The notes beneath the pieces were generated by a model. The model saw only the letters and a program-made list of their open reading frames with translations. It had not been told where the DNA came from and made no database searches. 64,000 nucleotides of DNA from Syntrophomonadaceae bacterium (GTDB lineage Bacteria > Bacillota > Dethiobacteria > DTU022). A program made the position numbers and the translations under genes. Positions 1 to 64,000 of the stretch are shown one piece after another. How positions within the stretch are numbered: the first letter of the stretch is position 1; every line of letters starts with the position of its first letter. The DNA lies in contig PWGX01000017.1 in the NCBI GenBank assembly GCA_003554615.1, positions 7,532 to 71,531 on the forward strand. Reading direction: 5' to 3'.

Positions 1-830
1 GACAGAAAGCGGTCGTTTATCTGCCCAGGGGGACGGCCAGGCCCAGGGTTGATGCTATCCTGGAAACCGGATCCGAGGCCGTTGTCACCGATATGAATTA
101 CGATGATACGGTCCGCCTGGCTATGCAAAAAGCGGATGAAAACGGCTGGTACCTGGTCCAGGACAGCGCCTGGGAAGGCTACACGGAGGTTCCGGCCTGG
201 GTGATGCAGGGCTACATGACCATGATCTATGAAGCCCTGGAGCAGGTAAATGAAAAAGGCCTGAAACCACCTACCCATATTTTCCTTCAGGCCGGGGTGG
301 GATCGATGCCGGCGGCCGTCCTGGGTTTCCTGGTTAACGACCCCGCTATAGAGCAGATCAAGGCTGTTATTCTCGAGCCGCACAACGCAGCTTGTATTTA
401 CCATTCCGCCGCCCACAAAGACGGAAAGCGGCATGCCGTAAAAGGCGACCTGCAGACGATTATGGCCGGCCTGGCCTGCGGGGAGCCGAACCTGATTGCC
501 TGGGATATCCTGAGGGATTTTAGCTATGCCTTTGTGTCCCTGGAAGATTATTTTGCAGCCAGGGGGATGAGGGTCCTCGGCCATCCGGTTGGAAGCGACC
601 CCCGCATTATATCCGGCGAATCGGGTGCTGTGGGCGCCGGCCTGCTTACCCTGTTGATGGAAAAGCCGGAGCTGGAGCCTGTTAAAGATCAGCTGGGTTT
701 TGATGAAGGCTCAAGGGTCCTGGTTTTAAATACGGAAGGAGATACAGACCCGGGCAACTACATTGATGTAACCTGGAACGGCAAATACTCCCTGCCGAAT
801 GGCAGGGAGCTGACCTATCACCTGGATTAA
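1..830 (+). CDS. dpaL: Diaminopropionate ammonia-lyase (PLP-dependent), 5'-truncated by window edge
   Basis: The reading frame is open from base 3. The sequence AVVYLP..VDAI..TDMNYDDTVRLA..GWYLVQDSAWEGYTEVPAWVMQGYMTM resembles the YgeX/DpaL family. Confidence 0.65.
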   Translation, partial: QKAVVYLPRGTARPRVDAILETGSEAVVTDMNYDDTVRLAMQKADENGWYLVQDSAWEGYTEVPAWVMQGYMTMIYEALEQVNEKGLKPPTHIFLQAGVGSMPAAVLGFLVNDPAIEQIKAVILEPHNAACIYHSAAHKDGKRHAVKGDLQTIMAGLACGEPNLIAWDILRDFSYAFVSLEDYFAARGMRVLGHPVGSDPRIISGESGAVGAGLLTLLMEKPELEPVKDQLGFDEGSRVLVLNTEGDTDPGNYIDVTWNGKYSLPNGRELTYHLD

Positions 831-871
831 TTGGTATGAAAAAATGCCGGCCCGATTATTACTATAAAATT

Positions 872-900
872 TTGACAAAGCTGGGTATTTAAAATATAAT
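872..900 (+). promoter_or_regulatory. Sigma-70 type promoter with perfect consensus, TTGACA-17 nt-TATAAT
   Basis: TTGACA lies at 872-877 and TATAAT at 895-900, with an exact 17-nt spacer. It sits about 170 nt upstream of the 1071 start codon. Confidence 0.6.
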
Positions 901-1070
901 GTAGTGGAGTTTAAAATTGTAAGATCAGAAAAGTAACTGGAAATAGTTCGGCAGGTAGCGGCCGCCTGCCCGGCTAAAAAAAGAGAGAGATTAACCGGCC
1001 GCCGGCAATTAACAGGATGGCAGTAATTAAAAAGGTTGCCGCTATTTTTATCAGGGAGGAAGTGTATACC

Positions 1071-2153
1071 ATGAGGCCGAGTAATTTTGTAGCTCTGCTT
1101 GTTGTCTTCTTTTTTGTCCTTTCTTTATCCGCTCCTGTGCATTCGTTCTCCGGAAACATAAGGTATGACAAATATTACGATCTTGACGGAAAAATCCTGC
1201 TCAAGATCCAGACCGGCGAAAAGGGCTCATCGCCGGCCCAGCATAAAACCCTCGTGGAAGGCAGGGGGGCTTTTAAGCGTGATGAGTCGATTTATCTTGA
1301 TCCCGGTGAAATAAAGGTCAGGGCTGATAGTAACTGGGATGTTGACGACAGGCACCTGCGGGGACTTTCTGTAGGCTCGGCAGTTAAACTTAACCCTGCC
1401 TTAGCCGGCCTACCTGACGATTTGGCTGAACAGGTTTTTGCCGTCAAGGTGGATTCAGATCCCGGCGAGGAAGGCCATCTGCGCCAGGATTGGAGCGCTT
1501 CCGACCAGGTTTACTTCGATGAAGAATTGAGCAGCATGTTTGTTATCGATCAGGACGCATTTACTTCCGGTGGAACAATGAAGCGGCGTATTGATTTAAT
1601 TTGCCCTGCTACCGGAGTATATCTTTTCGAAGACGCTGAAATTGACGGGTATGCAAGAGTAATAGACTCGCTCCAGCCTGCGGCTGAAGAAGACGGGGGC
1701 GATGAAGGTGATCATGAGGGCAATACAACAGATGAAGGTGAGCAGGAAGAAAACGGTTCCGGCGGGGAAGAAGAATTTTTCACCACCGCCGCGGAAACAG
1801 AGCCGGATGCATATAATCCAGAAGGTAACTCCGAAGATAATTCGGAAGACAATCCTGAAAATGTCCCCGAGGAACAGGCCTTTGTCTTAAAAAGCGGGGA
1901 ATTTGAAAGCACGGTACCCACAGACACCCGGGTGGAAGATCTTGACCTTGATCGGACCATCAGCATCACTGCGGAAGTAATCGAAATTACCGGTATCAAA
2001 GTTAAGTGGGACAGCCAGTCTGTGCCCGCTTATGATCCTGAACAGGAAGGCAGTTATATCTTTACGGGACAGCTCCACTTTCCCGAGCACATCATTGCTC
2101 CCGACAACATGGTTCTCCTTTACACCGTGCATGTAGTTGATAAAGCGGAGTAG
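1071..2153 (+). CDS. Secreted hypothetical protein: signal peptide, conserved DPGEEG/GGTxKR/DGYARV module, acidic linker, C-terminal Ig-like domain
   Basis: I chose the ATG at 1071 because it follows the SD AGGGAGGAAG, rather than the track start at 1017. The N-terminus MRPSNFVALLVVFFFVLSLSAPVHS looks like a signal peptide. An E/D/N/G-rich linker follows, and VKWDS..YDPEQEGSYIFTGQL looks like a bacterial Ig-like fold. The protein is a paralog of 51545-52375. Confidence 0.7.
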   Translation: MRPSNFVALLVVFFFVLSLSAPVHSFSGNIRYDKYYDLDGKILLKIQTGEKGSSPAQHKTLVEGRGAFKRDESIYLDPGEIKVRADSNWDVDDRHLRGLSVGSAVKLNPALAGLPDDLAEQVFAVKVDSDPGEEGHLRQDWSASDQVYFDEELSSMFVIDQDAFTSGGTMKRRIDLICPATGVYLFEDAEIDGYARVIDSLQPAAEEDGGDEGDHEGNTTDEGEQEENGSGGEEEFFTTAAETEPDAYNPEGNSEDNSEDNPENVPEEQAFVLKSGEFESTVPTDTRVEDLDLDRTISITAEVIEITGIKVKWDSQSVPAYDPEQEGSYIFTGQLHFPEHIIAPDNMVLLYTVHVVDKAE

Positions 2154-2154
2154 G

Positions 2155-3414
2155 TTACATTATCTCGAATACCTGGTACATGGGCGAATAAATGGAGACT
2201 ACAAGCAGGCCGATAAAGAAACCGACAATTAACAGCAGGGCCGGTTCAAGAATGGTGCCCAGGCGCTCAACTACGAAAGCTGCTTCTTTTTCATAAAAAA
2301 GCGCCGTCCTGCTGAGGGTGTCTTCAAGGGCTCCCGTTTCTTCACCGATGCGGACCATTTCCGTCAAAAGAGCGGGGAAATACCCGTCTTTCTGCATTGG
2401 CCCGGCCAGAGATTCTCCCCTGTTCAGGGCTTCGCCGAGGATGGATATTGAATTTGAGAGGACGGTGTTGTTAACCACCCGATCTGTAAGTTGCAGGGCG
2501 CTGTGCAAACTTATACCGCTTGCCAGCAGGGTGGACATGGTCCCGGCAAACCGGGCGGCGGCAATTTGGGTGTATATTTTACCGAAAAAAGGCAGATGGA
2601 GGCGCAGGCGGTCAATTTTTCGCCTGCCCTTTTCTGTTCTGATCAGGTAAGCGGTCCCGATGACAAGGAAAGCAAGAACTAGTGGCAGTAAGATCCGGTA
2701 GCGGGAAATGGTTTCGGTCCATGACAGCAGCAAACGGGTGAACAGAGGCATCTCCACTCCCATGGCTTCAAAAATTCCGGCAAACTGGGGCAGGACAATA
2801 ATAACCATTACGGCCAGGACGGCCACTGATACAAGGACAATAAAGGATGGATAAAGGGTGGCCGAACGGATCTTTGCGACGAAATCATGTTGTTTTTCGA
2901 AATGATCGGCCAGTTTTTCCATAATTAGATCGAGTTTCCCGCTGGCCTCTCCTGCTTCCACCATGCCAACCATCACAGGTGGAAAGCTGTCTTGTCCACC
3001 CTGCATGGCAGAAGAGAGGGCCTCGCCCCGCTCAACTTTCAGGGCCGACAAACTAATCTGCCTTTGCAGGGAGGCCAGTTCCTTTTGCCCAGACAGGATC
3101 CTGAGGCAGTGCACAACACCGATCCCGGCCTGAAGCATGGTTGCGAACTGCCTGCAGAAGATCATCAACTCCCGGCTGGTATATGAGCGGTATCCAATCC
3201 TGTGCAGGGCCTTCAGAAAAGCTTTTTTGAACACCCCCTGCCAAGGAGCTTGTTCCTTAAGTCCAAGCAGAACCAGGTTGCGTTCCTGCAGCTGCTCGAG
3301 GGCTTTATCTCTATTTGCCGCGGTTATTTCCCCGCGTATTTTCTTGCCGTCCCAGCCTACAGCGGTGTACCGGTACTGAACAGCCACATAACCATCCCCT
3401 TCTATACCTTGCAT
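2155..3414 (-). CDS. pilC: Type IV pilus assembly platform protein PilC (GspF family)
   Basis: The 419-aa product has a duplicated T2SS-F domain architecture with three TM regions, as is typical of PilC/GspF. It is adjacent to pilMNO. Confidence 0.85.
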   Translation of the reverse strand: MQGIEGDGYVAVQYRYTAVGWDGKKIRGEITAANRDKALEQLQERNLVLLGLKEQAPWQGVFKKAFLKALHRIGYRSYTSRELMIFCRQFATMLQAGIGVVHCLRILSGQKELASLQRQISLSALKVERGEALSSAMQGGQDSFPPVMVGMVEAGEASGKLDLIMEKLADHFEKQHDFVAKIRSATLYPSFIVLVSVAVLAVMVIIVLPQFAGIFEAMGVEMPLFTRLLLSWTETISRYRILLPLVLAFLVIGTAYLIRTEKGRRKIDRLRLHLPFFGKIYTQIAAARFAGTMSTLLASGISLHSALQLTDRVVNNTVLSNSISILGEALNRGESLAGPMQKDGYFPALLTEMVRIGEETGALEDTLSRTALFYEKEAAFVVERLGTILEPALLLIVGFFIGLLVVSIYSPMYQVFEIM

Positions 3415-3433
3415 GATAAATTTAATGGTGCCT

Positions 3434-4012
3434 CTACAGCTCCGGCCATCTTAATAACGGTTCTAATTCAGCGGGATCGATGAAAAACAGCTCCAGGTCC
3501 AGGTCAACTTGGTCCATGTTATCGCTACCGCCGGACCAGGTAATAGAGTCAATCCTGATCAGGTAGGACAGATTAGATACCTGTTCCAGAAAGGATTCAA
3601 TTTTTGACGAATGGGCGGACAATGAAAGGGTAATTTTTACTTTGCCGAATGACTGATACCGGGTTTGCTCCCCGGCTCGGATCTTGTGAACGGTCGCGGG
3701 TAAGCGGTCTACAGCCTCTTCAAACTTGACCAAAGCAAAGGGCAATTCCTGTTTGAGGGGAATAAGCATTTCCAGGCGCGCTTTTTCCCCGGATAACCGG
3801 TCCCGTTCCGGTCCGATTTGTTCAGCTTCGGCCTTAACAGCCACTAACTGTTCTTTATCGCTGCGGGTCTCGATTAACTGTTCCCGCAGCTCCCCGGCTT
3901 CATGAAAATGATCTGCCGGGATGTTAAGAGCAACCAGGCCAAAAATGACCAGGGCGGCAAAGTACTTCAACCACCGGCCGGCTCTTCTGACCGCAGGTTT
4001 TGAATTGTTCAT
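3434..4012 (-). CDS. pilO: PilO-like pilus assembly protein
   Basis: The product has a single N-terminal TM segment (YFAALVIFGLVALNI) followed by a coiled-coil region. Its position after pilM-pilN and its 4-nt overlap with the upstream gene support the call. Confidence 0.55.
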   Translation of the reverse strand: MNNSKPAVRRAGRWLKYFAALVIFGLVALNIPADHFHEAGELREQLIETRSDKEQLVAVKAEAEQIGPERDRLSGEKARLEMLIPLKQELPFALVKFEEAVDRLPATVHKIRAGEQTRYQSFGKVKITLSLSAHSSKIESFLEQVSNLSYLIRIDSITWSGGSDNMDQVDLDLELFFIDPAELEPLLRWPEL

Positions 4013-4575
4013 TCTGTTCCACCCCCGTTTCCAGTTTCTCCGGCGGCCGACAGCTCAAAAAAGTAGCCTCCTTTGGGACTACGGTGGACAGAAAGGACTT
4101 CGGAAGAAAAAAAGCAGGACTCATCTTCCAGAGCCGAGCTGAATAAAGCTATGTTATCCATGTCTCTGCCCCATCCTTTCAGGTACACGTTACCCTCCCG
4201 ATCGACAGTCAATGTTTTCAATTCAAGGCGGTGGCTGGAAGCCAGTTGTCGAACGACAGTAAAATACTCCTGGGCCGAGGGTAAAGATTGAAGCAGATCC
4301 TGCTCCAGGTTGAACCTGGCCCGAAGCAGGGCTGTTTCTTCGGCCAGTTCCAATAGAGGCGCAACTTCTTCCCTGAGTTCGCTTACAATGGCGGTTTCTG
4401 ACGCCAGCTCCCGCTTCAAGCCGTCCGTGTAAACTAGGGCTGCATAGAACGCGCTACCAAGCAAGCAGCAGCCTAGCAAAGCGGAACATATTTTTAAAAA
4501 AGCCGGGCTTAGCAGGCGGCGGGAGGCGATATACTCGGGCGTCCGCAGGTCAATTTCAAGGGTCATTTCAGCCAC
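4009..4575 (-). CDS. pilN: PilN-like pilus assembly protein
   Basis: The product has a short cytoplasmic N-terminus, one TM segment (ICSALLGCCLLGSAFYAALVY) and a periplasmic-type domain. It overlaps pilM and is translationally coupled to pilO. Confidence 0.55.
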   Translation of the reverse strand: MAEMTLEIDLRTPEYIASRRLLSPAFLKICSALLGCCLLGSAFYAALVYTDGLKRELASETAIVSELREEVAPLLELAEETALLRARFNLEQDLLQSLPSAQEYFTVVRQLASSHRLELKTLTVDREGNVYLKGWGRDMDNIALFSSALEDESCFFSSEVLSVHRSPKGGYFFELSAAGETGNGGGTE

Positions 4576-5657
4576 CCCCTGAGGGCTAACCCGTGGGCGG
4601 CGGAAAAGATAGTGTCCTGATAGCCGTTTTTGGATCCGGTGAGTTGTTCATTCCGAGCGGGAGCCAGATCATGGACCGGGTTATATAAGCGGGACTTTAA
4701 ACCAAGTTCTTGATGCAGATAAGCGGTCAGCCCCGGAATTAAAATGCCGCCCCCGCTTACATCCAAAACGGCCGGGTTTACCGGCTCGTTTTGTGACAGG
4801 TCGGACCAGTAGGCCAGGGTCTCGCTTATTCCCCGGGCCAACCTGGAAGCTTCGGCCAGGAGGCCCTTCTCAGCCAGCGTGCCCCGGCTGTAAACCAGGC
4901 GCAGGGCTGCTTTCAAATCACCTTTCCTGTCGGAGGCGATCGCCCGGTAAAAGTGGCCGGCTCCCAGGTTGAGAACGCGGTGAAAGCAGTAGCGCCCCTC
5001 TGAAGCAAGCATAAGCAGGGTGGAATTGCAGCCGCAATCAATAAACAGCGCATGTTTACCGGTTTCGGTATTCGAAAGCGGCTGCCGGAAGTTGATAGAA
5101 CGCAGCAGGGCGGTCAAGGGCATTTCCAGTGAGACTGGGTTAAAACCGGCTTTTTGAACTAACCCGGTGTAAAAATCGGCAGTTTCTTTCCGGGCTGCAG
5201 CAATTAAGTAGCGGTCGATTCTCCGGCCCCGGTTCGATTCGGTGCCAATCCACATCCAGCTGACCACAGCCTCTTCAATTTCAAACGAAAAAAGGTTCCC
5301 GGCCTCCCACAGGACGGCCGCTTTTAGATCCCTGGTTTTTAACGGGGGCAGGGAAACCGTGCGTGTATAACAGGTTCGGTTGTCCATGGAAAGGCAGGCC
5401 CGGCTGCCGCGCCATTGGTGCTTATGCTTCGCCTGCCTGAGCTGTTCCAGCAATTGCTGCGGCTCGATAACATGTTTGCCCTGGGCTGCTTTCAGCGGGG
5501 TGGGAAAATGGCATTGATCATGAACAAAGCATCTGCCTCGCTGTTGTTTCAACTGAAGCATTTTGACCCGCCCGCTGCCGAGGTCAATGCCGATCGGTGA
5601 ATATTTTCCCCTGGTGCGACGGTGTGATGCGGCTGAAGCGTTAATTATGGTCATCAC
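4563..5657 (-). CDS. pilM: Type IV pilus assembly protein PilM (actin-like ATPase fold)
   Basis: The sequence IGIDLGSGRVKMLQL is the N-terminal ASKHA phosphate-1 motif. The 364-aa length and pilMNO gene order also fit. Confidence 0.8.
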   Translation of the reverse strand: MMTIINASAASHRRTRGKYSPIGIDLGSGRVKMLQLKQQRGRCFVHDQCHFPTPLKAAQGKHVIEPQQLLEQLRQAKHKHQWRGSRACLSMDNRTCYTRTVSLPPLKTRDLKAAVLWEAGNLFSFEIEEAVVSWMWIGTESNRGRRIDRYLIAAARKETADFYTGLVQKAGFNPVSLEMPLTALLRSINFRQPLSNTETGKHALFIDCGCNSTLLMLASEGRYCFHRVLNLGAGHFYRAIASDRKGDLKAALRLVYSRGTLAEKGLLAEASRLARGISETLAYWSDLSQNEPVNPAVLDVSGGGILIPGLTAYLHQELGLKSRLYNPVHDLAPARNEQLTGSKNGYQDTIFSAAHGLALRGWLK

Positions 5658-5726
5658 TGCGGTAGTTGCTCTCCTTTCAAAAGTGGGTATTTTGTTGTAC
5701 GCTGGTTTGGCTTAACGGTTCCTGTC

Positions 5727-6236
5727 TCAGTGGTAGGGGATTATCCTGTACCACTTGAGGATATAAACCCGGCCCTGCTCATCTTGCTCCACCGCCATGC
5801 TCATGGCCTTGCTGTGTTCGCCAAGGGTTCCCACACAGCGGATAAAACGCCCTGTGTCCTCCTCTTCATAATACTCTTCTCTTGGTTTGTCTTCATGGTT
5901 TTTGCTGTAATGCCGGTATTCATCGCTGAAGTAAACCGTAAAGGTGCCGCCACCCAGGGTTCCGTCTAACTCACCGTCATAATAAAAGTCTTCTTTGAGG
6001 ACGGCCAAGCCTGTTTCCAGGCCTCCCTCGACGATGTAATAAAGGCGGATATCGCTGTTGTTGTAAGCGGTAATTAAAGTTTCGTTGACCGCAAAAGCGA
6101 TTACGGCTGCCCCAAGAACCATCAGGGTGGCGGTGAAGATTAAAACCAGGGCCAGTGCCATCCCACGATCACCTGACCAGAGGCTGTTAATTTTTCTAAT
6201 CATCACCGGAATCACCGCTTTCCTGGTCCGCTCCAT
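5727..6236 (-). CDS. PilX-N-like minor pilin / pilus-associated protein
   Basis: The hydrophobic N-terminus SGDRGMALALVLIFTATLMVLGAAVIAF resembles the PilX N-terminal domain. The true start is likely the internal Met at 6203, which gives an 8-nt overlap with the upstream gene. Confidence 0.55.
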   Translation of the reverse strand: MERTRKAVIPVMIRKINSLWSGDRGMALALVLIFTATLMVLGAAVIAFAVNETLITAYNNSDIRLYYIVEGGLETGLAVLKEDFYYDGELDGTLGGGTFTVYFSDEYRHYSKNHEDKPREEYYEEEDTGRFIRCVGTLGEHSKAMSMAVEQDEQGRVYILKWYRIIPYH

Positions 6237-6777
6237 CCGGCTGGGACCGGGGCAAATTACGGGGCCTTACTGCCCCGGTAAGGACAACCCCGTTGGGGCT
6301 TTCTCCGACCCTGATCGTAATTAAGACGGTTTCCTGTTCATCAATTACAAATTCCAGGCCGGTTATGCCCAGGGCGACGACGTTGGTGGACCGGATGGAG
6401 TTATTGCTGTCCCGGCGCCGGTCAAAATGAAGCTGGGTGTCGTTAAGGCGAAAACTGTGCCTGGTAGATGTCCCGGCCACGTTGATCCTGAAGTAAATGA
6501 TTTCGCCGGGCAGATCGGGACTGCACCCGGTTTGATCAATGCTGCATTTGACCAGGTGGGCGTACTGCAGCTCCCTGATCATCTTGTCCAGGGCGATCCG
6601 GGCTGTTTGCTGGTGTTCCATCCGTTTGACGCTGCGGTCCCAGGTCTGCAGGCCATATAAATAGAATGAATAAAGGGCGGAAATAACCAGGCCGAGCAGG
6701 GCAAAGGCAACCATCATTTCCACCAGGGTGAAGCCGTTTTCGAGGTGCTTTAACTTATGCAATGTTGATACTTTCAC
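6196..6777 (-). CDS. Prepilin-type N-terminal cleavage/methylation domain protein (minor pilin, PilW-like)
   Basis: The class III signal peptide is readable as ENG|FTLVEMMVAFALLGLVISALYSF. Confidence 0.8.
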   Translation of the reverse strand: MKVSTLHKLKHLENGFTLVEMMVAFALLGLVISALYSFYLYGLQTWDRSVKRMEHQQTARIALDKMIRELQYAHLVKCSIDQTGCSPDLPGEIIYFRINVAGTSTRHSFRLNDTQLHFDRRRDSNNSIRSTNVVALGITGLEFVIDEQETVLITIRVGESPNGVVLTGAVRPRNLPRSQPDGADQESGDSGDD

Positions 6778-7202
6778 CTTCTTGCCAGCCTGCTTTCCAG
6801 GCTTTCTGAGCGTTCGCCTGGACCTGACGTCCAGTAGACAGTTACGGTTACAGACAGGATCTCAGCCCCGGGAGGCAGGGATTCAACCGCGGGATCAACA
6901 ATGCCTACTTCGGTAACCCGCCGGAACAGGGGCTTTCCGGGAATGTTATCCTCGATATGGGGGCTGCCGGTTTTTAAGATATAAAAATCGTAGACCTGGT
7001 CGAAGTGATCGGCCTTGACGGTTTCCATTTTTTCGCGGCACAGGCTGATGGCGGCGCTTTTTTCCCCCGCACCGGCGATTGAAGAAAAACTGCTGTTAAA
7101 CAGCGTAAATAAAGGTGCCGCCACCAGGCCCAGAATGGCCACAGCCACCAGCAGTTCAATCAAGGAATAACCACAGCTACTAATAAAAGGCTTTTTTTTC
7201 AC
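6774..7202 (-). CDS. Prepilin-type N-terminal cleavage/methylation domain protein (minor pilin, PilV-like)
   Basis: The gene has a GTG start. The class III signal peptide is readable as SSCG|YSLIELLVAVAILGLVAAPLF. Confidence 0.8.
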   Translation of the reverse strand: MKKKPFISSCGYSLIELLVAVAILGLVAAPLFTLFNSSFSSIAGAGEKSAAISLCREKMETVKADHFDQVYDFYILKTGSPHIEDNIPGKPLFRRVTEVGIVDPAVESLPPGAEILSVTVTVYWTSGPGERSESLESRLARR

Positions 7203-7337
7203 AGACGTGTTCCTGTTTCAATTAATTTTTATTTTTTAAAGGTGTCAAGCAGGGCTGAATGCTCAGGCGGGAAACATTTTCACCTGGATACCGAACTTAC
7301 GCCTAAAGGGGAGCAATCTACATACCGGGCTAAAAGG

Positions 7338-8141
7338 TTACAACAGGCTGGTATACCAGTCCCAGATCTGCTCACCCCACAGGATCTGGATCAGGGTGGC
7401 CATAGATAAAAAAGGGGCAAAAGGCAGGGCGTCTTTCCTGGTCAGCTTTCCGGTGGCCATGAAAGCGAGGCCGGTTAAAGCGCCGAACAGGAAGCCGAAG
7501 AGAAGGACTGCCGCGGTGCCGCGCAGCCCCACGTAAAGGCCTATTAGAGCCATCAGCTTTATATCACCGGCACCCATGCCGCCGCGGCTGACCAAAAAAA
7601 TGATCAGCATGATTCCGCCCCCGAGAAACATTCCAAACAGGGCCTCACTGAAGGCCCTTTCACTGATCAGGGCCTCCGGTACCGGCAAGAAGCCGGACAG
7701 GAGCCCGGGTAGATAAAAAATGAAGCCAATACAAAGGCCGGCTCCAATTAGGATATTGGGGACAATCCGGTGTTCCAGGTCGATCTGGGCAATGCCAAAA
7801 AGCAGGAACAGGAGAGTGGTATAAATGAAAAACTCCAGGGAGAGGCCGTAAAATAAATAAGTAAGCATGAAAAGAATACCGGTCAGCAGCTCCACCAGGG
7901 GATAGCGGAAGCCGATCTTGACCCCGCAGCTCTGGCAGTGCCCCTTCAAGATCAGGTAGCCGACAACCGGGATCAGCTCCATGGCTCCCAGTTTTTTCCC
8001 GCACTGGGGACAGCTTGATGGCGGGCTGGTAAGGGAAAGTTTTTTAGGCAGGCGGTAGACCAAAACATTTAAGAAGCTGCCGAAACAGAGGCCGAGAATG
8101 AAAATAAAGGCTGTTAGAAACGTATCCTGGGGGTTAAGCAA
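7338..8141 (-). CDS. pilD: Prepilin peptidase / N-methyltransferase (A24 family) PilD
   Basis: The product is a polytopic membrane protein with the N-terminal Cys motif CPQCG..CQSCG. It also carries the GMGAGDIKL aspartyl-protease motif. Confidence 0.9.
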   Translation of the reverse strand: MLNPQDTFLTAFIFILGLCFGSFLNVLVYRLPKKLSLTSPPSSCPQCGKKLGAMELIPVVGYLILKGHCQSCGVKIGFRYPLVELLTGILFMLTYLFYGLSLEFFIYTTLLFLLFGIAQIDLEHRIVPNILIGAGLCIGFIFYLPGLLSGFLPVPEALISERAFSEALFGMFLGGGIMLIIFLVSRGGMGAGDIKLMALIGLYVGLRGTAAVLLFGFLFGALTGLAFMATGKLTRKDALPFAPFLSMATLIQILWGEQIWDWYTSLL

Positions 8142-8276
8142 TTTGTGGGGTCCGCTCCTTTCAGCCTGTGATAATTCTTACCCAACCCGATAATGATTAT
8201 TCGACATCCCGGGGCTTATTCCTGCATATATAAACGCTATCAGTTAAAAATAGTTTAAAATCACAATTCTGAACCT

Positions 8277-8304
8277 TTGCGTATAGAAATCGCTGTGCTA
8301 TACT
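8277..8304 (+). promoter_or_regulatory. Candidate promoter for aroE-pilB operon (TTGCGT-16 nt-TGcTATACT extended -10)
   Basis: TTGCGT lies at 8277-8282 and TATACT at 8299-8304, preceded by TGc. It sits in the divergent pilD/aroE intergenic region. Confidence 0.45.
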
Positions 8305-8342
8305 AATGTGTAATCATTTTTCAAAAAGGCCGGTGAGCGGTA

Positions 8343-9194
8343 TTGCCGATTGATGCCAGGACCAGGTTCTACCTTTTACTGGGCAACCCCGTGGAGCATT
8401 CCCTTTCCCCGCCGATGCACAATGCCGCTTTTGCCGCCTTGAGCCTGAACTGCGTCTATTTGGCCTGCCCGGTGGATAATGAGCGCATCGGGGCGGCTGT
8501 GGAGGGCATGAAGGCTCTTTCTACCGCGGGGGCCAACGTGACCGCACCTTTTAAAGAAGACGTAATACCACACCTTGATTCGGTTTCACCGGAGTCGGAA
8601 CGGGTTCAGTCCGTCAATACCATCATCAACCGGGACGGTATGCTATACGGTGCCACCACGGACGGGGAGGGATTTTACCACTACCTCGGGCAGGTGGATC
8701 CTTCCTACAGTCCCGGGCAAACCGTGATGGTGGTCGGGGCAGGCGGGGCGGCCCGGGCGGTGGCCTACATCCTGGCCCAAAAGGGGGCCGGAGAAATTAT
8801 TATCGCCAACCGTTCCGAATCCAGGGGCAGGTCCCTGTCTGAACTGCTGTCCGAAAAAACACCCCTGCAAAATTGCAGTTATATATCCCTGGACGGGTGG
8901 TCCATGGGTGAGGCTTTAGCCCGGTGCAAACTGGTGGTATACAGCCTTCCCTTTGATGGGCCGGAATTTAGCGATGCTCTCGCCAAGACGGCCGGTTTGA
9001 ACAGCAACCAGCTGCTGCTTGACCTGCGCTATAAGCCGGAGCGAACCGGGATAATGACGGAGTTTGAACAGAAAGGGGGGTGTGCTTACAACGGCCTGGG
9101 AATGCTTGTTTGGCAGGCCGTAAAGTCTTTTGTAATGTTCACCGGTCAGGAAGCCCCGGTGGAGGCCATGCAGAAGGCGGCGGGCATCCGGTAA
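8343..9194 (+). CDS. aroE: Shikimate dehydrogenase
   Basis: The gene has a TTG start. The motifs LLGNPVEHSLSPPMHNAAF, NVTAPFKE and the GAGGAARA NADP-binding loop are all present. Confidence 0.9.
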   Translation: MPIDARTRFYLLLGNPVEHSLSPPMHNAAFAALSLNCVYLACPVDNERIGAAVEGMKALSTAGANVTAPFKEDVIPHLDSVSPESERVQSVNTIINRDGMLYGATTDGEGFYHYLGQVDPSYSPGQTVMVVGAGGAARAVAYILAQKGAGEIIIANRSESRGRSLSELLSEKTPLQNCSYISLDGWSMGEALARCKLVVYSLPFDGPEFSDALAKTAGLNSNQLLLDLRYKPERTGIMTEFEQKGGCAYNGLGMLVWQAVKSFVMFTGQEAPVEAMQKAAGIR

Positions 9195-9245
9195 TTGAAG
9201 CCGTCGATATGATCCAGACCCATCTAAGAAAAAGGAGATACAGCT

Positions 9246-11009
9246 ATGGAGAGGCTAAACCGACACAGTATTGATAGGGCCCTTCTTGAAGCCGCTTCTA
9301 TACCGGCAGATAAACAGGAATTAATTTTAAATGAGCAGATGGGGGCCGGAAAGCCCCTGGCCAGGATTTTAATTGAAAAAGGATGGCTCGATGAGGAAAC
9401 GGTTGCTTCAATCATGGAAAAACTGCTGAATATCCCCCGGATTAATCTTTACAACTTCAAAATAAACGAACAGGTTGAAGGAACTATCCCGGCGGAAATG
9501 GCCCGCCGCTACCGGATTATGCCGGTTGCCATCAGGGAAGAAAGGCTTTTCCTGGCCATGGCCGACCCGCTGGATCTGACGGCAATCGATGATGCGGCCA
9601 TGGTGACCGGACTGGAAATATGCCCGGTCATTGCCGGAGAAAAGGCCATTTCTTATGCCATCGACCATTACTATGAGTTGGCCGGCTATCCTGACCACGA
9701 TGAAGAAGAGCCGGCAGGGGCAGGCGCTGTCAGGGAAACCGGGGCAGCCCCAGCCATAATGGCCTCTGCGGATGACGCCCCGGTTGTAAAACTAATCAAT
9801 TCCCTGATCGACAGGGCCCTTGAGGAAGAAGCAAGCGATGTTCATTTAGAACCCTCCGGCGAAGGGCTGCGGATCCGGATACGCCTGGACGGTGTTCTCC
9901 AAGACCTTGCCGTACCGCCTCGCTTTAAACCGGCTCAAATCGTGTCCAGGGTCAAAATCATGGCCAACCTGGATATTGCCGAAAAAAGGCTGGCCCAGGA
10001 CGGAAACATCCATTACCGGAAAGAAGGCCGGGAAATCAATATACGGGTATCCACCATGCCCACCGTGCACGGAGAAAAAGTGGTAATCCGTCTTCTCGAC
10101 AAGAATAAAATTATATTGCCCCTGGAACGGCTGGGATTTTCTCACGGCAATTTAAAGGTTTTTCAACGCTTATTACTAAACCAGTCCGGGATGATCCTGG
10201 TTACCGGGCCGACCGGGTGCGGCAAGACGACTACCCTGTATTCAGCCCTGCACTACCTGAACAGTCCCAGGTACAACATCATCACTGTTGAAGATCCGGT
10301 CGAATACCGGCTGAAGGGAGTCAACCAGGTTCCCGTCGACCGCAGAATTAACCGCACTTTTGCCAACGCCCTCCGATCGATTCTAAGGCAGGATCCCGAC
10401 ATCATCATGGTTGGTGAAATAAGAGATTCCGAAACGGTAAAAATTGCTTCCCAGGCCGCCCTTACGGGGCACCTGGTTTTATCCACCCTGCATACCAACA
10501 ATGCAGCAGGTGCAGTGACCAGGCTTGCCGATATGGGCCTGGAACCCTTCATGGTGACGGCTTCGACGGTAGGAGTGGTCGCCCAGCGCCTGATCAGGAA
10601 AATCTGTCCTCACTGCTCCGAGGAATTTTGTCTTAAAGATGAAGAAAAAGTATTTTACGCCCGCTATTTCAAACAGGACCCGCCGCAGCGGCTTCACCAC
10701 GGCCCCGGTTGCAAGCGCTGCAATCATACCGGTTTTCGCGGGCGGACTTCGATCCAGGAAATCCTGGTCATGGACCAGGAACTGCAGGCTCTAATTTTAA
10801 GCCGGTCACCTGCTTCGGAGATTCATAATAAGGCGGTGGACCTGGGCATGCAACCCCTGCTCAACGGTGCCTTGAAGTGCGTTGAAGAGGGAATCACCAC
10901 CCTGGGTGAGGCGGTGCGGGCGACTTTTAACAGCTTGCTCGATGATCAAGCGGCCGGGTTTGTGGAAAGCAGCCCTATTTTTGCCGAGCTGCAGAAAGAT
11001 GATCGGTGA
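9246..11009 (+). CDS. pilB: Type IV pilus assembly ATPase PilB (GspE family)
   Basis: The product has an N-terminal MshEN/GspE-N domain and the Walker A motif GPTGCGKTTT. It also carries a tetracysteine motif (CPHC...CKRC), and the 587-aa length fits. Confidence 0.9.
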   Translation: MERLNRHSIDRALLEAASIPADKQELILNEQMGAGKPLARILIEKGWLDEETVASIMEKLLNIPRINLYNFKINEQVEGTIPAEMARRYRIMPVAIREERLFLAMADPLDLTAIDDAAMVTGLEICPVIAGEKAISYAIDHYYELAGYPDHDEEEPAGAGAVRETGAAPAIMASADDAPVVKLINSLIDRALEEEASDVHLEPSGEGLRIRIRLDGVLQDLAVPPRFKPAQIVSRVKIMANLDIAEKRLAQDGNIHYRKEGREINIRVSTMPTVHGEKVVIRLLDKNKIILPLERLGFSHGNLKVFQRLLLNQSGMILVTGPTGCGKTTTLYSALHYLNSPRYNIITVEDPVEYRLKGVNQVPVDRRINRTFANALRSILRQDPDIIMVGEIRDSETVKIASQAALTGHLVLSTLHTNNAAGAVTRLADMGLEPFMVTASTVGVVAQRLIRKICPHCSEEFCLKDEEKVFYARYFKQDPPQRLHHGPGCKRCNHTGFRGRTSIQEILVMDQELQALILSRSPASEIHNKAVDLGMQPLLNGALKCVEEGITTLGEAVRATFNSLLDDQAAGFVESSPIFAELQKDDR

Positions 11010-11055
11010 TTGCCCTGATCATGATTTTGTCTGCGGGGAAGGATATTTTAAGCAG

Positions 11056-11571
11056 ATGACGCAAATTAAACAGTTGTTCCAAATAACGAAAACTAAGCTT
11101 AAAGAAGAATATGCCTTCACCCTGGTTGAACTGGTATGCATTGTGGCCCTGCTCGGGATCATGGCCATGGTTGCCGCCCCCGCCATCCACGGCCTGGGGC
11201 AAAAACACAACCTTGAAATAGCGGCCAGGACCATGGCCACTGAAATGCGCAAGGCCCAGCAGAGGGCGATCACAACGGGCAGCGGTCAAATCCTGGAATT
11301 CAGGCTTGACGGCAGGTACCGGGTTACATGCGGGAAGACCGAGGAAACCTACCTTGTTGAACTGCCGGAAGGGGTGATTCGCAGGTCGGTTAACTTTCCC
11401 ATGTCAGACAATGTCCGCTATCTTCGCTTTAACTACAACGGTTCCCCCAGCAGCGGCGGAACTGTGGCCCTGGAGAACACCGCCGGCAGTGTTTTGTATA
11501 TAATTGTTGCCCCGGCCACCGGCAGGGTCAGGATTTCAGAAGAACCCCCGGAGGACTGGGAAATTTACTAA
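11056..11571 (+). CDS. Prepilin-type protein with GspH/FimT-like domain (pilin or pseudopilin)
   Basis: I chose the ATG at 11056. The leader is MTQIKQLFQITKTKLKEEYA, followed by the cleavage context A|FTLVELVCIVALLGIMAMVAAPAI. The downstream LEIAARTMATEMRKAQQRAITTG segment is typical of GspH/FimT. The track ORF start at 10882 lies inside pilB. Confidence 0.75.
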   Translation: MTQIKQLFQITKTKLKEEYAFTLVELVCIVALLGIMAMVAAPAIHGLGQKHNLEIAARTMATEMRKAQQRAITTGSGQILEFRLDGRYRVTCGKTEETYLVELPEGVIRRSVNFPMSDNVRYLRFNYNGSPSSGGTVALENTAGSVLYIIVAPATGRVRISEEPPEDWEIY

Positions 11572-11667
11572 AGCCGCGGAAGCACCTACAATTTTGGTGG
11601 TTACAGGTTATGATATGATAGTAAATAATAATGGTGCAGGCAGGGGATGATTTAGATTACTGGCCGT

Positions 11668-12186
11668 TTGGACCTTAGACATGTCATCTTAACCGGCTTC
11701 ATGGGTACCGGAAAGACCGCAGTGGGCAAACTGCTGGCTGCTAAGCTGAAGAGGCGGTTTGTGGATACGGATCAGCTGGTTGAAAAGGCAACCGGTTTAA
11801 GCGTGCCCCTCATTTTTGAAAAATACGGAGAAGTTTTTTTCCGGGAGCGGGAAAGCAAAGCGGTATTAAGCCTGGAGAGGTACAGCCCGGGCAGCCTGGT
11901 GGTAGCCACCGGTGGGGGTGTGGTTTTGAGAGAAAATAACAGGGCCGTGTTAAAGAAAGTCGGCCTGATTGTCCTGCTCAGGGCCTCACCGGAGGAAATT
12001 TGCCGGAGAATTTCCGATACCGGGGACAGGCCCCTTTTGAACGGGCCGGAGCCGGAACAAAAGGTAAAAAAAATGCTGGAAGAAAGGGAACCTTATTACC
12101 GGCACTGCGATTTTGAAATTGATACAACCGCCAAAACATCCCGGCAAGTTGCCTCAGAAATTCGATCCTGTTTTAACAACCGCTGA
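11668..12186 (+). CDS. aroK: Shikimate kinase
   Basis: The gene has a TTG start. The Walker A motif GFMGTGKTAVGK is present and the 172-aa length fits. Confidence 0.9.
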   Translation: MDLRHVILTGFMGTGKTAVGKLLAAKLKRRFVDTDQLVEKATGLSVPLIFEKYGEVFFRERESKAVLSLERYSPGSLVVATGGGVVLRENNRAVLKKVGLIVLLRASPEEICRRISDTGDRPLLNGPEPEQKVKKMLEEREPYYRHCDFEIDTTAKTSRQVASEIRSCFNNR

Positions 12187-12306
12187 TTAATTAAGCTGGT
12201 TTACAGCTGTTAGCTGCTGCTCTAGAAAATTTTATCGGTCAGAAGCAGGAATTTTACTGTAAATTCGGGAACTTAGAATTATTAATTTTTCGGGGAGGAA
12301 GGCAAA

Positions 12307-12759
12307 GTGGCAGGATGTAGGATTTTGATTCTCCACGGACCCAATCTCAACTTGCTGGGCCGGAGAGAACCTGAACTGTATGGAAGACAGACTCTGGCTG
12401 AAATTGATCAACTTCTGAAAAAACGGGCCCGGGATCTTGATGTGCAGGTTGGAACTTTTCAATCCAACAGTGAAGGGGCCCTGATAGATCGGATTCAGGA
12501 AGCTATGGGCCATTTAGACGGGATCCTGATCAACCCGGGCGCCCTAACTCACTACAGTTACTCCCTCCGCGATGCCCTGGCTGCATCCGGAGTGCCCCTG
12601 GTCGAAGTTCACCTCAGCAATATCTTCGCCCGGGAGCCTTTTCGCCATCATTCGGTGGTTTCACCGGTTGCGGTCGGAATTATTTGCGGTTTTGGCGAAG
12701 AAAGCTACCTGCTGGGCCTGGAGGCCCTGCTGAAAATGATTACGAAACGGCAGGATTAA
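12307..12759 (+). CDS. aroQ: Type II 3-dehydroquinate dehydratase
   Basis: The motifs [36 protein letters not shown] and VEVHLSNI are all present. Confidence 0.92.
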
Positions 12760-12762
12760 GTT

Positions 12763-13830
12763 ATGAAAAGCCGCCTGGACAAATTTAGAAAAATATTAAC
12801 TGAATTTAGTATCGATGCCATGTTGATCAGCAGCCCGGTTAACCGCCGCTACCTGAGCGGTTTTGAAGGGACGAGCGGGATATTGTTAATCAGCAGAGAT
12901 GAAGCGATCCTGGTTACAGACTTCCGTTATCTAGAACAGGCCGCTGATCAGGCCGGGCAATTTGAAATTCGGAGATGGCAGGATGATCTTTATAAAAGTC
13001 TGGCCCCGATCATCTCCGAAACAGGCTGGGGGAAGCTTGGATTTGAGGGCAGGCATGTAGTTTATTCCACCTACCAGGAAATGATTGAAAAGCTGCCGGT
13101 GGAACTGGTCCCGGTCGGTGACGCCGTGGAAAAACAGCGGATGCAGAAAAGCAAATCGGAAATTGAAACCATGCGCCGGGGAGCAAAGGTTCTTGACCGG
13201 GCTTTTGAATTTATTCTCTCCTACATTAAACCGGGCCTGCCGGAAAATGAACTGGCCCTGGAACTGGAGATATACCTGCTCAGACAGGGAGCAGAAGAAA
13301 GGTCTTTTCGATTTATAGTTGCTTCCGGGGAAAGGGGGGCTATGCCCCACGGCACGGCGTCGAACAGGATCATGCAGGAAGGCGACCTGGTAACCATCGA
13401 TTACGGGGCCGTTTTTGAGGGATATGCCACCGATATGACCAGGACGCTGGCCCTGGGTAAAGCCGATCAGAAGCAGCGCGAGATCTACGAGCTTGTCCTG
13501 GAAGCCCAGCAGGAAGCCGCCCGGGCCGTGAAGCCCGGAATTAAGGCCAGCGACCTGGATGCGGTGGCCCGCGATATTATAGACCGGGCCGGCTATGCCA
13601 ATTATTTCGGGCACGGCCTGGGCCACGGGATCGGGCTGGAAACACATGAACAGCCTGTTTTGAACCCCCGGAGCACTACCATTCTTGAGCCGGGCATGAC
13701 CGTAACAGTTGAACCGGGCGTCTACATCAAGGGTTGGGGCGGGGTCAGGATAGAAGATATGGCATGTGTTACCGCCGCCGGCGGGGAAGTGCTTACGGCA
13801 AGTTCCCGTGAGCTGGCAGTTATAAATTAG
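12763..13830 (+). CDS. Xaa-Pro aminopeptidase/dipeptidase (M24B family)
   Basis: The product has a creatinase-like N-terminal domain and pita-bread-fold metal ligands (DYGA..YATDMTRT, HGLGHGIG). The aroQ-M24-efp gene order matches Bacillus yqhS-yqhT-efp. Confidence 0.85.
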   Translation: MKSRLDKFRKILTEFSIDAMLISSPVNRRYLSGFEGTSGILLISRDEAILVTDFRYLEQAADQAGQFEIRRWQDDLYKSLAPIISETGWGKLGFEGRHVVYSTYQEMIEKLPVELVPVGDAVEKQRMQKSKSEIETMRRGAKVLDRAFEFILSYIKPGLPENELALELEIYLLRQGAEERSFRFIVASGERGAMPHGTASNRIMQEGDLVTIDYGAVFEGYATDMTRTLALGKADQKQREIYELVLEAQQEAARAVKPGIKASDLDAVARDIIDRAGYANYFGHGLGHGIGLETHEQPVLNPRSTTILEPGMTVTVEPGVYIKGWGGVRIEDMACVTAAGGEVLTASSRELAVIN

Positions 13831-13861
13831 GACTCATTATGAAGAAGGGTAGGCTGCTAAA

Positions 13862-14422
13862 ATGATGATCTCAACTAACGACTTTCATACCGGGGTAACA
13901 ATTGAAATGGGGGGAGAGATTTATACAATTTTGGAATTTCAGCATGTCAAGCCGGGTAAGGGGGCCGCCTTTGTCCGGTCCAAACTGCGCAACCTGCGCT
14001 CGGGGTCGATTATCGAACACACTTTTCGGGCCGGCGAAAAAGTGCTCCGCGCTCACCTGGAAAGAAAAGCAATGGAATACCTTTACCGGGACGACGATCT
14101 GTTTTACTTGATGGACCTGGAAACCTACGAACAGATTGCCATTTCTGAAGAAAAGCTTGGCAATGGGGTCAAGTACCTCAAAGAAAACGACCGTCTCCAG
14201 GTGCTCATGCATGGAGACGAAATTGTGGGTGTTGATCTGCCGGTAACGGTGACCCTGCAGGTTACCGACACGGAACCGGGCCTGAAAGGTGACACTGCAT
14301 CCGGAGCCACCAAACCGGCGACCATGGAAACCGGCCTGGTAGTCCAGGTTCCGCTTTTTATGAATACCGGCGATTTGATCAAAATAGACACCCGCACCGG
14401 GAATTACATTGAACGGGCCTGA
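13862..14422 (+). CDS. efp: Elongation factor P
   Basis: The sequence ISTNDFHTGVTIEMGGEIYTILEFQHVKPGKGAAFVRSKLRNL is the canonical EF-P N-terminus. The start may be the second ATG at 13865. Confidence 0.95.
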   Translation: MMISTNDFHTGVTIEMGGEIYTILEFQHVKPGKGAAFVRSKLRNLRSGSIIEHTFRAGEKVLRAHLERKAMEYLYRDDDLFYLMDLETYEQIAISEEKLGNGVKYLKENDRLQVLMHGDEIVGVDLPVTVTLQVTDTEPGLKGDTASGATKPATMETGLVVQVPLFMNTGDLIKIDTRTGNYIERA

Positions 14423-14455
14423 TCAAGGCTACTATCTTAAAGGGAGGGAATTGCC

Positions 14456-14914
14456 GTGCACGAAGATTTGAAAGCAAGGGTATCGTACTTAAAGGGTTAC
14501 ACGGAAGGCATAGATTTGGGCGATGAAAGCAAGGAGCAAAAAATCCTGCAGCGGATTATCGATCTGTTAGAAGATATGGCCGATGAAATAGAACATCTCA
14601 GGGTTGATTACGAGGAGTTGTTTGAGTACACAGAAGCAATTGACGACGATCTGAGCGAAATCGAAGAAGATTTTTATGAAGATGAAGAAGAAGATGAAGA
14701 TGAGTTTGATGAATACGAAGATGGATTTTCTATTGAATGCCCCAACTGCCGGGAAATCGTTGTATTTGACGAAAATATTCTCGACCAGGACTCTTCGATC
14801 GAGGTGACCTGCCCCGGCTGCGGGGAAGCCGTGCTGGTTGACGACGAAGAATGGTATGAAGATTTTGAGGAATTGTCGGACCTGGACGAGAAGGAAGAGG
14901 ATAACAAAGAATAG
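14456..14914 (+). CDS. Highly acidic zinc-ribbon protein (CPNC...CPGC)
   Basis: The gene has a GTG start after the SD AGGGAGGG. The product contains long E/D runs and one CxxC-x21-CxxC ribbon. I cannot assign a function. Confidence 0.6.
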   Translation: MHEDLKARVSYLKGYTEGIDLGDESKEQKILQRIIDLLEDMADEIEHLRVDYEELFEYTEAIDDDLSEIEEDFYEDEEEDEDEFDEYEDGFSIECPNCREIVVFDENILDQDSSIEVTCPGCGEAVLVDDEEWYEDFEELSDLDEKEEDNKE

Positions 14915-14956
14915 CCTTTAAAAACCGAAAAAACAGGAGTTTACCAGGCCAGAAAA

Positions 14957-14985
14957 TTGAACCGTTACCCGTAGTCTGTTATAAT
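14957..14985 (+). promoter_or_regulatory. Candidate promoter TTGAAC-17 nt-TATAAT for the asp23 operon
   Basis: TTGAAC lies at 14957-14962 and TATAAT at 14980-14985. Confidence 0.5.
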
Positions 14986-15034
14986 AAAGATTAAAGGATA
15001 AGCTTTGTGCTTATAAATTCTATCGTCTGGAGGT

Positions 15035-15466
15035 ATGAAAATGGCGGATGAAGAAAGCAGGACCCTGCCCACAGAACTTGGAGAAGTCAGGATTGCCGAA
15101 GAAGTGGTTTCGATAATTGCCGGTTTGGCCGCGACAGAAATTGAGGGGGTAGCCTCGATGAGCGGCGGTATCGCCGGTGGCATCGCCGAAGTGCTCGGCC
15201 GCCGTAACCTGTCCAAGGGCATTAAGGTAGAGGTAGGTACCGAAGAAGCAAAAGTAGACATCTTTATCATAGTTGATTACGGCGCCCGGATTCCCGATGT
15301 GGCCTGGGATATCCAGGAAGGAGTTAAAAAGACGGTTGAAAATATGACCGGGCTCCGGGTGACGGGAGTAAATGTGCATGTCCAGGGCGTCCACTTCCCC
15401 CAGAAAGAAGGAGAGACTGAAGAAGAGCCCGCAGAAGGCGGAGAGGAAGTAGAAAGCAAAGAATAA
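15035..15466 (+). CDS. Asp23/Gls24 family alkaline shock protein
   Basis: The sequence GEVRIAEEVVSIIAGLAATEIEGVASM is the Asp23 signature. The ATG at 15041 is better spaced from the GGAGG SD and may be the real start. Confidence 0.85.
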   Translation: MKMADEESRTLPTELGEVRIAEEVVSIIAGLAATEIEGVASMSGGIAGGIAEVLGRRNLSKGIKVEVGTEEAKVDIFIIVDYGARIPDVAWDIQEGVKKTVENMTGLRVTGVNVHVQGVHFPQKEGETEEEPAEGGEEVESKE

Positions 15467-15501
15467 AGGTTAGACTGGTATAAAACAAAGGGGGAATTTA
15501 T

Positions 15502-16032
15502 ATGAAAATGTTAGCCCGGGTGATAATGGTTTTTGTGGCGCTAATTTTGATTGGCGCTGCCCTGTTTCTGCTAGCCGTTAAATACAATCTGGTTCCGGGT
15601 CTTGCCCTGTACCTGCCCGGATGGGCTGGAGAAGAAGTTGTGCTTGGGTTTGTAGCGGCATTGGTGCTGATCGCCCTGATTTTGTTAATCCTCGGCTTTC
15701 GCAAATCCAAAGGCCCCGGCAATGCTGTGCTTAAAGGCAGCGAATATGGCGAAGTGGCCATATCGATCCCTGCTATTGAGAATATAGTTTTAAGGGTTAT
15801 CCAGCAAATCCAGGGTCTTAAAGATGTCAGCAGACAGGTTTCTTTTACGCAGGATGGACTGATTATCGCTGTAAAAATCAGGGTTTTGCCCGACGTTGCT
15901 ATGCCGGAGTTGACCAGTGAACTACAGTCGAAGATTAAGGAATATGTAGAAGAGATTACTGGTATAACCGTCCACGAAGTTAAAGTGATGGTCGAGAATA
16001 TAGTTACAGAACAGACCCCATCCAAAAAATAA
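15502..16032 (+). CDS. amaP: Alkaline shock response membrane anchor protein AmaP
   Basis: The product has two N-terminal TM helices followed by an Asp23-like region. Its position directly after asp23 supports the call. Confidence 0.65.
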   Translation: MKMLARVIMVFVALILIGAALFLLAVKYNLVPGLALYLPGWAGEEVVLGFVAALVLIALILLILGFRKSKGPGNAVLKGSEYGEVAISIPAIENIVLRVIQQIQGLKDVSRQVSFTQDGLIIAVKIRVLPDVAMPELTSELQSKIKEYVEEITGITVHEVKVMVENIVTEQTPSKK

Positions 16033-16064
16033 ATCAGAACTTATGTTAGAAGGGGGATCATATC

Positions 16065-16295
16065 TTGTCTGAAATGAACTGGTGGTTAATAATCAGCAAA
16101 CACTGGGGAAAAATCCTGGGCGGCTTGCTGGGGTTGGTATTTGCCCTGTTGGTGGTTAACTATGGATTCTGGTGGAGTATTTTTATATACCTGTGCATCG
16201 GGATCGGGATCTTGATTGGTTGGAGATTGGATCTCAGTAAAGATGTTGGCAGTTTTTTTAGGCGCTTATTTTCAACCAGAGAGGAATCTGATTGA
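16065..16295 (+). CDS. Small membrane protein (DUF2273-like)
   Basis: The gene has a TTG start after an SD. The 76-aa product has two TM helices, and this is the conserved third gene of asp23-amaP clusters in Firmicutes. Confidence 0.6.
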   Translation: MSEMNWWLIISKHWGKILGGLLGLVFALLVVNYGFWWSIFIYLCIGIGILIGWRLDLSKDVGSFFRRLFSTREESD

Positions 16296-16363
16296 GTCCA
16301 AACCGCTAAATGCTACTATCTTTTTTAACGATTATAAACTGACAGCACGGAGGTACTGACCGA

Positions 16364-16780
16364 TTGTCCCGTCGTTTAGCTAGAGAAGCTGCTTTTAAAG
16401 CTCTTTTTCAGGTTGATATTGGCAGGTGCAGGGTAAAACAGGCCCTGATCCGATCTTTGGAAGATTACAAGTTCAACGAAGAAGAAGAGCAGTTCGTAGA
16501 AGAGCTGTTGACCGGTACGGTCGGTAACTGCGAGTCCCTTGATCAAATTATCAAGAAACACCTGGTAAAGTGGGAGCTGGAACGGATTTCCGCCGTGGAT
16601 CGCAACCTGCTCCGGTTGGCCCTTTTCGAAATTATTTATCGTCCCGATATTCCCCCCGCAGTATCGATAAACGAGGCCCTGGAGCTGGCCAAAAAATACG
16701 GCAGCACCGGTGAAGCCGTCGGCTTTATCAATGGAGTGTTAGATCGCGCGGTAGGAGAAGCTTTTGAGAGAGAACCATGA
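16364..16780 (+). CDS. nusB: Transcription antitermination factor NusB
   Basis: The N-terminus SRRLAREAAFKALFQVDI and the segment DRNLLRLALFEIIY..P..VSINEALELAK match NusB. Confidence 0.92.
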   Translation: MSRRLAREAAFKALFQVDIGRCRVKQALIRSLEDYKFNEEEEQFVEELLTGTVGNCESLDQIIKKHLVKWELERISAVDRNLLRLALFEIIYRPDIPPAVSINEALELAKKYGSTGEAVGFINGVLDRAVGEAFEREP

Positions 16781-17726
16781 TCATCTAATATATTTGGGAC
16801 TTGATACGTCGGCGTACACTACTTCACTGGCCGTGGTTGACCGGGATGAAAGGCTAATTATTGACAGCAGACTGCCCCTGGCTGTTGAGGCAGGCAGCCT
16901 GGGTTTGCGCCAGTCGGAGGCAGTTTTTTCTCATATCAAAAACCTGCCCCTGCTATGGGAAGGCAGGGCCAATAGTATTGAGGAGTACAGGGTGGCTGCG
17001 GCTGCCGCCTCAACCCGCCCTCGTCCGCTGCCAGATTCCTACATGCCGGTTTTCAAAGTAAGCGAGGCCTTTGGTTTGTTTCTTGCTCAAACCATGGGCC
17101 TTAATTTTTTGCCTTCTTCGCATCAGGAAGGACATATAATGGCCGGCCTGTGGTCGGCAGGGCTGAAACCCGGGCGCTACTTATGCGTCCATTTATCGGG
17201 AGGAACCACCGAAATCGTTGCCGCCGAAGAAATAAAGCCCGGCTGCCTGGAAATACGCTTGCTCGGCGGGGGTAGCGATTTAAATGCCGGCCAGTTTATT
17301 GACCGCCTGGGAAGAATGATGGAACTCGGGTTTCCGGCCGGGCCGCAGCTGGAAATACTGGCCCGAACAGGGCAGGACGGAGCGGTGGAGCTGCCGGTAG
17401 CGGTAAAAGGGGCACAGATTAGTTTTTCCGGCCCCGCTACCCGGGCTGAACAGGCCCTGCGGGAAGGGTGGAGGAAAGAAGACGTGGCCCGGGCAATAGA
17501 AACCTGCATCGCCGATTCCCTGGCTGCAGCCATTACCAGCTCCCATACCGGCGGGGATGATTTTGACGGAGTCCTGGCCGTGGGAGGGGTCATGGCCAAC
17601 AGGTATATCAGGGACAGACTGGCCTGGAAAATGGAGAGCATCAAGTTGTTTTTTGCCGCTCCGGAGTTTGCTTCCGACAATGCCGTCGGCCTGGCTGTGC
17701 AGGCAGCCCGCCGCTTTAGGACTTAG
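16764..17726 (+). CDS. Kae1/TsaD-like (M22 glycoprotease family, ASKHA fold) protein
   Basis: The motifs LGLDTSAYTTSLAVV, the HQEGHI metal-binding pair and AVGGVMAN are present. The 5' end overlaps the nusB 3' end, and the start is uncertain (TTG at 16764 or 16794). Confidence 0.65.
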   Translation: MRENHDHLIYLGLDTSAYTTSLAVVDRDERLIIDSRLPLAVEAGSLGLRQSEAVFSHIKNLPLLWEGRANSIEEYRVAAAAASTRPRPLPDSYMPVFKVSEAFGLFLAQTMGLNFLPSSHQEGHIMAGLWSAGLKPGRYLCVHLSGGTTEIVAAEEIKPGCLEIRLLGGGSDLNAGQFIDRLGRMMELGFPAGPQLEILARTGQDGAVELPVAVKGAQISFSGPATRAEQALREGWRKEDVARAIETCIADSLAAAITSSHTGGDDFDGVLAVGGVMANRYIRDRLAWKMESIKLFFAAPEFASDNAVGLAVQAARRFRT

Positions 17727-17936
17727 AAAAAATATATTCGTTAAAATTACTTACTATTAAAACTGTAAAAGGAATTTCTCAAAGAATGGCGAAGTTATCA
17801 TAGGTTGATCACATGGATAAAGGCTTAGCCTTAATCGGATATCATAATTTCCAATTGGAGGGAGGATGAGTGAAAAGAATCACGAACCATAACAGGGGAG
17901 GTAGGATAAGTAATTTCTTTAGGGAGAGAGGGAAAA

Positions 17937-19898
17937 ATGTCCAAAGTATTTTTTAGCAGCTGGAATGGAAAATTAATTGACGAACGAAACAAGAAATCAG
18001 ATGAACGGATTGACCTGAGCCAGTTGGATGTCCCGCCTCAAATTGAAAGCGAAGATCTTAAAGCTTTCGTCGGCTGGGCGGGGCTAATGGTTTTTGATCC
18101 GGAAGTAAATGTAGTCGAATCGTTAAAAGAGTATTTCAGAAATGTCCAGCAGGACTCCTGCGGCCGCTGCATTCCCTGCCGTGCCGGCAGCCAGGTGATT
18201 GCCGACCGGCTGGAAAAGCTGATTGAAGGAAACGGCAGCAGGGAGGATCTGGCTTTTCTGAAGGAGATCAGCAAGCTGGTTAAGGACAGTTCGCTTTGTG
18301 AGCTTGGAATGTCTTCACCGGTTCCCCTTCTTCATGCTCTTGAGCATTTCGAAGATGATTTTTCCGCCTATTTGAATGAAGAACGGCCGCCGGCCGGAAA
18401 CGGCCTCACATACCGGCCGGTCTTGACGGCTCCCTGCCGCAACGGTTGTCCGGCTCATATCAATATTCCCGGGTATATCGAGTGTATCAAAGAGGGAGAT
18501 TACGAAGGAGCGCTGGCGATAAACCGTGAAAAAACACCTTTGGTAGGGACCCTGGGCCGTGTGTGTGTTCACCCCTGCGAATCAAACTGCAATCGGCAGC
18601 CCTATGACGAGTCCCTGTCAATCAGGTTGTTAAAACGGTTTGCAGCAGATTTTGGAGCCAGGAACAATTACGATCAGAAAGACCGCTATTCCAAACCCGG
18701 CCCTAATGCCGATAAAGTGGCGGTCATAGGCGCCGGCCCGGCCGGCTTGAATGCGGCCTACCAGCTGGCCCAAAAGGGTTACAAGGTCATAATATATGAG
18801 GCTCTGCCCGTAGCCGGCGGTATGCTGGCAGTGGGTATTCCCAGTTACCGCCTGCCCCGGGATATCCTTAATACCGAAATCGAACTGGTAGAAAGCCTGG
18901 GCGTGGAAATTAAGTACAATACCAAGATTGGCGAGGACATCCCCCTTGAAAAACTGTGGGATGAAGGTTTTAAGGCCATCTTTATCGCTAACGGCCTCCA
19001 TGAAAGCGCCAACATGGGCTGCCCGGGTGAAGATGCCGGTTACAGGGGCTTTATGCCCGGCGTGGAATACCTGCGCAAAGTCAATCTCGGCGAAAAAGTT
19101 GACATCGGCGACAAGGTAGCAGTAATCGGCGGCGGAAACGTGGCCATGGACTGTGCCCGTTCCGCGGTACGCCTCGGCGTTAAAGAAGTTAACCTGATTT
19201 ACCGCCGCAGCAGGGCGGAAATGCCCGCCAACAAGGCAGAAGTGGATGCGGCAGAGGAGGAAGGAATTAAATTCCACCTGCTTGCCAATCCCACCTCCAT
19301 TCTGGAAGAAGCAAGTTGTGTCAGCGGCCTGCAGTGTATCAAAATGAAGCTGGGAGAGCCCGACGAAAGCGGCAGGCGCAGGCCTGAACCGATCGAAGGG
19401 TCCGATTTTGTGTTGGAAGTGGACACAGTAATTCCCGCTATCGGGCAGGTTGCTGATTTTTGTTATATAACCCCGGAATGCGGTTTTGAACCTACACAAA
19501 AAGGAACCATCCAAACTGATCCCGCCACGATGGAAACCGATCAGCCGGGTGTATTTGCCGGTGGTGACGTTGTCCTTGGCGCTGCTACGGTGATCGAGGC
19601 TATTGCATCAGCCAACCGGGCCGCAGAAGCAATTGACAACTACATCCGGACCGGCAAGAGCAAGCCGAATTCTCAGGTAGTTAAAGAGCAGCATGTTGAA
19701 AAAATGGGTGTTTATAAGGAAGAAGTAGTACCGGAAATGGTCGGTGGAAGAACCCGCCTGGAAGAAGAAGCCTGTCCGGTCGAAATCAGGGTTAAAGGTT
19801 TCGGCGAAGCGGAACTGGGCTTTAAAAATCCATCTGAAGTGATCGACGAAGCGGAACGCTGCATTAAGTGTTTACGCTTGGGTCTGGCCATTTCATAA
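17937..19898 (+). CDS. NAD(P)H oxidoreductase: NuoF-type 4Fe-4S domain fused to GltD-like FAD/NAD(P) module (SfrB-like)
   Basis: The N-terminal segment DSCGRCIPCR..SLCELG is a NuoF C-terminal Fe-S motif. The central Cys cluster and the GAGPAGL and GGGNVAMDCA Rossmann motifs are typical of glutamate synthase small-subunit homologs. Confidence 0.8.
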   Translation: MSKVFFSSWNGKLIDERNKKSDERIDLSQLDVPPQIESEDLKAFVGWAGLMVFDPEVNVVESLKEYFRNVQQDSCGRCIPCRAGSQVIADRLEKLIEGNGSREDLAFLKEISKLVKDSSLCELGMSSPVPLLHALEHFEDDFSAYLNEERPPAGNGLTYRPVLTAPCRNGCPAHINIPGYIECIKEGDYEGALAINREKTPLVGTLGRVCVHPCESNCNRQPYDESLSIRLLKRFAADFGARNNYDQKDRYSKPGPNADKVAVIGAGPAGLNAAYQLAQKGYKVIIYEALPVAGGMLAVGIPSYRLPRDILNTEIELVESLGVEIKYNTKIGEDIPLEKLWDEGFKAIFIANGLHESANMGCPGEDAGYRGFMPGVEYLRKVNLGEKVDIGDKVAVIGGGNVAMDCARSAVRLGVKEVNLIYRRSRAEMPANKAEVDAAEEEGIKFHLLANPTSILEEASCVSGLQCIKMKLGEPDESGRRRPEPIEGSDFVLEVDTVIPAIGQVADFCYITPECGFEPTQKGTIQTDPATMETDQPGVFAGGDVVLGAATVIEAIASANRAAEAIDNYIRTGKSKPNSQVVKEQHVEKMGVYKEEVVPEMVGGRTRLEEEACPVEIRVKGFGEAELGFKNPSEVIDEAERCIKCLRLGLAIS

Positions 19899-19914
19899 CC
19901 GAGGGGAGGGTATA

Positions 19915-21942
19915 ATGATGAAAACAGTAAACTTACAAATTAATAGCAAGAAAGTATTTGCTGAAGAGGGCACGACTATTCTGGAGGCGGCCCGGCAGAA
20001 CGGAATCGACATTCCCACTCTTTGCTACCACCCCCGGTTGGCACCGCTTGGCCATTGCCGTGTCTGTATTGTTGATGTTCAGGGCTTCGACAAGCCGATC
20101 ACATCCTGCGACAATCCGGTTGCCGAGGGAATGGTAGTTGAAACCACAACACCGGAAATCCAGGAAATGCGCGATCAGATCCTGGTCCTTTCTTTAGCGA
20201 CACATCCGTACAAAGACTGCCTGACCTGTGAGCGGACCGGAACCTGTGAACTGCAGGAAAAAGCCTATCAATTTAAAGTTGAACTTCCCGAACAGCTTGA
20301 ACGGGAAGTTCCTGCCGAAAAAGCGGAAGACAATCCGTACATAGTTCGTGATGAGGAAAAATGTATCCTCTGCGGCCGCTGTGTGCGGGTATGCCGGACC
20401 GGCCCCGGGTGCTATGTTTATGAATTAGTTGGCAACGGGGTTAATACCAGGGTGGTGCCCTACAAAGACGGCAAAGAAGTATCCATGGAAGAAGCAGGTT
20501 GTATTTTTTGCGGGCAGTGTGTTGATGTCTGCCCCGTAGCCGCCCTGACCGAAACAGGAAGGGCAGCCGCAGGAAGAGAATGGGAACTGTCCCATATTCC
20601 CGGGGTTTGCGTGGAATGCTCGATTGGATGTTTCCTCGAAAGGCAGGCATCAGGCGACGACCTGATCAAGGTCACCGTTCCTGCCGAGGGGGAAAAAGTG
20701 AGCTGGATCTGCCAGAAAGGCAAGTTTGGCGTCCACAGGCCGGAACCGGATCCCGTGGAAGCACCGCTGCAGCTTGAAGGCAGTGATTACAAAGAAGTTG
20801 CTTACGATGAAGCCGTAAAAGAAACGGCCCGGACCCTCCTTGATATTAAGGAAAAATCAGGACCGGGTGCTGTGGCCGTAATGGCTTCCGGCAAGCAGAG
20901 CAATGAAGAAAGTTACCTGCTGCAAAAACTGGCCCGCTCGGTTTTAGGTACCGCCAATGTTGACCTGGGCGTTGAAAAAGCCTGGGGCCAGGCTTATCAG
21001 GGCCTGTATAAAATTATCGGGCCGGACGTCTGCGGACCTACCCCGGCCACCATGCAGGAGTGCGAAGCGATTATCGTGATCGGGTCGGGGCTGGAAGAAA
21101 GCCACCCGGTAGCCGCTTTTGCCGTCCAGCAGGCCGGACGTTTTGGCGATGCGGTAATAGTGCGCATCAGCGATAAAAAAGAGGAGCTTAAGAGCGCCTT
21201 TAAAGAGATCTGTGTCGAATACAAGCCCGGCTCCGAAACTGCTGTGCTGAAAGGACTCACTGCCGCCATGCGCGGGGATGATCTTTCAGGGCCGGCCAAA
21301 GAGGCGGGCGTTGCGGCCGAAGACTTGCAAAAAGCCGCAGAACAGGTGGCAAAAATGAGAAGCTGCACAGTGGTTGGTTCTTCATTTTTTGAAAACGCCG
21401 ATGATGCAGCTGTAGAAGCTCTGCTGGCCATGGCCAAAGCCGGAGGACAACTTGAATACGGCCGAAGTGACCTTCTGCTTCTGTCCCGGTACAGCAACGC
21501 TGCCGGCACTATCGTCCTGGGTGGATCGCCATCTTTCGGGCCCGGATTTGTGGCTCTTAACGGAGAAGCCGGTTTAAGCCGCGAAGAAGTTGCTTCTGCG
21601 GCTGTAAACGGCAAAGTCAAGGGCGCACTGGTTTTTGGAGACGGGTTCTCCGATTCAAAGCCGGGAGGTTTAGATTTTCTGGCTATTTCATGCATTAACC
21701 GCAGGGAAGTACCGGAGAAAAGCGACCTGGTTTTCCCCGCCCAGCCGCCGGAACGTAAAAATGGGACTTTCACCAATTCATCAGGAGAGATCTGCATCAA
21801 TAAAGCAGCTCTGGAAGGCGGGCCAGAATCGCCGCAGGACTGGAAATTAATCTGTGATCTGGCCGAAGCAATGGGTGAGAAATGGAATTATTCTTCCCTG
21901 GATGATGTCCGGGAGGAAATGCAGGGGTATATTCCCGGCTAA
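19915..21942 (+). CDS. NuoG/FdhA-N-terminal-like Fe-S protein with a degenerate molybdopterin domain (SfrA-like)
   Basis: The product has a 2Fe-2S ferredoxin N-terminus (CYHPRLAPLGHCRVC), two 4Fe-4S motifs (CILCGRCVRVC, CIFCGQCVDVC) and a MopB-type cluster (CVECSIGC...C). The catalytic Cys/Sec-His is missing and there is no C-terminal MGD-binding domain. Confidence 0.75.
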   Translation: MMKTVNLQINSKKVFAEEGTTILEAARQNGIDIPTLCYHPRLAPLGHCRVCIVDVQGFDKPITSCDNPVAEGMVVETTTPEIQEMRDQILVLSLATHPYKDCLTCERTGTCELQEKAYQFKVELPEQLEREVPAEKAEDNPYIVRDEEKCILCGRCVRVCRTGPGCYVYELVGNGVNTRVVPYKDGKEVSMEEAGCIFCGQCVDVCPVAALTETGRAAAGREWELSHIPGVCVECSIGCFLERQASGDDLIKVTVPAEGEKVSWICQKGKFGVHRPEPDPVEAPLQLEGSDYKEVAYDEAVKETARTLLDIKEKSGPGAVAVMASGKQSNEESYLLQKLARSVLGTANVDLGVEKAWGQAYQGLYKIIGPDVCGPTPATMQECEAIIVIGSGLEESHPVAAFAVQQAGRFGDAVIVRISDKKEELKSAFKEICVEYKPGSETAVLKGLTAAMRGDDLSGPAKEAGVAAEDLQKAAEQVAKMRSCTVVGSSFFENADDAAVEALLAMAKAGGQLEYGRSDLLLLSRYSNAAGTIVLGGSPSFGPGFVALNGEAGLSREEVASAAVNGKVKGALVFGDGFSDSKPGGLDFLAISCINRREVPEKSDLVFPAQPPERKNGTFTNSSGEICINKAALEGGPESPQDWKLICDLAEAMGEKWNYSSLDDVREEMQGYIPG

Positions 21943-21962
21943 CCGAACCTAATACCTGCCCG

Positions 21963-21981
21963 GGCTTTTTAATAAAAAGCC
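21963..21981 (+). terminator. AT-rich hairpin after the oxidoreductase pair (weak terminator candidate)
   Basis: GGCTTTTT-AAT-AAAAAGCC forms an 8-bp stem with a 3-nt loop. No separate T tract follows it. Confidence 0.3.
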
Positions 21982-22067
21982 TGAGTATAAACTGTAACCC
22001 GGGAGATTAAACAAAAAACAGTGCCCGGCTGTCGCTGTCTTATACATTAAAAAGATTCGGCGGCCGG

Positions 22068-23315
22068 GTGCTGCCTTTAAATGATATGAACAAACAACTG
22101 CCGCTGTTCACAGTTTCCGAGATAAACCGTTATGTGAAAGGTTTGATTCGAAGCGATCCGCGCCTGCGCGACCTGTGGGTAACCGGTGAAATTTCTAATT
22201 TCAAACATCACCGCTCCGGTCATATGTACTTTACAGTAAAAGACAGTTCATCTGCCCTGCGCTGTGTTTTTTTTCGCCGGGACAACGTGCAATGCATTTT
22301 TCAGCCTACCGACGGTATGGAAGTAATCCTGCACGGCTACCTGTCGGTTTATGAGCCTGGCGGCCAGTACCAGCTGTATGTGCAGGAGATGCAGCCGGCC
22401 GGTATGGGTTCGCTTTATGTCGCCTTTGAGCAGTTGAAACAAAAACTGGAAGCAGAAGGCCTGTTCAAGTCGGAGCACAAAAAAAAGCTGCCGCGGATTC
22501 CCCGGAAAATCGGCCTGGTTACCTCACCCAGCGGTGCAGCCCTGCAGGATATAATTACCACGATTAAGAAACGCTTACCCTATGTCCAGCTACTGGTTGT
22601 TGAAAGCCTGGTTCAGGGGCCCGGAGCGGCAGCCGATCTAATCAGGGCCCTGGATATACTGAACAAAAAAGACGATATTGATCTGATTATTCTGACCCGG
22701 GGCGGAGGTTCACTGGAAGACCTGTGGCCTTTTAACGAAGAAAAGGTAGCCAGGGCCATTTTCAGGTCTTCAAAACCGGTTATATCCGCCGTTGGCCATG
22801 AAACCGACTTTACTATTGCCGATTTTACGGCGGATCTGCGGGCCCATACCCCTACAGAAGCAGCGGCTGCGGCAGTGCCCGTCTATGATGAACTGCTGGC
22901 AGAAAATGATCAACTGCGAAGCCGGGCCGGCCTGGCCCTAAAAAACCGGGTCCTGCAGGAAAAACAGCGGCTGGATCATATTGTAAGCGAACGGTTTTTC
23001 CGGCGCCCGCTGGAAAGGATCAAAACTGCAAAGAACTATTTGGAAGAGACTGAAACCAGGCTGAAACGGGAAATGATCCGTTATCTGCAGTTAAAAGGAA
23101 TCCAGCTGACAGCCCTTGTGGATAAATTGGAAAGCTACAGCCCGCTTAAGGTAATGAATCGCGGCTATACTTTTTGCCGGGATCAGGAAGGAAATATTAT
23201 CCGTTCTGTTAAAGATATACGCATCGGCCAGTTGTTGCAGCTGAGCTTGAAAGATGGCAGGGCGGATTGCCGGGCAGAAAAGGTTGAGGAGGACTGCATC
23301 GTTGACGAAGAATAA
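22068..23315 (+). CDS. xseA: Exodeoxyribonuclease VII large subunit
   Basis: The segments FTVSEINRYVKGLI..L..LWV.GEISNFK.H.SGHMYFT.KD and GRGGGS.EDLW.FN are typical XseA sequence. The start may be the ATG at 22086. Confidence 0.92.
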   Translation: MLPLNDMNKQLPLFTVSEINRYVKGLIRSDPRLRDLWVTGEISNFKHHRSGHMYFTVKDSSSALRCVFFRRDNVQCIFQPTDGMEVILHGYLSVYEPGGQYQLYVQEMQPAGMGSLYVAFEQLKQKLEAEGLFKSEHKKKLPRIPRKIGLVTSPSGAALQDIITTIKKRLPYVQLLVVESLVQGPGAAADLIRALDILNKKDDIDLIILTRGGGSLEDLWPFNEEKVARAIFRSSKPVISAVGHETDFTIADFTADLRAHTPTEAAAAAVPVYDELLAENDQLRSRAGLALKNRVLQEKQRLDHIVSERFFRRPLERIKTAKNYLEETETRLKREMIRYLQLKGIQLTALVDKLESYSPLKVMNRGYTFCRDQEGNIIRSVKDIRIGQLLQLSLKDGRADCRAEKVEEDCIVDEE

Positions 23316-23328
23316 GGATAACCGGAAA

Positions 23329-23583
23329 ATGGAAGAAATGACTTACGAGGAAGCAGTAAAAAAGCTCGAAGAAATCGTCAGCCGCCTGGAGAATGCTGAA
23401 ATACCTCTGGAAGAGTCCCTTTCCTCATTCCAGGAAGGGATTGCCCTTTCCAGGTACTGCCGGGAAAAACTGGCTGAAATAGAATACAAAGTCGAGTATT
23501 TGTTAAAGGAAGAACAACAGCAGTCCCTTGATTCGACAGGCAGCCCGGCGGAAGAAGATGATGATACCGGAGATGAATCATGA
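23329..23583 (+). CDS. xseB: Exodeoxyribonuclease VII small subunit
   Basis: I chose the ATG at 23329. The sequence YEEAVKKLEEIVSRLENAEIPLEESLSSFQEGIALSRYC matches XseB. Confidence 0.9.
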   Translation: MEEMTYEEAVKKLEEIVSRLENAEIPLEESLSSFQEGIALSRYCREKLAEIEYKVEYLLKEEQQQSLDSTGSPAEEDDDTGDES

Positions 23584-24464
23584 TCGAGATTGATCAATAC
23601 CTTGCTCAAAAAAAAGAGATTGTCAACAGGGCTTTAAAAGAATGCCTGCCTGATACCGGGCCAAAGGCGGTCAGGGAGGCGATGAGTTACAGCCTTGAAG
23701 CCGGAGGAAAGCGCCTGCGCCCGATCCTGACTCTGGCCGGTGCCGAAACCCTAAGCTGTGATGATCATGATGTAATCGATGTGGCCTGTGCCCTGGAGCT
23801 GGTCCACACCTATTCCCTGATCCATGATGATCTACCGGCCATGGACGACAGTGATTTGAGGCGGGGAAAGCCAACCTGCCACAAAGTATACGGGGATGCC
23901 GTTGCAGTGCTGGCCGGAGATGCCCTCCTGACCCTTGCTTTTGAGCTGTTATCCCGCTACGGTTTGAAACCCGGACGGGCGGAAAAAGCGGCGCGGATCG
24001 GCTCCGAGCTCGGCAAAGCGGCCGGGGTAACCGGCATGATCGGAGGTCAGGTCCTTGACCTGGAGGCAGAGGGACGTGATTTGACTCTTCTGGAAATTGA
24101 AACATTATCGGCCATGAAAACAGGAGCACTGCTGAAAGCTTCTGTTATTTGCGGGGCTATAGCAGCCGATGCCGGCAGCAAGGAGCTGGAGCTGCTGGAC
24201 CGGTATGCTTCAAAGATTGGGACCGCTTTTCAGATCATTGACGATCTCCTGGATGTGGAAAGCTCAGCCGAAGCGCTGGGCAAACCTACGGGGGCAGACC
24301 AGGACCGCTTTAAGCCTACTTTTCCGGCCGTGCTGGGTCCAGATGAGGCCAGATCCAGGGCAGAAAGCCTTTATAACGAAGCAATTATGGCTTTAACAGA
24401 TTTAAACCGGCCGGTGGAGCTTTTAACCGGACTGGCAAAAAAAATGGTCTTCAGAAGTAAATAA
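23580..24464 (+). CDS. ispA: (2E,6E)-farnesyl/geranylgeranyl diphosphate synthase
   Basis: The FARM motif LIHDDLPAMDDSDLRRGK and the SARM motif FQIIDDLLD are both present. The ATG overlaps the xseB stop. Confidence 0.92.
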   Translation: MIEIDQYLAQKKEIVNRALKECLPDTGPKAVREAMSYSLEAGGKRLRPILTLAGAETLSCDDHDVIDVACALELVHTYSLIHDDLPAMDDSDLRRGKPTCHKVYGDAVAVLAGDALLTLAFELLSRYGLKPGRAEKAARIGSELGKAAGVTGMIGGQVLDLEAEGRDLTLLEIETLSAMKTGALLKASVICGAIAADAGSKELELLDRYASKIGTAFQIIDDLLDVESSAEALGKPTGADQDRFKPTFPAVLGPDEARSRAESLYNEAIMALTDLNRPVELLTGLAKKMVFRSK

Positions 24465-24553
24465 CTCCAGGGGCTATAAAATAACGGCAACCGTGCTGGG
24501 GGAGAAGACCGTTATAGTCTGCAAGATGTAGAAAAAACTATAAAGCTGACCCG

Positions 24554-24582
24554 TTGTCTGCATACGGAGGTTGTGCTATGAT
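24554..24582 (+). promoter_or_regulatory. Candidate promoter immediately upstream of the structured RNA (TTGTCT-17 nt-TGcTATGAT)
   Basis: TTGTCT lies at 24554-24559 and the extended -10 TGcTATGAT at 24574-24582. The predicted TSS is near 24590, a few nt before the terminal helix. Confidence 0.45.
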
Positions 24583-24589
24583 ATAGTCC

Positions 24590-25155
24590 TGAAGCATGCA
24601 TAAGTGGTGCAGTATTCTAGTTGGCGCCCCTTCCCGAAAACGGGCCTAAAAATCCGTTAAGGGCACATCGATGAAGTTCCTGGTGGCGGCTGCCGAAGCC
24701 CAGTTGGGAGCTGCTGCTGGGAGTTAAGAAGGACGGGGCGATCTACAAAGGCATGTAGGCGTTGACCCTGCCTTCGTGGAGACCCAATGTTCGTGGCGGA
24801 TTGTTGAGAAACAAAAGGCTACGGCTTGGGAAGAACCTGTATGCGGTAAGAAGCTGTGTACAGTGTAGCCTGCCTTGAGTGGAAAGGGTAGAGGAGTAAA
24901 ACTCTGAAACCCTTTCTGCAAAAGAGGCTAGGGGAGATCAGGCGCCAGAGTGGAAATCTCCTAGACTGCTCTCGTAAGAGAAGTAAGCCAGGGATTAAAG
25001 TGTGAGCTAAGTGGTAATCCAGCTCCGTTTGTGGCGACACGATGGGGATAGTCTTAAAAGGGAACTGCCTGACAGGCGACTGCAGGTGACTATCCGGGAA
25101 AACCTGCTGGACCTAAGCCGCAAAGTTTACCTGGCTTGCTACCACTTATGCTTCT
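24590..25155 (+). ncRNA. ole: OLE (ornate, large, extremophilic) RNA; boundaries approximate
   Basis: The 711-bp gap between ispA and the oapA-like gene has no + strand ORF of 60 aa or more. An 11-bp terminal helix (24598-24608 pairing with 25141-25151) encloses about 554 nt with many internal helices, including a GNRA-capped hairpin. The gene order xseA-xseB-ispA-[RNA]-TM protein-dxs-tlyA-nadK-recN is the published OLE context. Confidence 0.85.
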
Positions 25156-25175
25156 TTGTACAAAGGTGATGGCTA

Positions 25176-25757
25176 TTGTCCAACAGTAAAAACCGAAGCA
25201 GAATCCGCTGGATCATTGTCATTTCTTTGTGGACATTTTTCCTGGCTGTGGCCCTCAGCTTTGTATCACATTATTTTTTGAACGAACTGCAGTCGATCGC
25301 GTTGTCTTTTGTGATCCTGCTGCTGGTAGTCATGCTGGGCATCGTTTTTGACCTGATCGGTACCGCGGCAGCCGCGGCTGACATAGCGCCGCTTAACGCC
25401 AAGGCGGCCCGAAGAGTTGCAGGCGCCAAATGCGGTGTCAACCTGGTTAAGAACGCCGAACGGGTAGCGACATTCTGCAACGACGTGGGCGGAGATATCA
25501 GTGGTATAATCAGCGGGACCCTGGTGACAGTAATCGTAATCAAGCTGGTGGTTACATTCTCACATCAGCAAGCTGAATTTTACCTGGGAATTTTGCTGGC
25601 CGCTTTTGTTGCAGCCCTTACAGTAGGCGGTAAAGCCTGGGGTAAAGTAATTGCCATTAATTATTCAACTGAAGTGATTTTACTGGTTGGATTGATGATT
25701 ACCAAATTGCAAAGGCCATTAAGCTGGTTCAGTAAGGGTGAGATAAACCAGAGGTGA
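25176..25757 (+). CDS. oapA: OLE-associated protein A (small polytopic membrane protein)
   Basis: The gene has a TTG start after the SD AAAGGTGA. The 193-aa product has 4-5 predicted TM helices. It lies directly 3' of the structured RNA with no recognisable terminator between them, and its stop overlaps the dxs start (GTGA). Confidence 0.8.
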   Translation: MSNSKNRSRIRWIIVISLWTFFLAVALSFVSHYFLNELQSIALSFVILLLVVMLGIVFDLIGTAAAAADIAPLNAKAARRVAGAKCGVNLVKNAERVATFCNDVGGDISGIISGTLVTVIVIKLVVTFSHQQAEFYLGILLAAFVAALTVGGKAWGKVIAINYSTEVILLVGLMITKLQRPLSWFSKGEINQR

Positions 25758-27652
25758 TTGTAATGGATGGTGTGCTTGGCAGTATGAACCTGCCTGATGA
25801 TCTGAAGAATATGACCGGGGAACAGCTTGAAAAAGCCGCTTCTGAAATACGCGAATACATGATCAGGACGGTGGCCGATAACGGTGGCCACCTGGCGGCA
25901 AGCCTGGGGGTGGTTGAACTGACCCTGGCCTTGCACAGCACCTTCAACAGCCCCACCGACCGCATTATTTGGGATGTCGGCCATCAGAGTTATCCCCACA
26001 AGTTGCTTACAGGCAGATGGGAAGAGTTTGCCACCCTGCGCCAGCTTGATGGTTTGTGCGGTTTTCCAAAGCCTTCTGAGAGCGAACACGATCCTTTTCT
26101 GACCGGGCACAGCAGTACTTCAATTTCGGCGGCCCTGGGCCTGGCTCAGGCCAGGGATTACAATGGTGAAGATTACAAGATTATTGCTGTAATCGGCGAC
26201 GGCGCCCTGACCGGGGGAATGTCTTTTGAAGCCCTTAACCACGCCGGCCATATCAAGGCCAATATAACGGTTATTCTAAACGACAATAAGATGTCGATCA
26301 GCTCAAACGTCGGCAGTATGTCTGCTTACCTGGCCCGGATCCGCTCTGATCCAAAATATTCTAGACTAAAGGACGATTTCGAAAGCTTTGTAGGCCGGAT
26401 CCCTGTGGTAGGAAAGAAAGCTCTTAATTATGCCGACAGGGTCAAGGGCGGGCTTAAATACCTGGTTGTGCCGGGCATGATCTTCGAAGAGCTCGGCTTT
26501 ACTTATTTTGGCCCCATTGACGGTCATAATATAGCTGCAATTAAAAATACCCTCCGGCAGGCCAATCAGATGAAAGGGCCGGTCATGATCCACGTGGTGA
26601 CAGAAAAAGGGAAAGGGTACCACTACGCAGAAAAATCACCGGAAGTTTTCCACGGAATCGGTCCTTTTGATTTAAACAACGGCTTGCTCAAGAAAAAGAA
26701 AAGCGCTTCGTACACAGAAATTTTTGGCCGGACCCTGATCAAGCTCAGCCGTGAGAACCCGAAAATTGCGGCCATTACGGCGGCCATGACCTCGGGTACC
26801 GGCCTGAGAAATTTTGCCCGGGAATTTCCGGAACGGTTTTATGATGTAGGGATTGCCGAACAGCATGCGGTAACTATGTCCGGGGCTTTGGCTGCCGGCG
26901 GAATGCAGCCGGTTGTAGCCATTTACAGCACCTTCCTGCAAAGAGCCTATGACCAAATTTTACATGATGTCTGCATGCAAAACCTGCCCGTTGTATTTGC
27001 CGTTGATCGCGCCGGTATAACCGGCGAAGACGGAGAAACTCACCAGGGTTTATTTGATCTCAGTTTTCTGCGCAGCATCCCCAAAATGTCCATAATGGCG
27101 CCTTCCAATGAAAACGAACTCCAGCACATGCTGTTTACGGCATTAAACTATTCCGACGGTCCTGTGGCCCTGCGCTACCCGCGCGATAAAGTGGAAGGAG
27201 TAGACCTTGAAGAGCCGCATATTTTACCCTGGGGCAGGGGCGAGTTGCTTCGGGAAGGCCGGGATCTGCTGATCGTTGCCGCCGGAACGGTCGTCAAGCA
27301 GGCCGTAGAGGCTGCCGAAAAACTGACCCGGCAGGGTATTGATGCAGCGGTGATCAATGCCCGTTTTGTGAAACCTTTGGACAAAGAGCTGATTGCTCTA
27401 TGGGCCCGCAGGTGCGGGCGGGTTTTGACCGTAGAAGAAAATGTCCTGGCCGGCGGTTTTGGAAGCGGCGTTCTCGAACTGCTTGCCGGTGAAAGTTTGT
27501 CGGTGCCGGTAATAAGGCTCGGCATAGGCGATCAATTTGTCGAGCACGGTTCCCGGGCTAAATTACTTTCTCATTTCAAACTTGATGCCGGGGGAATTTT
27601 TAATGAAGCCCTTGCCTTTGTCGGTACCGGGGCTGTGAAGGGTCAGAGTTGA
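25754..27652 (+). CDS. dxs: 1-deoxy-D-xylulose-5-phosphate synthase
   Basis: The motifs GGHLAASLGVVELTLALH, WDVGHQSYPHK, the TPP-binding GDGALTGGM and IAEQHAV are all present. Confidence 0.95.
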   Translation: MIVMDGVLGSMNLPDDLKNMTGEQLEKAASEIREYMIRTVADNGGHLAASLGVVELTLALHSTFNSPTDRIIWDVGHQSYPHKLLTGRWEEFATLRQLDGLCGFPKPSESEHDPFLTGHSSTSISAALGLAQARDYNGEDYKIIAVIGDGALTGGMSFEALNHAGHIKANITVILNDNKMSISSNVGSMSAYLARIRSDPKYSRLKDDFESFVGRIPVVGKKALNYADRVKGGLKYLVVPGMIFEELGFTYFGPIDGHNIAAIKNTLRQANQMKGPVMIHVVTEKGKGYHYAEKSPEVFHGIGPFDLNNGLLKKKKSASYTEIFGRTLIKLSRENPKIAAITAAMTSGTGLRNFAREFPERFYDVGIAEQHAVTMSGALAAGGMQPVVAIYSTFLQRAYDQILHDVCMQNLPVVFAVDRAGITGEDGETHQGLFDLSFLRSIPKMSIMAPSNENELQHMLFTALNYSDGPVALRYPRDKVEGVDLEEPHILPWGRGELLREGRDLLIVAAGTVVKQAVEAAEKLTRQGIDAAVINARFVKPLDKELIALWARRCGRVLTVEENVLAGGFGSGVLELLAGESLSVPVIRLGIGDQFVEHGSRAKLLSHFKLDAGGIFNEALAFVGTGAVKGQS

Positions 27653-28485
27653 AAAGCAGCCGTCAAAAAAAACGCCTCGATCTTCTCCTGCACAGGCTGA
27701 AGCCGGAACTGAGCCGGAGCCGAATCCAGTCGGAAATAATGGCCGGAAAAGTCCTGGTTAACGGATCTGTATGTGATAAACCCGGGACCCTGGTGGAAGA
27801 AAGTGCAGAAATAAAACTCCTTGAACCGGACAACCCTTACGTGAGCCGGGGCGGGCTGAAGCTGGAAAAAGCCCTGGAAGATCTGGCCATGACCGTCGGG
27901 GGCCTGGTCGTCCTTGATGTCGGCGCTTCAACCGGGGGATTTACCGATTGTTTGCTGCAGAACGGCGCCCGCCGGATTTATGCTCTTGATGTTGGATACG
28001 GCCAGCTGGATTACAGCCTCCGCCGCAATCCGGCAGTAGTGGTTATGGAGCGTTTCAATGCCCGCTTCCTGAAACCTGAAGATATACCGGAAGTTCCTGA
28101 TTTGGCCGTAATTGATGTTTCGTTCATTTCACTGTTAAAAGTTTTGCCCGTCCTCTGCCGCCTTGAGATACCGCATGTCCTGGCCCTGGTTAAACCACAA
28201 TTTGAAGCGGGGAAAGCAGATGCCGAAAGGGGTAGGGGCGTAATCCGGGACCCTGACTTACACTGCCGGGTTTTAACGGATATCATCGAAGATGCCTGCA
28301 AAACGGGGTACTGCTGCCGGGATATAACTTTTTCCAAATACCCGGGGCCCAAGGGGAACATTGAATATTTTGGATACTTTTCAAGAGAAAAAGCTGGGGT
28401 ATGCAAGTGCCGGGAAGATTATAAAGAAAAAACAGCAAAGACTGTAGAAGAAGCCCATCTATTGCTGCTGAAAGAGAAGAAATAA
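27649..28485 (+). CDS. tlyA: TlyA family rRNA (cytidine-2'-O)-methyltransferase
   Basis: The product has an S4-like N-terminus (RLDLLL..RSRIQSEIMAGKVLVNG) and an FtsJ-type SAM-binding motif (LDVGASTGGFTDCLL). Confidence 0.88.
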   Translation: MKSSRQKKRLDLLLHRLKPELSRSRIQSEIMAGKVLVNGSVCDKPGTLVEESAEIKLLEPDNPYVSRGGLKLEKALEDLAMTVGGLVVLDVGASTGGFTDCLLQNGARRIYALDVGYGQLDYSLRRNPAVVVMERFNARFLKPEDIPEVPDLAVIDVSFISLLKVLPVLCRLEIPHVLALVKPQFEAGKADAERGRGVIRDPDLHCRVLTDIIEDACKTGYCCRDITFSKYPGPKGNIEYFGYFSREKAGVCKCREDYKEKTAKTVEEAHLLLLKEKK

Positions 28486-28571
28486 CGAGCCTGGGAGGAT
28501 ATCGAAGCCGGCGCGAAGAAACTTATTCCAGTCCGGGTTGGTTTTAGCTAAAGGAGGATCCAGGAAGCCAT

Positions 28572-29423
28572 ATGAAAGAAATAGGTGTTATCCCCAACTG
28601 GCATAAAAGCAATACTACCCTGGTTGTAGATAAGATAAAAAAATTTTTTAGCCAGCGCCGGATACCTCTTCATGTTGTTGACAGCGATCAGGCTGATTTC
28701 TACAGCAGCGTGTCCCTTGCCGAACAACTTTCCGAACTTCATAACAGGCTGGAAATGATCATAGTGGTCGGCGGAGACGGCACTATTCTCAGGGTGGCCA
28801 GGGATTTGGCCGGCTGGGATGTGCCGGTTTTGGGCATAAACCTGGGGCACAAGGGTTTTCTGGCTGAAATAGAAGTCGAACAGATGGAGCGGTTCCTGCA
28901 ATATATTGCCACCAGGCAGTACGATTACCAGGATCGGATGATGCTTGAAGCAAAACTTTACCGCAGGGATGAAGAACTGGGTTGTTACCTGGCCCTCAAT
29001 GATATTGTTGTGGCCCGCGGCCCTTTTTCCCGCAACATAAAAGTGGATTCATTTATCAACAACGACTTCATGGAAAGCTATTTTGGAGACGGCATAATCA
29101 TTTCTACTCCCACCGGTTCAACCGCTTACTCTTTATCGGCGGGCGGGCCCATAATCAACCCGGTCATGGAGCTTTTTGTAATTACACCAATCTGCCCGCA
29201 CAGCCTCTACAACCGCTCGGTTATAGTTGACGGCTCGGACACGATCAGTTTAAAAGTCGACTCCCGCCAGGTCCAGGTAGTTTTAACGGTTGATGGTCAG
29301 GTCCGCTTTGCCCTCGAGGACGACGACCGTATCCTGATCTGCCGGGCCAAACAAAAAGTTAAACTGGTTTGTTTCCATGAAAACTCCTTTTACAGGTTAC
29401 TGCATCAAAAGTTAAAGGCATAA
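28572..29423 (+). CDS. nadK: NAD kinase
   Basis: The motifs GGDGTILR, NLGHKGFL and STPTGSTAYSLSAGGPI are present. Confidence 0.92.
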   Translation: MKEIGVIPNWHKSNTTLVVDKIKKFFSQRRIPLHVVDSDQADFYSSVSLAEQLSELHNRLEMIIVVGGDGTILRVARDLAGWDVPVLGINLGHKGFLAEIEVEQMERFLQYIATRQYDYQDRMMLEAKLYRRDEELGCYLALNDIVVARGPFSRNIKVDSFINNDFMESYFGDGIIISTPTGSTAYSLSAGGPIINPVMELFVITPICPHSLYNRSVIVDGSDTISLKVDSRQVQVVLTVDGQVRFALEDDDRILICRAKQKVKLVCFHENSFYRLLHQKLKA

Positions 29424-29443
29424 ATTTAAGGAGGAGCAACTAA

Positions 29444-31156
29444 ATGCTTGTGGAGCTGCGGGTTTCTAATTTTGCATTAATCGAAGATCTCAGCTTTACC
29501 TTTAGTTCCGGCTTAAATGTATTAAGCGGCGAAACCGGGGCCGGCAAGTCTGTGGTGATAGGAGCGATCGGCCTGCTGCTTGGTGAAAGGGCTACCGTGG
29601 AACAAATCCGCCAGGGCAAAGACAATGCCTATGTGGAAGGGGCTGTCTACCATGAACAGGCCGGCCAGAATCAAATAGATGGCCTTTTGGAGAAGGCCGG
29701 AATCGAGAAATCAGATGAACTGATCATTGCCCGCGAAGTTTACAGCAACGGTCGCAGCGTGGCCCGGGTGAACGGCAGGGCTGTTCCGGTTTCGTTTTTA
29801 AAAGAAATGGGCCGGTACCTGGTTGATCTGCACGGCCAACATCAGCATCAATCCCTGCTGCGTCCCGAAGAACACCTGGAGCTGCTTGATTCATTCGGAG
29901 GCGAAAAGATCAGGACATTAAGAAACGCACTTGAAGAAATGTCCCGCAAAAGGCAGGACTTGCAGAAAGAGCTGTCCTCCCTGGGCAGCAGCAGCTCCGA
30001 ACGTGAAAGGCGCCTTGATGTATACGAATTTCAAATCAATGAAATTAAAAATGCAGGTCTGCGGCAGGGTGAGGATGAAGAACTGGCTGCACGGGAAAAA
30101 GTCCTTGCCAATGCTGAAAAATTGTGGAACCTCACCGCCGATGCTTATGCCGATCTGTATGCCGGAAGTGATGATGGTATGACCGAAGCGGTAATCGACC
30201 GGTTCAACAGGGCCAAACGCTTCCTGGATGAAGCGGCCGGGATCGATCAGAACCTGGTTCCCATGCTTGATCTTCTGGAGAGTGCTGCGGCCCAGCTGGA
30301 GGAAACATCGCATGAACTTCGCGATTACCAGTCCAGGCTTGAATTTGATCCGGCCGAGTTGAATATGATCCAGGAACGCCAAAACCTGATCGGTGATTTG
30401 AAACGGAAATATGGTTCCTCAATTGAAGAAGTTCTTGAATTTGCCGCCCGGGCGGAAGAAGAAATGGATCGACTCAGAAACAGTGAGGAAACGGCCGCAC
30501 GCCTGGAACAGGAAATTGGCGATCTGGAAAACCGGATGATGGAACAAAGCCTGCAGCTGCGCAAGCTGCGCCGGGACACGGCCGAAAATATTGAGGCTTT
30601 ACTTGAAGAATGCCTGCAGGAGCTGGCCCTTCCCAACGCCCGCTTTGAAGTCAAGTTTACTGAAAAAAAGGAGCTGACTTCAAAAGGGTTGGACCAGGTT
30701 GAATTTATGTTCAGCGCCAACCGCGGCGAAGATGTTAAACCTTTGACCAAGATTATCTCAGGCGGCGAGGTTTCCAGGGTGATGCTGGCCCTTAAAACGA
30801 TCCTGGCCAGGCAGGATATGGTGCCGACCCTGATATTTGACGAAGTCGATGCCGGGATCGGGGGAGCGACGGTACAGGCGGTAGCTGAAAAGCTGGCTCA
30901 CCTCTCTATGCACCATCAGGTCTTGTGCGTTACACACAGCCCCCAGATCGCCGCCATGGCCGATTCTCATTACAGTCTGTACAAGGAAACCGTTGATGAA
31001 AGAACCTTGACCAGGGCGGCCCTGCTCGACTCATGGCAGAGGCGGGAAGAACTGGCTCGTATGCTGGACGGGGCCGGAATCGACCAGGTCAGCCTGCAAC
31101 ATGTCGACAGCGTCCTGGAAAGGGCTCGCCGTTTTAAAGAACAGTTTGCGGGTTGA
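29444..31156 (+). CDS. recN: DNA repair protein RecN
   Basis: The N-terminus LVELRVSNFALIEDL..F..GLNVLSGETGAGKS is typical of RecN. A long coiled coil follows, then the C-terminal SGGE.SR..LA and FDEVDAGIGG motifs. Confidence 0.95.
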   Translation: MLVELRVSNFALIEDLSFTFSSGLNVLSGETGAGKSVVIGAIGLLLGERATVEQIRQGKDNAYVEGAVYHEQAGQNQIDGLLEKAGIEKSDELIIAREVYSNGRSVARVNGRAVPVSFLKEMGRYLVDLHGQHQHQSLLRPEEHLELLDSFGGEKIRTLRNALEEMSRKRQDLQKELSSLGSSSSERERRLDVYEFQINEIKNAGLRQGEDEELAAREKVLANAEKLWNLTADAYADLYAGSDDGMTEAVIDRFNRAKRFLDEAAGIDQNLVPMLDLLESAAAQLEETSHELRDYQSRLEFDPAELNMIQERQNLIGDLKRKYGSSIEEVLEFAARAEEEMDRLRNSEETAARLEQEIGDLENRMMEQSLQLRKLRRDTAENIEALLEECLQELALPNARFEVKFTEKKELTSKGLDQVEFMFSANRGEDVKPLTKIISGGEVSRVMLALKTILARQDMVPTLIFDEVDAGIGGATVQAVAEKLAHLSMHHQVLCVTHSPQIAAMADSHYSLYKETVDERTLTRAALLDSWQRREELARMLDGAGIDQVSLQHVDSVLERARRFKEQFAG

Positions 31157-31178
31157 TCCGCTTCCGGGAGGGGAAATA

Positions 31179-33293
31179 ATGCTTCTTGAGAATATGATGA
31201 CCAGCAATTATGCCACGCTTCGGCCCGGTGACAAGCTGGAAACGGCCGTTCAGCGCCTTAGAAACAGCCGGCGTGACGGCCTGCCCGTCTTACACGAAGA
31301 CGGTTCGCTTGCCGGCATTTTTACCAAGACCAACCTTTATGATGCCCTTCTAAAAGGATGCAACCTTGATCAGGCGGTCGATCCCTATTACAACCGCAAC
31401 GTAGTAAAAATAAGCAAAGACCTGACCTATGATCAGGTCATAGATACCGTGCACCGCATCCCGGTCGGAACCGGGGTTGTCATTGACAGTTCAGGTTCTG
31501 TGGTAGGCCTGTTCACCAAGGTAGAGCTCATAACCTCACTTTTTAAAGAAGAGAGGATGCTTAACACCAGGTTGACAGCAATGTACCAGGCCATGCACAA
31601 TGCCCTGGTATCTGTTAACGATAACGGGCGGATCAATTTTGCCAACCGTTCAGCCGAGCAGCTTTTTGGTATCAAAAACAGCGCTGTAAAAAACAAGCTC
31701 CTGGAGGAAGTTCTGCCCGGGTTTGATATGAGCCCGGTCCTTGAAAAAGGGATGGTGGAAATCGGGGCCAACTATGCCACTTCCAAATTTACTACCGTAG
31801 TTAACAAAACTCCTCTAATTGATAACGGCCGGGTAGTTGGGGCGCTGGCTATTTTTCAGGATATAACCGACCTGGAATCGATTGCCGAAGAAATGGAAAC
31901 TGTTAAAAGGCTGAACCAGACCCTGAGGGCGGTCCTCGATATTGGCTACGATGCCCTGGTGGTTGTTGATGAAGAAGGGCTGATCGTTTTGGTTAACCGG
32001 GTATTTTTAGACTTTGTCCGTCAAAAAGAAGAAGCAGTTATATCAAAACCGGTTCACGAGATTCTTGAAAACAGCCGCCTCCAGGTGACAGCAAAAACGG
32101 GCGTACCCGAGTTGAACGATATCCAGTTTATTGAAGGAAAGCCCTATGTCGTATCCAATCTTCCCATTACCAGGGATGGAAAAGTAATGGGGGCTGTTGG
32201 GAAAATTAGCTTCAGGCGGGTTGACGAACTACGCGATCTGGCCGAAAGGCTGGAAGCGATGGACAGCCGGCTGGCCCATTTCCAGGAAGAGTTAAAGAAA
32301 GCGCGGTTCAGTGAACGGCCGTACCAGTTTGAAGATATCGTTACCATTAACCCCGGGATGCAGGCAGTGATCCGGGAAGCGCGGCAGGCTGCCCAGGGCC
32401 ACTCCACGGTGCTAATCAGCGGCGAGAGCGGAGTGGGCAAGGAACTGATGGCCCAGGCTATTTACCAGGCTGGTCCGCGCTGTAATGGGCCTTTTGTCAA
32501 AGTAAACTGTGCCGCCATTCCTGAAAACCTTCTTGAGTCGGAGTTTTTTGGATACGTCCAGGGTGCTTTTACCGGGGCCCAGCCCGGGGGAAAGCGGGGC
32601 CGACTGGATATGGCTGACGGCGGGACCCTGTTTCTCGATGAAATAGGGGATATGCCCCTGACCATGCAGGGCAAGCTGCTGCGGATTTTGCAGGATCAGA
32701 CTTTCGAGCGAATCGGGGGGACTTCGACCATTAAAGTTGATACCCGGTTTATTGCCGTTACCAACCAGGATCTGGAACAAAAAGTGAGGGAAGGCAAGTT
32801 TCGCGAAGACCTGTATTACCGGCTTAATGTCATACCGGTCCATATCCCGCCTTTACGGGAACGGCCGGAGGATATTTTGCCCCTGGTTAACGCATTTCTA
32901 CGCAAATATAACGATATTTTCGGAATGCAGGTCAGCGATATCTCACCGGAAGCTTTGGCTGCTTTGCGGTTTTATAACTGGCCGGGCAATATCCGGGAAC
33001 TGGAAAATGTTGTGGAACGGGCCATGAACTTTACTGATGAAGATGTGATTAGAATTGATCACCTGCCGCCCCACCTGCGCAAAGCAGGTTCCAATTTTTG
33101 GCAAGATGAGAATGCCGGGCCTTCCGGTGAGCAGGTTGTTCCCGCTTACCGCTGGAAAAGAGAAGAATCTGAACGGGATGCTATCATCGGGGCTCTGCGG
33201 GATGCCGGGGGCAACAAGAGCAGGGCAGCCCGGTACCTGGGGATCAGCCGCTCCTGGCTTTATGAAAAGATAAACCGTTATAATATCAAGTAA
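31179..33293 (+). CDS. Sigma-54-dependent transcriptional activator with N-terminal CBS pair and PAS domains
   Basis: I chose the ATG at 31179, which follows GGGAGGGG. The product has a CBS pair and PAS-like regions. The AAA+ core carries GESGVGKE and the sigma-54 contact loop GAFTGA, and a Fis-type HTH (NKSRAARYLGISRSWLYEKI) closes the protein. Confidence 0.88.
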   Translation: MLLENMMTSNYATLRPGDKLETAVQRLRNSRRDGLPVLHEDGSLAGIFTKTNLYDALLKGCNLDQAVDPYYNRNVVKISKDLTYDQVIDTVHRIPVGTGVVIDSSGSVVGLFTKVELITSLFKEERMLNTRLTAMYQAMHNALVSVNDNGRINFANRSAEQLFGIKNSAVKNKLLEEVLPGFDMSPVLEKGMVEIGANYATSKFTTVVNKTPLIDNGRVVGALAIFQDITDLESIAEEMETVKRLNQTLRAVLDIGYDALVVVDEEGLIVLVNRVFLDFVRQKEEAVISKPVHEILENSRLQVTAKTGVPELNDIQFIEGKPYVVSNLPITRDGKVMGAVGKISFRRVDELRDLAERLEAMDSRLAHFQEELKKARFSERPYQFEDIVTINPGMQAVIREARQAAQGHSTVLISGESGVGKELMAQAIYQAGPRCNGPFVKVNCAAIPENLLESEFFGYVQGAFTGAQPGGKRGRLDMADGGTLFLDEIGDMPLTMQGKLLRILQDQTFERIGGTSTIKVDTRFIAVTNQDLEQKVREGKFREDLYYRLNVIPVHIPPLRERPEDILPLVNAFLRKYNDIFGMQVSDISPEALAALRFYNWPGNIRELENVVERAMNFTDEDVIRIDHLPPHLRKAGSNFWQDENAGPSGEQVVPAYRWKREESERDAIIGALRDAGGNKSRAARYLGISRSWLYEKINRYNIK

Positions 33294-33296
33294 AAG

Positions 33297-33887
33297 TTGG
33301 GACAAACCGGAAAACAAAGCGAGGTGTTAACCATTTACGAGGACCTGAAAGAAAAAACAGTATCCACCAGTTACCTTTACCGCGGGAAAATTGTGAACGT
33401 CCGCCAGGACAGGGTGAAGGATGGCCGGGGGAAAGAAGCCTTCCGGGAAGTGGTCGAACATCCCGGTGCAGTGGCTATCCTGGCTGTAAATGAAAATGAC
33501 GAAGCAATGCTGGTCAGGCAGCACCGGCAGCCCGCCGGAGAAGTTATGCTGGAAATACCGGCCGGCAAACTGGAACCGAATGAAGAACCGCTTGAATGTG
33601 CCCGTCGTGAGCTGATGGAAGAAACTGGCTTAAACGCCGGCAGATGGCAGGAATTAACCTGCTTTTACACCTCGCCGGGTTTTTGTAACGAAATGATTTA
33701 CCTGTTTCTGGCTGAAGATCTAAGCCAGGGTGATCCGGCAACTTCCGATCCGGAAGAAAATATCAAAAAGGAAGTTATATCACTGCCCCGGGCCGGGGAA
33801 ATGATTGCAGACGGCCGGATTAAAGACGGTAAAACTATAATTGCGCTCCAGTACGCCATGCTTCAAAAAAAATATACTTACGAATAA
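33297..33887 (+). CDS. NUDIX hydrolase (ADP-ribose pyrophosphatase type)
   Basis: The NUDIX box is readable as GKLEPNEEPLECARRELMEETG. The gene has a TTG start. Confidence 0.85.
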   Translation: MGQTGKQSEVLTIYEDLKEKTVSTSYLYRGKIVNVRQDRVKDGRGKEAFREVVEHPGAVAILAVNENDEAMLVRQHRQPAGEVMLEIPAGKLEPNEEPLECARRELMEETGLNAGRWQELTCFYTSPGFCNEMIYLFLAEDLSQGDPATSDPEENIKKEVISLPRAGEMIADGRIKDGKTIIALQYAMLQKKYTYE

Positions 33888-33981
33888 ATGATAATATTTA
33901 TACATATTATTTTTATTGGGCAGGTATTTTGATTTTCTCGTTGAAGATAAATACATATTTTGTTGCGAGGGTAATATAGGA

Positions 33982-34869
33982 ATGCAAAAACAACTACAGG
34001 AATACACTAATTATTTAGCCGTTGAAAAAGGTCTCTCAAAGAATACCCTGGAATCATACCGCCGAGATCTAAATAAATTTATTGCTTTTCTGAATAAGCG
34101 GGAGGTAGTAAACCCCGAAAAAGTTGATCGTGAAGACATCAACTTCTTTTTAGCGGAACTGAAAGCAAATAAAAGCGCCACCTCTACCATTTCGCGGACC
34201 ATAGCCTCGATCAGGTCCTTTTTTAATTTTTTGATGGAAGAAGGGTTTATCGAAAGCAATCCCGCCCTCAACCTTGAATCACCAAAAATTGAAAAGAAAC
34301 TACCCCGGGTTTTAACCACCTCGGAAATTGATCGCCTTCTTGGACAACCCAGGCCTGGTGACCATAAGGGACTGCGGGATAAAGCGATGCTCGAACTGCT
34401 TTATGCTTCGGGAATCAGGGTTTCCGAACTGATCGACCTTAATTTAAGCGATTTTGATCCACGGGTCGGCTACCTGCGCTGCCGGGGCAAGGGCCAGAAA
34501 GAAAGAATAGTGCCTATCGGTTCGGTAGCAATCAACTCTGTCAATGAATATATGAGCAAAGCCAGGTCCAGGTTATGTAAAAATAACGGAGAAACCGCTC
34601 TATTTGTGAACCAACACGGAAATCGCATGACCAGGCAGGGTTTTTGGAAAATCCTGAAAAAGTATGCCTTTAAATCTAACATTGACGGAGAAATAACTCC
34701 CCACACTATTCGCCATTCTTTTGCCACTCATCTGCTTGAAAACGGTGCGGATCTGCGTTCTGTCCAGGAAATGCTCGGGCATTCCGATATTGCGACTACC
34801 CAGGTCTATACCCAGATAACCAGGAAAAAAATCCGGGAAGTATACGACAAGACCCACCCCCGGGCTTGA
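33982..34869 (+). CDS. xerD: Site-specific tyrosine recombinase XerD
   Basis: I chose the ATG at 33982. The N-terminus YLAVEKGLSKNTLESYRRDL and the catalytic residues in ASGIRVSELI, HTIRHSFATHLLENGADLRSVQEMLGH and TTQVYT match XerD. Confidence 0.88.
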   Translation: MQKQLQEYTNYLAVEKGLSKNTLESYRRDLNKFIAFLNKREVVNPEKVDREDINFFLAELKANKSATSTISRTIASIRSFFNFLMEEGFIESNPALNLESPKIEKKLPRVLTTSEIDRLLGQPRPGDHKGLRDKAMLELLYASGIRVSELIDLNLSDFDPRVGYLRCRGKGQKERIVPIGSVAINSVNEYMSKARSRLCKNNGETALFVNQHGNRMTRQGFWKILKKYAFKSNIDGEITPHTIRHSFATHLLENGADLRSVQEMLGHSDIATTQVYTQITRKKIREVYDKTHPRA

Positions 34870-34981
34870 TTTTCCGGCCTAAACCAACAGCTGTTGCAAA
34901 AACTAAATAGGTCTGCAACAATTAAGATATAAATTTATGCTCTGATCAGGCTGGCAATAGTTTTAAGGCGGGAATAATAAC

Positions 34982-37690
34982 GTGAATTTTATCATAACGC
35001 ATAAAAACGGGGATTTTGACGCCCTGGCTGCAGTAACAGCAGCCGCAAAGCTCTTTCCGGGAAGCAAAGTGATTATGCCTGAAACCCTGCAGGCAAATGT
35101 TCGGCCCTTTGTTAATTTGTACAGGGATCTCCTGCCTATCAGCGATCCAAAAGATCTGCCTGAAAGAATTGACACCCTTTATGTGATTGACACAAACCGG
35201 AAAGAGAGACTTGGAAAGTGGGATTACCTTCCTGAAATAGCCGGCCAGGTTAAAGTATTTGACCATCACCCGGGTGAAGAAGATCTGGGCGCCGACCAGA
35301 TCAGGATCGAAAAGGTTGGTTCCACTACCACCATCCTTCTAGAAGAGTTGATTAAAAAAAATATTGATTTTACCGAGTTCGAGGCAACCCTGTTTGCGCT
35401 GGGCATTTATGAAGATACGGGGTGCCTGACCTTTGAGATAACCACCAGCCGGGACGCCCGGGCCCTGGCTTGTCTCTGGGAAAAAGGACTTAACACCACC
35501 CTGCTCCAGGAGTACCTCCGGACCCCTCTGACTGATTCCCAAAAAGTTCTGCTTGAAAAATTGATTCAGAACAGCGAGCTTTACGAGCTTAACCAGCGCC
35601 GGGTTATGATCAGCACCACAAAACTGAGCGAATACGTCAGTGGTGCCTCGGTTATGCTCCAGCTCCTGGATGACATTGAAGATACCGCTTTAACCATAGT
35701 TATCGTCCAGATGACCGAAAATATTTACTTTGCCGCGCGGACCCGTGAAAACGATCTTGACCTGCTGGAATTGCTGTCCCCATTTGATGTCAAAGGATAT
35801 TCAGCGGCGGTAACCACCCACTTTAAAGGCATCGAAGCGGGAGAGCTGAAAAGGGAGGTTGTCGAGTTTTTAAAGAATTATCTTCCCCCGATTATGACGG
35901 CCGGCGAAGCCGCTTCCAGACCAGTCTATACCATCCGAAGCGATACCAGTCTTGTTGAAGCAGAGCAGTTCCTTGCTGAAAAGGAGATCAAAGGCTGTCC
36001 GGTCCTTGAAGATGAAAAGCCAACTGGTGTCATATCCCGCCGGGATTTACAAAAGGGTTTACGCAGTGAGCTGGGCCACGCCCCGGTTAAAGGATTTATG
36101 ACCCAGCATTTAATTACCGCTTCGCCGGGGGATTCTTTGATCGAGGTGCGCAGAATGATGGTCGAGCACAACATCGGCCGGATCCCGGTAGTGGGCCTGG
36201 ACGGCAAACTGGAGGGTATTATCACCCGCTCCGATCTCCTGCACCATTTAAACTCTCTTGACTCGAGGGGCAGATCAATCAAGGCCCAAGCAGATAATCC
36301 AACCGGTGAACCATTTTCTGCCCGAAACGGACGGGAGCGCGAAGAAGCTGCTGAATTACCCGATCAGGTTGATGCGAACGGCGAGATATACCTGAGTAAT
36401 CTTTTGGACAGGGAGCTGCCCTCCAGGGTCAAAAAGCTGCTGCTTCAGATCAGGCAGCTTGCCTACCGGGAAAATACAGACATCTACCTGGTCGGAGGGA
36501 CAATCAGGGATCTACTGCTCCGTCATCCTCCGGAAAAAGATTTCGACTTTGTCGTGCTTGGCGATGCAATTTCATTTACATTCAAGTTGCAAAAACTGGT
36601 GGGCGGTAAGATCAGACACTTTGAGCAGTTTGGAACCGCTTCCCTTTATCTCGATGACGGGGTCAGGCTCGACCTGGTAACCGCCCGCAAGGAATATTAC
36701 CCTTCGCCCGCCGCTCCGCCGCAGGTTGAAAGCTCCAGCTTAAAGAACGATCTGTTTAGGAGGGATTTTACCATTAACACGATGGCCTGCTCTATTGGGA
36801 CCGAAGATTATGGTCGCCTTTATGATTTCTACAGCGGCCGCAAAGACCTGAAAAATAAAATTATCCGGGCCCTTTATAACCTCAGTTTTTTTGATGATCC
36901 CCTGCGCATACTGCGGGCGGTCCGCTTTGAACAGCGCTACAATTTTACCATTGAACCGGAAACTCTGGGATTGATCGAACAGGCCGTGGATCAAAAAGTC
37001 CTGAATGAGGTCAGCCGGCATCGTTTAAACCAGGAAATCAAATTAATCTACCGGGAACCATCCCCGGTTAAGGTGCTAAAAAGGCTTGATCAGTTCAAAA
37101 TCCTGCCTTTTTTATATCCCCGGACCACTCCAGATCACAAAACATGGGAGCTGCTGGCCAGGATCGAGGAAGTATTACAATGGGCTGGAGAAAGCGGTTG
37201 GAAGAATAAACCGGACTCGGAACTTGTCTATTTGAGTGGCCTGCTGCTCGGTTTGGAATCTGCCGATAGGTCTGCTATAATAAAAAAGTTGCGGTTATCC
37301 CGGGACAGGGCTTCGACAATAATTGATGCCTGCCAGAAAATACCAGATGTATTGGAAAAATTGAAGCAGGAGGCCCTGAATCCGAGCGTTGTCGTCAGCT
37401 GCCTGGAGCCGCTTCCCGTGGAAGCAGTGCTGCTGGCCTACGCCATGACTGAGAATAAAACGATCAGGGGCCACCTGAAGGTATACATGGAAGCTCTTAA
37501 ACATATCCGGCCGCGCTTAAAAGGAAGCGACCTGAAAAGAATGGGCCTGGAGCCGGGAGCCCGCTACCAGCAGATTATTGACAGCCTTAAACAGGCCGTC
37601 CTGGACGGAGAAGTGCGGACCCCGCAGGAAGAGCTCGACTACGTTATTAATTACCTGGAGGCCGAAAAAGTAAGGGGGAGTAAGCTTTGA
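34982..37690 (+). CDS. Multidomain DHH/DHHA1-like - CBS pair - poly(A) polymerase/CCA-adding tRNA nucleotidyltransferase fusion
   Basis: The gene has a GTG start. The product has the motifs THKNGDFDAL and VFDHHP (DHH), then two CBS repeats, then YLVGGTIRDLLL..DFDFV and RRDFTINTMA (nucleotidyltransferase head), over 902 aa. Confidence 0.85.
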   Translation: MNFIITHKNGDFDALAAVTAAAKLFPGSKVIMPETLQANVRPFVNLYRDLLPISDPKDLPERIDTLYVIDTNRKERLGKWDYLPEIAGQVKVFDHHPGEEDLGADQIRIEKVGSTTTILLEELIKKNIDFTEFEATLFALGIYEDTGCLTFEITTSRDARALACLWEKGLNTTLLQEYLRTPLTDSQKVLLEKLIQNSELYELNQRRVMISTTKLSEYVSGASVMLQLLDDIEDTALTIVIVQMTENIYFAARTRENDLDLLELLSPFDVKGYSAAVTTHFKGIEAGELKREVVEFLKNYLPPIMTAGEAASRPVYTIRSDTSLVEAEQFLAEKEIKGCPVLEDEKPTGVISRRDLQKGLRSELGHAPVKGFMTQHLITASPGDSLIEVRRMMVEHNIGRIPVVGLDGKLEGIITRSDLLHHLNSLDSRGRSIKAQADNPTGEPFSARNGREREEAAELPDQVDANGEIYLSNLLDRELPSRVKKLLLQIRQLAYRENTDIYLVGGTIRDLLLRHPPEKDFDFVVLGDAISFTFKLQKLVGGKIRHFEQFGTASLYLDDGVRLDLVTARKEYYPSPAAPPQVESSSLKNDLFRRDFTINTMACSIGTEDYGRLYDFYSGRKDLKNKIIRALYNLSFFDDPLRILRAVRFEQRYNFTIEPETLGLIEQAVDQKVLNEVSRHRLNQEIKLIYREPSPVKVLKRLDQFKILPFLYPRTTPDHKTWELLARIEEVLQWAGESGWKNKPDSELVYLSGLLLGLESADRSAIIKKLRLSRDRASTIIDACQKIPDVLEKLKQEALNPSVVVSCLEPLPVEAVLLAYAMTENKTIRGHLKVYMEALKHIRPRLKGSDLKRMGLEPGARYQQIIDSLKQAVLDGEVRTPQEELDYVINYLEAEKVRGSKL

Positions 37691-38337
37691 TAGGTTTAGA
37701 TCCTGTAACTATTGCCTTGCGGATACCGGTACTGTTAATTGTGATTACGGTTCATGAATTTGCCCATGCCCGGATGGCTTTTCATTATGGTGACGCCACC
37801 GCCCACAGGCAGGGTAGAATGAACCTGAATCCGATCAATCATCTCGATCCTATCGGCTCGCTGATGATCCTGCTGGTCGGTTTTGGCTGGGCCAAGCCGG
37901 TTCCGATCAACCCGTTGAATTTCAACCGTTACCGTTCGGGACTGCGCTGGGTTTCTTTTGCCGGCCCAATGAGCAACCTGATTTTTGGTTTTATCAGCCT
38001 GGTAGTTTTCAGGATCCTTATAAATGTAGGGCTGATTACCTTTGCAGGCACCGATTATGGCCATTTGGCCTTTGATTTTTTCCAGCAGTTGATTATGATC
38101 AACATCTACCTGGCCCTGTTTAACCTGCTGCCCATACCGCCCCTTGACGGGTCTAAAATATTAATGTCATTTCTTTCAGATGAGCACCTGGGTTTATACC
38201 GGCAGCTGGAACGCTACGCGCCGCTGATCTTGATCGGCCTGATCATAACCGGCATACTCGGAACGATTATCTTTCCGCTGGCCCGGTTCGTTCTGCTTAT
38301 TTACGAAACGATTATCCAGTATATACCAGGTTTGTAG
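37687..38337 (+). CDS. Site-2 protease family (M50) membrane metalloprotease
   Basis: The HEFAH zinc motif lies in the first TM helix and the NLLPIPPLDG motif is present. The product is polytopic. Confidence 0.85.
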   Translation: MIGLDPVTIALRIPVLLIVITVHEFAHARMAFHYGDATAHRQGRMNLNPINHLDPIGSLMILLVGFGWAKPVPINPLNFNRYRSGLRWVSFAGPMSNLIFGFISLVVFRILINVGLITFAGTDYGHLAFDFFQQLIMINIYLALFNLLPIPPLDGSKILMSFLSDEHLGLYRQLERYAPLILIGLIITGILGTIIFPLARFVLLIYETIIQYIPGL

Positions 38338-38368
38338 CAGTATATTTTTACTGGGAGGGCAGTTTTAG

Positions 38369-39355
38369 ATGGAAAAAAAGACCGTATTTTCAGGAATCCA
38401 GGCTTCCGGTTCCCTGCACCTGGGAAATTATCTGGGAGCGATCCGCAACTGGGCGGCAATGCAGTACGATTACAATAATTACTTTTGCGTGGTTGACCTG
38501 CATACGATCACTGTGCCCCAGGATCCCGCCACATTAAGAGCCAAGATCAGGGAGGTGGCGGGCCTGCTGTTTGCCGCCGGCATTGAGGCGGAAAACTCGG
38601 TGGTTTTTATCCAGTCCGATGTTAAGGCCCATTCCGAGCTGGCCTGGCTTTTAAACTGTATTACCCCCATGGGCTGGCTGCACCGAATGACCCAGTTCAA
38701 AGAAAAATCAGAAAAACAGAAGGAGGAAGTCAGTGTAGGGCTTTTTGATTACCCGGTCTTACAGGCGGCGGATATCCTTCTCTATGATACGCACATGGTG
38801 CCGGTAGGGGAAGATCAAAAACAGCACGTGGAGCTCTGCCGGGATATTGCCCAGCGTTTTAATTACCGTTACGGCGAGGTGTTTGTCCTTCCCGAACCGC
38901 ATATCCCGCCGGTTGGCGGCCGGGTGATGGGGCTTGCCAACCCGGAAAAGAAGATGAGCAAAAGCGAAGAGAAACAAGAAGACTCGATTTTCCTGCTCGA
39001 TACCCCCGATCAAATTAGAAAAAAAGTTAAAAAAGCAACCACGGACTCCCTGCGTGATATCAGTTTTGACGAAAACCGCCCCGGCATAAACAACCTCCTC
39101 ACTATTTACCAGCTCCTGACCGATAAAAGCAGGGAGAAGATAGAAGAGCACTTCTCCGATAAAACTTACAAAGACCTCAAAGAAGAGGTGGCCGAAGTGG
39201 TGATAGAAAGCCTGAGGCCGTTGCAGGAACGCTATCACGAGCTGACCGGCGAAGCAGGGTATCTGGACGGGATGCTCGAAAGAGGAGCCGAGAAGGCCGG
39301 CGCTCAGGCAGAAAAGAAAATGCGCCAGGTGTCGGAATCAATGGGCTTAAAATAA
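38369..39355 (+). CDS. trpS: Tryptophan--tRNA ligase
   Basis: The sequence FSGIQASGSLHLGNYLGA carries a HIGH-type motif, and the KMSKS motif is present. The 328-aa length fits. Confidence 0.95.
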   Translation: MEKKTVFSGIQASGSLHLGNYLGAIRNWAAMQYDYNNYFCVVDLHTITVPQDPATLRAKIREVAGLLFAAGIEAENSVVFIQSDVKAHSELAWLLNCITPMGWLHRMTQFKEKSEKQKEEVSVGLFDYPVLQAADILLYDTHMVPVGEDQKQHVELCRDIAQRFNYRYGEVFVLPEPHIPPVGGRVMGLANPEKKMSKSEEKQEDSIFLLDTPDQIRKKVKKATTDSLRDISFDENRPGINNLLTIYQLLTDKSREKIEEHFSDKTYKDLKEEVAEVVIESLRPLQERYHELTGEAGYLDGMLERGAEKAGAQAEKKMRQVSESMGLK

Positions 39356-39417
39356 TAAGAGCACCTTTTTCGGGATTTGTTTGCAAATATATTAGATTCC
39401 CTATTTAAGAGGTTTTG

Positions 39418-40224
39418 ATGGCAGAACAGACAGAATATAAAATTAAACTTCCCACTTTTGAAGGGCCTTTTGATCTGCTCTTTCACCTGATCAAGAAAGC
39501 GGAGCTTGATATCTGGTCAGTTTCAATAGCCGATATTACCGAGCAGTACCTGGCTTACCTGCAGTCGATGAAAGAGCTGAACTTAGAAATAGCCAGCGAA
39601 TTCCTGGTTATGGCCGCCACCCTGTTACGCCTCAAATCAAAGCTATTGCTGCCGCGTTCACCTAAACACGAAGATCAGGAAGAAGTGGAAGAACTGTTTG
39701 AAATCAATACCGCTGAAGAATTGTTTCAGCGCCTGGAAGAATACCGCTCATTCAAAAAGGCGACCCTCTACCTGCGTCAAAAAGAAGATAACCAGAAGAA
39801 AGTTTTCCTGAGGTCTACCGGGGGCCAGAAAGTGATGGTTTTTACCAGGCAGGAATCGGTTTATACCATCTGGGAGGGAGCCCATCATCTCAGCGATATA
39901 ATGCAGCGCTTTGCCAGGATTGCTTCGCAGCGGGAATATGTGCCGGCCTTCAGTGCCGTGGAAGATTTTGTCATTGCCAGGAAAGCCGATTATATCCAGG
40001 CAGTTTTGGAACAGAATCAGCGGCCCATGCCAATGAGGGATTTTGTGACCGGTTCAGGATTATGGGAGGTCCTTATTACCTTTATTGCCCTGCTGGAAAT
40101 GTCCAGGCAGAGAAAGGTTAACCTGCTGCAGGACAAGCCCTTTGGACCAATCCTGGTTTTATTAAAAGCAGAACAGCCGAAGGAGGGTGAAAGTGGAGAA
40201 AGAACAGCAGAAGAAGGCAATTGA
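39418..40224 (+). CDS. scpA: Segregation and condensation protein A
   Basis: The sequence FEGPFDLLFHLIKKAELDIWSVSIADITEQYL matches ScpA. The ATG at 39418 is preferred over the TTG at 39415. Confidence 0.9.
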   Translation: MAEQTEYKIKLPTFEGPFDLLFHLIKKAELDIWSVSIADITEQYLAYLQSMKELNLEIASEFLVMAATLLRLKSKLLLPRSPKHEDQEEVEELFEINTAEELFQRLEEYRSFKKATLYLRQKEDNQKKVFLRSTGGQKVMVFTRQESVYTIWEGAHHLSDIMQRFARIASQREYVPAFSAVEDFVIARKADYIQAVLEQNQRPMPMRDFVTGSGLWEVLITFIALLEMSRQRKVNLLQDKPFGPILVLLKAEQPKEGESGERTAEEGN

Positions 40225-40903
40225 AGCCCTGCTTTTTCTAAGCGAAGAGCCTGTAAAACCGGATAAAATAGCAGCGACGCTCTCAACCACTACGGAAGAG
40301 GCCGAAAAAAGGGTCAGGGAACTGCAGGAAGATCTTTTTTCACAGGGCCGCGGCCTGCAAGTATTTGAGGCAGCCGGTGGTTTTCAAATGGGCACTCAGC
40401 CGGATCTGGCACCTTTGCTGGAAAAAGCATTCAGTGAGGAAGTGTCAAGCAATTTATCCACGGCCGCCCTGGAAGTGCTGGCCATAATCGCCTACAAACA
40501 GCCGGTGACCAGGATTGAGATCGAGTCTATTCGCGGAGTTAGAAGCGAACATGTTATTGACAATCTTTTGAAACGCAAGCTGATCAAGGTTAGCGGCCGT
40601 AAAGAAGGCCCGGGCCGGCCGATTTTGTACGGCACGACCCCTGATTTCTTGAAATATTTTGGATTGAAAGATCTCAGCGATCTTCCGGAATTGGAAGTGG
40701 AAAACGGAGATGAACAGGAAGCAGAAAGCCTGCCGGAAAGCAAAACACCGGAAAGCAAGACACCGGAAAGTGAACCTGTGTTTGAAGTTATAGATAACCC
40801 CGCTTCAGGTGATTCATTGGAAGAATACGGCACCGCTTTAACCGATGAGCAGCCGCCGGATGCAGATGATGCCTGTTCCGGTGAAGACCGGGACAATTTC
40901 TAA
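40187..40903 (+). CDS. scpB: Segregation and condensation protein B with acidic C-terminal extension
   Basis: The segments IEALLF.S.EP, AL.VLAIIAYKQPVTR.EIE.IRGV and GRPILYGTT match ScpB. The GTG at 40193 is better spaced from the SD. The C-terminus contains ESKTPESKTPES repeats. Confidence 0.9.
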   Translation: MKVEKEQQKKAIEALLFLSEEPVKPDKIAATLSTTTEEAEKRVRELQEDLFSQGRGLQVFEAAGGFQMGTQPDLAPLLEKAFSEEVSSNLSTAALEVLAIIAYKQPVTRIEIESIRGVRSEHVIDNLLKRKLIKVSGRKEGPGRPILYGTTPDFLKYFGLKDLSDLPELEVENGDEQEAESLPESKTPESKTPESEPVFEVIDNPASGDSLEEYGTALTDEQPPDADDACSGEDRDNF

Positions 40904-40948
40904 GTTAATCCGATGGCTTAAGCAGTGGTTAAAGGTGGTTAGGTAAAA

Positions 40949-41668
40949 ATGAGGCTGGCAAAATACCTGGCCCGATCCGGTGTTGATTCACGGCGGAGGG
41001 CCGAAGAAATGATTGCTGAAGGCAGGGTCTGTATTAACGGGATCATAATTGGTAAACCCCAGACTCTCGTGCAGGATAACGACCTGGTTACGGTTGATGG
41101 TAAACCGGTCGAAGGTTTTGAGCAAAAAACCTATCTTCTCCTGCATAAACCCGCAGGATATATTTCGACAGTCCGGGATACTCATAACCGCCCTACTGTG
41201 ATGGACCTGGTTAAGGGGGAAGAAAAGCGCCTTTACCCGGTGGGAAGGCTGGATGCCGATACCAGCGGCGTCCTGCTGATGACCAATGATGGAGAATTGT
41301 CCCATCGTTTAACCCATCCCAGCTTTGAAGTGGAAAAAAAGTACCTGGCCCGGGTTTCCGGCATTCCCGGAGAGAAAGCCCTAAATAATATGCGCAGGGG
41401 TGTATTAATCGAAGGCCACAAGACCGCTTCGGCGAAAGTTGAGCTGGCCGGAAATTTTGAAAAAGAAAACGAATCCCTGCTGGAAATAACCCTGATCGAG
41501 GGTAAAAAAAGACAGGTTAAAAAAATGTGCGAGGCCATAAACCACCCTGTGGTTAACCTGCACAGGCAGGAATTCGCCGGTCTCAAAGCCGAAAGCGTCC
41601 GGGAAGGAACTTACCGCCACCTTACCAGCCGGGAAATCAAAGCGCTGTACCGCCTGGTTAAGCTGTAA
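40949..41668 (+). CDS. rluB: Pseudouridine synthase (RsuA/RluB family)
   Basis: The product has an S4 domain (RLAKYLARSGVDSRRRAEEMI) and the catalytic GRLDADTSGVLLMTNDG motif. Confidence 0.88.
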   Translation: MRLAKYLARSGVDSRRRAEEMIAEGRVCINGIIIGKPQTLVQDNDLVTVDGKPVEGFEQKTYLLLHKPAGYISTVRDTHNRPTVMDLVKGEEKRLYPVGRLDADTSGVLLMTNDGELSHRLTHPSFEVEKKYLARVSGIPGEKALNNMRRGVLIEGHKTASAKVELAGNFEKENESLLEITLIEGKKRQVKKMCEAINHPVVNLHRQEFAGLKAESVREGTYRHLTSREIKALYRLVKL

Positions 41669-41770
41669 ATGGCTTTATACCTTGCAAATAAGCTTTTTTA
41701 ATGAGAGAATAGAACTGCTTTTAACCAAATACCGCCTGAATTAAAGGTCTATTTTCCAGGGAGAGTCAAG

Positions 41771-42139
41771 GTGACTGAAAACAGCAGGCAGACCCGGGGA
41801 ATCAGGGGAGCAACAACCGTAAAAGACAACAACGCAGATGAAATTATTTCAGCTACCCGGGAACTGCTGGGAAAAATTGTTGATGAAAATTCCATTGGCA
41901 CCGGGGATATTGCTGCCGTGTTTTTTTCCGTCACTCCGGATTTGAACCGTGCTTTCCCGGCTAAAGCGGCCCGGGATATGGGCTGGATGAACGTACCATT
42001 ATTTTGCCAGCTTGAAATTGATGTGCCGGGTTCGCTGGCAAAATGCATCAGGATAATGATGCTGGTTAACACCACCCTTGGACAGGACCAGATCAGACAT
42101 GTTTACTTGAAAGAAACACCAAAGCTGCGGGAACAATAA
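41771..42139 (+). CDS. aroH: Chorismate mutase, AroH class
   Basis: The sequence RGIRGATTV...TPDLNRAFPAKAAR...CIRIMMLVNT aligns closely with B. subtilis AroH. Confidence 0.9.
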   Translation: MTENSRQTRGIRGATTVKDNNADEIISATRELLGKIVDENSIGTGDIAAVFFSVTPDLNRAFPAKAARDMGWMNVPLFCQLEIDVPGSLAKCIRIMMLVNTTLGQDQIRHVYLKETPKLREQ

Positions 42140-42198
42140 TTTATTAAATTTAGGCCATAAAAAAGGGATTTTACAGGGAAGAGCGAATTAGACATAAA

Positions 42199-42876
42199 AT
42201 GCCAGAAAAACAGGGATATCCAAAAATAGCTATAGACGGCCCTGCCGGCGCTGGGAAAAGCACTGTTACCAGGGAGGTGTCACGCCGCCTGGCCTTGAAA
42301 TATCTCGATACAGGCGCCATGTACAGGGCCATAACTTTAAAATTTATTTACGAGAATACTGAGTTATCGGATCTAAAAAGTATTGAAGAAATACTGAATC
42401 GGACCGAGGTTAGACTCAGCGACAGACAAGAAGTTTTTCTTGACGGCACGAATGTTACCGGCGATATTCGCAGTGCCGACGTTAACAGGTTAGTTTCTCC
42501 GGTATCCGCCATTTCCCCGGTCCGCCTGCGGCTGGTTGAAATGCAGAGAACAATAGCGAAAGAATCAAACGGGATTGTTATGGAAGGGCGGGATATTGCG
42601 TCCAGGGTGATACCCGATGCAGATTTTAAGTTTTACCTGGATGCTTCAATACAAGAGCGGGCGCGGCGGCGCCGGAAAGAACAGCTGGAAAAAGGTATAG
42701 AAATGACAGAGGACGAAGTAATTGAAGAGATTAAAAACAGGGATTTTATTGACTCTGGGAGGGAAGATTCTCCACTGACTATGGTATCTGACGCGATAGT
42801 GATCGATACCACCGATATGGCATTTGAAGCGGTCGTAGATAAAATCATATCCATCGTCAAGAGCAAAGTGTCCTGA
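42199..42876 (+). CDS. cmk: Cytidylate kinase
   Basis: The motifs IAIDGPAGAGKST, YLDTGAMYRA and GRDI are present. Confidence 0.93.
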   Translation: MPEKQGYPKIAIDGPAGAGKSTVTREVSRRLALKYLDTGAMYRAITLKFIYENTELSDLKSIEEILNRTEVRLSDRQEVFLDGTNVTGDIRSADVNRLVSPVSAISPVRLRLVEMQRTIAKESNGIVMEGRDIASRVIPDADFKFYLDASIQERARRRRKEQLEKGIEMTEDEVIEEIKNRDFIDSGREDSPLTMVSDAIVIDTTDMAFEAVVDKIISIVKSKVS

Positions 42877-42885
42877 AAAAGCCAG

Positions 42886-43500
42886 GTGAACATCGTGCTT
42901 TATCAGATTGTCCGTTTGATTTTACTTATAGCTGTAAAAGTGCTGTACCGGACAAAAATACACGGAAGAGAAAATATACCGAGGCGCAAGCCGTTTATCA
43001 TATGTTCAAACCATTTAAACTGGCTGGATCCGGTTGTGATCGTGACATCAGTTCCCGGTTCACATCAGGTTCACTTTATGGCCAAAAAAGAGCTGTTCAG
43101 CAATTTTATTTTTTCGTATTTGCTGCGTAAAGTGGGCGCTTTTCCACTTAAACGTAAAGATGCCGATTACGCCGCAATCAGGAAGGCCTACCAGCTACTT
43201 CAGGACAGGCAGGTGTTGGGACTTTTTCCGGAGGGTTCACGGAGTAAAAGCGGGAGATTGCAGAGACCTTACAACGGAGCGGCTTTAATAGCCGTGCGCA
43301 GTGGCGTGCCGGTCTTGCCGATGGCAATAGCCGGGCCGTATCGCCTTTTTAAGCCTCTTCATGTGTTTATTGGACCGCCCTTTGTTTTACCGCCCCTCAT
43401 GTATAACCATAAAGAGGAGAAAAAAGCCCAGCTGGAAGAGATGAGTCATCTTATAATGGGGCAGATCAGGGCTTTACTCCCTGAATACAGTGAAAATTAA
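42886..43500 (+). CDS. plsC: 1-acyl-sn-glycerol-3-phosphate acyltransferase
   Basis: The acyltransferase motifs NHLNWLDP (HX4D), FPEGSRS and the PVLPMAI block are present. Confidence 0.85.
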   Translation: MNIVLYQIVRLILLIAVKVLYRTKIHGRENIPRRKPFIICSNHLNWLDPVVIVTSVPGSHQVHFMAKKELFSNFIFSYLLRKVGAFPLKRKDADYAAIRKAYQLLQDRQVLGLFPEGSRSKSGRLQRPYNGAALIAVRSGVPVLPMAIAGPYRLFKPLHVFIGPPFVLPPLMYNHKEEKKAQLEEMSHLIMGQIRALLPEYSEN

Positions 43501-45842
43501 TGTGGAGTGATCATTTGCAGGTTATTTTGGCAGATAAGGCCGGTTTTTGCTCCGGTGTTAACAGGGCTATCAATCACTTGCTGGATCAGGCCGCCCAGCA
43601 TGGAAGCGGATCAACTTTTGGCCCGCTGGTCCATAATGAAGAGGTGGTCGACTATTTGAAGCAGCGTTCGGTAACATCGGTTGAAAAACCGGAGCAGGCA
43701 CAGGGCTCTTTTCTGGCCATCCGGACCCACGGTGTAACCCCGGAAATGCAGGAGCGAGTACATAAACTTGACAATATTACTATTATTGATCTGACCTGTC
43801 CCCGGGTTCAGCGGGTCCAGAAAAAGGCCGCCCAGTTGCGCGAGTTTGGTTTTAATATTATAATTTTTGGCAACCCTGAACACCCGGAAGTGAAAGGCCT
43901 GATCGGCTGGGCCGGGGGAGAAGCCACGGTTGTGTCCACCCTGGAAGAACTTGAAAACCTGGTTATTGAAACTCCTGCCGGTTTAATTGCCCAGACTACG
44001 AGTGATCCGGAACTGTATGAAAAAGTAAAAAAAACTTTTAAAGTTAAAAATCCCGACGGGCAGGTCTATGATACACTGTGCCCCGAAACCAGGCTCAGGC
44101 AGGGAGAAATTATAAATTTAGCCAAAAGGGTTGATGCGCTGGTAGTAGTTGGCAGTGAATCCAGCGCCAATACAAAAGCCCTTTATGATTGCTGCCGGCA
44201 GTTAAAACCATCCTGCCGGATAAATAATGCAAGGGAGTTGCCCCGGTCTTTTTTGCGCCAGTACGAAATAATTGGTGTTACAGCAGGAGCGTCAACTCCC
44301 CCGTGGACGATTAAGGAGGTCGTGGAGAGTATGGAGAATGAGAATTTGGATGTCAAGAACGAAGAACAGTTTGACTTCGATGTTGAAGTCAAGGTGGCCC
44401 AGGTTGGCGAGCAGGTTGCCGGAAAAGTGGCCCGGGTTACCGATGAAGAGGTTTATGTCGATATCGGCGCAAAAACCGAAGCTATCCTTCCCGCTTCAGA
44501 AGTGCATCTTGAAGAGGGTAAAGGACTGGCGGATATTTTTACCCCCGAAGACGATATCGAAGTAACCGTGCTGGAGACAGACGAACAGGAAGGTAAAGTA
44601 GTTGTCTCCCACAAAAGATTGGCCAGAGACAAACGATTAAAGGAGATTGAAGAGGCTTATAATGAAGATACCACCATGGAGGGTAAGGTCAAGCAGGTAG
44701 TTTCTGCAGGCCTGGTTATTGACCTGGGCTCAGGAGTAGAAAGTTTTATGCCCGGTTCCCTGGTTGACATCAGGTATATTCCTGATTTTAACGAATTCAA
44801 GGACCAGACCCTTCAGTTCAAGGTTATAGAATTTAACCGTGAAAAAGGTAAAATTATCTTAAGCCGCAAAAAAATCCTCGAAGAAGAAGCTGCCATGAAA
44901 AAAGAAGAAACCCTCAATTCCCTGGAGGTTGGTTCAACAATTACGGGGACCGTTAAGAGGTTGACCAATTTTGGCGCTTTTGTCGATGTGGGCAATATTG
45001 ACGGCCTGGTTCACATTTCCGAGCTGGCCTGGGAACGGATAGGCCACCCCAGCGAAGTCCTGAGTACAGGTGAACAGATTGAAGTAAAAGTGCTGGAGGT
45101 TATTCCCGAAAAAGAGCGGATCAGCTTAAGTATCAGGAAAACTCAGCCCGATCCCTGGACCAGGACGATTGAGGAACTTGAAAGCGGCCAGATTATAACC
45201 GGTAAAATTACACGTCTGGTAAACTTTGGTGCTTTTATTGAAATCAGGCCGGGCGTGGAAGGCCTGGCTCATATTTCCCAGCTTGCCGATTACCACGTCA
45301 ACCATCCTTCAGAAATCCTGAAAGAAGGAAAAGAAGTGGAAGTTAAAATTCTTGAAGTTAAGCCAAAAGCAAAACGGATCAGTTTAAGTGTCAAAGAAGC
45401 ACGAGGCGCAGCCGTAGAGCCGCAGGAAGCTGAAGCAGAAGAAACAGAAGACGGAAGCGTGACCCTGGGCGATGTTTTCGGCAACCTCTTTGACAAGGAA
45501 CAGCTGACGGCGGCACAAGAAGAGCAGGATGAACAGGAAGAACAAGAAGAACAAGCAGTACAGGAAGAACAAAAAGAAGAAGTCCAGCCGGAAATAATTG
45601 ACGAAACCGTTGAGGCATCTGGCAGTGAACCCGGGGAAAGCCCGGTTGAAACTCCGCTTAGCGAAGATGAACCCGAAATAGCAGAATCCGAAGACGAAAG
45701 CAGCGCTGAAACAGAGGCCCCTGTTGAAGAAACAGTGGAGCCTGATGAAGCAGTGGAAGAACCGGAAGTAACAGAAGCTGAAACAGAAGAACAGGAAAAA
45801 GAACAGGAAGAAGAACAAGAGGAAGAAGAAGAAAAAGAGTAA
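43500..45842 (+). CDS. ispH: Bifunctional 4-hydroxy-3-methylbut-2-enyl diphosphate reductase (IspH) / ribosomal protein S1 fusion with long acidic tail
   Basis: The N-terminal ~280 aa are IspH (AGFCSGVNRAI, HNEEVV, SANT). Four S1 repeats follow (G.V.....G.F(V)D(I)G..G..H.SE). The last ~140 aa are E/Q/D-rich. Confidence 0.9.
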   Translation: MWSDHLQVILADKAGFCSGVNRAINHLLDQAAQHGSGSTFGPLVHNEEVVDYLKQRSVTSVEKPEQAQGSFLAIRTHGVTPEMQERVHKLDNITIIDLTCPRVQRVQKKAAQLREFGFNIIIFGNPEHPEVKGLIGWAGGEATVVSTLEELENLVIETPAGLIAQTTSDPELYEKVKKTFKVKNPDGQVYDTLCPETRLRQGEIINLAKRVDALVVVGSESSANTKALYDCCRQLKPSCRINNARELPRSFLRQYEIIGVTAGASTPPWTIKEVVESMENENLDVKNEEQFDFDVEVKVAQVGEQVAGKVARVTDEEVYVDIGAKTEAILPASEVHLEEGKGLADIFTPEDDIEVTVLETDEQEGKVVVSHKRLARDKRLKEIEEAYNEDTTMEGKVKQVVSAGLVIDLGSGVESFMPGSLVDIRYIPDFNEFKDQTLQFKVIEFNREKGKIILSRKKILEEEAAMKKEETLNSLEVGSTITGTVKRLTNFGAFVDVGNIDGLVHISELAWERIGHPSEVLSTGEQIEVKVLEVIPEKERISLSIRKTQPDPWTRTIEELESGQIITGKITRLVNFGAFIEIRPGVEGLAHISQLADYHVNHPSEILKEGKEVEVKILEVKPKAKRISLSVKEARGAAVEPQEAEAEETEDGSVTLGDVFGNLFDKEQLTAAQEEQDEQEEQEEQAVQEEQKEEVQPEIIDETVEASGSEPGESPVETPLSEDEPEIAESEDESSAETEAPVEETVEPDEAVEEPEVTEAETEEQEKEQEEEQEEEEEKE

Positions 45843-45885
45843 GCAGGAGTTTCAATTTACATAATGATTGCATTTTGGGCCAGTA

Positions 45886-45914
45886 AAAGGACGGACTTTT
45901 CGTTCGTCCTTTTT
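45886..45914 (+). terminator. Rho-independent terminator after ispH-S1
   Basis: AAAGGACG pairs with CGTCCTTT in an 8-bp stem, followed by TTTTTG. Confidence 0.7.
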
Positions 45915-45943
45915 GTTAACCCAATAATAAGTTAGGGAGGCAC

Positions 45944-47299
45944 ATGAATAATATTAAAGGGCACCTGGTGGATCATGTTACAGGGGGCTCCCCTGCTGAT
46001 CAAGCGGGTATAAAAGCAGGTTGGAGACTGCTCCGGCTTGACAACCAGGAGATCGGTGATATTATCGATTATAAAATCATTGAATCGGACACCAGCTTGC
46101 GCCTGCTGCTGATGGACGACCGGGGTATCCTGCGCAGGGTTAAAATTCACAAACCGGCCGATACTCCTCTTGGTTTGAGTTTTGATCCCCCAACTATGGA
46201 CCGCCTGCAGCACTGCCGGAACCGGTGCATATTTTGCTTTGTCGAGCAAAATCCGCCCGGCTTGCGCAAGCCTCTCTATGTTAAAGACGACGACTATCGC
46301 CTCTCGTTTCTTTACGGCAACTTTATAACTTTGAACAGGATGACCGGGGATGAAATTGAAAGGGTCAAAAAACTGCAGCTGAGCCCCCTTTACGTTTCTG
46401 TCCATACCACGAATCCCGCATTAAGAAAAGTAATGTTTAATTCCGGCGGGGCCGAAAAGGGACTGGAGAACCTGAAAAAGCTTGTCGCAGCCGGTATCCA
46501 AATCCATACCCAGATCGTCCTGTGCCCGGATTTTAACACCGGGGAAGAAATGGATCGGACCATCAGGGATCTTGACAATCTGGGCAGGGGAATTCTCAGC
46601 GTGGCTCTTGTTCCGGTCGGCCTTACCAGGCACCGCTCCGGACTCCCGGCACTGGAAAGGTTCGATCCAGGGTCAACGAAAAAACTGATCGACCATATTT
46701 CGGTATTACAAAAAAAGTATTTACAAAGAAGGGGCAGCCGTTTTATCTTTTTAGCCGATGAATTCTATAACCTGGCCGGTCTTCCCCTGCCCGGGGATGA
46801 TGAATATGAAAATTATCCCCAGTTAGAAAACGGAGTTGGCCTGGCCAGGCAGTTTATGAAACAATTGGAAGAGCTGTCGCAGGCAGATATAAAGAAACTA
46901 CCCCGTAATATTTCAGCTACTGTGGTTTCAGGCCTGGCGGCAAAACCACAAGTTTTAAAAATGGCTGAAACACTGAACCGGGTTGACAACCTTAAGGTTT
47001 CCCCGGTCTTTGTTAAAAACCGTTTTTTTGGTGAAGATGTAACTGTCAGTGGCCTTTTAACGGGGAATGATCTCCTGGTAACCCTGGAAGGGAAACAGGT
47101 CGGTGATGTAGTATTTGTACCAAGTGTAATGCTTAAAGAAAATAGCAACCTGTTTCTGGATGATCTGAAACTATCGGACCTGGAGGAAACTTTGCAGGTC
47201 CGGGTCCGGGCGGTAAGCGGGCCCAAGGAGCTGTTTAATCAGATCCTGGAAATAGCTGGTCGGCAGGGATCCAAAAGGAAAAGGGGAGCATACAGTTGA
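45944..47299 (+). CDS. PDZ domain / DUF512 radical-SAM-like protein
   Basis: The product has an N-terminal PDZ-like region (GSPADQAGIKAGWRLL) and a C.NRCIFCF cluster motif. Its conserved position immediately upstream of der in Clostridia supports the call. Confidence 0.7.
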   Translation: MNNIKGHLVDHVTGGSPADQAGIKAGWRLLRLDNQEIGDIIDYKIIESDTSLRLLLMDDRGILRRVKIHKPADTPLGLSFDPPTMDRLQHCRNRCIFCFVEQNPPGLRKPLYVKDDDYRLSFLYGNFITLNRMTGDEIERVKKLQLSPLYVSVHTTNPALRKVMFNSGGAEKGLENLKKLVAAGIQIHTQIVLCPDFNTGEEMDRTIRDLDNLGRGILSVALVPVGLTRHRSGLPALERFDPGSTKKLIDHISVLQKKYLQRRGSRFIFLADEFYNLAGLPLPGDDEYENYPQLENGVGLARQFMKQLEELSQADIKKLPRNISATVVSGLAAKPQVLKMAETLNRVDNLKVSPVFVKNRFFGEDVTVSGLLTGNDLLVTLEGKQVGDVVFVPSVMLKENSNLFLDDLKLSDLEETLQVRVRAVSGPKELFNQILEIAGRQGSKRKRGAYS

Positions 47300-48627
47300 G
47301 CGAAAATATCATTGCCATAGTCGGCCGGCCCAATGTGGGGAAATCGACGTTATTTAACCGGCTTACCGCTGCCAGGACAGCCATTGAAGAAAAGATGCCC
47401 GGGGTTACAAGGGATCGGCTCTACGGCCTTTTCGACTGGCGGGGGAAAAATATGGTTGTCATCGACACTGGCGGTATTACCTTTAGCGGTGATGATCAGA
47501 TCACTACCCAGGTCCAGAAACAGGTAAACCTGGCCATTGAAGAAGCGCAGATTATTATTTTTTTGCTGGACGGCCGGGAAGGCCTTACCGCCCTTGATGA
47601 AGAAATTGCAAATCTTTTACGGCGAAGTGGAAAAACGGTCCTGCCGGTAGTTAATAAGCTGGACACCCTGTCGATAGAAGACGAACGTTACGGTTTTTTT
47701 GGCCTCGGGTTTGGCGAGCCCCTGTCCGTATCGGCTTCGCACGGCCGGGGAATCGGGGATCTCTTAGACCTGGTTTACGAAAACATGCCTGCTGATCTCT
47801 CTGAAAGCGAGCCTGGCCTTGAAGACCTGGTAAAAGTGGCGGTGATTGGCAGGCCCAATGTTGGGAAATCTTCTTTAATAAACACCCTGCTGGGCAAAGA
47901 ACGGGTAGTGGTCAGCCGGGAGCCCGGGACGACCAGGGAAGCCGTTGATACTTATTTTCATTATGACGATCATCGCTGTCTTTTAATTGACACAGCGGGC
48001 ATACGCAGAAAAAGCAAGGTAAAAGATGCCGTTGAATATTACAGTGTGCTGAGGTCGTTAAAAGCAGTTCAGCGAGCGGATGTGGCACTGCTGGTTATTG
48101 ACGGGGAAAGCGGCATAACAGAGCAGGATCAAAAACTGGCCGGTTACGTTGATGAGGTTGGGAAAGGGCTGATCCTGGTCGCTAACAAGTGGGATCTGGT
48201 CAGGGGAGATGAAAATGCCCGACAGTCTTTTATAAACGATCTGAGGCGAAAATTTCCTTTTGTATCATATGCACCATATCTTTTTGTTTCTGCCCTGAGT
48301 GGATGGAGGATGGATCGGTTGTTTCCAGTGGTTCTGCAGGCCTGGCAGGAACAGCATAAGCGGATCCCCACTGCCCTTTTAAATGAGCTGCTGGAGGATG
48401 CCCTGGCCGTAAATCCGCCTCCCCCGGTAAAAGGTAAACAGGTTAAAATATATTATGGTACTCAACCGGAAGTAAAACCGCCTAAGTTTGTTTTTTTTGC
48501 CAACGAGCCGGAATTAATTCATTTTTCCTACCGGCGCTACCTGGAAAATCGCCTGCGGGAAGCGTTTGGTTTCACAGGGACTCCGATCGAAGTAAAATTT
48601 AAAAGAAGAGAGAGGAGAGGTGAGTAA
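47296..48627 (+). CDS. der: Ribosome biogenesis GTPase Der (EngA)
   Basis: Two tandem G domains are present (GRPNVGKSTLFN and GRPNVGKSSLIN), followed by a KH-like C-terminus. Confidence 0.95.
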   Translation: MSENIIAIVGRPNVGKSTLFNRLTAARTAIEEKMPGVTRDRLYGLFDWRGKNMVVIDTGGITFSGDDQITTQVQKQVNLAIEEAQIIIFLLDGREGLTALDEEIANLLRRSGKTVLPVVNKLDTLSIEDERYGFFGLGFGEPLSVSASHGRGIGDLLDLVYENMPADLSESEPGLEDLVKVAVIGRPNVGKSSLINTLLGKERVVVSREPGTTREAVDTYFHYDDHRCLLIDTAGIRRKSKVKDAVEYYSVLRSLKAVQRADVALLVIDGESGITEQDQKLAGYVDEVGKGLILVANKWDLVRGDENARQSFINDLRRKFPFVSYAPYLFVSALSGWRMDRLFPVVLQAWQEQHKRIPTALLNELLEDALAVNPPPPVKGKQVKIYYGTQPEVKPPKFVFFANEPELIHFSYRRYLENRLREAFGFTGTPIEVKFKRRERRGE

Positions 48628-48630
48628 CAA

Positions 48631-49218
48631 ATGGTCTTTCTGGCCTTAGTTGCAGCTTACCTGCTGGGGTCACTTCCGTTCGGATATATTATGACTAAAA
48701 TGCTGCATAAAACCGATATCCGGAATTACGGCAGCGGTAATATCGGGGCCACAAACGTGCTGCGCGTTTATGGCTGGCGTTCCGCCCTGCCGGTCTTTAT
48801 CCTTGACCTGGCTAAAGGGCTGGTGGCCGTGATCCTGGCCAGGGCTGTAAGCGATGTGCCGGCCATTTTTCTGGCGGCCGGTTTTTTGGCCATGTTCGGG
48901 CACAGTTTTCCAGTTTATCTCAAATTCAGGGGAGGTAAAGCGGTGGCCACCTCTATCGGAGTCCTGCTTGCCCTCTCCGGGTGGGTTACCCTGATCGTGG
49001 TTGCCTGTTTTTTGATCATCGTATCTTTAAGCCGCTATGTATCCCTTGGCTCGATTATTTCAATGCTAATCCTGCCCCTGGTATTCTGGGTGCTTGGATT
49101 TGGCCTTTCTTACATTTTGTTCGGGTTGGCTGCGGCTTTGCTGGTCATAATCCGCCACCATGAAAACATCGGGCGTTTGTTAAAAGGGACGGAGTCAAAA
49201 CTGGGGCGAAAGGGTTGA
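48631..49218 (+). CDS. plsY: Acyl-phosphate:glycerol-3-phosphate acyltransferase PlsY (copy 1)
   Basis: The motifs YLLGS.PFGYI, GSGN.GATN and F.GGKAVATS are present, and the der-plsY synteny is conserved. Confidence 0.9.
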   Translation: MVFLALVAAYLLGSLPFGYIMTKMLHKTDIRNYGSGNIGATNVLRVYGWRSALPVFILDLAKGLVAVILARAVSDVPAIFLAAGFLAMFGHSFPVYLKFRGGKAVATSIGVLLALSGWVTLIVVACFLIIVSLSRYVSLGSIISMLILPLVFWVLGFGLSYILFGLAAALLVIIRHHENIGRLLKGTESKLGRKG

Positions 49219-49224
49219 TAACTA

Positions 49225-50427
49225 TTGCTCAGAAAAGAACTGTTGGAGTTGTTATTTGAAGCGGCCAGCATTCAACGCTGGAACGATCACATCAGGCCTG
49301 AACATTTTTCCGAGCTTGATAAGCAGGCCCATAAGATGGTCTATGCTTTTGTCCTGGCTAAGATTGAAGAAGCGGATCATGACACCGATCTTGACTGGCA
49401 GCGCCTGATCGAAGGCGGTTTGTTCGAATTCCTGCACCGTATCATCCTGACTGATATTAAGCCTCCGGTTTATTACAAACTGATGGCCGAAAAAGGAGAA
49501 CAGCTGAACAGCTGGGTGCTGGAGAACCTGGAAAACAAGGTTCCAGGCTTGCGCGATCAGCAGATTGATATCCTGCAGATGATGGATGAATATTTCAGGA
49601 TGTCGGGGCGGGCCAACCTGGAAAAGAGAATCCTCCAGGCCGCTCATTATCTCGCTACCAACTGGGAGTTTAAAATCATTTATCGCCTTAATGAAGGTTT
49701 GTACGGTTTGGAGGAAACCAAGGCAGCTATCGCCAACCAGATTGAAGAGCATTACGACCTGGCCGGAGTGCAAAAGCTGGCCCTGGGCAAGAAAACCAGC
49801 AATTTTCTCGATCTGGTCGGTCAGCTCCGTTTTCAGCAGCGCTGGGCCCAGTCGCCCCGGGTTCCAAAAACATCGGTCATGGGCCACATGCTGATTGTAG
49901 CCATGATGAGTTACTTTTGTTCTCTCGAACTGGGAGCCTGCCCCAAACGGCTCTATAACAATTATTTTGCCGCTCTTTTCCACGATCTGCCCGAGGTGCT
50001 GACCAGGGACATTGTTTCTCCAGTTAAAAGATCCGTAGCCGGTATCGAAGAAATCATCAAAGAGATAGAGCACAGGCAGCTTGAAGAAAGAATTTTTCCC
50101 CTGCTTCCCGTAGAATGGCACAACGAATTCAGGTATTTCACTGAAGACGAGTTTGCCTGCAAGGTTATTGAAAACAGCCGGGTCAGGCACGTCAGTTCCG
50201 AAGAGATAACCGCTAAATATAATTTCGATCATTATTCTCCCCTGGACGGCGAGATTATTAAGGCCTGTGATCAGCTGGCCGCTTACATCGAAACTTTCTT
50301 ATCAATTTCACACGGAATTAAATCATCCCACCTGGAAGAAGGAAACCGCCAGCTTTACAATCGCCATAATAACCAGGTTGTTGCCGGTATAAATTTTGGC
50401 CGGTTGTACAGCTATTTCAAAGTTTAA
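49225..50427 (+). CDS. HD domain-containing phosphohydrolase
   Basis: The gene has a TTG start. The product has an N-terminal IQRWNDH segment and an HDLPE metal motif, resembling YfbR/HD-superfamily proteins. At 400 aa it is longer than YfbR itself. Confidence 0.65.
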   Translation: MLRKELLELLFEAASIQRWNDHIRPEHFSELDKQAHKMVYAFVLAKIEEADHDTDLDWQRLIEGGLFEFLHRIILTDIKPPVYYKLMAEKGEQLNSWVLENLENKVPGLRDQQIDILQMMDEYFRMSGRANLEKRILQAAHYLATNWEFKIIYRLNEGLYGLEETKAAIANQIEEHYDLAGVQKLALGKKTSNFLDLVGQLRFQQRWAQSPRVPKTSVMGHMLIVAMMSYFCSLELGACPKRLYNNYFAALFHDLPEVLTRDIVSPVKRSVAGIEEIIKEIEHRQLEERIFPLLPVEWHNEFRYFTEDEFACKVIENSRVRHVSSEEITAKYNFDHYSPLDGEIIKACDQLAAYIETFLSISHGIKSSHLEEGNRQLYNRHNNQVVAGINFGRLYSYFKV

Positions 50428-50454
50428 AACATGTAATAATCCGCTTCCAGTTGA

Positions 50455-51033
50455 TCAGGTGATTTTCCTGCGGCCCTGCCTGTAAGCCTGGTAATCGGGA
50501 ACGTGCTTGGCCGTGATGATCGCAGCCAGGGCTAACCCGAACAAAACCCATGCAGTTTCATGGTACTGGAAAAATAGGATGACCGGGATGCTTAAAGCGG
50601 AAGCGCCGAATGCCGTGTTAAGATCTTTCATGGCTATGGTTAAACACACAGCAGCGAGCAGGATGAACGGGATGGTATGAGGAGACAAAGCGATAAATAC
50701 CCCGAGGGCCGTAGCCAGGCCTTTGCCCCCCCGGTATCTTAAAAAGACGCTGTAATTGTGGCCCAGGACTACCAGCAAGCCGGCCATGAATACCACCAGT
50801 GGTTCATCACTCCAGTTTAAAGGCAAAAGGACAGCCAGCACTCCTTTGCCGATGTCAATTAACACGGTTAAAAGCCCTGGAATGAAGCCGGCGGCCCGGA
50901 AGAGGTTCATGCCCCCCACATTTCCCGAACCGGTTTCGCGGATATCGATCTTTTTAAACAAACGGCCCATCAAGTAGGCGGTTGGAAAAGATCCCAGCAG
51001 GTAAGCAATTGCCATTGATAACATATCGTTCAT
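50455..51033 (-). CDS. PlsY-family acyltransferase (copy 2)
   Basis: The motifs YLLGSFPTAYL, GSGNVGGMN and YRGGKGLATA are present. The gene is preceded by the strong SD AGGAGGT. Confidence 0.85.
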   Translation of the reverse strand: MNDMLSMAIAYLLGSFPTAYLMGRLFKKIDIRETGSGNVGGMNLFRAAGFIPGLLTVLIDIGKGVLAVLLPLNWSDEPLVVFMAGLLVVLGHNYSVFLRYRGGKGLATALGVFIALSPHTIPFILLAAVCLTIAMKDLNTAFGASALSIPVILFFQYHETAWVLFGLALAAIITAKHVPDYQAYRQGRRKIT

Positions 51034-51084
51034 TGTTTGATCTAACCTCCTGATCAGCTATTATTATTCTGCGTAAAAACTACT

Positions 51085-51228
51085 TCATGTTTCTGAGGCA
51101 AATAAATCCCGATCTTTACTTTGAAAAACCGACAGGGCTTCCATGCTGCGCCGGGCGTATAATTCACGTTTCTGCTTTTTGGGCGCTTTTTCCTTTAGGG
51201 AAGGGAAGAAGCCAAAATTTACATTCAT
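51085..51228 (-). CDS. Possible small basic protein (47 aa), upstream of and co-oriented with plsY copy 2
   Basis: My manual translation gives MNVNFGFFPSLKEKAPKKQKRELYARRSMEALSVFQSKDRDLFASET. The SD is weak, and the ORF is below the 60-aa track threshold. Confidence 0.25.
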   Translation of the reverse strand: MNVNFGFFPSLKEKAPKKQKRELYARRSMEALSVFQSKDRDLFASET

Positions 51229-51298
51229 ATTCCCAGGTTATTTCGATTGTTGCACCTCCTAAACCTATTCAACTTACTTCCTCAGTATATAACGATTG

Positions 51299-51327
51299 TT
51301 GACTTTTTGAAAACCTTGCTTTAAAAT
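51299..51327 (+). promoter_or_regulatory. Candidate promoter for tRNA-Pro (TTGACT-17 nt-TAAAAT)
   Basis: TTGACT lies at 51299-51304 and TAAAAT at 51322-51327. Confidence 0.5.
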
Positions 51328-51381
51328 AAACTAAGAATTACACAGACTATAAATTGAATTGCATAGACTATCAATTAACAT

Positions 51382-51458
51382 CGGGGCGTGGCGCAGTTTG
51401 GTAGCGCGCTTGACTGGGGGTCAAGAGGTCGCTGGTTCAAATCCAGTCGCTCCGACCA
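51382..51458 (+). tRNA. tRNA-Pro (anticodon GGG), CCA encoded
   Basis: Manual cloverleaf folding works. The acceptor stem is CGGGGCG/CGCTCCG (one G-U pair), the anticodon stem is CTTGA/TCAAG with loop CTGGGGG, and the T loop is TTCAAAT. The 3' end is ACCA followed by a T9 run. Confidence 0.9.
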
Positions 51459-51544
51459 TTTTTTTTTAGGATTCTTTTAGGGGGGGATGCGGGGACTATA
51501 AACCATATTAAACTGATTATGAAAGGAAGGGACGTGCCCGTTTT

Positions 51545-52375
51545 ATGCAAAAAAAAGTAATTACAGGTATTGCACTAACCTTAATTTTTATCTTAGCACT
51601 TTCCCTGCCTGCGGCCGCTGATGAGTACAAACGAACCAGTACCGGCTTCAGGTATATCGGGGACATCTTCCATCAAAAAGAAATTGAATACCATCGAGGT
51701 TCAGGCAGCTTTTATGTTCGAGGATTTGGGGAAGCAAGCGGTAGCCATGATGTTCATTCCGTTCAGTACAGGGATGGCAGGCGCCAGGACGGTGTATTTA
51801 CCAGGACGGAAGATAAAGTTAATATAAGCATGTACATGAGGGGCAGGACCGACCCCAATGCCGCTTCAGGTGATATTTTAAGGATGGAAGAAGAAGCGCT
51901 GGCTCAAGTGGAAAGAGATCGCGAGCAGGCCATCCAGGCCCTCAATGCCGAGAGGGCGGCCAAAGACATGGACGGGGCCACTTACTATTCCAGGATGAGA
52001 AGCTTACAGGATTATTACGACGATAGAGTAAAGGGCATAATAGATGCTTACAGCGAAGCGAAAAGAAATGTAAGGATCTTGAGCTCCAACAGCATCAGCC
52101 TGCCCCGTAATGAAGCAACAGTCAGGGTTGGTGTTGATATGGACCCTGGAGAGGAAGGCTATATCAGGCAGTCGATTGCCGCCGCTTCCGGCAGCGAAGA
52201 ATATCTCAGGATCCGCTCGGATTTTGAAAATACGGGCGGCACCACAAAGCGCCAGCTGGATGTAGACGGTTTCATCAGCGAAACCATGCGCGTTGACGGT
52301 TACGCCAGGGTTTATGAGTCCTCCGAAGTAAGAGAAGGAAAAGCAAAGACAGGTTGGTGGGATAGGCAACCATAA
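51545..52375 (+). CDS. Secreted hypothetical protein, paralog of the central module of 1071-2153
   Basis: The signal peptide is MQKKVITGIALTLIFILALSLPAAA. The shared blocks VGVDMDPGEEGYIRQS, GGTTKRQLD and VDGYARVYES match VKVDSDPGEEGHLRQD, GGTMKRRID and IDGYARVIDS in the other protein. Confidence 0.7.
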   Translation: MQKKVITGIALTLIFILALSLPAAADEYKRTSTGFRYIGDIFHQKEIEYHRGSGSFYVRGFGEASGSHDVHSVQYRDGRRQDGVFTRTEDKVNISMYMRGRTDPNAASGDILRMEEEALAQVERDREQAIQALNAERAAKDMDGATYYSRMRSLQDYYDDRVKGIIDAYSEAKRNVRILSSNSISLPRNEATVRVGVDMDPGEEGYIRQSIAAASGSEEYLRIRSDFENTGGTTKRQLDVDGFISETMRVDGYARVYESSEVREGKAKTGWWDRQP

Positions 52376-52403
52376 GTTGTTTTACATATGCAAAGAATTA
52401 TGG

Positions 52404-52438
52404 AAAAGGCCGGCGGTATAACCGGGCCTTTTCTTTTT
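52404..52438 (+). terminator. Rho-independent terminator
   Basis: AAAAGGCCGG...CCGGGCCTTTT forms a stem and is followed by CTTTTT. Confidence 0.7.
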
Positions 52439-52465
52439 GACATCAAAAATGTTACTAAGTATAAT
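52437..52465 (+). promoter_or_regulatory. Perfect consensus promoter TTGACA-17 nt-TATAAT upstream of the aminomutase gene
   Basis: TTGACA lies at 52437-52442 and TATAAT at 52460-52465. Confidence 0.6.
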
Positions 52466-52511
52466 GTATTTACTAAAAAAGAAATGTTACAAGGAGGAGG
52501 GTTGTGCCAGG

Positions 52512-53753
52512 ATGACTGTTGAGAAAAGCCTTGAAGAAAAACAAAAGATGGCGCATGACCGGGCTAATGAGCTGAAAGACACAATAGCCGATTACAGGGA
52601 AGCTCTAAAAGATATGCCGTTTGGCTTTAAGAACTGGCCTCAAATTCAGAAAAACCAGAAAAGAATAAAAGAGTATTTTAAGGCCTCCGATCATGACTGG
52701 GAAAATTGGCACTGGCAGCTTAAAAACCGGATCACCACTCCTGATGTTTTAAAAGAACTTCTGCCCATAGATAAACAGGAACTTGATGAAATCAAGGAAA
52801 CAGGATCAAAATTTCGCTGGGCGGTTTCTCCCTATTATCTCAGCTTAATAGACCCTGATGATCCTGACGATCCGGTTAAAAAACAATGCATACCAAGCAT
52901 CAATGAATACCTTGACCAGGAGGGTTATGATGACCCGATGGGGGAAGAATTTACTTCCCCGACAGCGGCAATTACCCGCCGTTATCCGGATCGCCTGATT
53001 ATAAAAGTTACCAACCAGTGTGCCATGTACTGCCGCCACTGCCAGCGGCGCAGAGGTATCGGCGAACAGGATTTGGCCACACCCAGGGAGCAATTGGAAG
53101 AAGCAATTGATTATGTCAGAAATAACGAAGAAATACGCGATGTTCTGCTGACAGGCGGAGATGGCCTGATGCTTAGTAATCAGAACATCAAATGGCTCCT
53201 GGAGGAAATCGACAGCATCGAACACGTTGAAATCAAGCGCTTCGGGTCAAGGACACTGGTAACAATGCCGCAGCGGGTTGACGACGAGCTGTGTCGAATT
53301 TTTTCCGAGCATCTGCCTCTGTATGTTATTACTCATTACAACCATCCCCTTGAAGTTACCCCCAGGGCGAGGGAAGCATGTTTTAAACTGGCCAGAAGCG
53401 GCGTAAGTTTGGGCAACCAGGCAGTGCTTCTTAAAGGCGTAAATGACGATCCCTTTGTGATGAGAAAGCTAAACCAGGAGCTGCTGAAAATGATGGTCAG
53501 GCCTTACCTGATTTTCCACGCCAAGGCAGTCAAGGGCACTTCCCATTTCAGGACCAAGGTCGAAGAAGGTATAGAGATAATGGAAAAATTACGCGGTTAC
53601 ACTTCAGGGCTGGCAATTCCCCATTATGTTGTCAATGCACCTTTTGGCCTGGGCAAAACACCGATGCTGCCGGAATACCTGGTCAGCATGGGCAAAGATC
53701 TTTTAAAAATCAGGACCTGGGAAAACAAGGTCCTGGACTATGAAAATGATTAA
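52512..53753 (+). CDS. kamA: KamA-family radical SAM aminomutase (lysine 2,3-aminomutase-like)
   Basis: I chose the ATG at 52512, which follows AAGGAGGAGGG. The radical SAM motif CAMYCRHCQRR is present, along with LLTGGD and the RPYLIFH block. The ~414-aa length is typical of KamA. Confidence 0.8.
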   Translation: MTVEKSLEEKQKMAHDRANELKDTIADYREALKDMPFGFKNWPQIQKNQKRIKEYFKASDHDWENWHWQLKNRITTPDVLKELLPIDKQELDEIKETGSKFRWAVSPYYLSLIDPDDPDDPVKKQCIPSINEYLDQEGYDDPMGEEFTSPTAAITRRYPDRLIIKVTNQCAMYCRHCQRRRGIGEQDLATPREQLEEAIDYVRNNEEIRDVLLTGGDGLMLSNQNIKWLLEEIDSIEHVEIKRFGSRTLVTMPQRVDDELCRIFSEHLPLYVITHYNHPLEVTPRAREACFKLARSGVSLGNQAVLLKGVNDDPFVMRKLNQELLKMMVRPYLIFHAKAVKGTSHFRTKVEEGIEIMEKLRGYTSGLAIPHYVVNAPFGLGKTPMLPEYLVSMGKDLLKIRTWENKVLDYEND

Positions 53754-53777
53754 ATTTATTTTCAGCTACCGCTGATT

Positions 53778-54839
53778 TTATTCCTTGATGTAATCTATAA
53801 GCTTTTCCCATTTTAAGTATTTGTCAATGTTATCCTTAATTATTTTTATTGCTTCAGTGTTCTGTGGATGAATGCTCCGGTAAATACTCTGCAGGTTTTC
53901 GATGGTGGAGTAGGTATCTTCATGGACCAGTATTACCGGGACCCCTTTTTCTTCAGCCCGGGAAAGCACAGCCAGATCCGGGTAAAGGCCACCGGTTAAT
54001 ATAATTACCGAGGTGCTGGTTTCAAGGGCCGTCAGGGCCATATCGCTGCGATCACCGCCCGTGATCAAAGCCTTATTCGGAGCCCGGCGCAGGTAGGTAA
54101 GGGCGCTCTCACTGGTCATGGTCCCTACGACCACTTCTTCAACGATCCGGTTCATGTTATCTGGAGCGGTTAGGACATCGCCTCCGACAACATCAAAAAA
54201 TTCGGCCACGGTCGGAGCTGATATTTCGATCTGGCTCGGGATTACACCTAAAACATCAAAACCCTTGTCCTCAACCAGCGGTTTGTATACGCTGTTGCTT
54301 TTGTTCCACTGGGTGGTGGCAACATTGTTAAAAATACAACCGAGTACCTGAATATTTTTGTTTGTCCACATCTCCAGGTAGAGCAAGTTTTGATCAAGGT
54401 CAAAATCGTCATCAGCCTTAATTATCGGCAAAGCTGCAGCGCCAAGTATTTCCGCCAGGTTAAAATCATCGAGGCCCTGATTGTGGCCTACATGGGGCTC
54501 GATGCTGCCATCAATCAGGACGACGTCGTATCCCTCGGAACATTTTTGAAAGGCTTTTTTTATGCGGGGGTGAAGATCCCTGGCTTCCTGCATAAATCGC
54601 GGGGTCAGGTAATGGTCGTTTACAGTAACAGGAGAGACGGTGCCCCCGGGGAAAGGCAGGGATAACTGATCACGCATCAACATGACGTCGTCGTCGTCTT
54701 TTTTTACTGTCCCTTTCCGAAAACCAATCGGCTTGAAATAAGAAACTTTCAAGCCCTGCTCTTTAAGTTTTAATCCTAACCCAAGGGCGGTGGCAGTTTT
54801 CCCCCCGCCGGCTTTTCCAGAAAAATAAATCGCCTTCAT
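53778..54839 (-). CDS. P-loop (BioD/CobQ-like) + DRTGG domain protein, resembling the N-terminal half of long phosphotransacetylases
   Basis: The N-terminus is GKAGGGKTATALGLGL..YFKPIG. The C-terminal region carries a GGDRSDM (DRTGG-like) segment. It lies downstream of the ADP-forming ACS in the same operon. Confidence 0.7.
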   Translation of the reverse strand: MKAIYFSGKAGGGKTATALGLGLKLKEQGLKVSYFKPIGFRKGTVKKDDDDVMLMRDQLSLPFPGGTVSPVTVNDHYLTPRFMQEARDLHPRIKKAFQKCSEGYDVVLIDGSIEPHVGHNQGLDDFNLAEILGAAALPIIKADDDFDLDQNLLYLEMWTNKNIQVLGCIFNNVATTQWNKSNSVYKPLVEDKGFDVLGVIPSQIEISAPTVAEFFDVVGGDVLTAPDNMNRIVEEVVVGTMTSESALTYLRRAPNKALITGGDRSDMALTALETSTSVIILTGGLYPDLAVLSRAEEKGVPVILVHEDTYSTIENLQSIYRSIHPQNTEAIKIIKDNIDKYLKWEKLIDYIKE

Positions 54840-54859
54840 TTAATCACCTCATTAAGTAG

Positions 54860-56989
54860 TTATCCCTTTTCATTAACTTCTTCAACCGTTATTTTTACAT
54901 CAAGGGCTGTGGCGCCCTTGTAATGAACACGAACCGGGTTGATGTCCATTTCGGTTATTTCTCTAAAATCACTGACCAGTCTGGACGTCCTCAAAATAGT
55001 CTCGGAAAGGGCTTCGATATCGGCCGGTTTTTTGCCCCGGTAGCCTTTGAGCAAAGTATAAGCTCTGGTTTCGGAAATCATTTTTTTGACCTCTTCCCGG
55101 GTGGTTAGCCCCGAAGCAAGGCGGAAAGAAACATCTTCAAGGAGGTTGACATAAATTCCACCCAATCCGAAAACTACCAGTGGTCCAAACTGGACATCCC
55201 TGGACATGCCGACGATAACCTCGATTCCTTCCTCAACCATATCCTGCACTTCAATGCCATATATCGGAGCATCGGGAAGGTAATAATGCACGTTTTCTAT
55301 GATTTTTCGATAGGCTTTTTTTACTTCCTTATCGCTGTGTAAGCCAATTGCCACCCCACCGACATCAGTTTTGTGTGCAATACGTGGTGAAGAAATTTTC
55401 AAGGCCACGGGGAAACCAAGTTTTTCACCAATCTCAGCTGCTTCATCTTCTGACTCGGCAAGGTACGTCTTACTGACCTGGATACCGTAAGCCGACATCA
55501 CATCGGAAGCCTCATGCCCCAGCAAAACCACCCTGCGGTCGGCAAAAACATCGTCCAGGATTTTACGAACAGCTTTCTTATCAATACCGGTTAGTTCCAC
55601 CGGTTCTGAAGGATCGGGCGCTTTGAGGTATTGAGCGTACTGGAGCATGCCTCGCAAAGAATTAACAGATGGCTCCGGAAATGTAAAAGCAGGTATAGAA
55701 TTGGTGGTCAGGTAGCTTCGCCCTTCGGTCAGGGTTTTCCCTCCCATGTATACAGCCATAACAGGCTTGTGGTTATGTTTATTATTCAGTTCAACTATAG
55801 TGCGGGCAGTTTTTTCCGGTTCGGTTACCGCCGCCGGGCAAAGCAAAACCAGGGCGTTGTCTACGTTTTCATCTTCTATGACGGTTTCCAGGGCAAACCG
55901 GTAACGGTCATCACGGGCATCGCCGAGAATATCAACCGGGTTATAAAGGTTTGCTTCACTGGGCAGATGTTCCCTTAACTTATCAATAGTTTCTTTTGTA
56001 AAACGGGCCATTTTAAGGCCATACTTTTCAACAGCATCAGTGGCTACGATAGCAGGCCCGCCGGCATTGGTAACGATGGCTGTCCGTGAATTGCCGGGCA
56101 GCGGCTGAGTTGCAAAAGCCCTTGCCATATCAAAAAGATCGTTCATGCTTTCAGCCCTGAGCACGCCGCTCTGCCTGAAAGCGGCATCATAAGCCCGGTT
56201 GCTGCCGGCCAGGGCCCCGGTATGGGAACTGGCAGCCTGGGCGCCGGCGCTGCTGGTCCCAGATTTTAAGATAATTATGGGCTTTTTCTTACTCGCCTCC
56301 GAGCAAACTCTGACAAACCTTTCGCCGTCGGTAATGTCTTCAACATAACAGAGTATAACGTTGGTCTGGGGATCGTCGGCACAGCTTTCAATCAAATCAA
56401 TTTCGGTCAAATCAGCCTTGTTACCGGTGCTGATAAAGCGCGAAAAACCCATCCCCATTTCGAAGCTCCAGTCAAGAATTGAAACCAGCATAGCACCGCT
56501 CTGAGATATAAAAGAAATATTTCCCCGGTTGGGGAATCCTTCAGCAAAAGAAGCGTTAACCGGGGAATGGGTATCCATAAGCCCGACGCAATTTGGGCCG
56601 AGCATGCGCATGCCGTAGCGTTTGCAAATTGATCTCAGTTCCTGTTCCTGCTTCAGGCCTTCCTTGCCGACTTCCTTAAAACCGGCGGTAATGACGATTA
56701 ACCCCTTAACGCCTGCCTGTCCGCACTCTTCAGCCACTTTGGCGGCATGCTTGGCGGGAACTGATATGACGGCTACGTCAATAGGGGCTTTTACATCTAA
56801 AACCGAACAGTATGTCTTCAGGCCGGCTATTTCTTCCTCGTTGGGGTTTATGGGATAAATATTCCCTTTAAAACTACTTTTAATGATGTTATCTAAAACA
56901 GCATAGCCGATTTTCTGGGTTGAACGGGAAGCTCCGACCACGGCAATATGAGCCGGGTTAAATAAAAATTCTAAGTTACTCATGGCCAC
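54860..56989 (-). CDS. ADP-forming acetyl-CoA synthetase (fused alpha-beta; NDP-forming acyl-CoA synthetase superfamily)
   Basis: The product has a CoA-binding N-terminus (IAVVGASR...KIGY), a succinyl-CoA-ligase-like segment (SQSGA) with the phosphohistidine-loop context SSHTGALAG, and a C-terminal ATP-grasp domain. It is 709 aa long. Confidence 0.85.
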
Positions 56990-57083
56990 AATCCTTTGTT
57001 ATAATTTCTTGCTTGAACACCTCTCTTTATTCTATATAAATACAGGGGCATTATCAACAGTTGTTCGAATTTTTCCCTGCTCA

Positions 57084-57111
57084 TTGACTTTTAAGCTTTT
57101 TTTGGTACAAT
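57084..57111 (+). promoter_or_regulatory. Candidate promoter for speD-speE (TTGACT-16 nt-TGgTACAAT)
   Basis: TTGACT lies at 57084-57089 and TACAAT at 57106-57111, preceded by TGg. Confidence 0.5.
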
Positions 57112-57161
57112 GTATCCTGACGCTTTCATTTGAAAAAACTGTTTACAAGGAGGTATCAGAG

Positions 57162-57548
57162 ATGAGCGCTTTAGGCCGTCATATTTTGGCTGAGTTTTAT
57201 GGTTGCCCTATGGAGATTTTGAGCGACCTCGAGCAGATAAAGCAATCCATGGTTGCGGCTGCCCTTGAGGCGGGAGCTGAGGTTAAAGAAACCGTTTTCC
57301 ATCAATTCAGCCCTCAAGGCGTAAGCGGTGTGGTAGTAATATCCGAATCCCACCTGGCCATCCACACCTGGCCCGAATTCGGATATGCCGCAGTTGACGT
57401 TTTTACCTGCGGGCAAACAGTTGATCCATGGGTGTCGTGTAATTATTTGAAACAGACGTTTTCAGCCCAAAATATGTTGGCTCGAGAAATCAAGCGCGGC
57501 ATCTTTGATGTCCAGGTCGAATACAAACAGGCGGCAACTTATTCTTAA
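57162..57548 (+). CDS. speD: S-adenosylmethionine decarboxylase proenzyme (pyruvoyl, SpeH/SpeD class 1)
   Basis: I chose the ATG at 57162, which follows AAGGAGG. The sequence [11 protein letters not shown]...[20 protein letters not shown] includes the ES|H self-cleavage site. Confidence 0.9.
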
Positions 57549-57607
57549 AGTTGCCGGTCAAACTGCAGCTCAAAGCAGGGAGGGCTTAAGCAAGGAGGAT
57601 AAGCGAA

Positions 57608-58516
57608 GTGCCTTTTAAAAAGCATAAGTGGTACATAGATCACACTTCACCAACTACGGCTCATTTATATGGTATTGAAAACTACATTAGAAGTTTTCAA
57701 AGCGAATACCAGCAGGTAGAAATTGCCGAAACCGAACTCTACGGCCGTATTCTATTTTTGGATGGCAAAGTTCAATCTTCAGAAAGCGATGAGTATATTT
57801 ACCACGAGGCGCTGGTTCATCCGGCAATGCTGATGAATCCGGCGCCTCGGCGTGTGCTGGTTATCGGGGGCGGAGAAGGGGCCACTCTGCGTGAAGTGCT
57901 TAAACACAATACCGTGGAGCAGTTGATCATGGTCGATCTGGACCGGGAAGTTGTTGAACACTGCCGGGAGTACCTGGAGAAATGGCACCAGGGTAGTTTT
58001 GATGATCGGCGGGTAAGCCTTTATTACATGGATGCCAGGGAATACCTGGAGAACGAGAACGGCACCTTCGATGTCATTATCAGCGATGTCCCTGAACCGG
58101 TGGAAGAAGGGCCGGCTTTAAAACTTTTCACCGTCCAGTACTTTGAATTAATCAAAAAGCGCCTTTCGGATAATGGGCTTTTTTCACTGCAGGCCGGCGA
58201 CACCTGTCTGCCCTTCATTGAATCGCACAGTGCCATCAATAACACAATTAAAAAGGTAATGCCTTTTGTAAAACCGTACCGGGCTTTCGTCCCTTCTTAC
58301 AATACAGAATGGGGCTTTATTCTTTCTGCGCCTTTTAATACGGATCTGCACGCCGCCGAAACATTCGATAGCCTGGTAGAAGAACGAAAATTGGATCTGT
58401 ATTATTTTGATGGCGAAACAGTCCTGACAATGTTTACGGTGCCCAAGGATATGCGAAAAATTTTAGAGGAAGAAACAACAGTTATAGATGACGACAACCT
58501 GATGCCGATTTACTAG
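57608..58516 (+). CDS. speE: Spermidine synthase
   Basis: The gene has a GTG start. The motifs LDG..Q..E.DE..YHE.LVHP, VLVIGGGEGATLREVLKH and D.....II.D are present. Confidence 0.9.
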   Translation: MPFKKHKWYIDHTSPTTAHLYGIENYIRSFQSEYQQVEIAETELYGRILFLDGKVQSSESDEYIYHEALVHPAMLMNPAPRRVLVIGGGEGATLREVLKHNTVEQLIMVDLDREVVEHCREYLEKWHQGSFDDRRVSLYYMDAREYLENENGTFDVIISDVPEPVEEGPALKLFTVQYFELIKKRLSDNGLFSLQAGDTCLPFIESHSAINNTIKKVMPFVKPYRAFVPSYNTEWGFILSAPFNTDLHAAETFDSLVEERKLDLYYFDGETVLTMFTVPKDMRKILEEETTVIDDDNLMPIY

Positions 58517-58545
58517 CAAACATTTATAAGAGTTGGAGGATTTCA

Positions 58546-59004
58546 ATGGAAACCAGGGAAAGAACATTTTTAATGGTTAAGCCGGACGGAGTGCAGCGGG
58601 CTTTGGTTGGCAACGTGATCAGCAGGATGGAAAACAAGGGCTTAAAGCTGGTAGCAATGAAGATGATGCAGGTATCCAGGGAGCTGGCCTCCCGCCATTA
58701 CAGGGAACACGAAGGAAAGCCCTTTTATGATGGTTTGATCGAATTTATTACTTCAGCACCGGTAGTAGCCATGATCTGGGAAGGTAACGAGGTTATCGAA
58801 ATGACCCGGACCCTGGTGGGCGCTACCGATCCCAAGAAAGCGGCACCCGGGACCATGCGCGGTGATTTGGCGGTGTTTACCGGTAAAAATATGGTTCATG
58901 CTTCCGATTCCCTGGAAAGCGCCACCAGGGAGATCGACTTATTTTTTAATGAAAATGAAATTTGCTCGTACAATCAGCCCCATGAAAGCTGCCTGTACGA
59001 GTAA
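58546..59004 (+). CDS. ndk: Nucleoside diphosphate kinase
   Basis: The motifs ERTFLMVKPDGVQR, TMRGD and NMVHASDS (the active-site His context) are present. Confidence 0.95.
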   Translation: METRERTFLMVKPDGVQRALVGNVISRMENKGLKLVAMKMMQVSRELASRHYREHEGKPFYDGLIEFITSAPVVAMIWEGNEVIEMTRTLVGATDPKKAAPGTMRGDLAVFTGKNMVHASDSLESATREIDLFFNENEICSYNQPHESCLYE

Positions 59005-59039
59005 CTGACCAAAAACAACCCGATAACCAATTTATAACG

Positions 59040-59068
59040 GCGGCTGAAATTTTCAGCCGCTTTTTCTT
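59040..59068 (+). terminator. Rho-independent terminator after ndk
   Basis: GCGGCTGA-AATTT-TCAGCCGC forms an 8-bp stem and is followed by TTTTTCTT. Confidence 0.85.
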
Positions 59069-59095
59069 GCATAATTGGGAGCAATGCGTTATAAT
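59067..59095 (+). promoter_or_regulatory. Candidate promoter TTGCAT-17 nt-TATAAT
   Basis: TTGCAT lies at 59067-59072 and TATAAT at 59090-59095. Confidence 0.55.
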
Positions 59096-59138
59096 ATACA
59101 TAACTAATTAAGTTAGTAATTTAAGGTGGTGGTGAGAG

Positions 59139-59774
59139 ATGTTTTCCACTAAATGTCCCGGTCAAGACATGCGGTACTGGACCGCTGACGATGTCCACGA
59201 GGAAAAATGCCCCGGCTGCGGGGAAATAATTGAGTTTTTTAAAACCGACATCCGGCTGCGGTGCCGAAATTGCAAAACCAGGGTGGCCAATCCCAGGTTC
59301 GATATGGGATGTGCCGAATGGTGTGCCCATGCCGAGATGTGCCTGGGGCCGGGTGCAAAAGGGATCCAAAAGAAGTCTTTCCGGACCGTTCTTGAAGAAG
59401 AATTTGAACGTCTTGGTGGCAATAAACCCGAAAGCAGTAAAGCCCTGAAAGATATGATTAACAGCGCCGAGGATAAATGCCGCCGGGCCGGTGCAGACAT
59501 GCTGCCGGTTGTGGCGGGGACGGTCATCCTGGCCCTGGTCAAACTGGGCCTGGTAAAGGAAGCCGGAAAATATATCGATCAGCTTGCTGAAGAGCACGAA
59601 CTGCCCGGTGAAGCAGTAAATGAAACCCAAAAATTGGTTGAAACTGCCCTGGAAAATAATCTTGCAGGAGTAGCCGAATTTGAAAAGAACGGAGATCAAC
59701 CCGAAGCTGACGAGATAAGGATAATAGGAGAACTGTTTTCCGAACACGGGGATAAACTGGTTCGGCCGCGATAA
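59139..59774 (+). CDS. Cysteine-rich zinc-ribbon protein of unknown function
   Basis: The N-terminus has CPG..(x20)..CPGCG..(x14)..CRNC..(x13)..C..WC....C, followed by an alpha-helical C-terminal half. I do not recognise a family. Confidence 0.55.
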   Translation: MFSTKCPGQDMRYWTADDVHEEKCPGCGEIIEFFKTDIRLRCRNCKTRVANPRFDMGCAEWCAHAEMCLGPGAKGIQKKSFRTVLEEEFERLGGNKPESSKALKDMINSAEDKCRRAGADMLPVVAGTVILALVKLGLVKEAGKYIDQLAEEHELPGEAVNETQKLVETALENNLAGVAEFEKNGDQPEADEIRIIGELFSEHGDKLVRPR

Positions 59775-59799
59775 ATTATTAATGGAGGATGATTAAATT

Positions 59800-60543
59800 A
59801 TGAACAACGTTGTCAGGAAAATAATTTCAATTGATGAAAGCAAGTGCGACGGTTGTGGCCTGTGCATTCCGTCCTGTGAAGAAGGTGCCCTGCAGATAGT
59901 TGACGGAAAAGCCAAACTGGTTAAAGATATTTACTGCGACGGCCTTGGAAACTGTCTCGGGGAATGCCCTCAGGGAGCAATTGAATTGATCGAACGCGAG
60001 GCCGAACCTTTTGATGAAGAAGCGGTCGAAGAACGCCTTAAATCACTTGAAAGCGAAAAAAATGTTGAGCCTGCCTCAGAAAACATGGCCAGCTGTGGAA
60101 GTAAGGAAATTAAAGATCTAAACAAGACTGCAGCACCTGCCGGACACGAGGAAGCACACGAAACGGCAGCTCCTGAAGCGGAATTAAGCCACTGGCCGGT
60201 TCAGCTGCACCTGGTTTCACCGGAAGCCCGTTTTTTGCAAAACCAGGATCTGCTAATTGCCGCAGACTGCGTTCCTTTTGCTTATCCCGATTTCCATCGG
60301 AAATTCCTGGCCGGTCGGGCCCTTTTAATCGGCTGCCCCAAATTGGATGATGTTGATGTTTATCACGACAAACTGGTTGAGATATTTAAACGAAATAACG
60401 TGCAGAGTATAAACCTGGTCCACATGGAGGTAGGTTGTTGTTTTGGGCTTTCCCGTCTGGTCCGATCGGCCCTTCAGGAAGCGGGCGTTGATCTTCCTTT
60501 GAAGGAAACAATAATTGGGGTGGATGGCAGCATCAAGCAGTAA
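59800..60543 (+). CDS. 4Fe-4S dicluster domain protein with conserved C-terminal Cys-containing domain
   Basis: The ferredoxin motifs CDGCGLCIPSC and CDGLGNCLGECP are present. The C-terminal HWPVQLHLV..ADCVPFAYP..GCPKLDD..VGCC region follows. Confidence 0.7.
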   Translation: MNNVVRKIISIDESKCDGCGLCIPSCEEGALQIVDGKAKLVKDIYCDGLGNCLGECPQGAIELIEREAEPFDEEAVEERLKSLESEKNVEPASENMASCGSKEIKDLNKTAAPAGHEEAHETAAPEAELSHWPVQLHLVSPEARFLQNQDLLIAADCVPFAYPDFHRKFLAGRALLIGCPKLDDVDVYHDKLVEIFKRNNVQSINLVHMEVGCCFGLSRLVRSALQEAGVDLPLKETIIGVDGSIKQ

Positions 60544-60561
60544 AAAAAGCAGCCCAGGCAA

Positions 60562-60975
60562 TTAGCAGTCTTTGGCTGCCTTTTCAGCAAGATCTTTTAT
60601 GGATACCTCTTCCAGGACAGAAAGCATGTTTTGCTGAGCCCTGGCCCAGATGCCCCTCAGGGAACAATGAGTTTTGTTCTGGCAGGGTGTTTCGCTGAAC
60701 AGGCAGCGGGTGATTCCAATTGGCCCGTCGATTTTTTCTACAACCTGCCTCAGGTTTATTTCAGATGGATCAATCAAGAGCCTGATCCCGCCGGCCGGGC
60801 CTCTGGTGCCGGTGGTCCAGCCCGCTTCTTTTAAAACTGCAAGCAGCTGGACCACGAGATTGGAGGGGATAGCCCGATTGCGAGCTATCTCTTTGCTTGT
60901 AATAACCGTTCCTTCCGGGTGGGAGGCAAGTTCGGCTAATATAATGATGGCGTACTCGGCTTTTTTAGTAATCAT
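60562..60975 (-). CDS. Rrf2 family transcriptional regulator
   Basis: The N-terminus MITKKAEYAIIILAELA followed by a wHTH is typical of Rrf2. Three C-terminal Cys (C-x7-C-x5-C) are compatible with Fe-S cluster ligation. Confidence 0.88.
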   Translation of the reverse strand: MITKKAEYAIIILAELASHPEGTVITSKEIARNRAIPSNLVVQLLAVLKEAGWTTGTRGPAGGIRLLIDPSEINLRQVVEKIDGPIGITRCLFSETPCQNKTHCSLRGIWARAQQNMLSVLEEVSIKDLAEKAAKDC

Positions 60976-60996
60976 GGTTCATTTCCTTTATTATAA

Positions 60997-61013
60997 ATAA
61001 CTAGATTGGTTAT
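60997..61013. promoter_or_regulatory. 17-bp palindrome ATAAC-N7-GTTAT upstream of the Rrf2 gene (candidate operator)
   Basis: The sequence ATAACTAGATTGGTTAT lies about 22-38 nt upstream of the Rrf2 start codon at 60975 on the - strand. Rrf2 regulators commonly bind AT-rich inverted repeats. Confidence 0.3.
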
Positions 61014-61161
61014 ATTATATTCCAGGTTTTCTTGACCGTCAACTCCGGGCAACTATGAGTAAAATTTTAACGGGGGGATTGTGTACTTTTAATTCTGAAC
61101 TAATTATATTATAATTATATTTAAAGAGGTTCTTAAAAATAAAAAAGGTCGAGGATATAAG

Positions 61162-62529
61162 ATGAAAAACAAATTTAATGAAAACCATAAATTAATTCTG
61201 ACAGGCTTAATCCTGCTGTGCCTGGCAGGCGGCTTCTTTGTTTCTGCCGGGGTTGCCGGCGCAGAAACAGGAACGGCCCCGGTTTATGTTATTGAAGTAG
61301 ATGGTGCGGTTACTGCCGGTTTGCAAAGTTTCCTGGACCGGCAGATCGAGGTTGCCGTTGAAGATGATGCCCAGCTTTTTATCCTGGTCATGAACACTCC
61401 CGGTGGACTGGTTGATGCAACCTTGAAAATAAACGAATTATTCTTAAATGCCGAAATGCCGGTTGCCGTGCTGGTTGCTCCTTCAGGAGCTATTGCCGGT
61501 TCTGCCGGAGCATTTATCCTGGTCTCCTCGGATATTGCGGCTATGGCTCCGGGAACAACAGTCGGAGCCGCTATGCCGGTGGCAATGTCGCCGGAGGGTA
61601 CCGAGGCAACTGATGAAAAAACTATTAATTTTTATGCCTCCCACATGCGCAGTATAGCCCGTGAGCAGGGCCGGCCGGAAGATCTGGCCGAAAAATTTGT
61701 TACCGAAAATCTGACCCTTGATGCCAGGGAAGCCCTGGAAGAAGGCATGATCGAATACCTGGCCGGCAGTGTGCCCGAACTGCTGGAAACAGTTGACGGG
61801 ACCGAAATAGAAAAGCAGGGCGTCACTTACCAGTTAAATACCATAGATGCTCAAATCAAGGAACCACAGATGAATTTAAGGGAGGGCCTGCAGGATTGGG
61901 TCAGTGACCCCCAGATCGCTTTTTTTATTTTAATGCTCGGTTTCCTGGGAATTTATTTTGGCTTGAGCGCTCCCGGTACAATAGTTCCGGAGGTCAGTGG
62001 CCTGATCCTGTTGATTCTTGGTATCTACGGAATCGGCCTGTTTGACACCAATACAACCGGTATTATAATGCTGCTCCTGGGGGCCGGTTTGATTGCCGCC
62101 GAGATCTTTACTTCCGGGTTTGGAATATTGGGCATTGGAGGGGCAGCATCGCTCCTGGCAGGTGCCATTTTACTGCCTACGGAACCCCTGATGGAAGCAG
62201 ACTGGTACGCCGCTTTCCTGGTCACTGTAGTGGGAACTGTGATTGGCCTGTTGATTATAGTCCTTGTCGTGGCCCAGCGAGTACTTCACAGTCGCCGCAA
62301 ACACCAAAGCGGCAGCGACTATTTTAAACCTCCTGAAAGGGGAGTGACCGTGGAAGAAATTAACCCGGAGGGAATGATAAGAACCAGGGGGGAACTCTGG
62401 AAAGCCCACAGCAGTAACAATAAGCAGATACCAAAAGGAACCGAAGTAGAAATTGTTCGTTCTGAAACCCTTAAATTGTGGGTCCGCCCCGTACAGGAGG
62501 CTGAGTCCGCGGGTGAAACAGACGAATAA
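61162..62529 (+). CDS. nfeD: NfeD-family membrane-bound serine protease (ClpP class)
   Basis: The product has a signal/TM N-terminus, a ClpP-like domain (NTPGGLVDA, SGAIAGSAGAFI), a multi-TM middle and a C-terminal NfeD OB-fold (GELWKAHS). Confidence 0.85.
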   Translation: MKNKFNENHKLILTGLILLCLAGGFFVSAGVAGAETGTAPVYVIEVDGAVTAGLQSFLDRQIEVAVEDDAQLFILVMNTPGGLVDATLKINELFLNAEMPVAVLVAPSGAIAGSAGAFILVSSDIAAMAPGTTVGAAMPVAMSPEGTEATDEKTINFYASHMRSIAREQGRPEDLAEKFVTENLTLDAREALEEGMIEYLAGSVPELLETVDGTEIEKQGVTYQLNTIDAQIKEPQMNLREGLQDWVSDPQIAFFILMLGFLGIYFGLSAPGTIVPEVSGLILLILGIYGIGLFDTNTTGIIMLLLGAGLIAAEIFTSGFGILGIGGAASLLAGAILLPTEPLMEADWYAAFLVTVVGTVIGLLIIVLVVAQRVLHSRRKHQSGSDYFKPPERGVTVEEINPEGMIRTRGELWKAHSSNNKQIPKGTEVEIVRSETLKLWVRPVQEAESAGETDE

Positions 62530-62567
62530 GTAGTTTGCAGATATCATAAATTAAAGGAGGATTTAAA

Positions 62568-63374
62568 ATGCTTTATGAAGTGTTAGGCGATGTAGGTATA
62601 TTTGTACCCATTCTAATTATTGTTTTTCTCTTTATCCTTAACGCGATCAAAATCGTCAGGGAATATGAAAGACTGGTTGTATTTCGCCTCGGGCGCCTGA
62701 TCGGTGAAAAAGGGCCGGGTTTTATCCTGGTTATCCCTATTGTGGATAAACTTGTCCGTGTATCCCTGCGGATTGTTACTTTAGACGTTCCCAGCCAGGA
62801 AGTGATCACCCGCGATAACGTTACAACCAGCGTCAATGCTGTTGTATATTACCGCGTTGTCGATCCCAACCGGTCGGTCAACAATGTTGAAGATTTCCGG
62901 ATGGCCACCGCCCAGCTGGCCCAAACCACACTGCGCAGCGTGGCCGGACAGGCAGAACTGGATGAACTGCTCTCAGAAAGGGATAAATTGAATGCAAAGA
63001 TCCAGGGTATCCTCGACGAAGCAACCGATCCATGGGGTATCAAGGTGACGGCAGTGGAAATCAAGGACGTTGTAATCCCCGAGGCGCTTCAGAAAGCTAT
63101 TTCCAGGCAGGCAACGGCTGAAAGGGAAAGAAGGGCCGTCATTGTCCAGGCCGACGGCGAAAGGGAGGCTGCCGGCAGGATTGCCGAAGCGGCCAAAACC
63201 CTTAGCTCCCAGGAGGGCAGCTTCTATGTCCGCTTGCTGAGAACCCTTCCTGAAATTGCTACCCAGCAGGGCAACCTGATTGCATTCCCTCTGCCGATTG
63301 AACTGCGGCACTTGCTGCCTGATCCGTCTCAAATTAGACGTATGAAACAAGAAGAAAAAGGTGAAGAAGAATAA
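62568..63374 (+). CDS. SPFH/band 7 (stomatin/slipin-like) protein
   Basis: The segments VREYERLVVFRLGR and ITRDNV..SVNAVVYYRV.DP match SPFH proteins, followed by a coiled coil (AERERRA). It is paired with nfeD as in known nfeD-stomatin operons. Confidence 0.9.
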   Translation: MLYEVLGDVGIFVPILIIVFLFILNAIKIVREYERLVVFRLGRLIGEKGPGFILVIPIVDKLVRVSLRIVTLDVPSQEVITRDNVTTSVNAVVYYRVVDPNRSVNNVEDFRMATAQLAQTTLRSVAGQAELDELLSERDKLNAKIQGILDEATDPWGIKVTAVEIKDVVIPEALQKAISRQATAERERRAVIVQADGEREAAGRIAEAAKTLSSQEGSFYVRLLRTLPEIATQQGNLIAFPLPIELRHLLPDPSQIRRMKQEEKGEEE

Positions 63375-63396
63375 AAAACGGTGCCGGTAAACTGTA

Positions 63397-64000
63397 ATGT
63401 TACAAACAGCCGGAATGAAAACAATTCCATATAAAACCGCTTTTGTGATCAACCCTACTGCCGGTGATGGTAAAGCCGGCCGAATATGGTCCAAAATTGA
63501 AGATCTGTTAAACCAGGCCGGGCAGCCATACCGGGCCTATTTCACCCGCCAGGCGGGAGAAGGGACCGGGCTGGCTGCCCGGGCTTCATCTGAAGGGGCG
63601 GAACTGGTTGTGGCCGTCGGTGGTGATGGTACCTTAAAAGAAGTGGCCGGAGGTATTAATCTTGAGCAAAACCTTTTTGGCGCAATACCTGCGGGCACCG
63701 GTAACGGTTTTGTGCGCTCCTGCGCCATCCCCCTTCAATGGAAAAAAGCTTTCCGGGGCCTTGCCAGGTGGCAACCCCGCCGAATTGACGTCGGGCGGGT
63801 CAACGATCAATTATTTCTAAATGTAGTCGGTACCGGCCTGGATGCAGCCGTGGTGAAAACCGCAGCCACAAAATACCGGGCTTTAAAGGGTTATCCTGCC
63901 TATGCTTTTGCCGTTGTAGATCAGGCTGCAACATTCAGCCGTTTTCAGTGCAGGGTTGAATGCAACGGACTTAAATTTGAGGATGATCAGGCCCTGGTCG
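63397..64000 (+). CDS. Diacylglycerol kinase catalytic-domain lipid kinase (YegS/DagK family), 3'-truncated by window edge
   Basis: My manual translation of frame 1 gives KTAFVINPTAGDGKAGRIW...ELVVAVGGDGTLKEVAGG. The frame stays open to the window end. The start is ATG at 63397 or 63415. Confidence 0.75.
   Translation, partial: MLQTAGMKTIPYKTAFVINPTAGDGKAGRIWSKIEDLLNQAGQPYRAYFTRQAGEGTGLAARASSEGAELVVAVGGDGTLKEVAGGINLEQNLFGAIPAGTGNGFVRSCAIPLQWKKAFRGLARWQPRRIDVGRVNDQLFLNVVGTGLDAAVVKTAATKYRALKGYPAYAFAVVDQAATFSRFQCRVECNGLKFEDDQALV

Follow-up and report, generated by a model that had tools for sequence, protein, structure and literature searches.

A full-length OLE RNA gene with a truncated P9 stem in the ispA-dxs operon of a Syntrophomonadaceae bacterium

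What occupies the 711-bp gap inside an operon, between the end of ispA at position 24464 and the TTG start of the next plus-strand gene at 25176, is the question that this locus raises. The window, by which we mean the whole 64,000-nucleotide stretch of DNA that was analysed, had previously been read by eye, and that initial annotation proposed that the gap holds a large structured non-coding RNA of the OLE class. OLE (ornate, large, extremophilic) RNA is a non-coding RNA of about 570 nt found in anaerobic and extremophilic Bacillota. The limits of the gap are as proposed, and no plus-strand open reading frame of 60 or more amino acids lies within it; the two minus-strand frames noticed earlier (24724-24921, 65 amino acids, and 24819-25040, 73 amino acids) are accompanied by one on the plus strand (25011-25169, 52 amino acids).

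The genes that frame the gap were assigned with Pfam and NCBIfam. Upstream on the plus strand lies ispA (23580-24464), encoding a farnesyl diphosphate (FPP) synthase (Pfam polyprenyl_synt, E 1.1e-57; NCBIfam NF045485, FPPsyn, 339.5 bits versus a cutoff of 275), preceded by xseB (23254-23583) and xseA (22068-23315). Downstream, also on the plus strand, dxs (25754-27652; NCBIfam TIGR00204, 875 bits) overlaps the stop codon of oapA and belongs to the same operon, and is followed by tlyA (27649-28485), nadK (28572-29423) and recN (29444-31156). The resulting order, xseA-xseB-ispA-[OLE]-oapA-dxs-tlyA-nadK-recN with nusB upstream (16364-16780), matches the one described in the initial annotation, in which the gene next to the RNA was given as a small transmembrane protein that can now be named OapA. 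The genes efp, two Asp23/YqhY-like genes and DUF2273 also lie upstream. Asp23/YqhY-like genes, nusB, xseAB, ispA, dxs, tlyA, nadK and recN are typical neighbours of ole (PMC12265935).

The identity of the RNA was addressed by scanning the whole window against Rfam 15, which gave two matches that reach the gathering threshold, a tRNA at 51382, recognized by ARAGORN as tRNA-Pro(GGG), and OLE (RF01071). The latter was expected at roughly 24.59-25.15 kb and is found on the plus strand at 24588-25161, where cmscan aligns all 616 model positions (1-616) without truncation at 478 bits (E 3.7e-137) against a gathering score of 50. The 574-nt segment folds with a minimum free energy of -245.5 kcal/mol, compared with -191.3 +/- 6.6 kcal/mol in 100 dinucleotide shuffles (z = -8.2), none of which folds as stably. 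For comparison among relatives, one genome per GTDB species was scanned for the invariant 16-mer GGGCACATCGATGAAG, giving at least 120 loci, and an OLE homologue is present at 89 of these among the matches listed; the closest OLE RNAs among the matches listed come from metagenome-assembled genomes titled Syntrophomonadaceae (L118 and L066) and Bacillota (L081). Alignment A1 comprises 75 sequences, the window's OLE and 74 full-length OLE RNAs taken from other genomes, and has approximately 130 invariant and 100 nearly invariant columns, all of which the window's OLE shares, including the blocks GGGCACAUCGAUGAAG, GUAGCC, CCUAG, GGAUUA and GGAAAC. On these grounds, positions 24588-25161 of the plus strand almost certainly constitute the gene for an OLE RNA of about 570 nt, and none of the observations speaks against this identification. 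The element thus belongs to an established RNA class and sits in the usual context of that class, and the original call is right and, as it acknowledged, not new. OLE is among the largest bacterial non-coding RNA classes without a settled biochemical function in the literature, and because of this each well-defined locus is useful. What the present one contributes is not a new type of element but a clean ole-oapA unit with a sharply conserved promoter.

Further support comes from the pattern of conservation within the RNA. RNAalifold on A1 yields 157 consensus pairs, of which 115 show compensatory double changes, and the window's OLE forms 152 of the 157 as canonical pairs. These data also bear on the possibility that the gap is protein coding, such that one of the three small open reading frames (65 or 73 amino acids on the minus strand, or 52 on the plus strand) is a real gene and the RNA structure incidental. 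Such frames do exist, and the window's OLE can be read for up to 97 codons without a stop. However, each frame is stop-free over at least 80% of its length in only 12 to 18 of 135 OLE homologues, conservation tracks the compensated base pairs and not codons, length variation in OLE is confined to stem tips, and the covariance model of OLE matches at 478 bits. We regard a coding gene in the gap as refuted for practical purposes, its probability being close to nil.

With OLE RNA as the preferred reading, the fold proposed by eye can be compared with the conserved one. All nine helices of the initial annotation, here numbered 1 to 9, are present in the sequence with every pair canonical, and they separate into two groups. 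Helices 1, 4, 5, 7 and 9 belong to the conserved fold: jointly they give a covariation score of 0.655, compared with 0.219 for shuffled columns and 0.14-0.17 for slid controls; 0 of 500 shuffles reach that score, and the five helices are paired in 84% of cells with 857 double-change cells. Helix 1 is the terminal P1, formed by plus-strand positions 24598-24608 and 25141-25151, in which 10 of 11 pairs carry compensatory changes across the 75 OLE RNAs of A1 (one pair, for example, is GC in 31, AU in 21 and UA in 6). Helix 4 (24837-24841 with 24859-24863) forms the base of P8, and helix 5 (24882-24888 with 24910-24916, enclosing ggagt-aaa-actct) corresponds to P9.1 and its tip, while helices 7 (24970-24981) and 9 (25046-25053 with 25088-25095) complete the covarying set.

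The remaining helices, 2, 3, 6 and 8, lie outside the conserved fold, with a joint covariation score of 0.150 that equals that of shuffled columns (0.150) and is reached in 245 of 500 shuffles. As conserved structures, all four were rejected. Helix 2 (cccg-aaaa-cggg) overlaps covarying helices; helix 3 (GGCUAC/GUAGCC) pairs in only 70% of cells; helix 6 (CUAGGGGAGAU/AUCUCCUAG) pairs in 59% and overlaps covarying helices; and helix 8 (GGAUUA/UAAUCC), although its two strands are complementary in almost every OLE RNA, hardly covaries and shares positions with two covarying helices. As the sequences of helices 2 and 8 are conserved, it is possible that these two represent alternative pairings.

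In place of the four local hairpins, the consensus structure contains long-range helices of the P3 type, and the secondary structure drawn by eye is corrected accordingly. Their 5' strands occupy 24609-24635 (plus strand) and close domain 1, comprising P3/P3.1 and the next two helices in the RNAalifold structure of A1. Read from the consensus dot-bracket, the pairs in the window are GCAG (24609-24612) with 24965-24968, UCUAG (24616-24620) with 24960-24964, UGGCG (24622-24626) with 24944-24948, and CUUCCC (24630-24635) with 24931-24936. Compensatory changes are numerous in these helices (column pair 50/536, for example, is GC in 18, UA in 17 and AU in 17), and it is because they use the same segments that helices 2 and 6 are excluded. 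The long-range helices are one of three features absent from the earlier account, the others being the conserved promoter and the truncated P9, both described below.

Several of the remaining stems can be matched to published contacts of the family. The P4 hairpin (24639-24658, plus strand), an Rfam consensus hairpin and published dimer contact B1, carries the A-rich loop CCUAAAAAUCC, which is invariant in the 75 sequences, above a stem that covaries (GC 33 and AU 29 at one pair); this loop has been given a role in A-A dimer pairing (PMC12286853, PMC12265935). The loop nucleotides GCCCA of P5 and GGCAU of P6 fall in invariant columns of A1, and P7 (24784-24830) and P8 (24835-24864) are both present on the plus strand. 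Binding of OapB needs a GNRA loop together with a 1-nt bulge (PMC7936274). From its sequence and the consensus structure, P13 (25025-25045, plus strand) would be the expected docking site, having a GCGA (GNRA) tetraloop at 25034-25037 and a single bulged U, and P14.1 (25068-25086, plus strand), a secondary OapB site in Halalkalibacterium halodurans (PMC7936274), likewise has a GCGA tetraloop (25076-25079) and a single bulged A.

The RNA is predicted from sequence to have its own conserved promoter. A consensus scan places a putative sigma-70-type element on the plus strand at 24554-24582, consisting of a -35 box TTGTCT (24554-24559), a 17-nt spacer and an extended -10 box TGcTATGAT (24574-24582), which ends about 7 nt before the 5' end of the RNA and predicts a transcription start at about 24589-24591. 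In approximately 29 close relatives, a TTGnnn-17-TGnTATrAT element precedes the P1 sequence CAUAAGUGGUGCAG with constant spacing, and has TTGTCT or TTGAGA, 17 nt, and TGnTATGAT or TGTTATAAT as its variants. The sequence around the promoter is unalignable among these relatives, and the gene upstream varies, being ispA in some and a FolD-like gene in many. The prediction agrees with the proximal promoter of H. halodurans OLE, which is experimentally active and has 5' ends mapped near P1 (PMC3413148).

The arrangement downstream of the RNA raises the possibility that its chief role is in cis, that of a structured leader for oapA-dxs-tlyA-nadK-recN, and not that of the stable, trans-acting RNA of a ribonucleoprotein. 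A scan of the plus strand found no intrinsic terminator between OLE and oapA, the predicted ribosome-binding site of oapA, AAAGGUGA (25162-25169, plus strand), begins at a distance of 11 nt from P1, and the oapA and dxs frames overlap, so that transcripts initiated at the OLE promoter would be expected to continue into the operon. A leader role alone is nevertheless very improbable. In H. halodurans, OLE accumulates as one very stable RNA, its half-life being about 3 h, and it functions with OapA after being moved to a distant locus (PMC3413148). At about 570 nt, roughly 25% of them invariant, the RNA is far beyond known leaders, and the pairing of RNA and oapA is constant among relatives while the upstream gene varies. 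We therefore continue to treat the element as a stable, trans-acting OLE RNA.

The constancy of this pairing is evident from the genomic survey, in which 142 of the 148 OLE loci with enough sequence have a homologue of oapA immediately after the RNA and in the same orientation, at 31-85% identity, and all but one of these 142 homologues (141) contain the DxxxD motif cited as distinctive of OapA (PMC11332333). The window's oapA (OLE-associated protein A; 25176-25757, plus strand, 193 amino acids) is assigned on the basis of its position, this motif and its predicted fold, and its TTG start is supported because an identical 193-amino-acid OapA is called in public assemblies. The motif appears as NDVGGD at residues 102-107, and D103-VGG-D107 does not vary among 60 homologues from databases. 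The protein has five to six hydrophobic stretches (those listed fall at residues ~9-34, 33-71, 104-130, 132-155 and 157-176), the literature giving four transmembrane helices, and basic clusters occur at the N-terminus (SKNRSRIR) and in a loop (KAARRVAGAK).

The relationship of OapA to CNNM proteins is visible only as sub-threshold Pfam matches and in the predicted fold. The Pfam CNNM match (E 2.7e-4, 21.1 versus 28.4 bits) is below threshold and recurs in 11 of 20 homologues. The AlphaFold2 model, built entirely of long helices and of moderate confidence (pLDDT 73, pTM 0.60), has structures of the CNNM Mg2+ transporters MtCorB (archaeal) and CorC (bacterial; 7M1T, 7M1U and 7CFF in all) as its top four PDB matches in Foldseek (probability 0.99-1.00, TM 0.46-0.54), for which the E-values are modest (0.013-0.31), and at the fifth match the probability falls to 0.14. 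A sequence-profile search of OapA against the PDB gave only chance-level CoaBC matches (E 0.8-1.4). Genes for OapB (KOW/SBB) and OapC (L7Ae-type) were not found in Pfam scans of about 60 open reading frames in the 64-kb window. As these genes are normally unlinked to ole, their absence here is uninformative. The same fold relationship to CorB/CorC has been published for H. halodurans OapA (PMC11332333).

Where the window's OLE departs from the family is in P9 (24873-24927, plus strand). The stem retains its base and P9.1 and is reduced beyond them to the hairpin GGAGU-AAA-ACUCU (24893-24905), with cmscan placing 3 nt where the model has 44 consensus positions at the P9 tip. Measured from one invariant anchor, GUAGCCUGCCUUGAG, to the other, GCAAAAGAGGCUAG, P9 of the window's OLE is 38 nt long and the shortest of 84 sampled, 76 of which (about 90%) measure 74-91 nt. 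A central palindromic tetranucleotide, mostly GGCC, is present in 71 of the 73 long P9 stems checked, where the window has only the loop AAA. The palindromic loop (P9/L9.3) forms a symmetric kissing contact between two OLE molecules, termed bridge B3 (PMC12286853), and the tip of the P9 arch has been described as a "fourth dimerisation centre" (PMC12265935). A long P9 with a kissing loop is a common and not a universal trait of OLE RNAs, so its absence does not exclude membership of the class.

It could be argued that the shortened stem marks degradation, and that the locus is a decaying, non-functional remnant of OLE; the 44 missing consensus positions, and a P9 shorter than any other sampled, would fit this. 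However, all invariant nucleotides of the family are present, nearly all consensus pairs are canonical as noted above, the promoter is conserved, and an intact oapA recurs with 100% identity in several independent assemblies. Relatives at 77-95% identity retain the short-P9 architecture, and what remains of their P9 stem still covaries, which argues for purifying selection and not decay. Decay is accordingly extremely unlikely, and we read the short P9 as a maintained form of the stem.

The distribution of this form can be followed among the sampled genomes. The window, L118, L081 and L066 all have a short P9 and are each other's nearest neighbours. Four further lineages with a short P9, namely L037 (Thermovenabulum), L087 (Symbiobacterium), L006 (Salisediminibacterium) and L060 (a gut Clostridia metagenome-assembled genome), have nearest neighbours with a long P9, and this pattern implies that the truncation would have arisen independently at least five times. 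A metagenome scan for both P9 anchors at a distance of 28-56 nt yielded 88 short-P9 contigs. When compared with the window's OLE, 36 of them exceed 380 bits at identities of up to 95%, the best contig being 94.9% identical. Many of the 88 come from digesters and from sediment samples named SL_*KL_*_SED, which we take to be soda-lake sediments. The closest contigs bear these names, and this origin, like the Syntrophomonadaceae and Bacillota titles of the nearest OLE sequences, would fit, indirectly, a host among the anaerobic or extremophilic Bacillota. It is an evenly balanced proposition that the window's OLE, L118, L081, L066 and many of the 88 contigs make up a coherent, environmentally widespread subtype, lacking the distal P9 and otherwise full length. 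If this is true, and provided that earlier studies have not already distinguished the subtype, it would represent a natural deletion series, in which either the core function of OLE can do without the P9 arch and dimer bridge B3 or the RNA adopts a different oligomeric state.

These considerations affect how published structures can be applied to this RNA. As the P9 kissing loop is missing, the published dimer architecture is not transferable unchanged, and any dimer of the window's OLE would have to rely on contacts of the P4 A-rich loop and of the P5 and P6 loops, the remaining published dimer contacts, all of which are intact here. Recent cryo-EM work counts the P9 loop among the conserved RNA-RNA dimer contacts, and OLE RNAs with a short and with a long P9 could be compared to learn how much this one matters.

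When the locus is placed in the context of the OLE family literature, a working picture can be outlined. The RNA would be made in large amounts and be stable, and its two domains would be joined by the P3/P3.1 helix; P3 has been proposed to span the membrane (PMC12265935). OapA, with its four membrane helices and its CNNM/CorB-like fold, would tether the RNA to the membrane, and the RNA would form a ribonucleoprotein with OapB (on the P13 GNRA hairpin), OapC and bS21 that may aid the cell in coping with short-chain alcohols, cold, excess Mg2+ and poor carbon sources. Membrane localisation, stress phenotypes, the dimer and the analogy with MpfA have all been reported for the family (PMC12265935, PMC12286853, PMC11332333). 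In the mechanism that we favour as a hypothesis, domain 1 of OLE would be the cytoplasmic module that regulates a divalent-cation (Mg2+) transporter formed by OapA, where it would replace the CBS and CorC domains carried by the all-protein relative MpfA/CorB; we consider this hypothesis about equally apt to prove right or wrong.

MpfA, CorB and CorC are Mg2+ transporters of the CNNM family. The predicted fold of OapA matches the CNNM transmembrane domain and its Pfam similarity to CNNM is weak, whereas OapA differs in lacking both CBS and CorC domains, in having a 570-nt RNA as its partner, and in carrying a DxxxD motif that CNNM domains do not have. The phenotypes of OapA/OLE and MpfA with respect to Mg2+ overlap, and their distributions are anticorrelated (PMC11332333).

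Among RNAs, the ROOL, GOLLD and raiA motif classes resemble OLE in being large, highly structured non-coding RNAs of unsettled biochemical function, but they are unrelated to it in sequence and fold, and none of them has a match in the window at Rfam gathering thresholds. To our knowledge, none of the three has a dedicated membrane-protein partner. ROOL, GOLLD and OLE all form homo-oligomers in cryo-EM (PMC12286853).

The closest comparisons are with OLE RNAs themselves. The shortened P9 is shared with OLE "variant 1" (Fernando & Breaker 2024, PMC11332333), in which P7, P8 and P9 are shortened and nucleotides of the OapB site are often missing, and which is common in the gut clade TANB77 (PMC11332333). 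Unlike variant 1, the window's OLE keeps P7, P8 and both hairpins with GNRA loop and bulge, and its bit score lies in the full-length range; we therefore rejected its filing as variant 1. Its nearest relatives among the matches listed, moreover, are not from the TANB77 gut clade but Syntrophomonadaceae and Bacillota metagenome-assembled genomes from sediments and digesters. With the full-length OLE RNAs of H. halodurans and Clostridium acetobutylicum it shares the invariant nucleotides, helices P1-P8 and P10-P15, the proximal promoter, oapA as the next gene downstream, the isoprenoid, DNA-repair and nadK neighbourhood, and OapB sites of the GNRA-plus-bulge type. It differs from them in its P9, at 38 nt versus 74-91 nt, which is without the distal P9.3 arm and the GGCC-type kissing loop of bridge B3. 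This P9-less form is the sole unusual feature of the locus, and a modestly interesting natural variant of a full-length OLE RNA.

Among the close relatives compared, all with the OLE form in which stem P9 is truncated (short-P9), the gene immediately 5' of OLE is either FolD-like or ispA, and the promoter-OLE-oapA unit is constant while this upstream gene varies. By upstream gene, the OLE loci L126, L127, L134, L156, L158, L165, L167, L189, and L198 are set against a group consisting of the window (ispA), L129, L142, L151, and L211. Whichever gene precedes it, the ole-oapA module thus behaves as a self-contained unit.

Between ispA and the OLE promoter, 16 codons and a stop (24481-24531, + strand) read ITATVLGEKTVIVCKM, which is similar to the FolD C-terminus ending in VTTTVLCKHTVMACELQ that, in many close relatives, directly precedes the OLE promoter. 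The segment is probably a relic of a folD 3' end, left by rearrangement. No intact folD was found between nusB and xseA in the window. The interval from a TsaD-like gene to xseA, which in many Bacillota is the site of folD, here encodes two Fe-S proteins (17937-21942, +): a GltD-like NAD(P)H flavoprotein and a NuoG/formate dehydrogenase-like molybdopterin protein.

Within OLE, the initial annotation had paired GGAUUA (24992-24997) with UAAUCC (25015-25020) by eye. The two segments are complementary in nearly all 75 aligned OLE RNAs, with 92% of cells paired, covariation almost nil, and overlap with two covarying helices. This pairing could be an alternative conformer or a tertiary or intermolecular pairing of domain 2.

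Farther 3', nadK is directly followed by recN (28572-31156, +), with no argR/ahrC gene between them, and then by a sigma-54 activator that carries CBS and PAS domains (31101-33293). About 18 kb 3' of ispA/dxs, the isoprenoid pathway is represented a second time, by a gene for a 780-amino-acid fusion of IspH/LytB, an enzyme of that pathway, to four rpsA-like S1 RNA-binding domains (43500-45842, +).

Elsewhere, a type IV pilus/type II secretion-like cluster (2155-8141, -, and 9246-11009, +) comprises a PilC-like T2SSF protein, PilM, two prepilin-type N-methylation proteins, an A24 prepilin peptidase, and a PilB-like ATPase, interleaved with the shikimate-pathway genes aroE, aroK, and aroQ. Four + strand open reading frames in the window, of 152 (14456-14914), 378 (1017-2153), 276 (51545-52375), and 211 (59139-59774) amino acids, gave no Pfam match at E <= 1e-5.

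Just 5' of nusB are two Asp23-family (YqhY-like) genes and a gene for a DUF2273 small membrane protein (15035-16295, +); yqhY is listed as one of the most frequent ole-associated genes (PMC12265935).

Follow-up and report, generated by a model that had tools for sequence, protein, structure and literature searches.

A probable oapA gene directly behind OLE RNA in an uncultured soda-lake lineage of Bacillota

In Halalkalibacterium halodurans (H. halodurans, formerly Bacillus or B. halodurans) the OLE RNA and its protein partners form a ribonucleoprotein (RNP) that helps the cell to withstand alcohol, cold, an excess of Mg2+ and poor carbon sources. [quoted passage not shown] OLE has itself been proposed to be a membrane-spanning RNA, and an ion-transport activity has been proposed within the OLE RNP. 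Two further protein partners are known: OapB (YbzG), a small KOW/SBB protein, is encoded between map and infA, and OapC (YbxF), an L7Ae-family k-turn binder with a conserved glycine in its GTKQT motif, is encoded between rpoC and rpsL.

Published OapA proteins have four transmembrane helices behind an N-terminal signal-like segment (PMC12265935, PMC11332333). Fernando and Breaker described a DxxxD motif as the distinctive feature of OapA, missing from CNNM domains (PMC11332333), and the two strictly conserved aspartates of OapA are the residues altered in the dominant-negative PM1 mutant (PMC7936274). When proteins are scored with the CNNM model PF01595, the cluster of OapA proteins ranks directly behind MpfA, and the structure that best matches the predicted H. 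halodurans OapA is CorB, 7M1U (PMC11332333). It has been suggested that OLE RNA may stand in for the cytoplasmic domains that OapA lacks (PMC11332333, PMC12265935). In B. halodurans a proximal ole promoter is active, and some co-transcription of ole with its neighbours takes place (PMC3413148).

Here we describe a gene of an uncultured lineage that shares many features with H. halodurans OapA (BH2780) and its Bacillota orthologues: a same-strand position right behind ole, the ispA-ole-oapA-dxs neighbourhood, a length of about 190-210 aa, an N-terminal helix with four transmembrane helices, the DxxxD motif and the basic loop, a weak CNNM likeness with CorB as the top structure, a proximal ole promoter, and OapB and OapC encoded elsewhere. 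It differs from the known cases in its source, a soda-lake sediment lineage, and in its sequence, which shares about 40-46% identity with the recovered Bacillaceae orthologues; its clade is further set apart by a conserved TTG start and a nearly invariant linker of 24-26 nt. The Haemophilus opacity-associated protein A (OapA, PF04225) has the name alone in common with these proteins and belongs to an unrelated family; a Pfam search found no PF04225 match in the protein described here.

The ole-oapA locus and its neighbourhood

The stretch of DNA analysed (the window, 64,000 nt, in whose numbering positions are given below) lies on contig C6 of a 0.98-Mb genome of 56 contigs and 71% completeness, the closest public relatives of which are metagenome-assembled genomes (MAGs) from soda-lake sediment labelled Syntrophomonadaceae. 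We conclude, with a probability of roughly 0.93, that positions 25176-25757 encode OapA, the integral-membrane partner of OLE RNA, and that the gene is expressed in one transcription unit with OLE. The features of the locus are collected in Table 1. The order xseA-xseB-ispA-ole-oapA-dxs-tlyA-nadK-recN, all on one strand, is the classical, published neighbourhood of ole. The ole-oapA pair is thus a textbook, already known system found in an uncultured lineage, and the locus is an ordinary one.

Table 1. Features of the ole-oapA locus, in window coordinates
Feature	Position	Strand	Description
xseA	22068-23315	+	Pfam Exonuclease VII large subunit
xseB	~23338-23583	+	Pfam Exonuclease VII small subunit
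ispA	23580-24464	+	Pfam Polyprenyl synthetase
ole promoter-like site	24554..24582	+	-35 TTGTCT, 17-nt spacer, TG-extended -10 TATGAT
ole	24588..25161	+	RF01071 by cmscan; P1 24598-24608/25141-25151
P1-oapA linker	25152..25175	+	24 nt: U-rich tail (TTCTTTGTAC), SD AAAGGTGAT (25162-25170), 5-nt spacer
12-nt perfect palindrome CTTTGTACAAAG	25154..25165	.	U-rich OLE tail followed directly by the A-rich start of the SD
oapA	25176..25757	+	193 aa, TTG start, TGA stop; DxxxD D103/D107, TVGGKAxGK 149-157, basic loop 68-100
oapA/dxs junction	25750..25765	+	dxs SD AGAGGTGA 25750-25757 spans oapA TGA 25755-25757; likely start ATG 25763
dxs	to 27652	+	Pfam DXP synthase
tlyA-like	27649-28485	+	Pfam S4 plus FtsJ
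nadK	28572-29423	+	Pfam NAD kinase
recN	29444-31156	+	Pfam RecF/RecN/SMC

The RNA ahead of the gene was identified by cmscan against Rfam 15 as a full-length OLE RNA of 574 nt (478 bits against a gathering score of 50, E 3.7e-137), the match covering positions 1-616 of the 616 positions of the model. Its closing helix P1, read from the sequence, pairs GCATAAGTGGT with ACCACTTATGC; it is A/U-rich, comprises 11 bp and closes a 530-nt domain. Genome searches placed ole in a single copy, and oapA is likewise single-copy. Among related genomes, six (G019, G052, G053, G058, G063 and G064) gave OLE matches that are split or partial, often at contig ends (such matches cover model positions 278-595 alone in one case, and 54-277 together with 286-435 in another). 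In these genomes the assembly may be broken within the OLE gene, or the matches may represent the truncated OLE variants of the literature.

A consensus scan of the plus strand between 24300 and 26000 returned one promoter-like site only, located just upstream of P1, from which the transcript is predicted to start about 7-9 nt ahead of P1. In 17 related loci the pattern TTGnnn-17-TGnTATAAT stands at a constant distance from CATAAGTGGTGCAG and P1, and the DNA further upstream is unconserved and could not be aligned among relatives. We read this pattern as a conserved putative promoter just upstream of OLE.

The preliminary description of this DNA had the stop codon of oapA overlapping the start codon of dxs. 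The letters GTGA are indeed present, with GTG 25754 overlapping the stop codon, and the two genes are tightly packed, but the start and stop codons themselves probably do not overlap. In the 22 junctions that we compared, close relatives with a clear start have the Dxs N-terminus at an ATG or GTG 5-9 nt past the oapA stop; the conserved N-terminus MDGVLG..LNLPDDLK aligns from ATG 25763, which sits 5 nt after the Shine-Dalgarno sequence (SD) of dxs. Judged by the N-termini of relatives and by SD spacing, GTG 25754 is the less likely start, and the overlap is probably an artefact of listing open reading frames from the first possible start codon. oapA and dxs are nevertheless tightly coupled genes.

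The junction between ole and oapA

The oapA start codon lies 24 nt past the terminal helix P1, which ends at 25151; the gap of 25 nt given earlier was off by one base. This linker belongs to a strongly conserved junction: in 23 loci of the window's clade the arrangement CCACTTATGyTTyTTTGTACAAAGGTGATG-N4-5-TTG is nearly invariant, and so is the length of the ole-oapA linker, at 24-26 nt. Folding of the linker together with the start of the gene gave nothing beyond shuffled sequence (-8.9 kcal/mol, z +0.52). Since an in-frame TGA (25167-25169) lies inside the SD of oapA, and since the N-terminal residues K5, R11 and W12 are kept in at least 90% of homologues, TTG 25176 is the sole usable start of the gene. 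By the start assignments made here, 39 loci divide into 20 with TTG, 6 with GTG and 13 with ATG; in the window's clade the TTG is invariant, behind the strong AAAGGTGAT SD. A weak start codon behind a strong SD suggests selection for a low output of OapA.

No terminator consisting of a hairpin and a T-run was found on the plus strand between 24300 and 26000 by a consensus scan, which sees short hairpins only and does not reach long-range structures such as P1 with its U-rich tail. This agrees with the preliminary description, where no hairpin-plus-T-tract had been seen between the RNA and the gene. When the scan was widened to 21900-34000, terminator-like matches came up at chance level (15 against 16.2 expected). 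Across 39 loci the gap between P1 and the oapA start has a median of 29 nt, and 36 of them are without a canonical terminator between ole and oapA. Judged from these sequences, the absence of a terminator is the norm of the family and no peculiarity of the window. Because oapA has no promoter-like site of its own and only 24 nt of room in front of it, the gene would be transcribed through ole; from the layout alone we infer that the two are co-transcribed.

Spacers of other kinds occur among the relatives. The 3 loci of the 39 with a terminator (L052, L058 and L070, of Tissierellaceae or Sporosalibacterium type) carry between ole and oapA a hairpin of the form GCTGATAGC-loop-GCTATCAGC followed by TTTTT (L052:3390-3455, L058:3386-3455, L070:3393-3494), conserved across three distant lineages. 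Two further loci have OLE-oapA spacers of about 250-260 nt instead of about 25 nt (L022:3244-3494, L023:3252-3494). These long spacers fold strongly (MFE about -79 kcal/mol) and align poorly with each other; a search against Rfam at a permissive threshold gave no match other than OLE.

The alternative to co-transcription that survives best is that the transcripts of ole and oapA are for the most part uncoupled. P1, with its 11 bp, and the U-rich tail GCUUCUUUGUAC would then terminate transcription weakly, in a non-canonical way, or would form a 3' end at which the RNA is processed and stabilised. Free OLE RNA would make up the bulk of the transcripts, and oapA mRNA, by read-through or survival, a minority of them. 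The Rfam OLE consensus itself includes, behind ACCAC, a U-rich 3' tail, and a T-rich tail follows OLE in most of the 39 loci. The three loci with a true hairpin-plus-T-run inserted between the genes indicate that attenuated read-through is tolerated. In B. halodurans, moreover, OLE shows one band on Northern blots, has a very high stability and greatly exceeds oap mRNA in amount (PMC3413148). Ethanol raised OLE RNA about 7-fold in that organism and oap mRNA modestly (PMC3413148), and therefore some uncoupling, through processing, differential stability or partial termination, occurs in at least one species. However, the P1 helix of the window is A/U-rich and closes a whole 530-nt domain, and as such is no hairpin; the U-run after it is interrupted, and the SD follows directly behind. 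The short gaps and the general lack of canonical terminators in the family speak against this alternative as well, and some read-through is obligatory, there being no separate promoter-like site for oapA. We thus hold a largely uncoupled ole and oapA to be possible but rather unlikely as a description of the locus. As a determinant of the ratio of RNA to protein, processing, stability or partial termination at P1 and the U-rich tail is a live rival, because oap mRNA of B. halodurans rises much less than OLE. Co-transcription of the pair is the reading that we prefer.

The linker also holds the 12-nt palindrome noted in the preliminary description, which is present where it was reported, over the SD of oapA, but to which we attach no significance. 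That it serves as an operator for a dimeric DNA-binding protein, or as an RNA hairpin masking the SD, might be argued from its perfect symmetry, its overlap with the SD and its core TGTACAAAGG, which is kept in most of the 23 clade loci, but both roles are highly improbable and were rejected on frequency (17 perfect 12-nt palindromes in the window against 15.6 expected), on fold energy (a 4-nt loop closed by no more than 4 A/U-rich pairs, in a linker that folds no better than its shuffles) and on missing covariation (11 of the 23 relatives alter one half, at C1, T2, T3 or G5 on the left or at A9/C8, e.g. TTTCTACAAAG, CTCTGTACAAAG, TATTGTACAAAG and GTACTAAGG, with no compensating change). The left half is the U-rich OLE tail, which falls within the Rfam model (positions ~606-616) and is found family-wide, and the right half is the start of the SD; these two explain the conservation that is seen, and we read the palindrome as the probable by-product of two adjacent conserved elements. 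OapA-binding palindromes were reportedly mapped in OLE by Block et al. in 2011.

Identity of the protein and its partners

In a large protein database the protein has 540 homologues, none of them informatively named: most are unnamed, and a few are labelled 'hypothetical', 'Mg2+/Co2+ transporter CorB' or 'CBS domain containing-hemolysin-like protein'. We collected relatives by an alignment scan of one genome per prokaryote species, in which 80 loci were listed of 573 relatives, and ran Rfam on the 39 of these 80 that have an adequate upstream flank (protein identity 39-94%). In every one of the 39 loci a full-length OLE (419-537 bits) lies directly upstream on the same strand. Their cultured hosts include Aeribacillus composti, Salimicrobium halophilum, Scopulibacillus daqui, Sporosalibacterium faouarense and several Bacillus species. 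The H. halodurans locus is not among the 80, and homology to the OapA family is established through other Bacillaceae loci rather than through BH2780 itself. Co-occurrence was examined in 81 genomes sampled from the class to which the window belongs: OLE was found in 71 and the protein in 77, and all 71 OLE-positive genomes have the protein. Six genomes have the protein without an OLE match, and in three of these the gene is within about 350 nt of a contig end. The protein thus takes the same-strand position right after ole, is homologous to the proteins found in that position elsewhere and co-occurs with OLE, as is characteristic of OapA.

Some of the loci carry unexpected labels. Six (L015, L022, L023, L034, L043 and L049) are typical Bacillota OLE-oapA contigs filed as Ilumatobacteraceae, Limnocylindrales, Desulfovibrio or Desulfovibrionaceae MAGs, and are probably mis-binned or mislabelled. 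Another (L079) is filed as Bacillus subtilis; the B. subtilis reference genome gave no OLE match in a control search.

The predicted membrane topology is that of OapA. A Kyte-Doolittle scan over 19 residues gave hydrophobic segments at about 9-34, 33-71, 104-130, 132-155 and 157-176, and the AlphaFold2 model, built with a 37-sequence alignment (mean pLDDT 85, pTM 0.74), is all-helical, with helices at 3-37, 41-67, 70-78, 84-92, 94-127, 131-162 and 164-186. Both agree with the 4-5 hydrophobic helices ascribed to the 193-aa protein in the preliminary description, and together they predict an N-terminal helix and four transmembrane helices.

The motifs of the family are present as well. D103 and D107 of the sequence FCNDVGGD (FCNDVxGD in the family) are invariant in 37/37 aligned sequences and form the DxxxD of the protein, D103-V-G-G-D107. 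Further residues invariant in the 37 sequences are F58-D59, G62, P72, T149-V-G-G-K153 and K157; the motifs FD..G.A and TVGGK are invariant as well. The loop at 68-100 has 6 K/R against 2 D/E, a positive-charge cluster like that of published OapA; in the 31 closer homologues its residues N74, K76, A77, G83 and A84 are invariant, and R79 is at least 90% conserved.

The likeness to CNNM proteins is as weak as expected for OapA. Pfam gave a sub-threshold PF01595 match of 21.1 bits against a cut-off of 28.4, and weak PF01595 matches were found in 17 of 37 family members. A Foldseek search with the model returned as its six best PDB matches CorB/CorC CNNM membrane domains throughout (7m1t, 7m1u, 7cfg and 7cff), with a probability of about 1.0 and a TM-score of about 0.5 over about 150 residues; all other matches had a probability of 0.13 or less. 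A weak CNNM match joined to CorB as the top structure is the combination seen in OapA. No NCBIfam model matched the 193-aa protein, and PDB searches by sequence and by profile, started from the protein and from the homologue alignment, gave no matches even at E = 10, so that the CNNM link is visible through the sub-threshold Pfam match and the fold alone. When the OapA alignment was compared by hhalign with the genome's own CNNM protein, no meaningful alignment resulted (probability 0.5%).

The sub-threshold Pfam match, the CorB/CorC structures and the CorB- or hemolysin-like labels of some database entries could also be taken to mean that the protein is a truncated CNNM/MpfA-type divalent-cation transporter, which lies beside OLE by chance and works independently of the RNA. 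Its predicted membrane fold is indeed similar to that of MpfA, CorB and CorC (CNNM, DUF21), among them Methanoculleus thermophilus CorB (7M1T/7M1U) and Thermus parvatiensis CorC (7CFG). In contrast to these, however, the protein stays below the Pfam cut-off, has no CBS pair and no CorC_HlyC domain, stops at residue 193 and bears one additional helix at its N-terminus, and it carries the DxxxD that is missing from CNNM domains (PMC11332333). Chance placement is incompatible with OLE adjacency in all loci examined and with co-occurrence in 71/71 genomes, and the genome encodes a separate, true CNNM protein. An RNA-independent transporter is accordingly a very unlikely identity, and we retain OapA. 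The protein may have an ion-transport activity within the OLE RNP.

The true CNNM protein is the only one of the genome (G000:C3:3384-4424; L003:1480-2520) and has 346 aa and a PF01595 score of 128.6 bits. Its C-terminal ~180 residues match neither CBS nor CorC_HlyC in Pfam, which sets the protein apart from typical MpfA/CorB. Species that bear OLE usually have at most one MpfA-type paralogue, with which the single CNNM protein found here agrees.

Together, the position behind ole, the upstream OLE in 39/39 loci, the DxxxD, the helices, the basic loop and the CNNM/CorB likeness uphold the proposal of the preliminary description that the protein is OapA in an OLE-associated arrangement; homology to the OapA family, on which that proposal depended, is evident in homologues that stand behind OLE in all 39 loci examined. 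The same description had found neither OapB nor OapC recognisable in the window and had pointed to the rest of the genome as the place to look for them. Candidates for both were found there, on another contig (C11), in the ribosomal-protein region. The OapB candidate (L002 1722-2012, minus strand, 96 aa) is single-copy, and its gene is flanked by map and infA; of the PDB entries it matches 7k9b, 'OLE-associated protein B', best (E 2.7e-7, residues 7-83), with eL14 next. The OapC candidate (L001 1483-1764, minus strand, 93 aa), an L7Ae-family protein encoded between rpoC and rpsL, matches PF01248 with 52.8 bits and has the sequence VVGTKQT, in which the glycine of GTKQT is kept; its best PDB match is B. 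subtilis YbxF (3v7e), with E 3.4e-14 against 0.0064 for YlxQ. At the level of sequence the two candidates have the features of OapB (YbzG) and OapC (YbxF), respectively.

Proposed assembly and meaning of the locus

In the model that we favour, transcription would start at the conserved strong promoter a few bases ahead of P1, would run through the 574-nt OLE, where no canonical terminator stands in its way, and would cross the unstructured, U-rich linker of 24 nt to reach oapA and, very probably, dxs, tlyA, nadK and recN beyond it. OapA would be translated from a strong SD but a weak TTG, giving little protein per transcript; this low translation is a deduction from the start codon. The protein would enter the membrane as a CNNM-like helical bundle with the OapA-specific DxxxD, would dimerise and bind OLE RNA, and would anchor the RNA at or in the membrane, and the YbzG-like OapB and the YbxF-like OapC, encoded in the ribosomal-protein region of the other contig, would complete the RNP. 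RNA binding, membrane anchoring and a role in stress are carried over here by analogy with H. halodurans and may be expected of this OapA.

The strictness with which ole and oapA are fused might have a further purpose, namely assembly in cis. The ribosome that translates OapA would carry its own OLE to the membrane by co-translational insertion, in the manner of 'transertion'; the RNA would be delivered to the nascent OapA dimer and would later be released by processing. The idea is prompted by the median gap of 29 nt, the lack of a terminator in 36 of 39 loci, the near-invariant 24-nt linker, the strong SD and the conserved weak TTG, and we put it forward as a speculation that is probably wrong. 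If it were true, a membrane-spanning OLE would have a built-in delivery route.

What is new here is comparative detail alone, namely the short invariant linker, the conserved TTG and the rarity of ole-oapA terminators (3/39). These bear on the ratio of RNA to protein in the RNP and leave the understanding of the system unchanged. For the organism, the candidates on the second contig bring together a complete OLE RNP set, OLE, OapA, OapB and OapC, in an uncultured soda-lake lineage of Bacillota. For the family, a gene listed in public databases as 'hypothetical protein' or 'CorB-like' can now be annotated as oapA.
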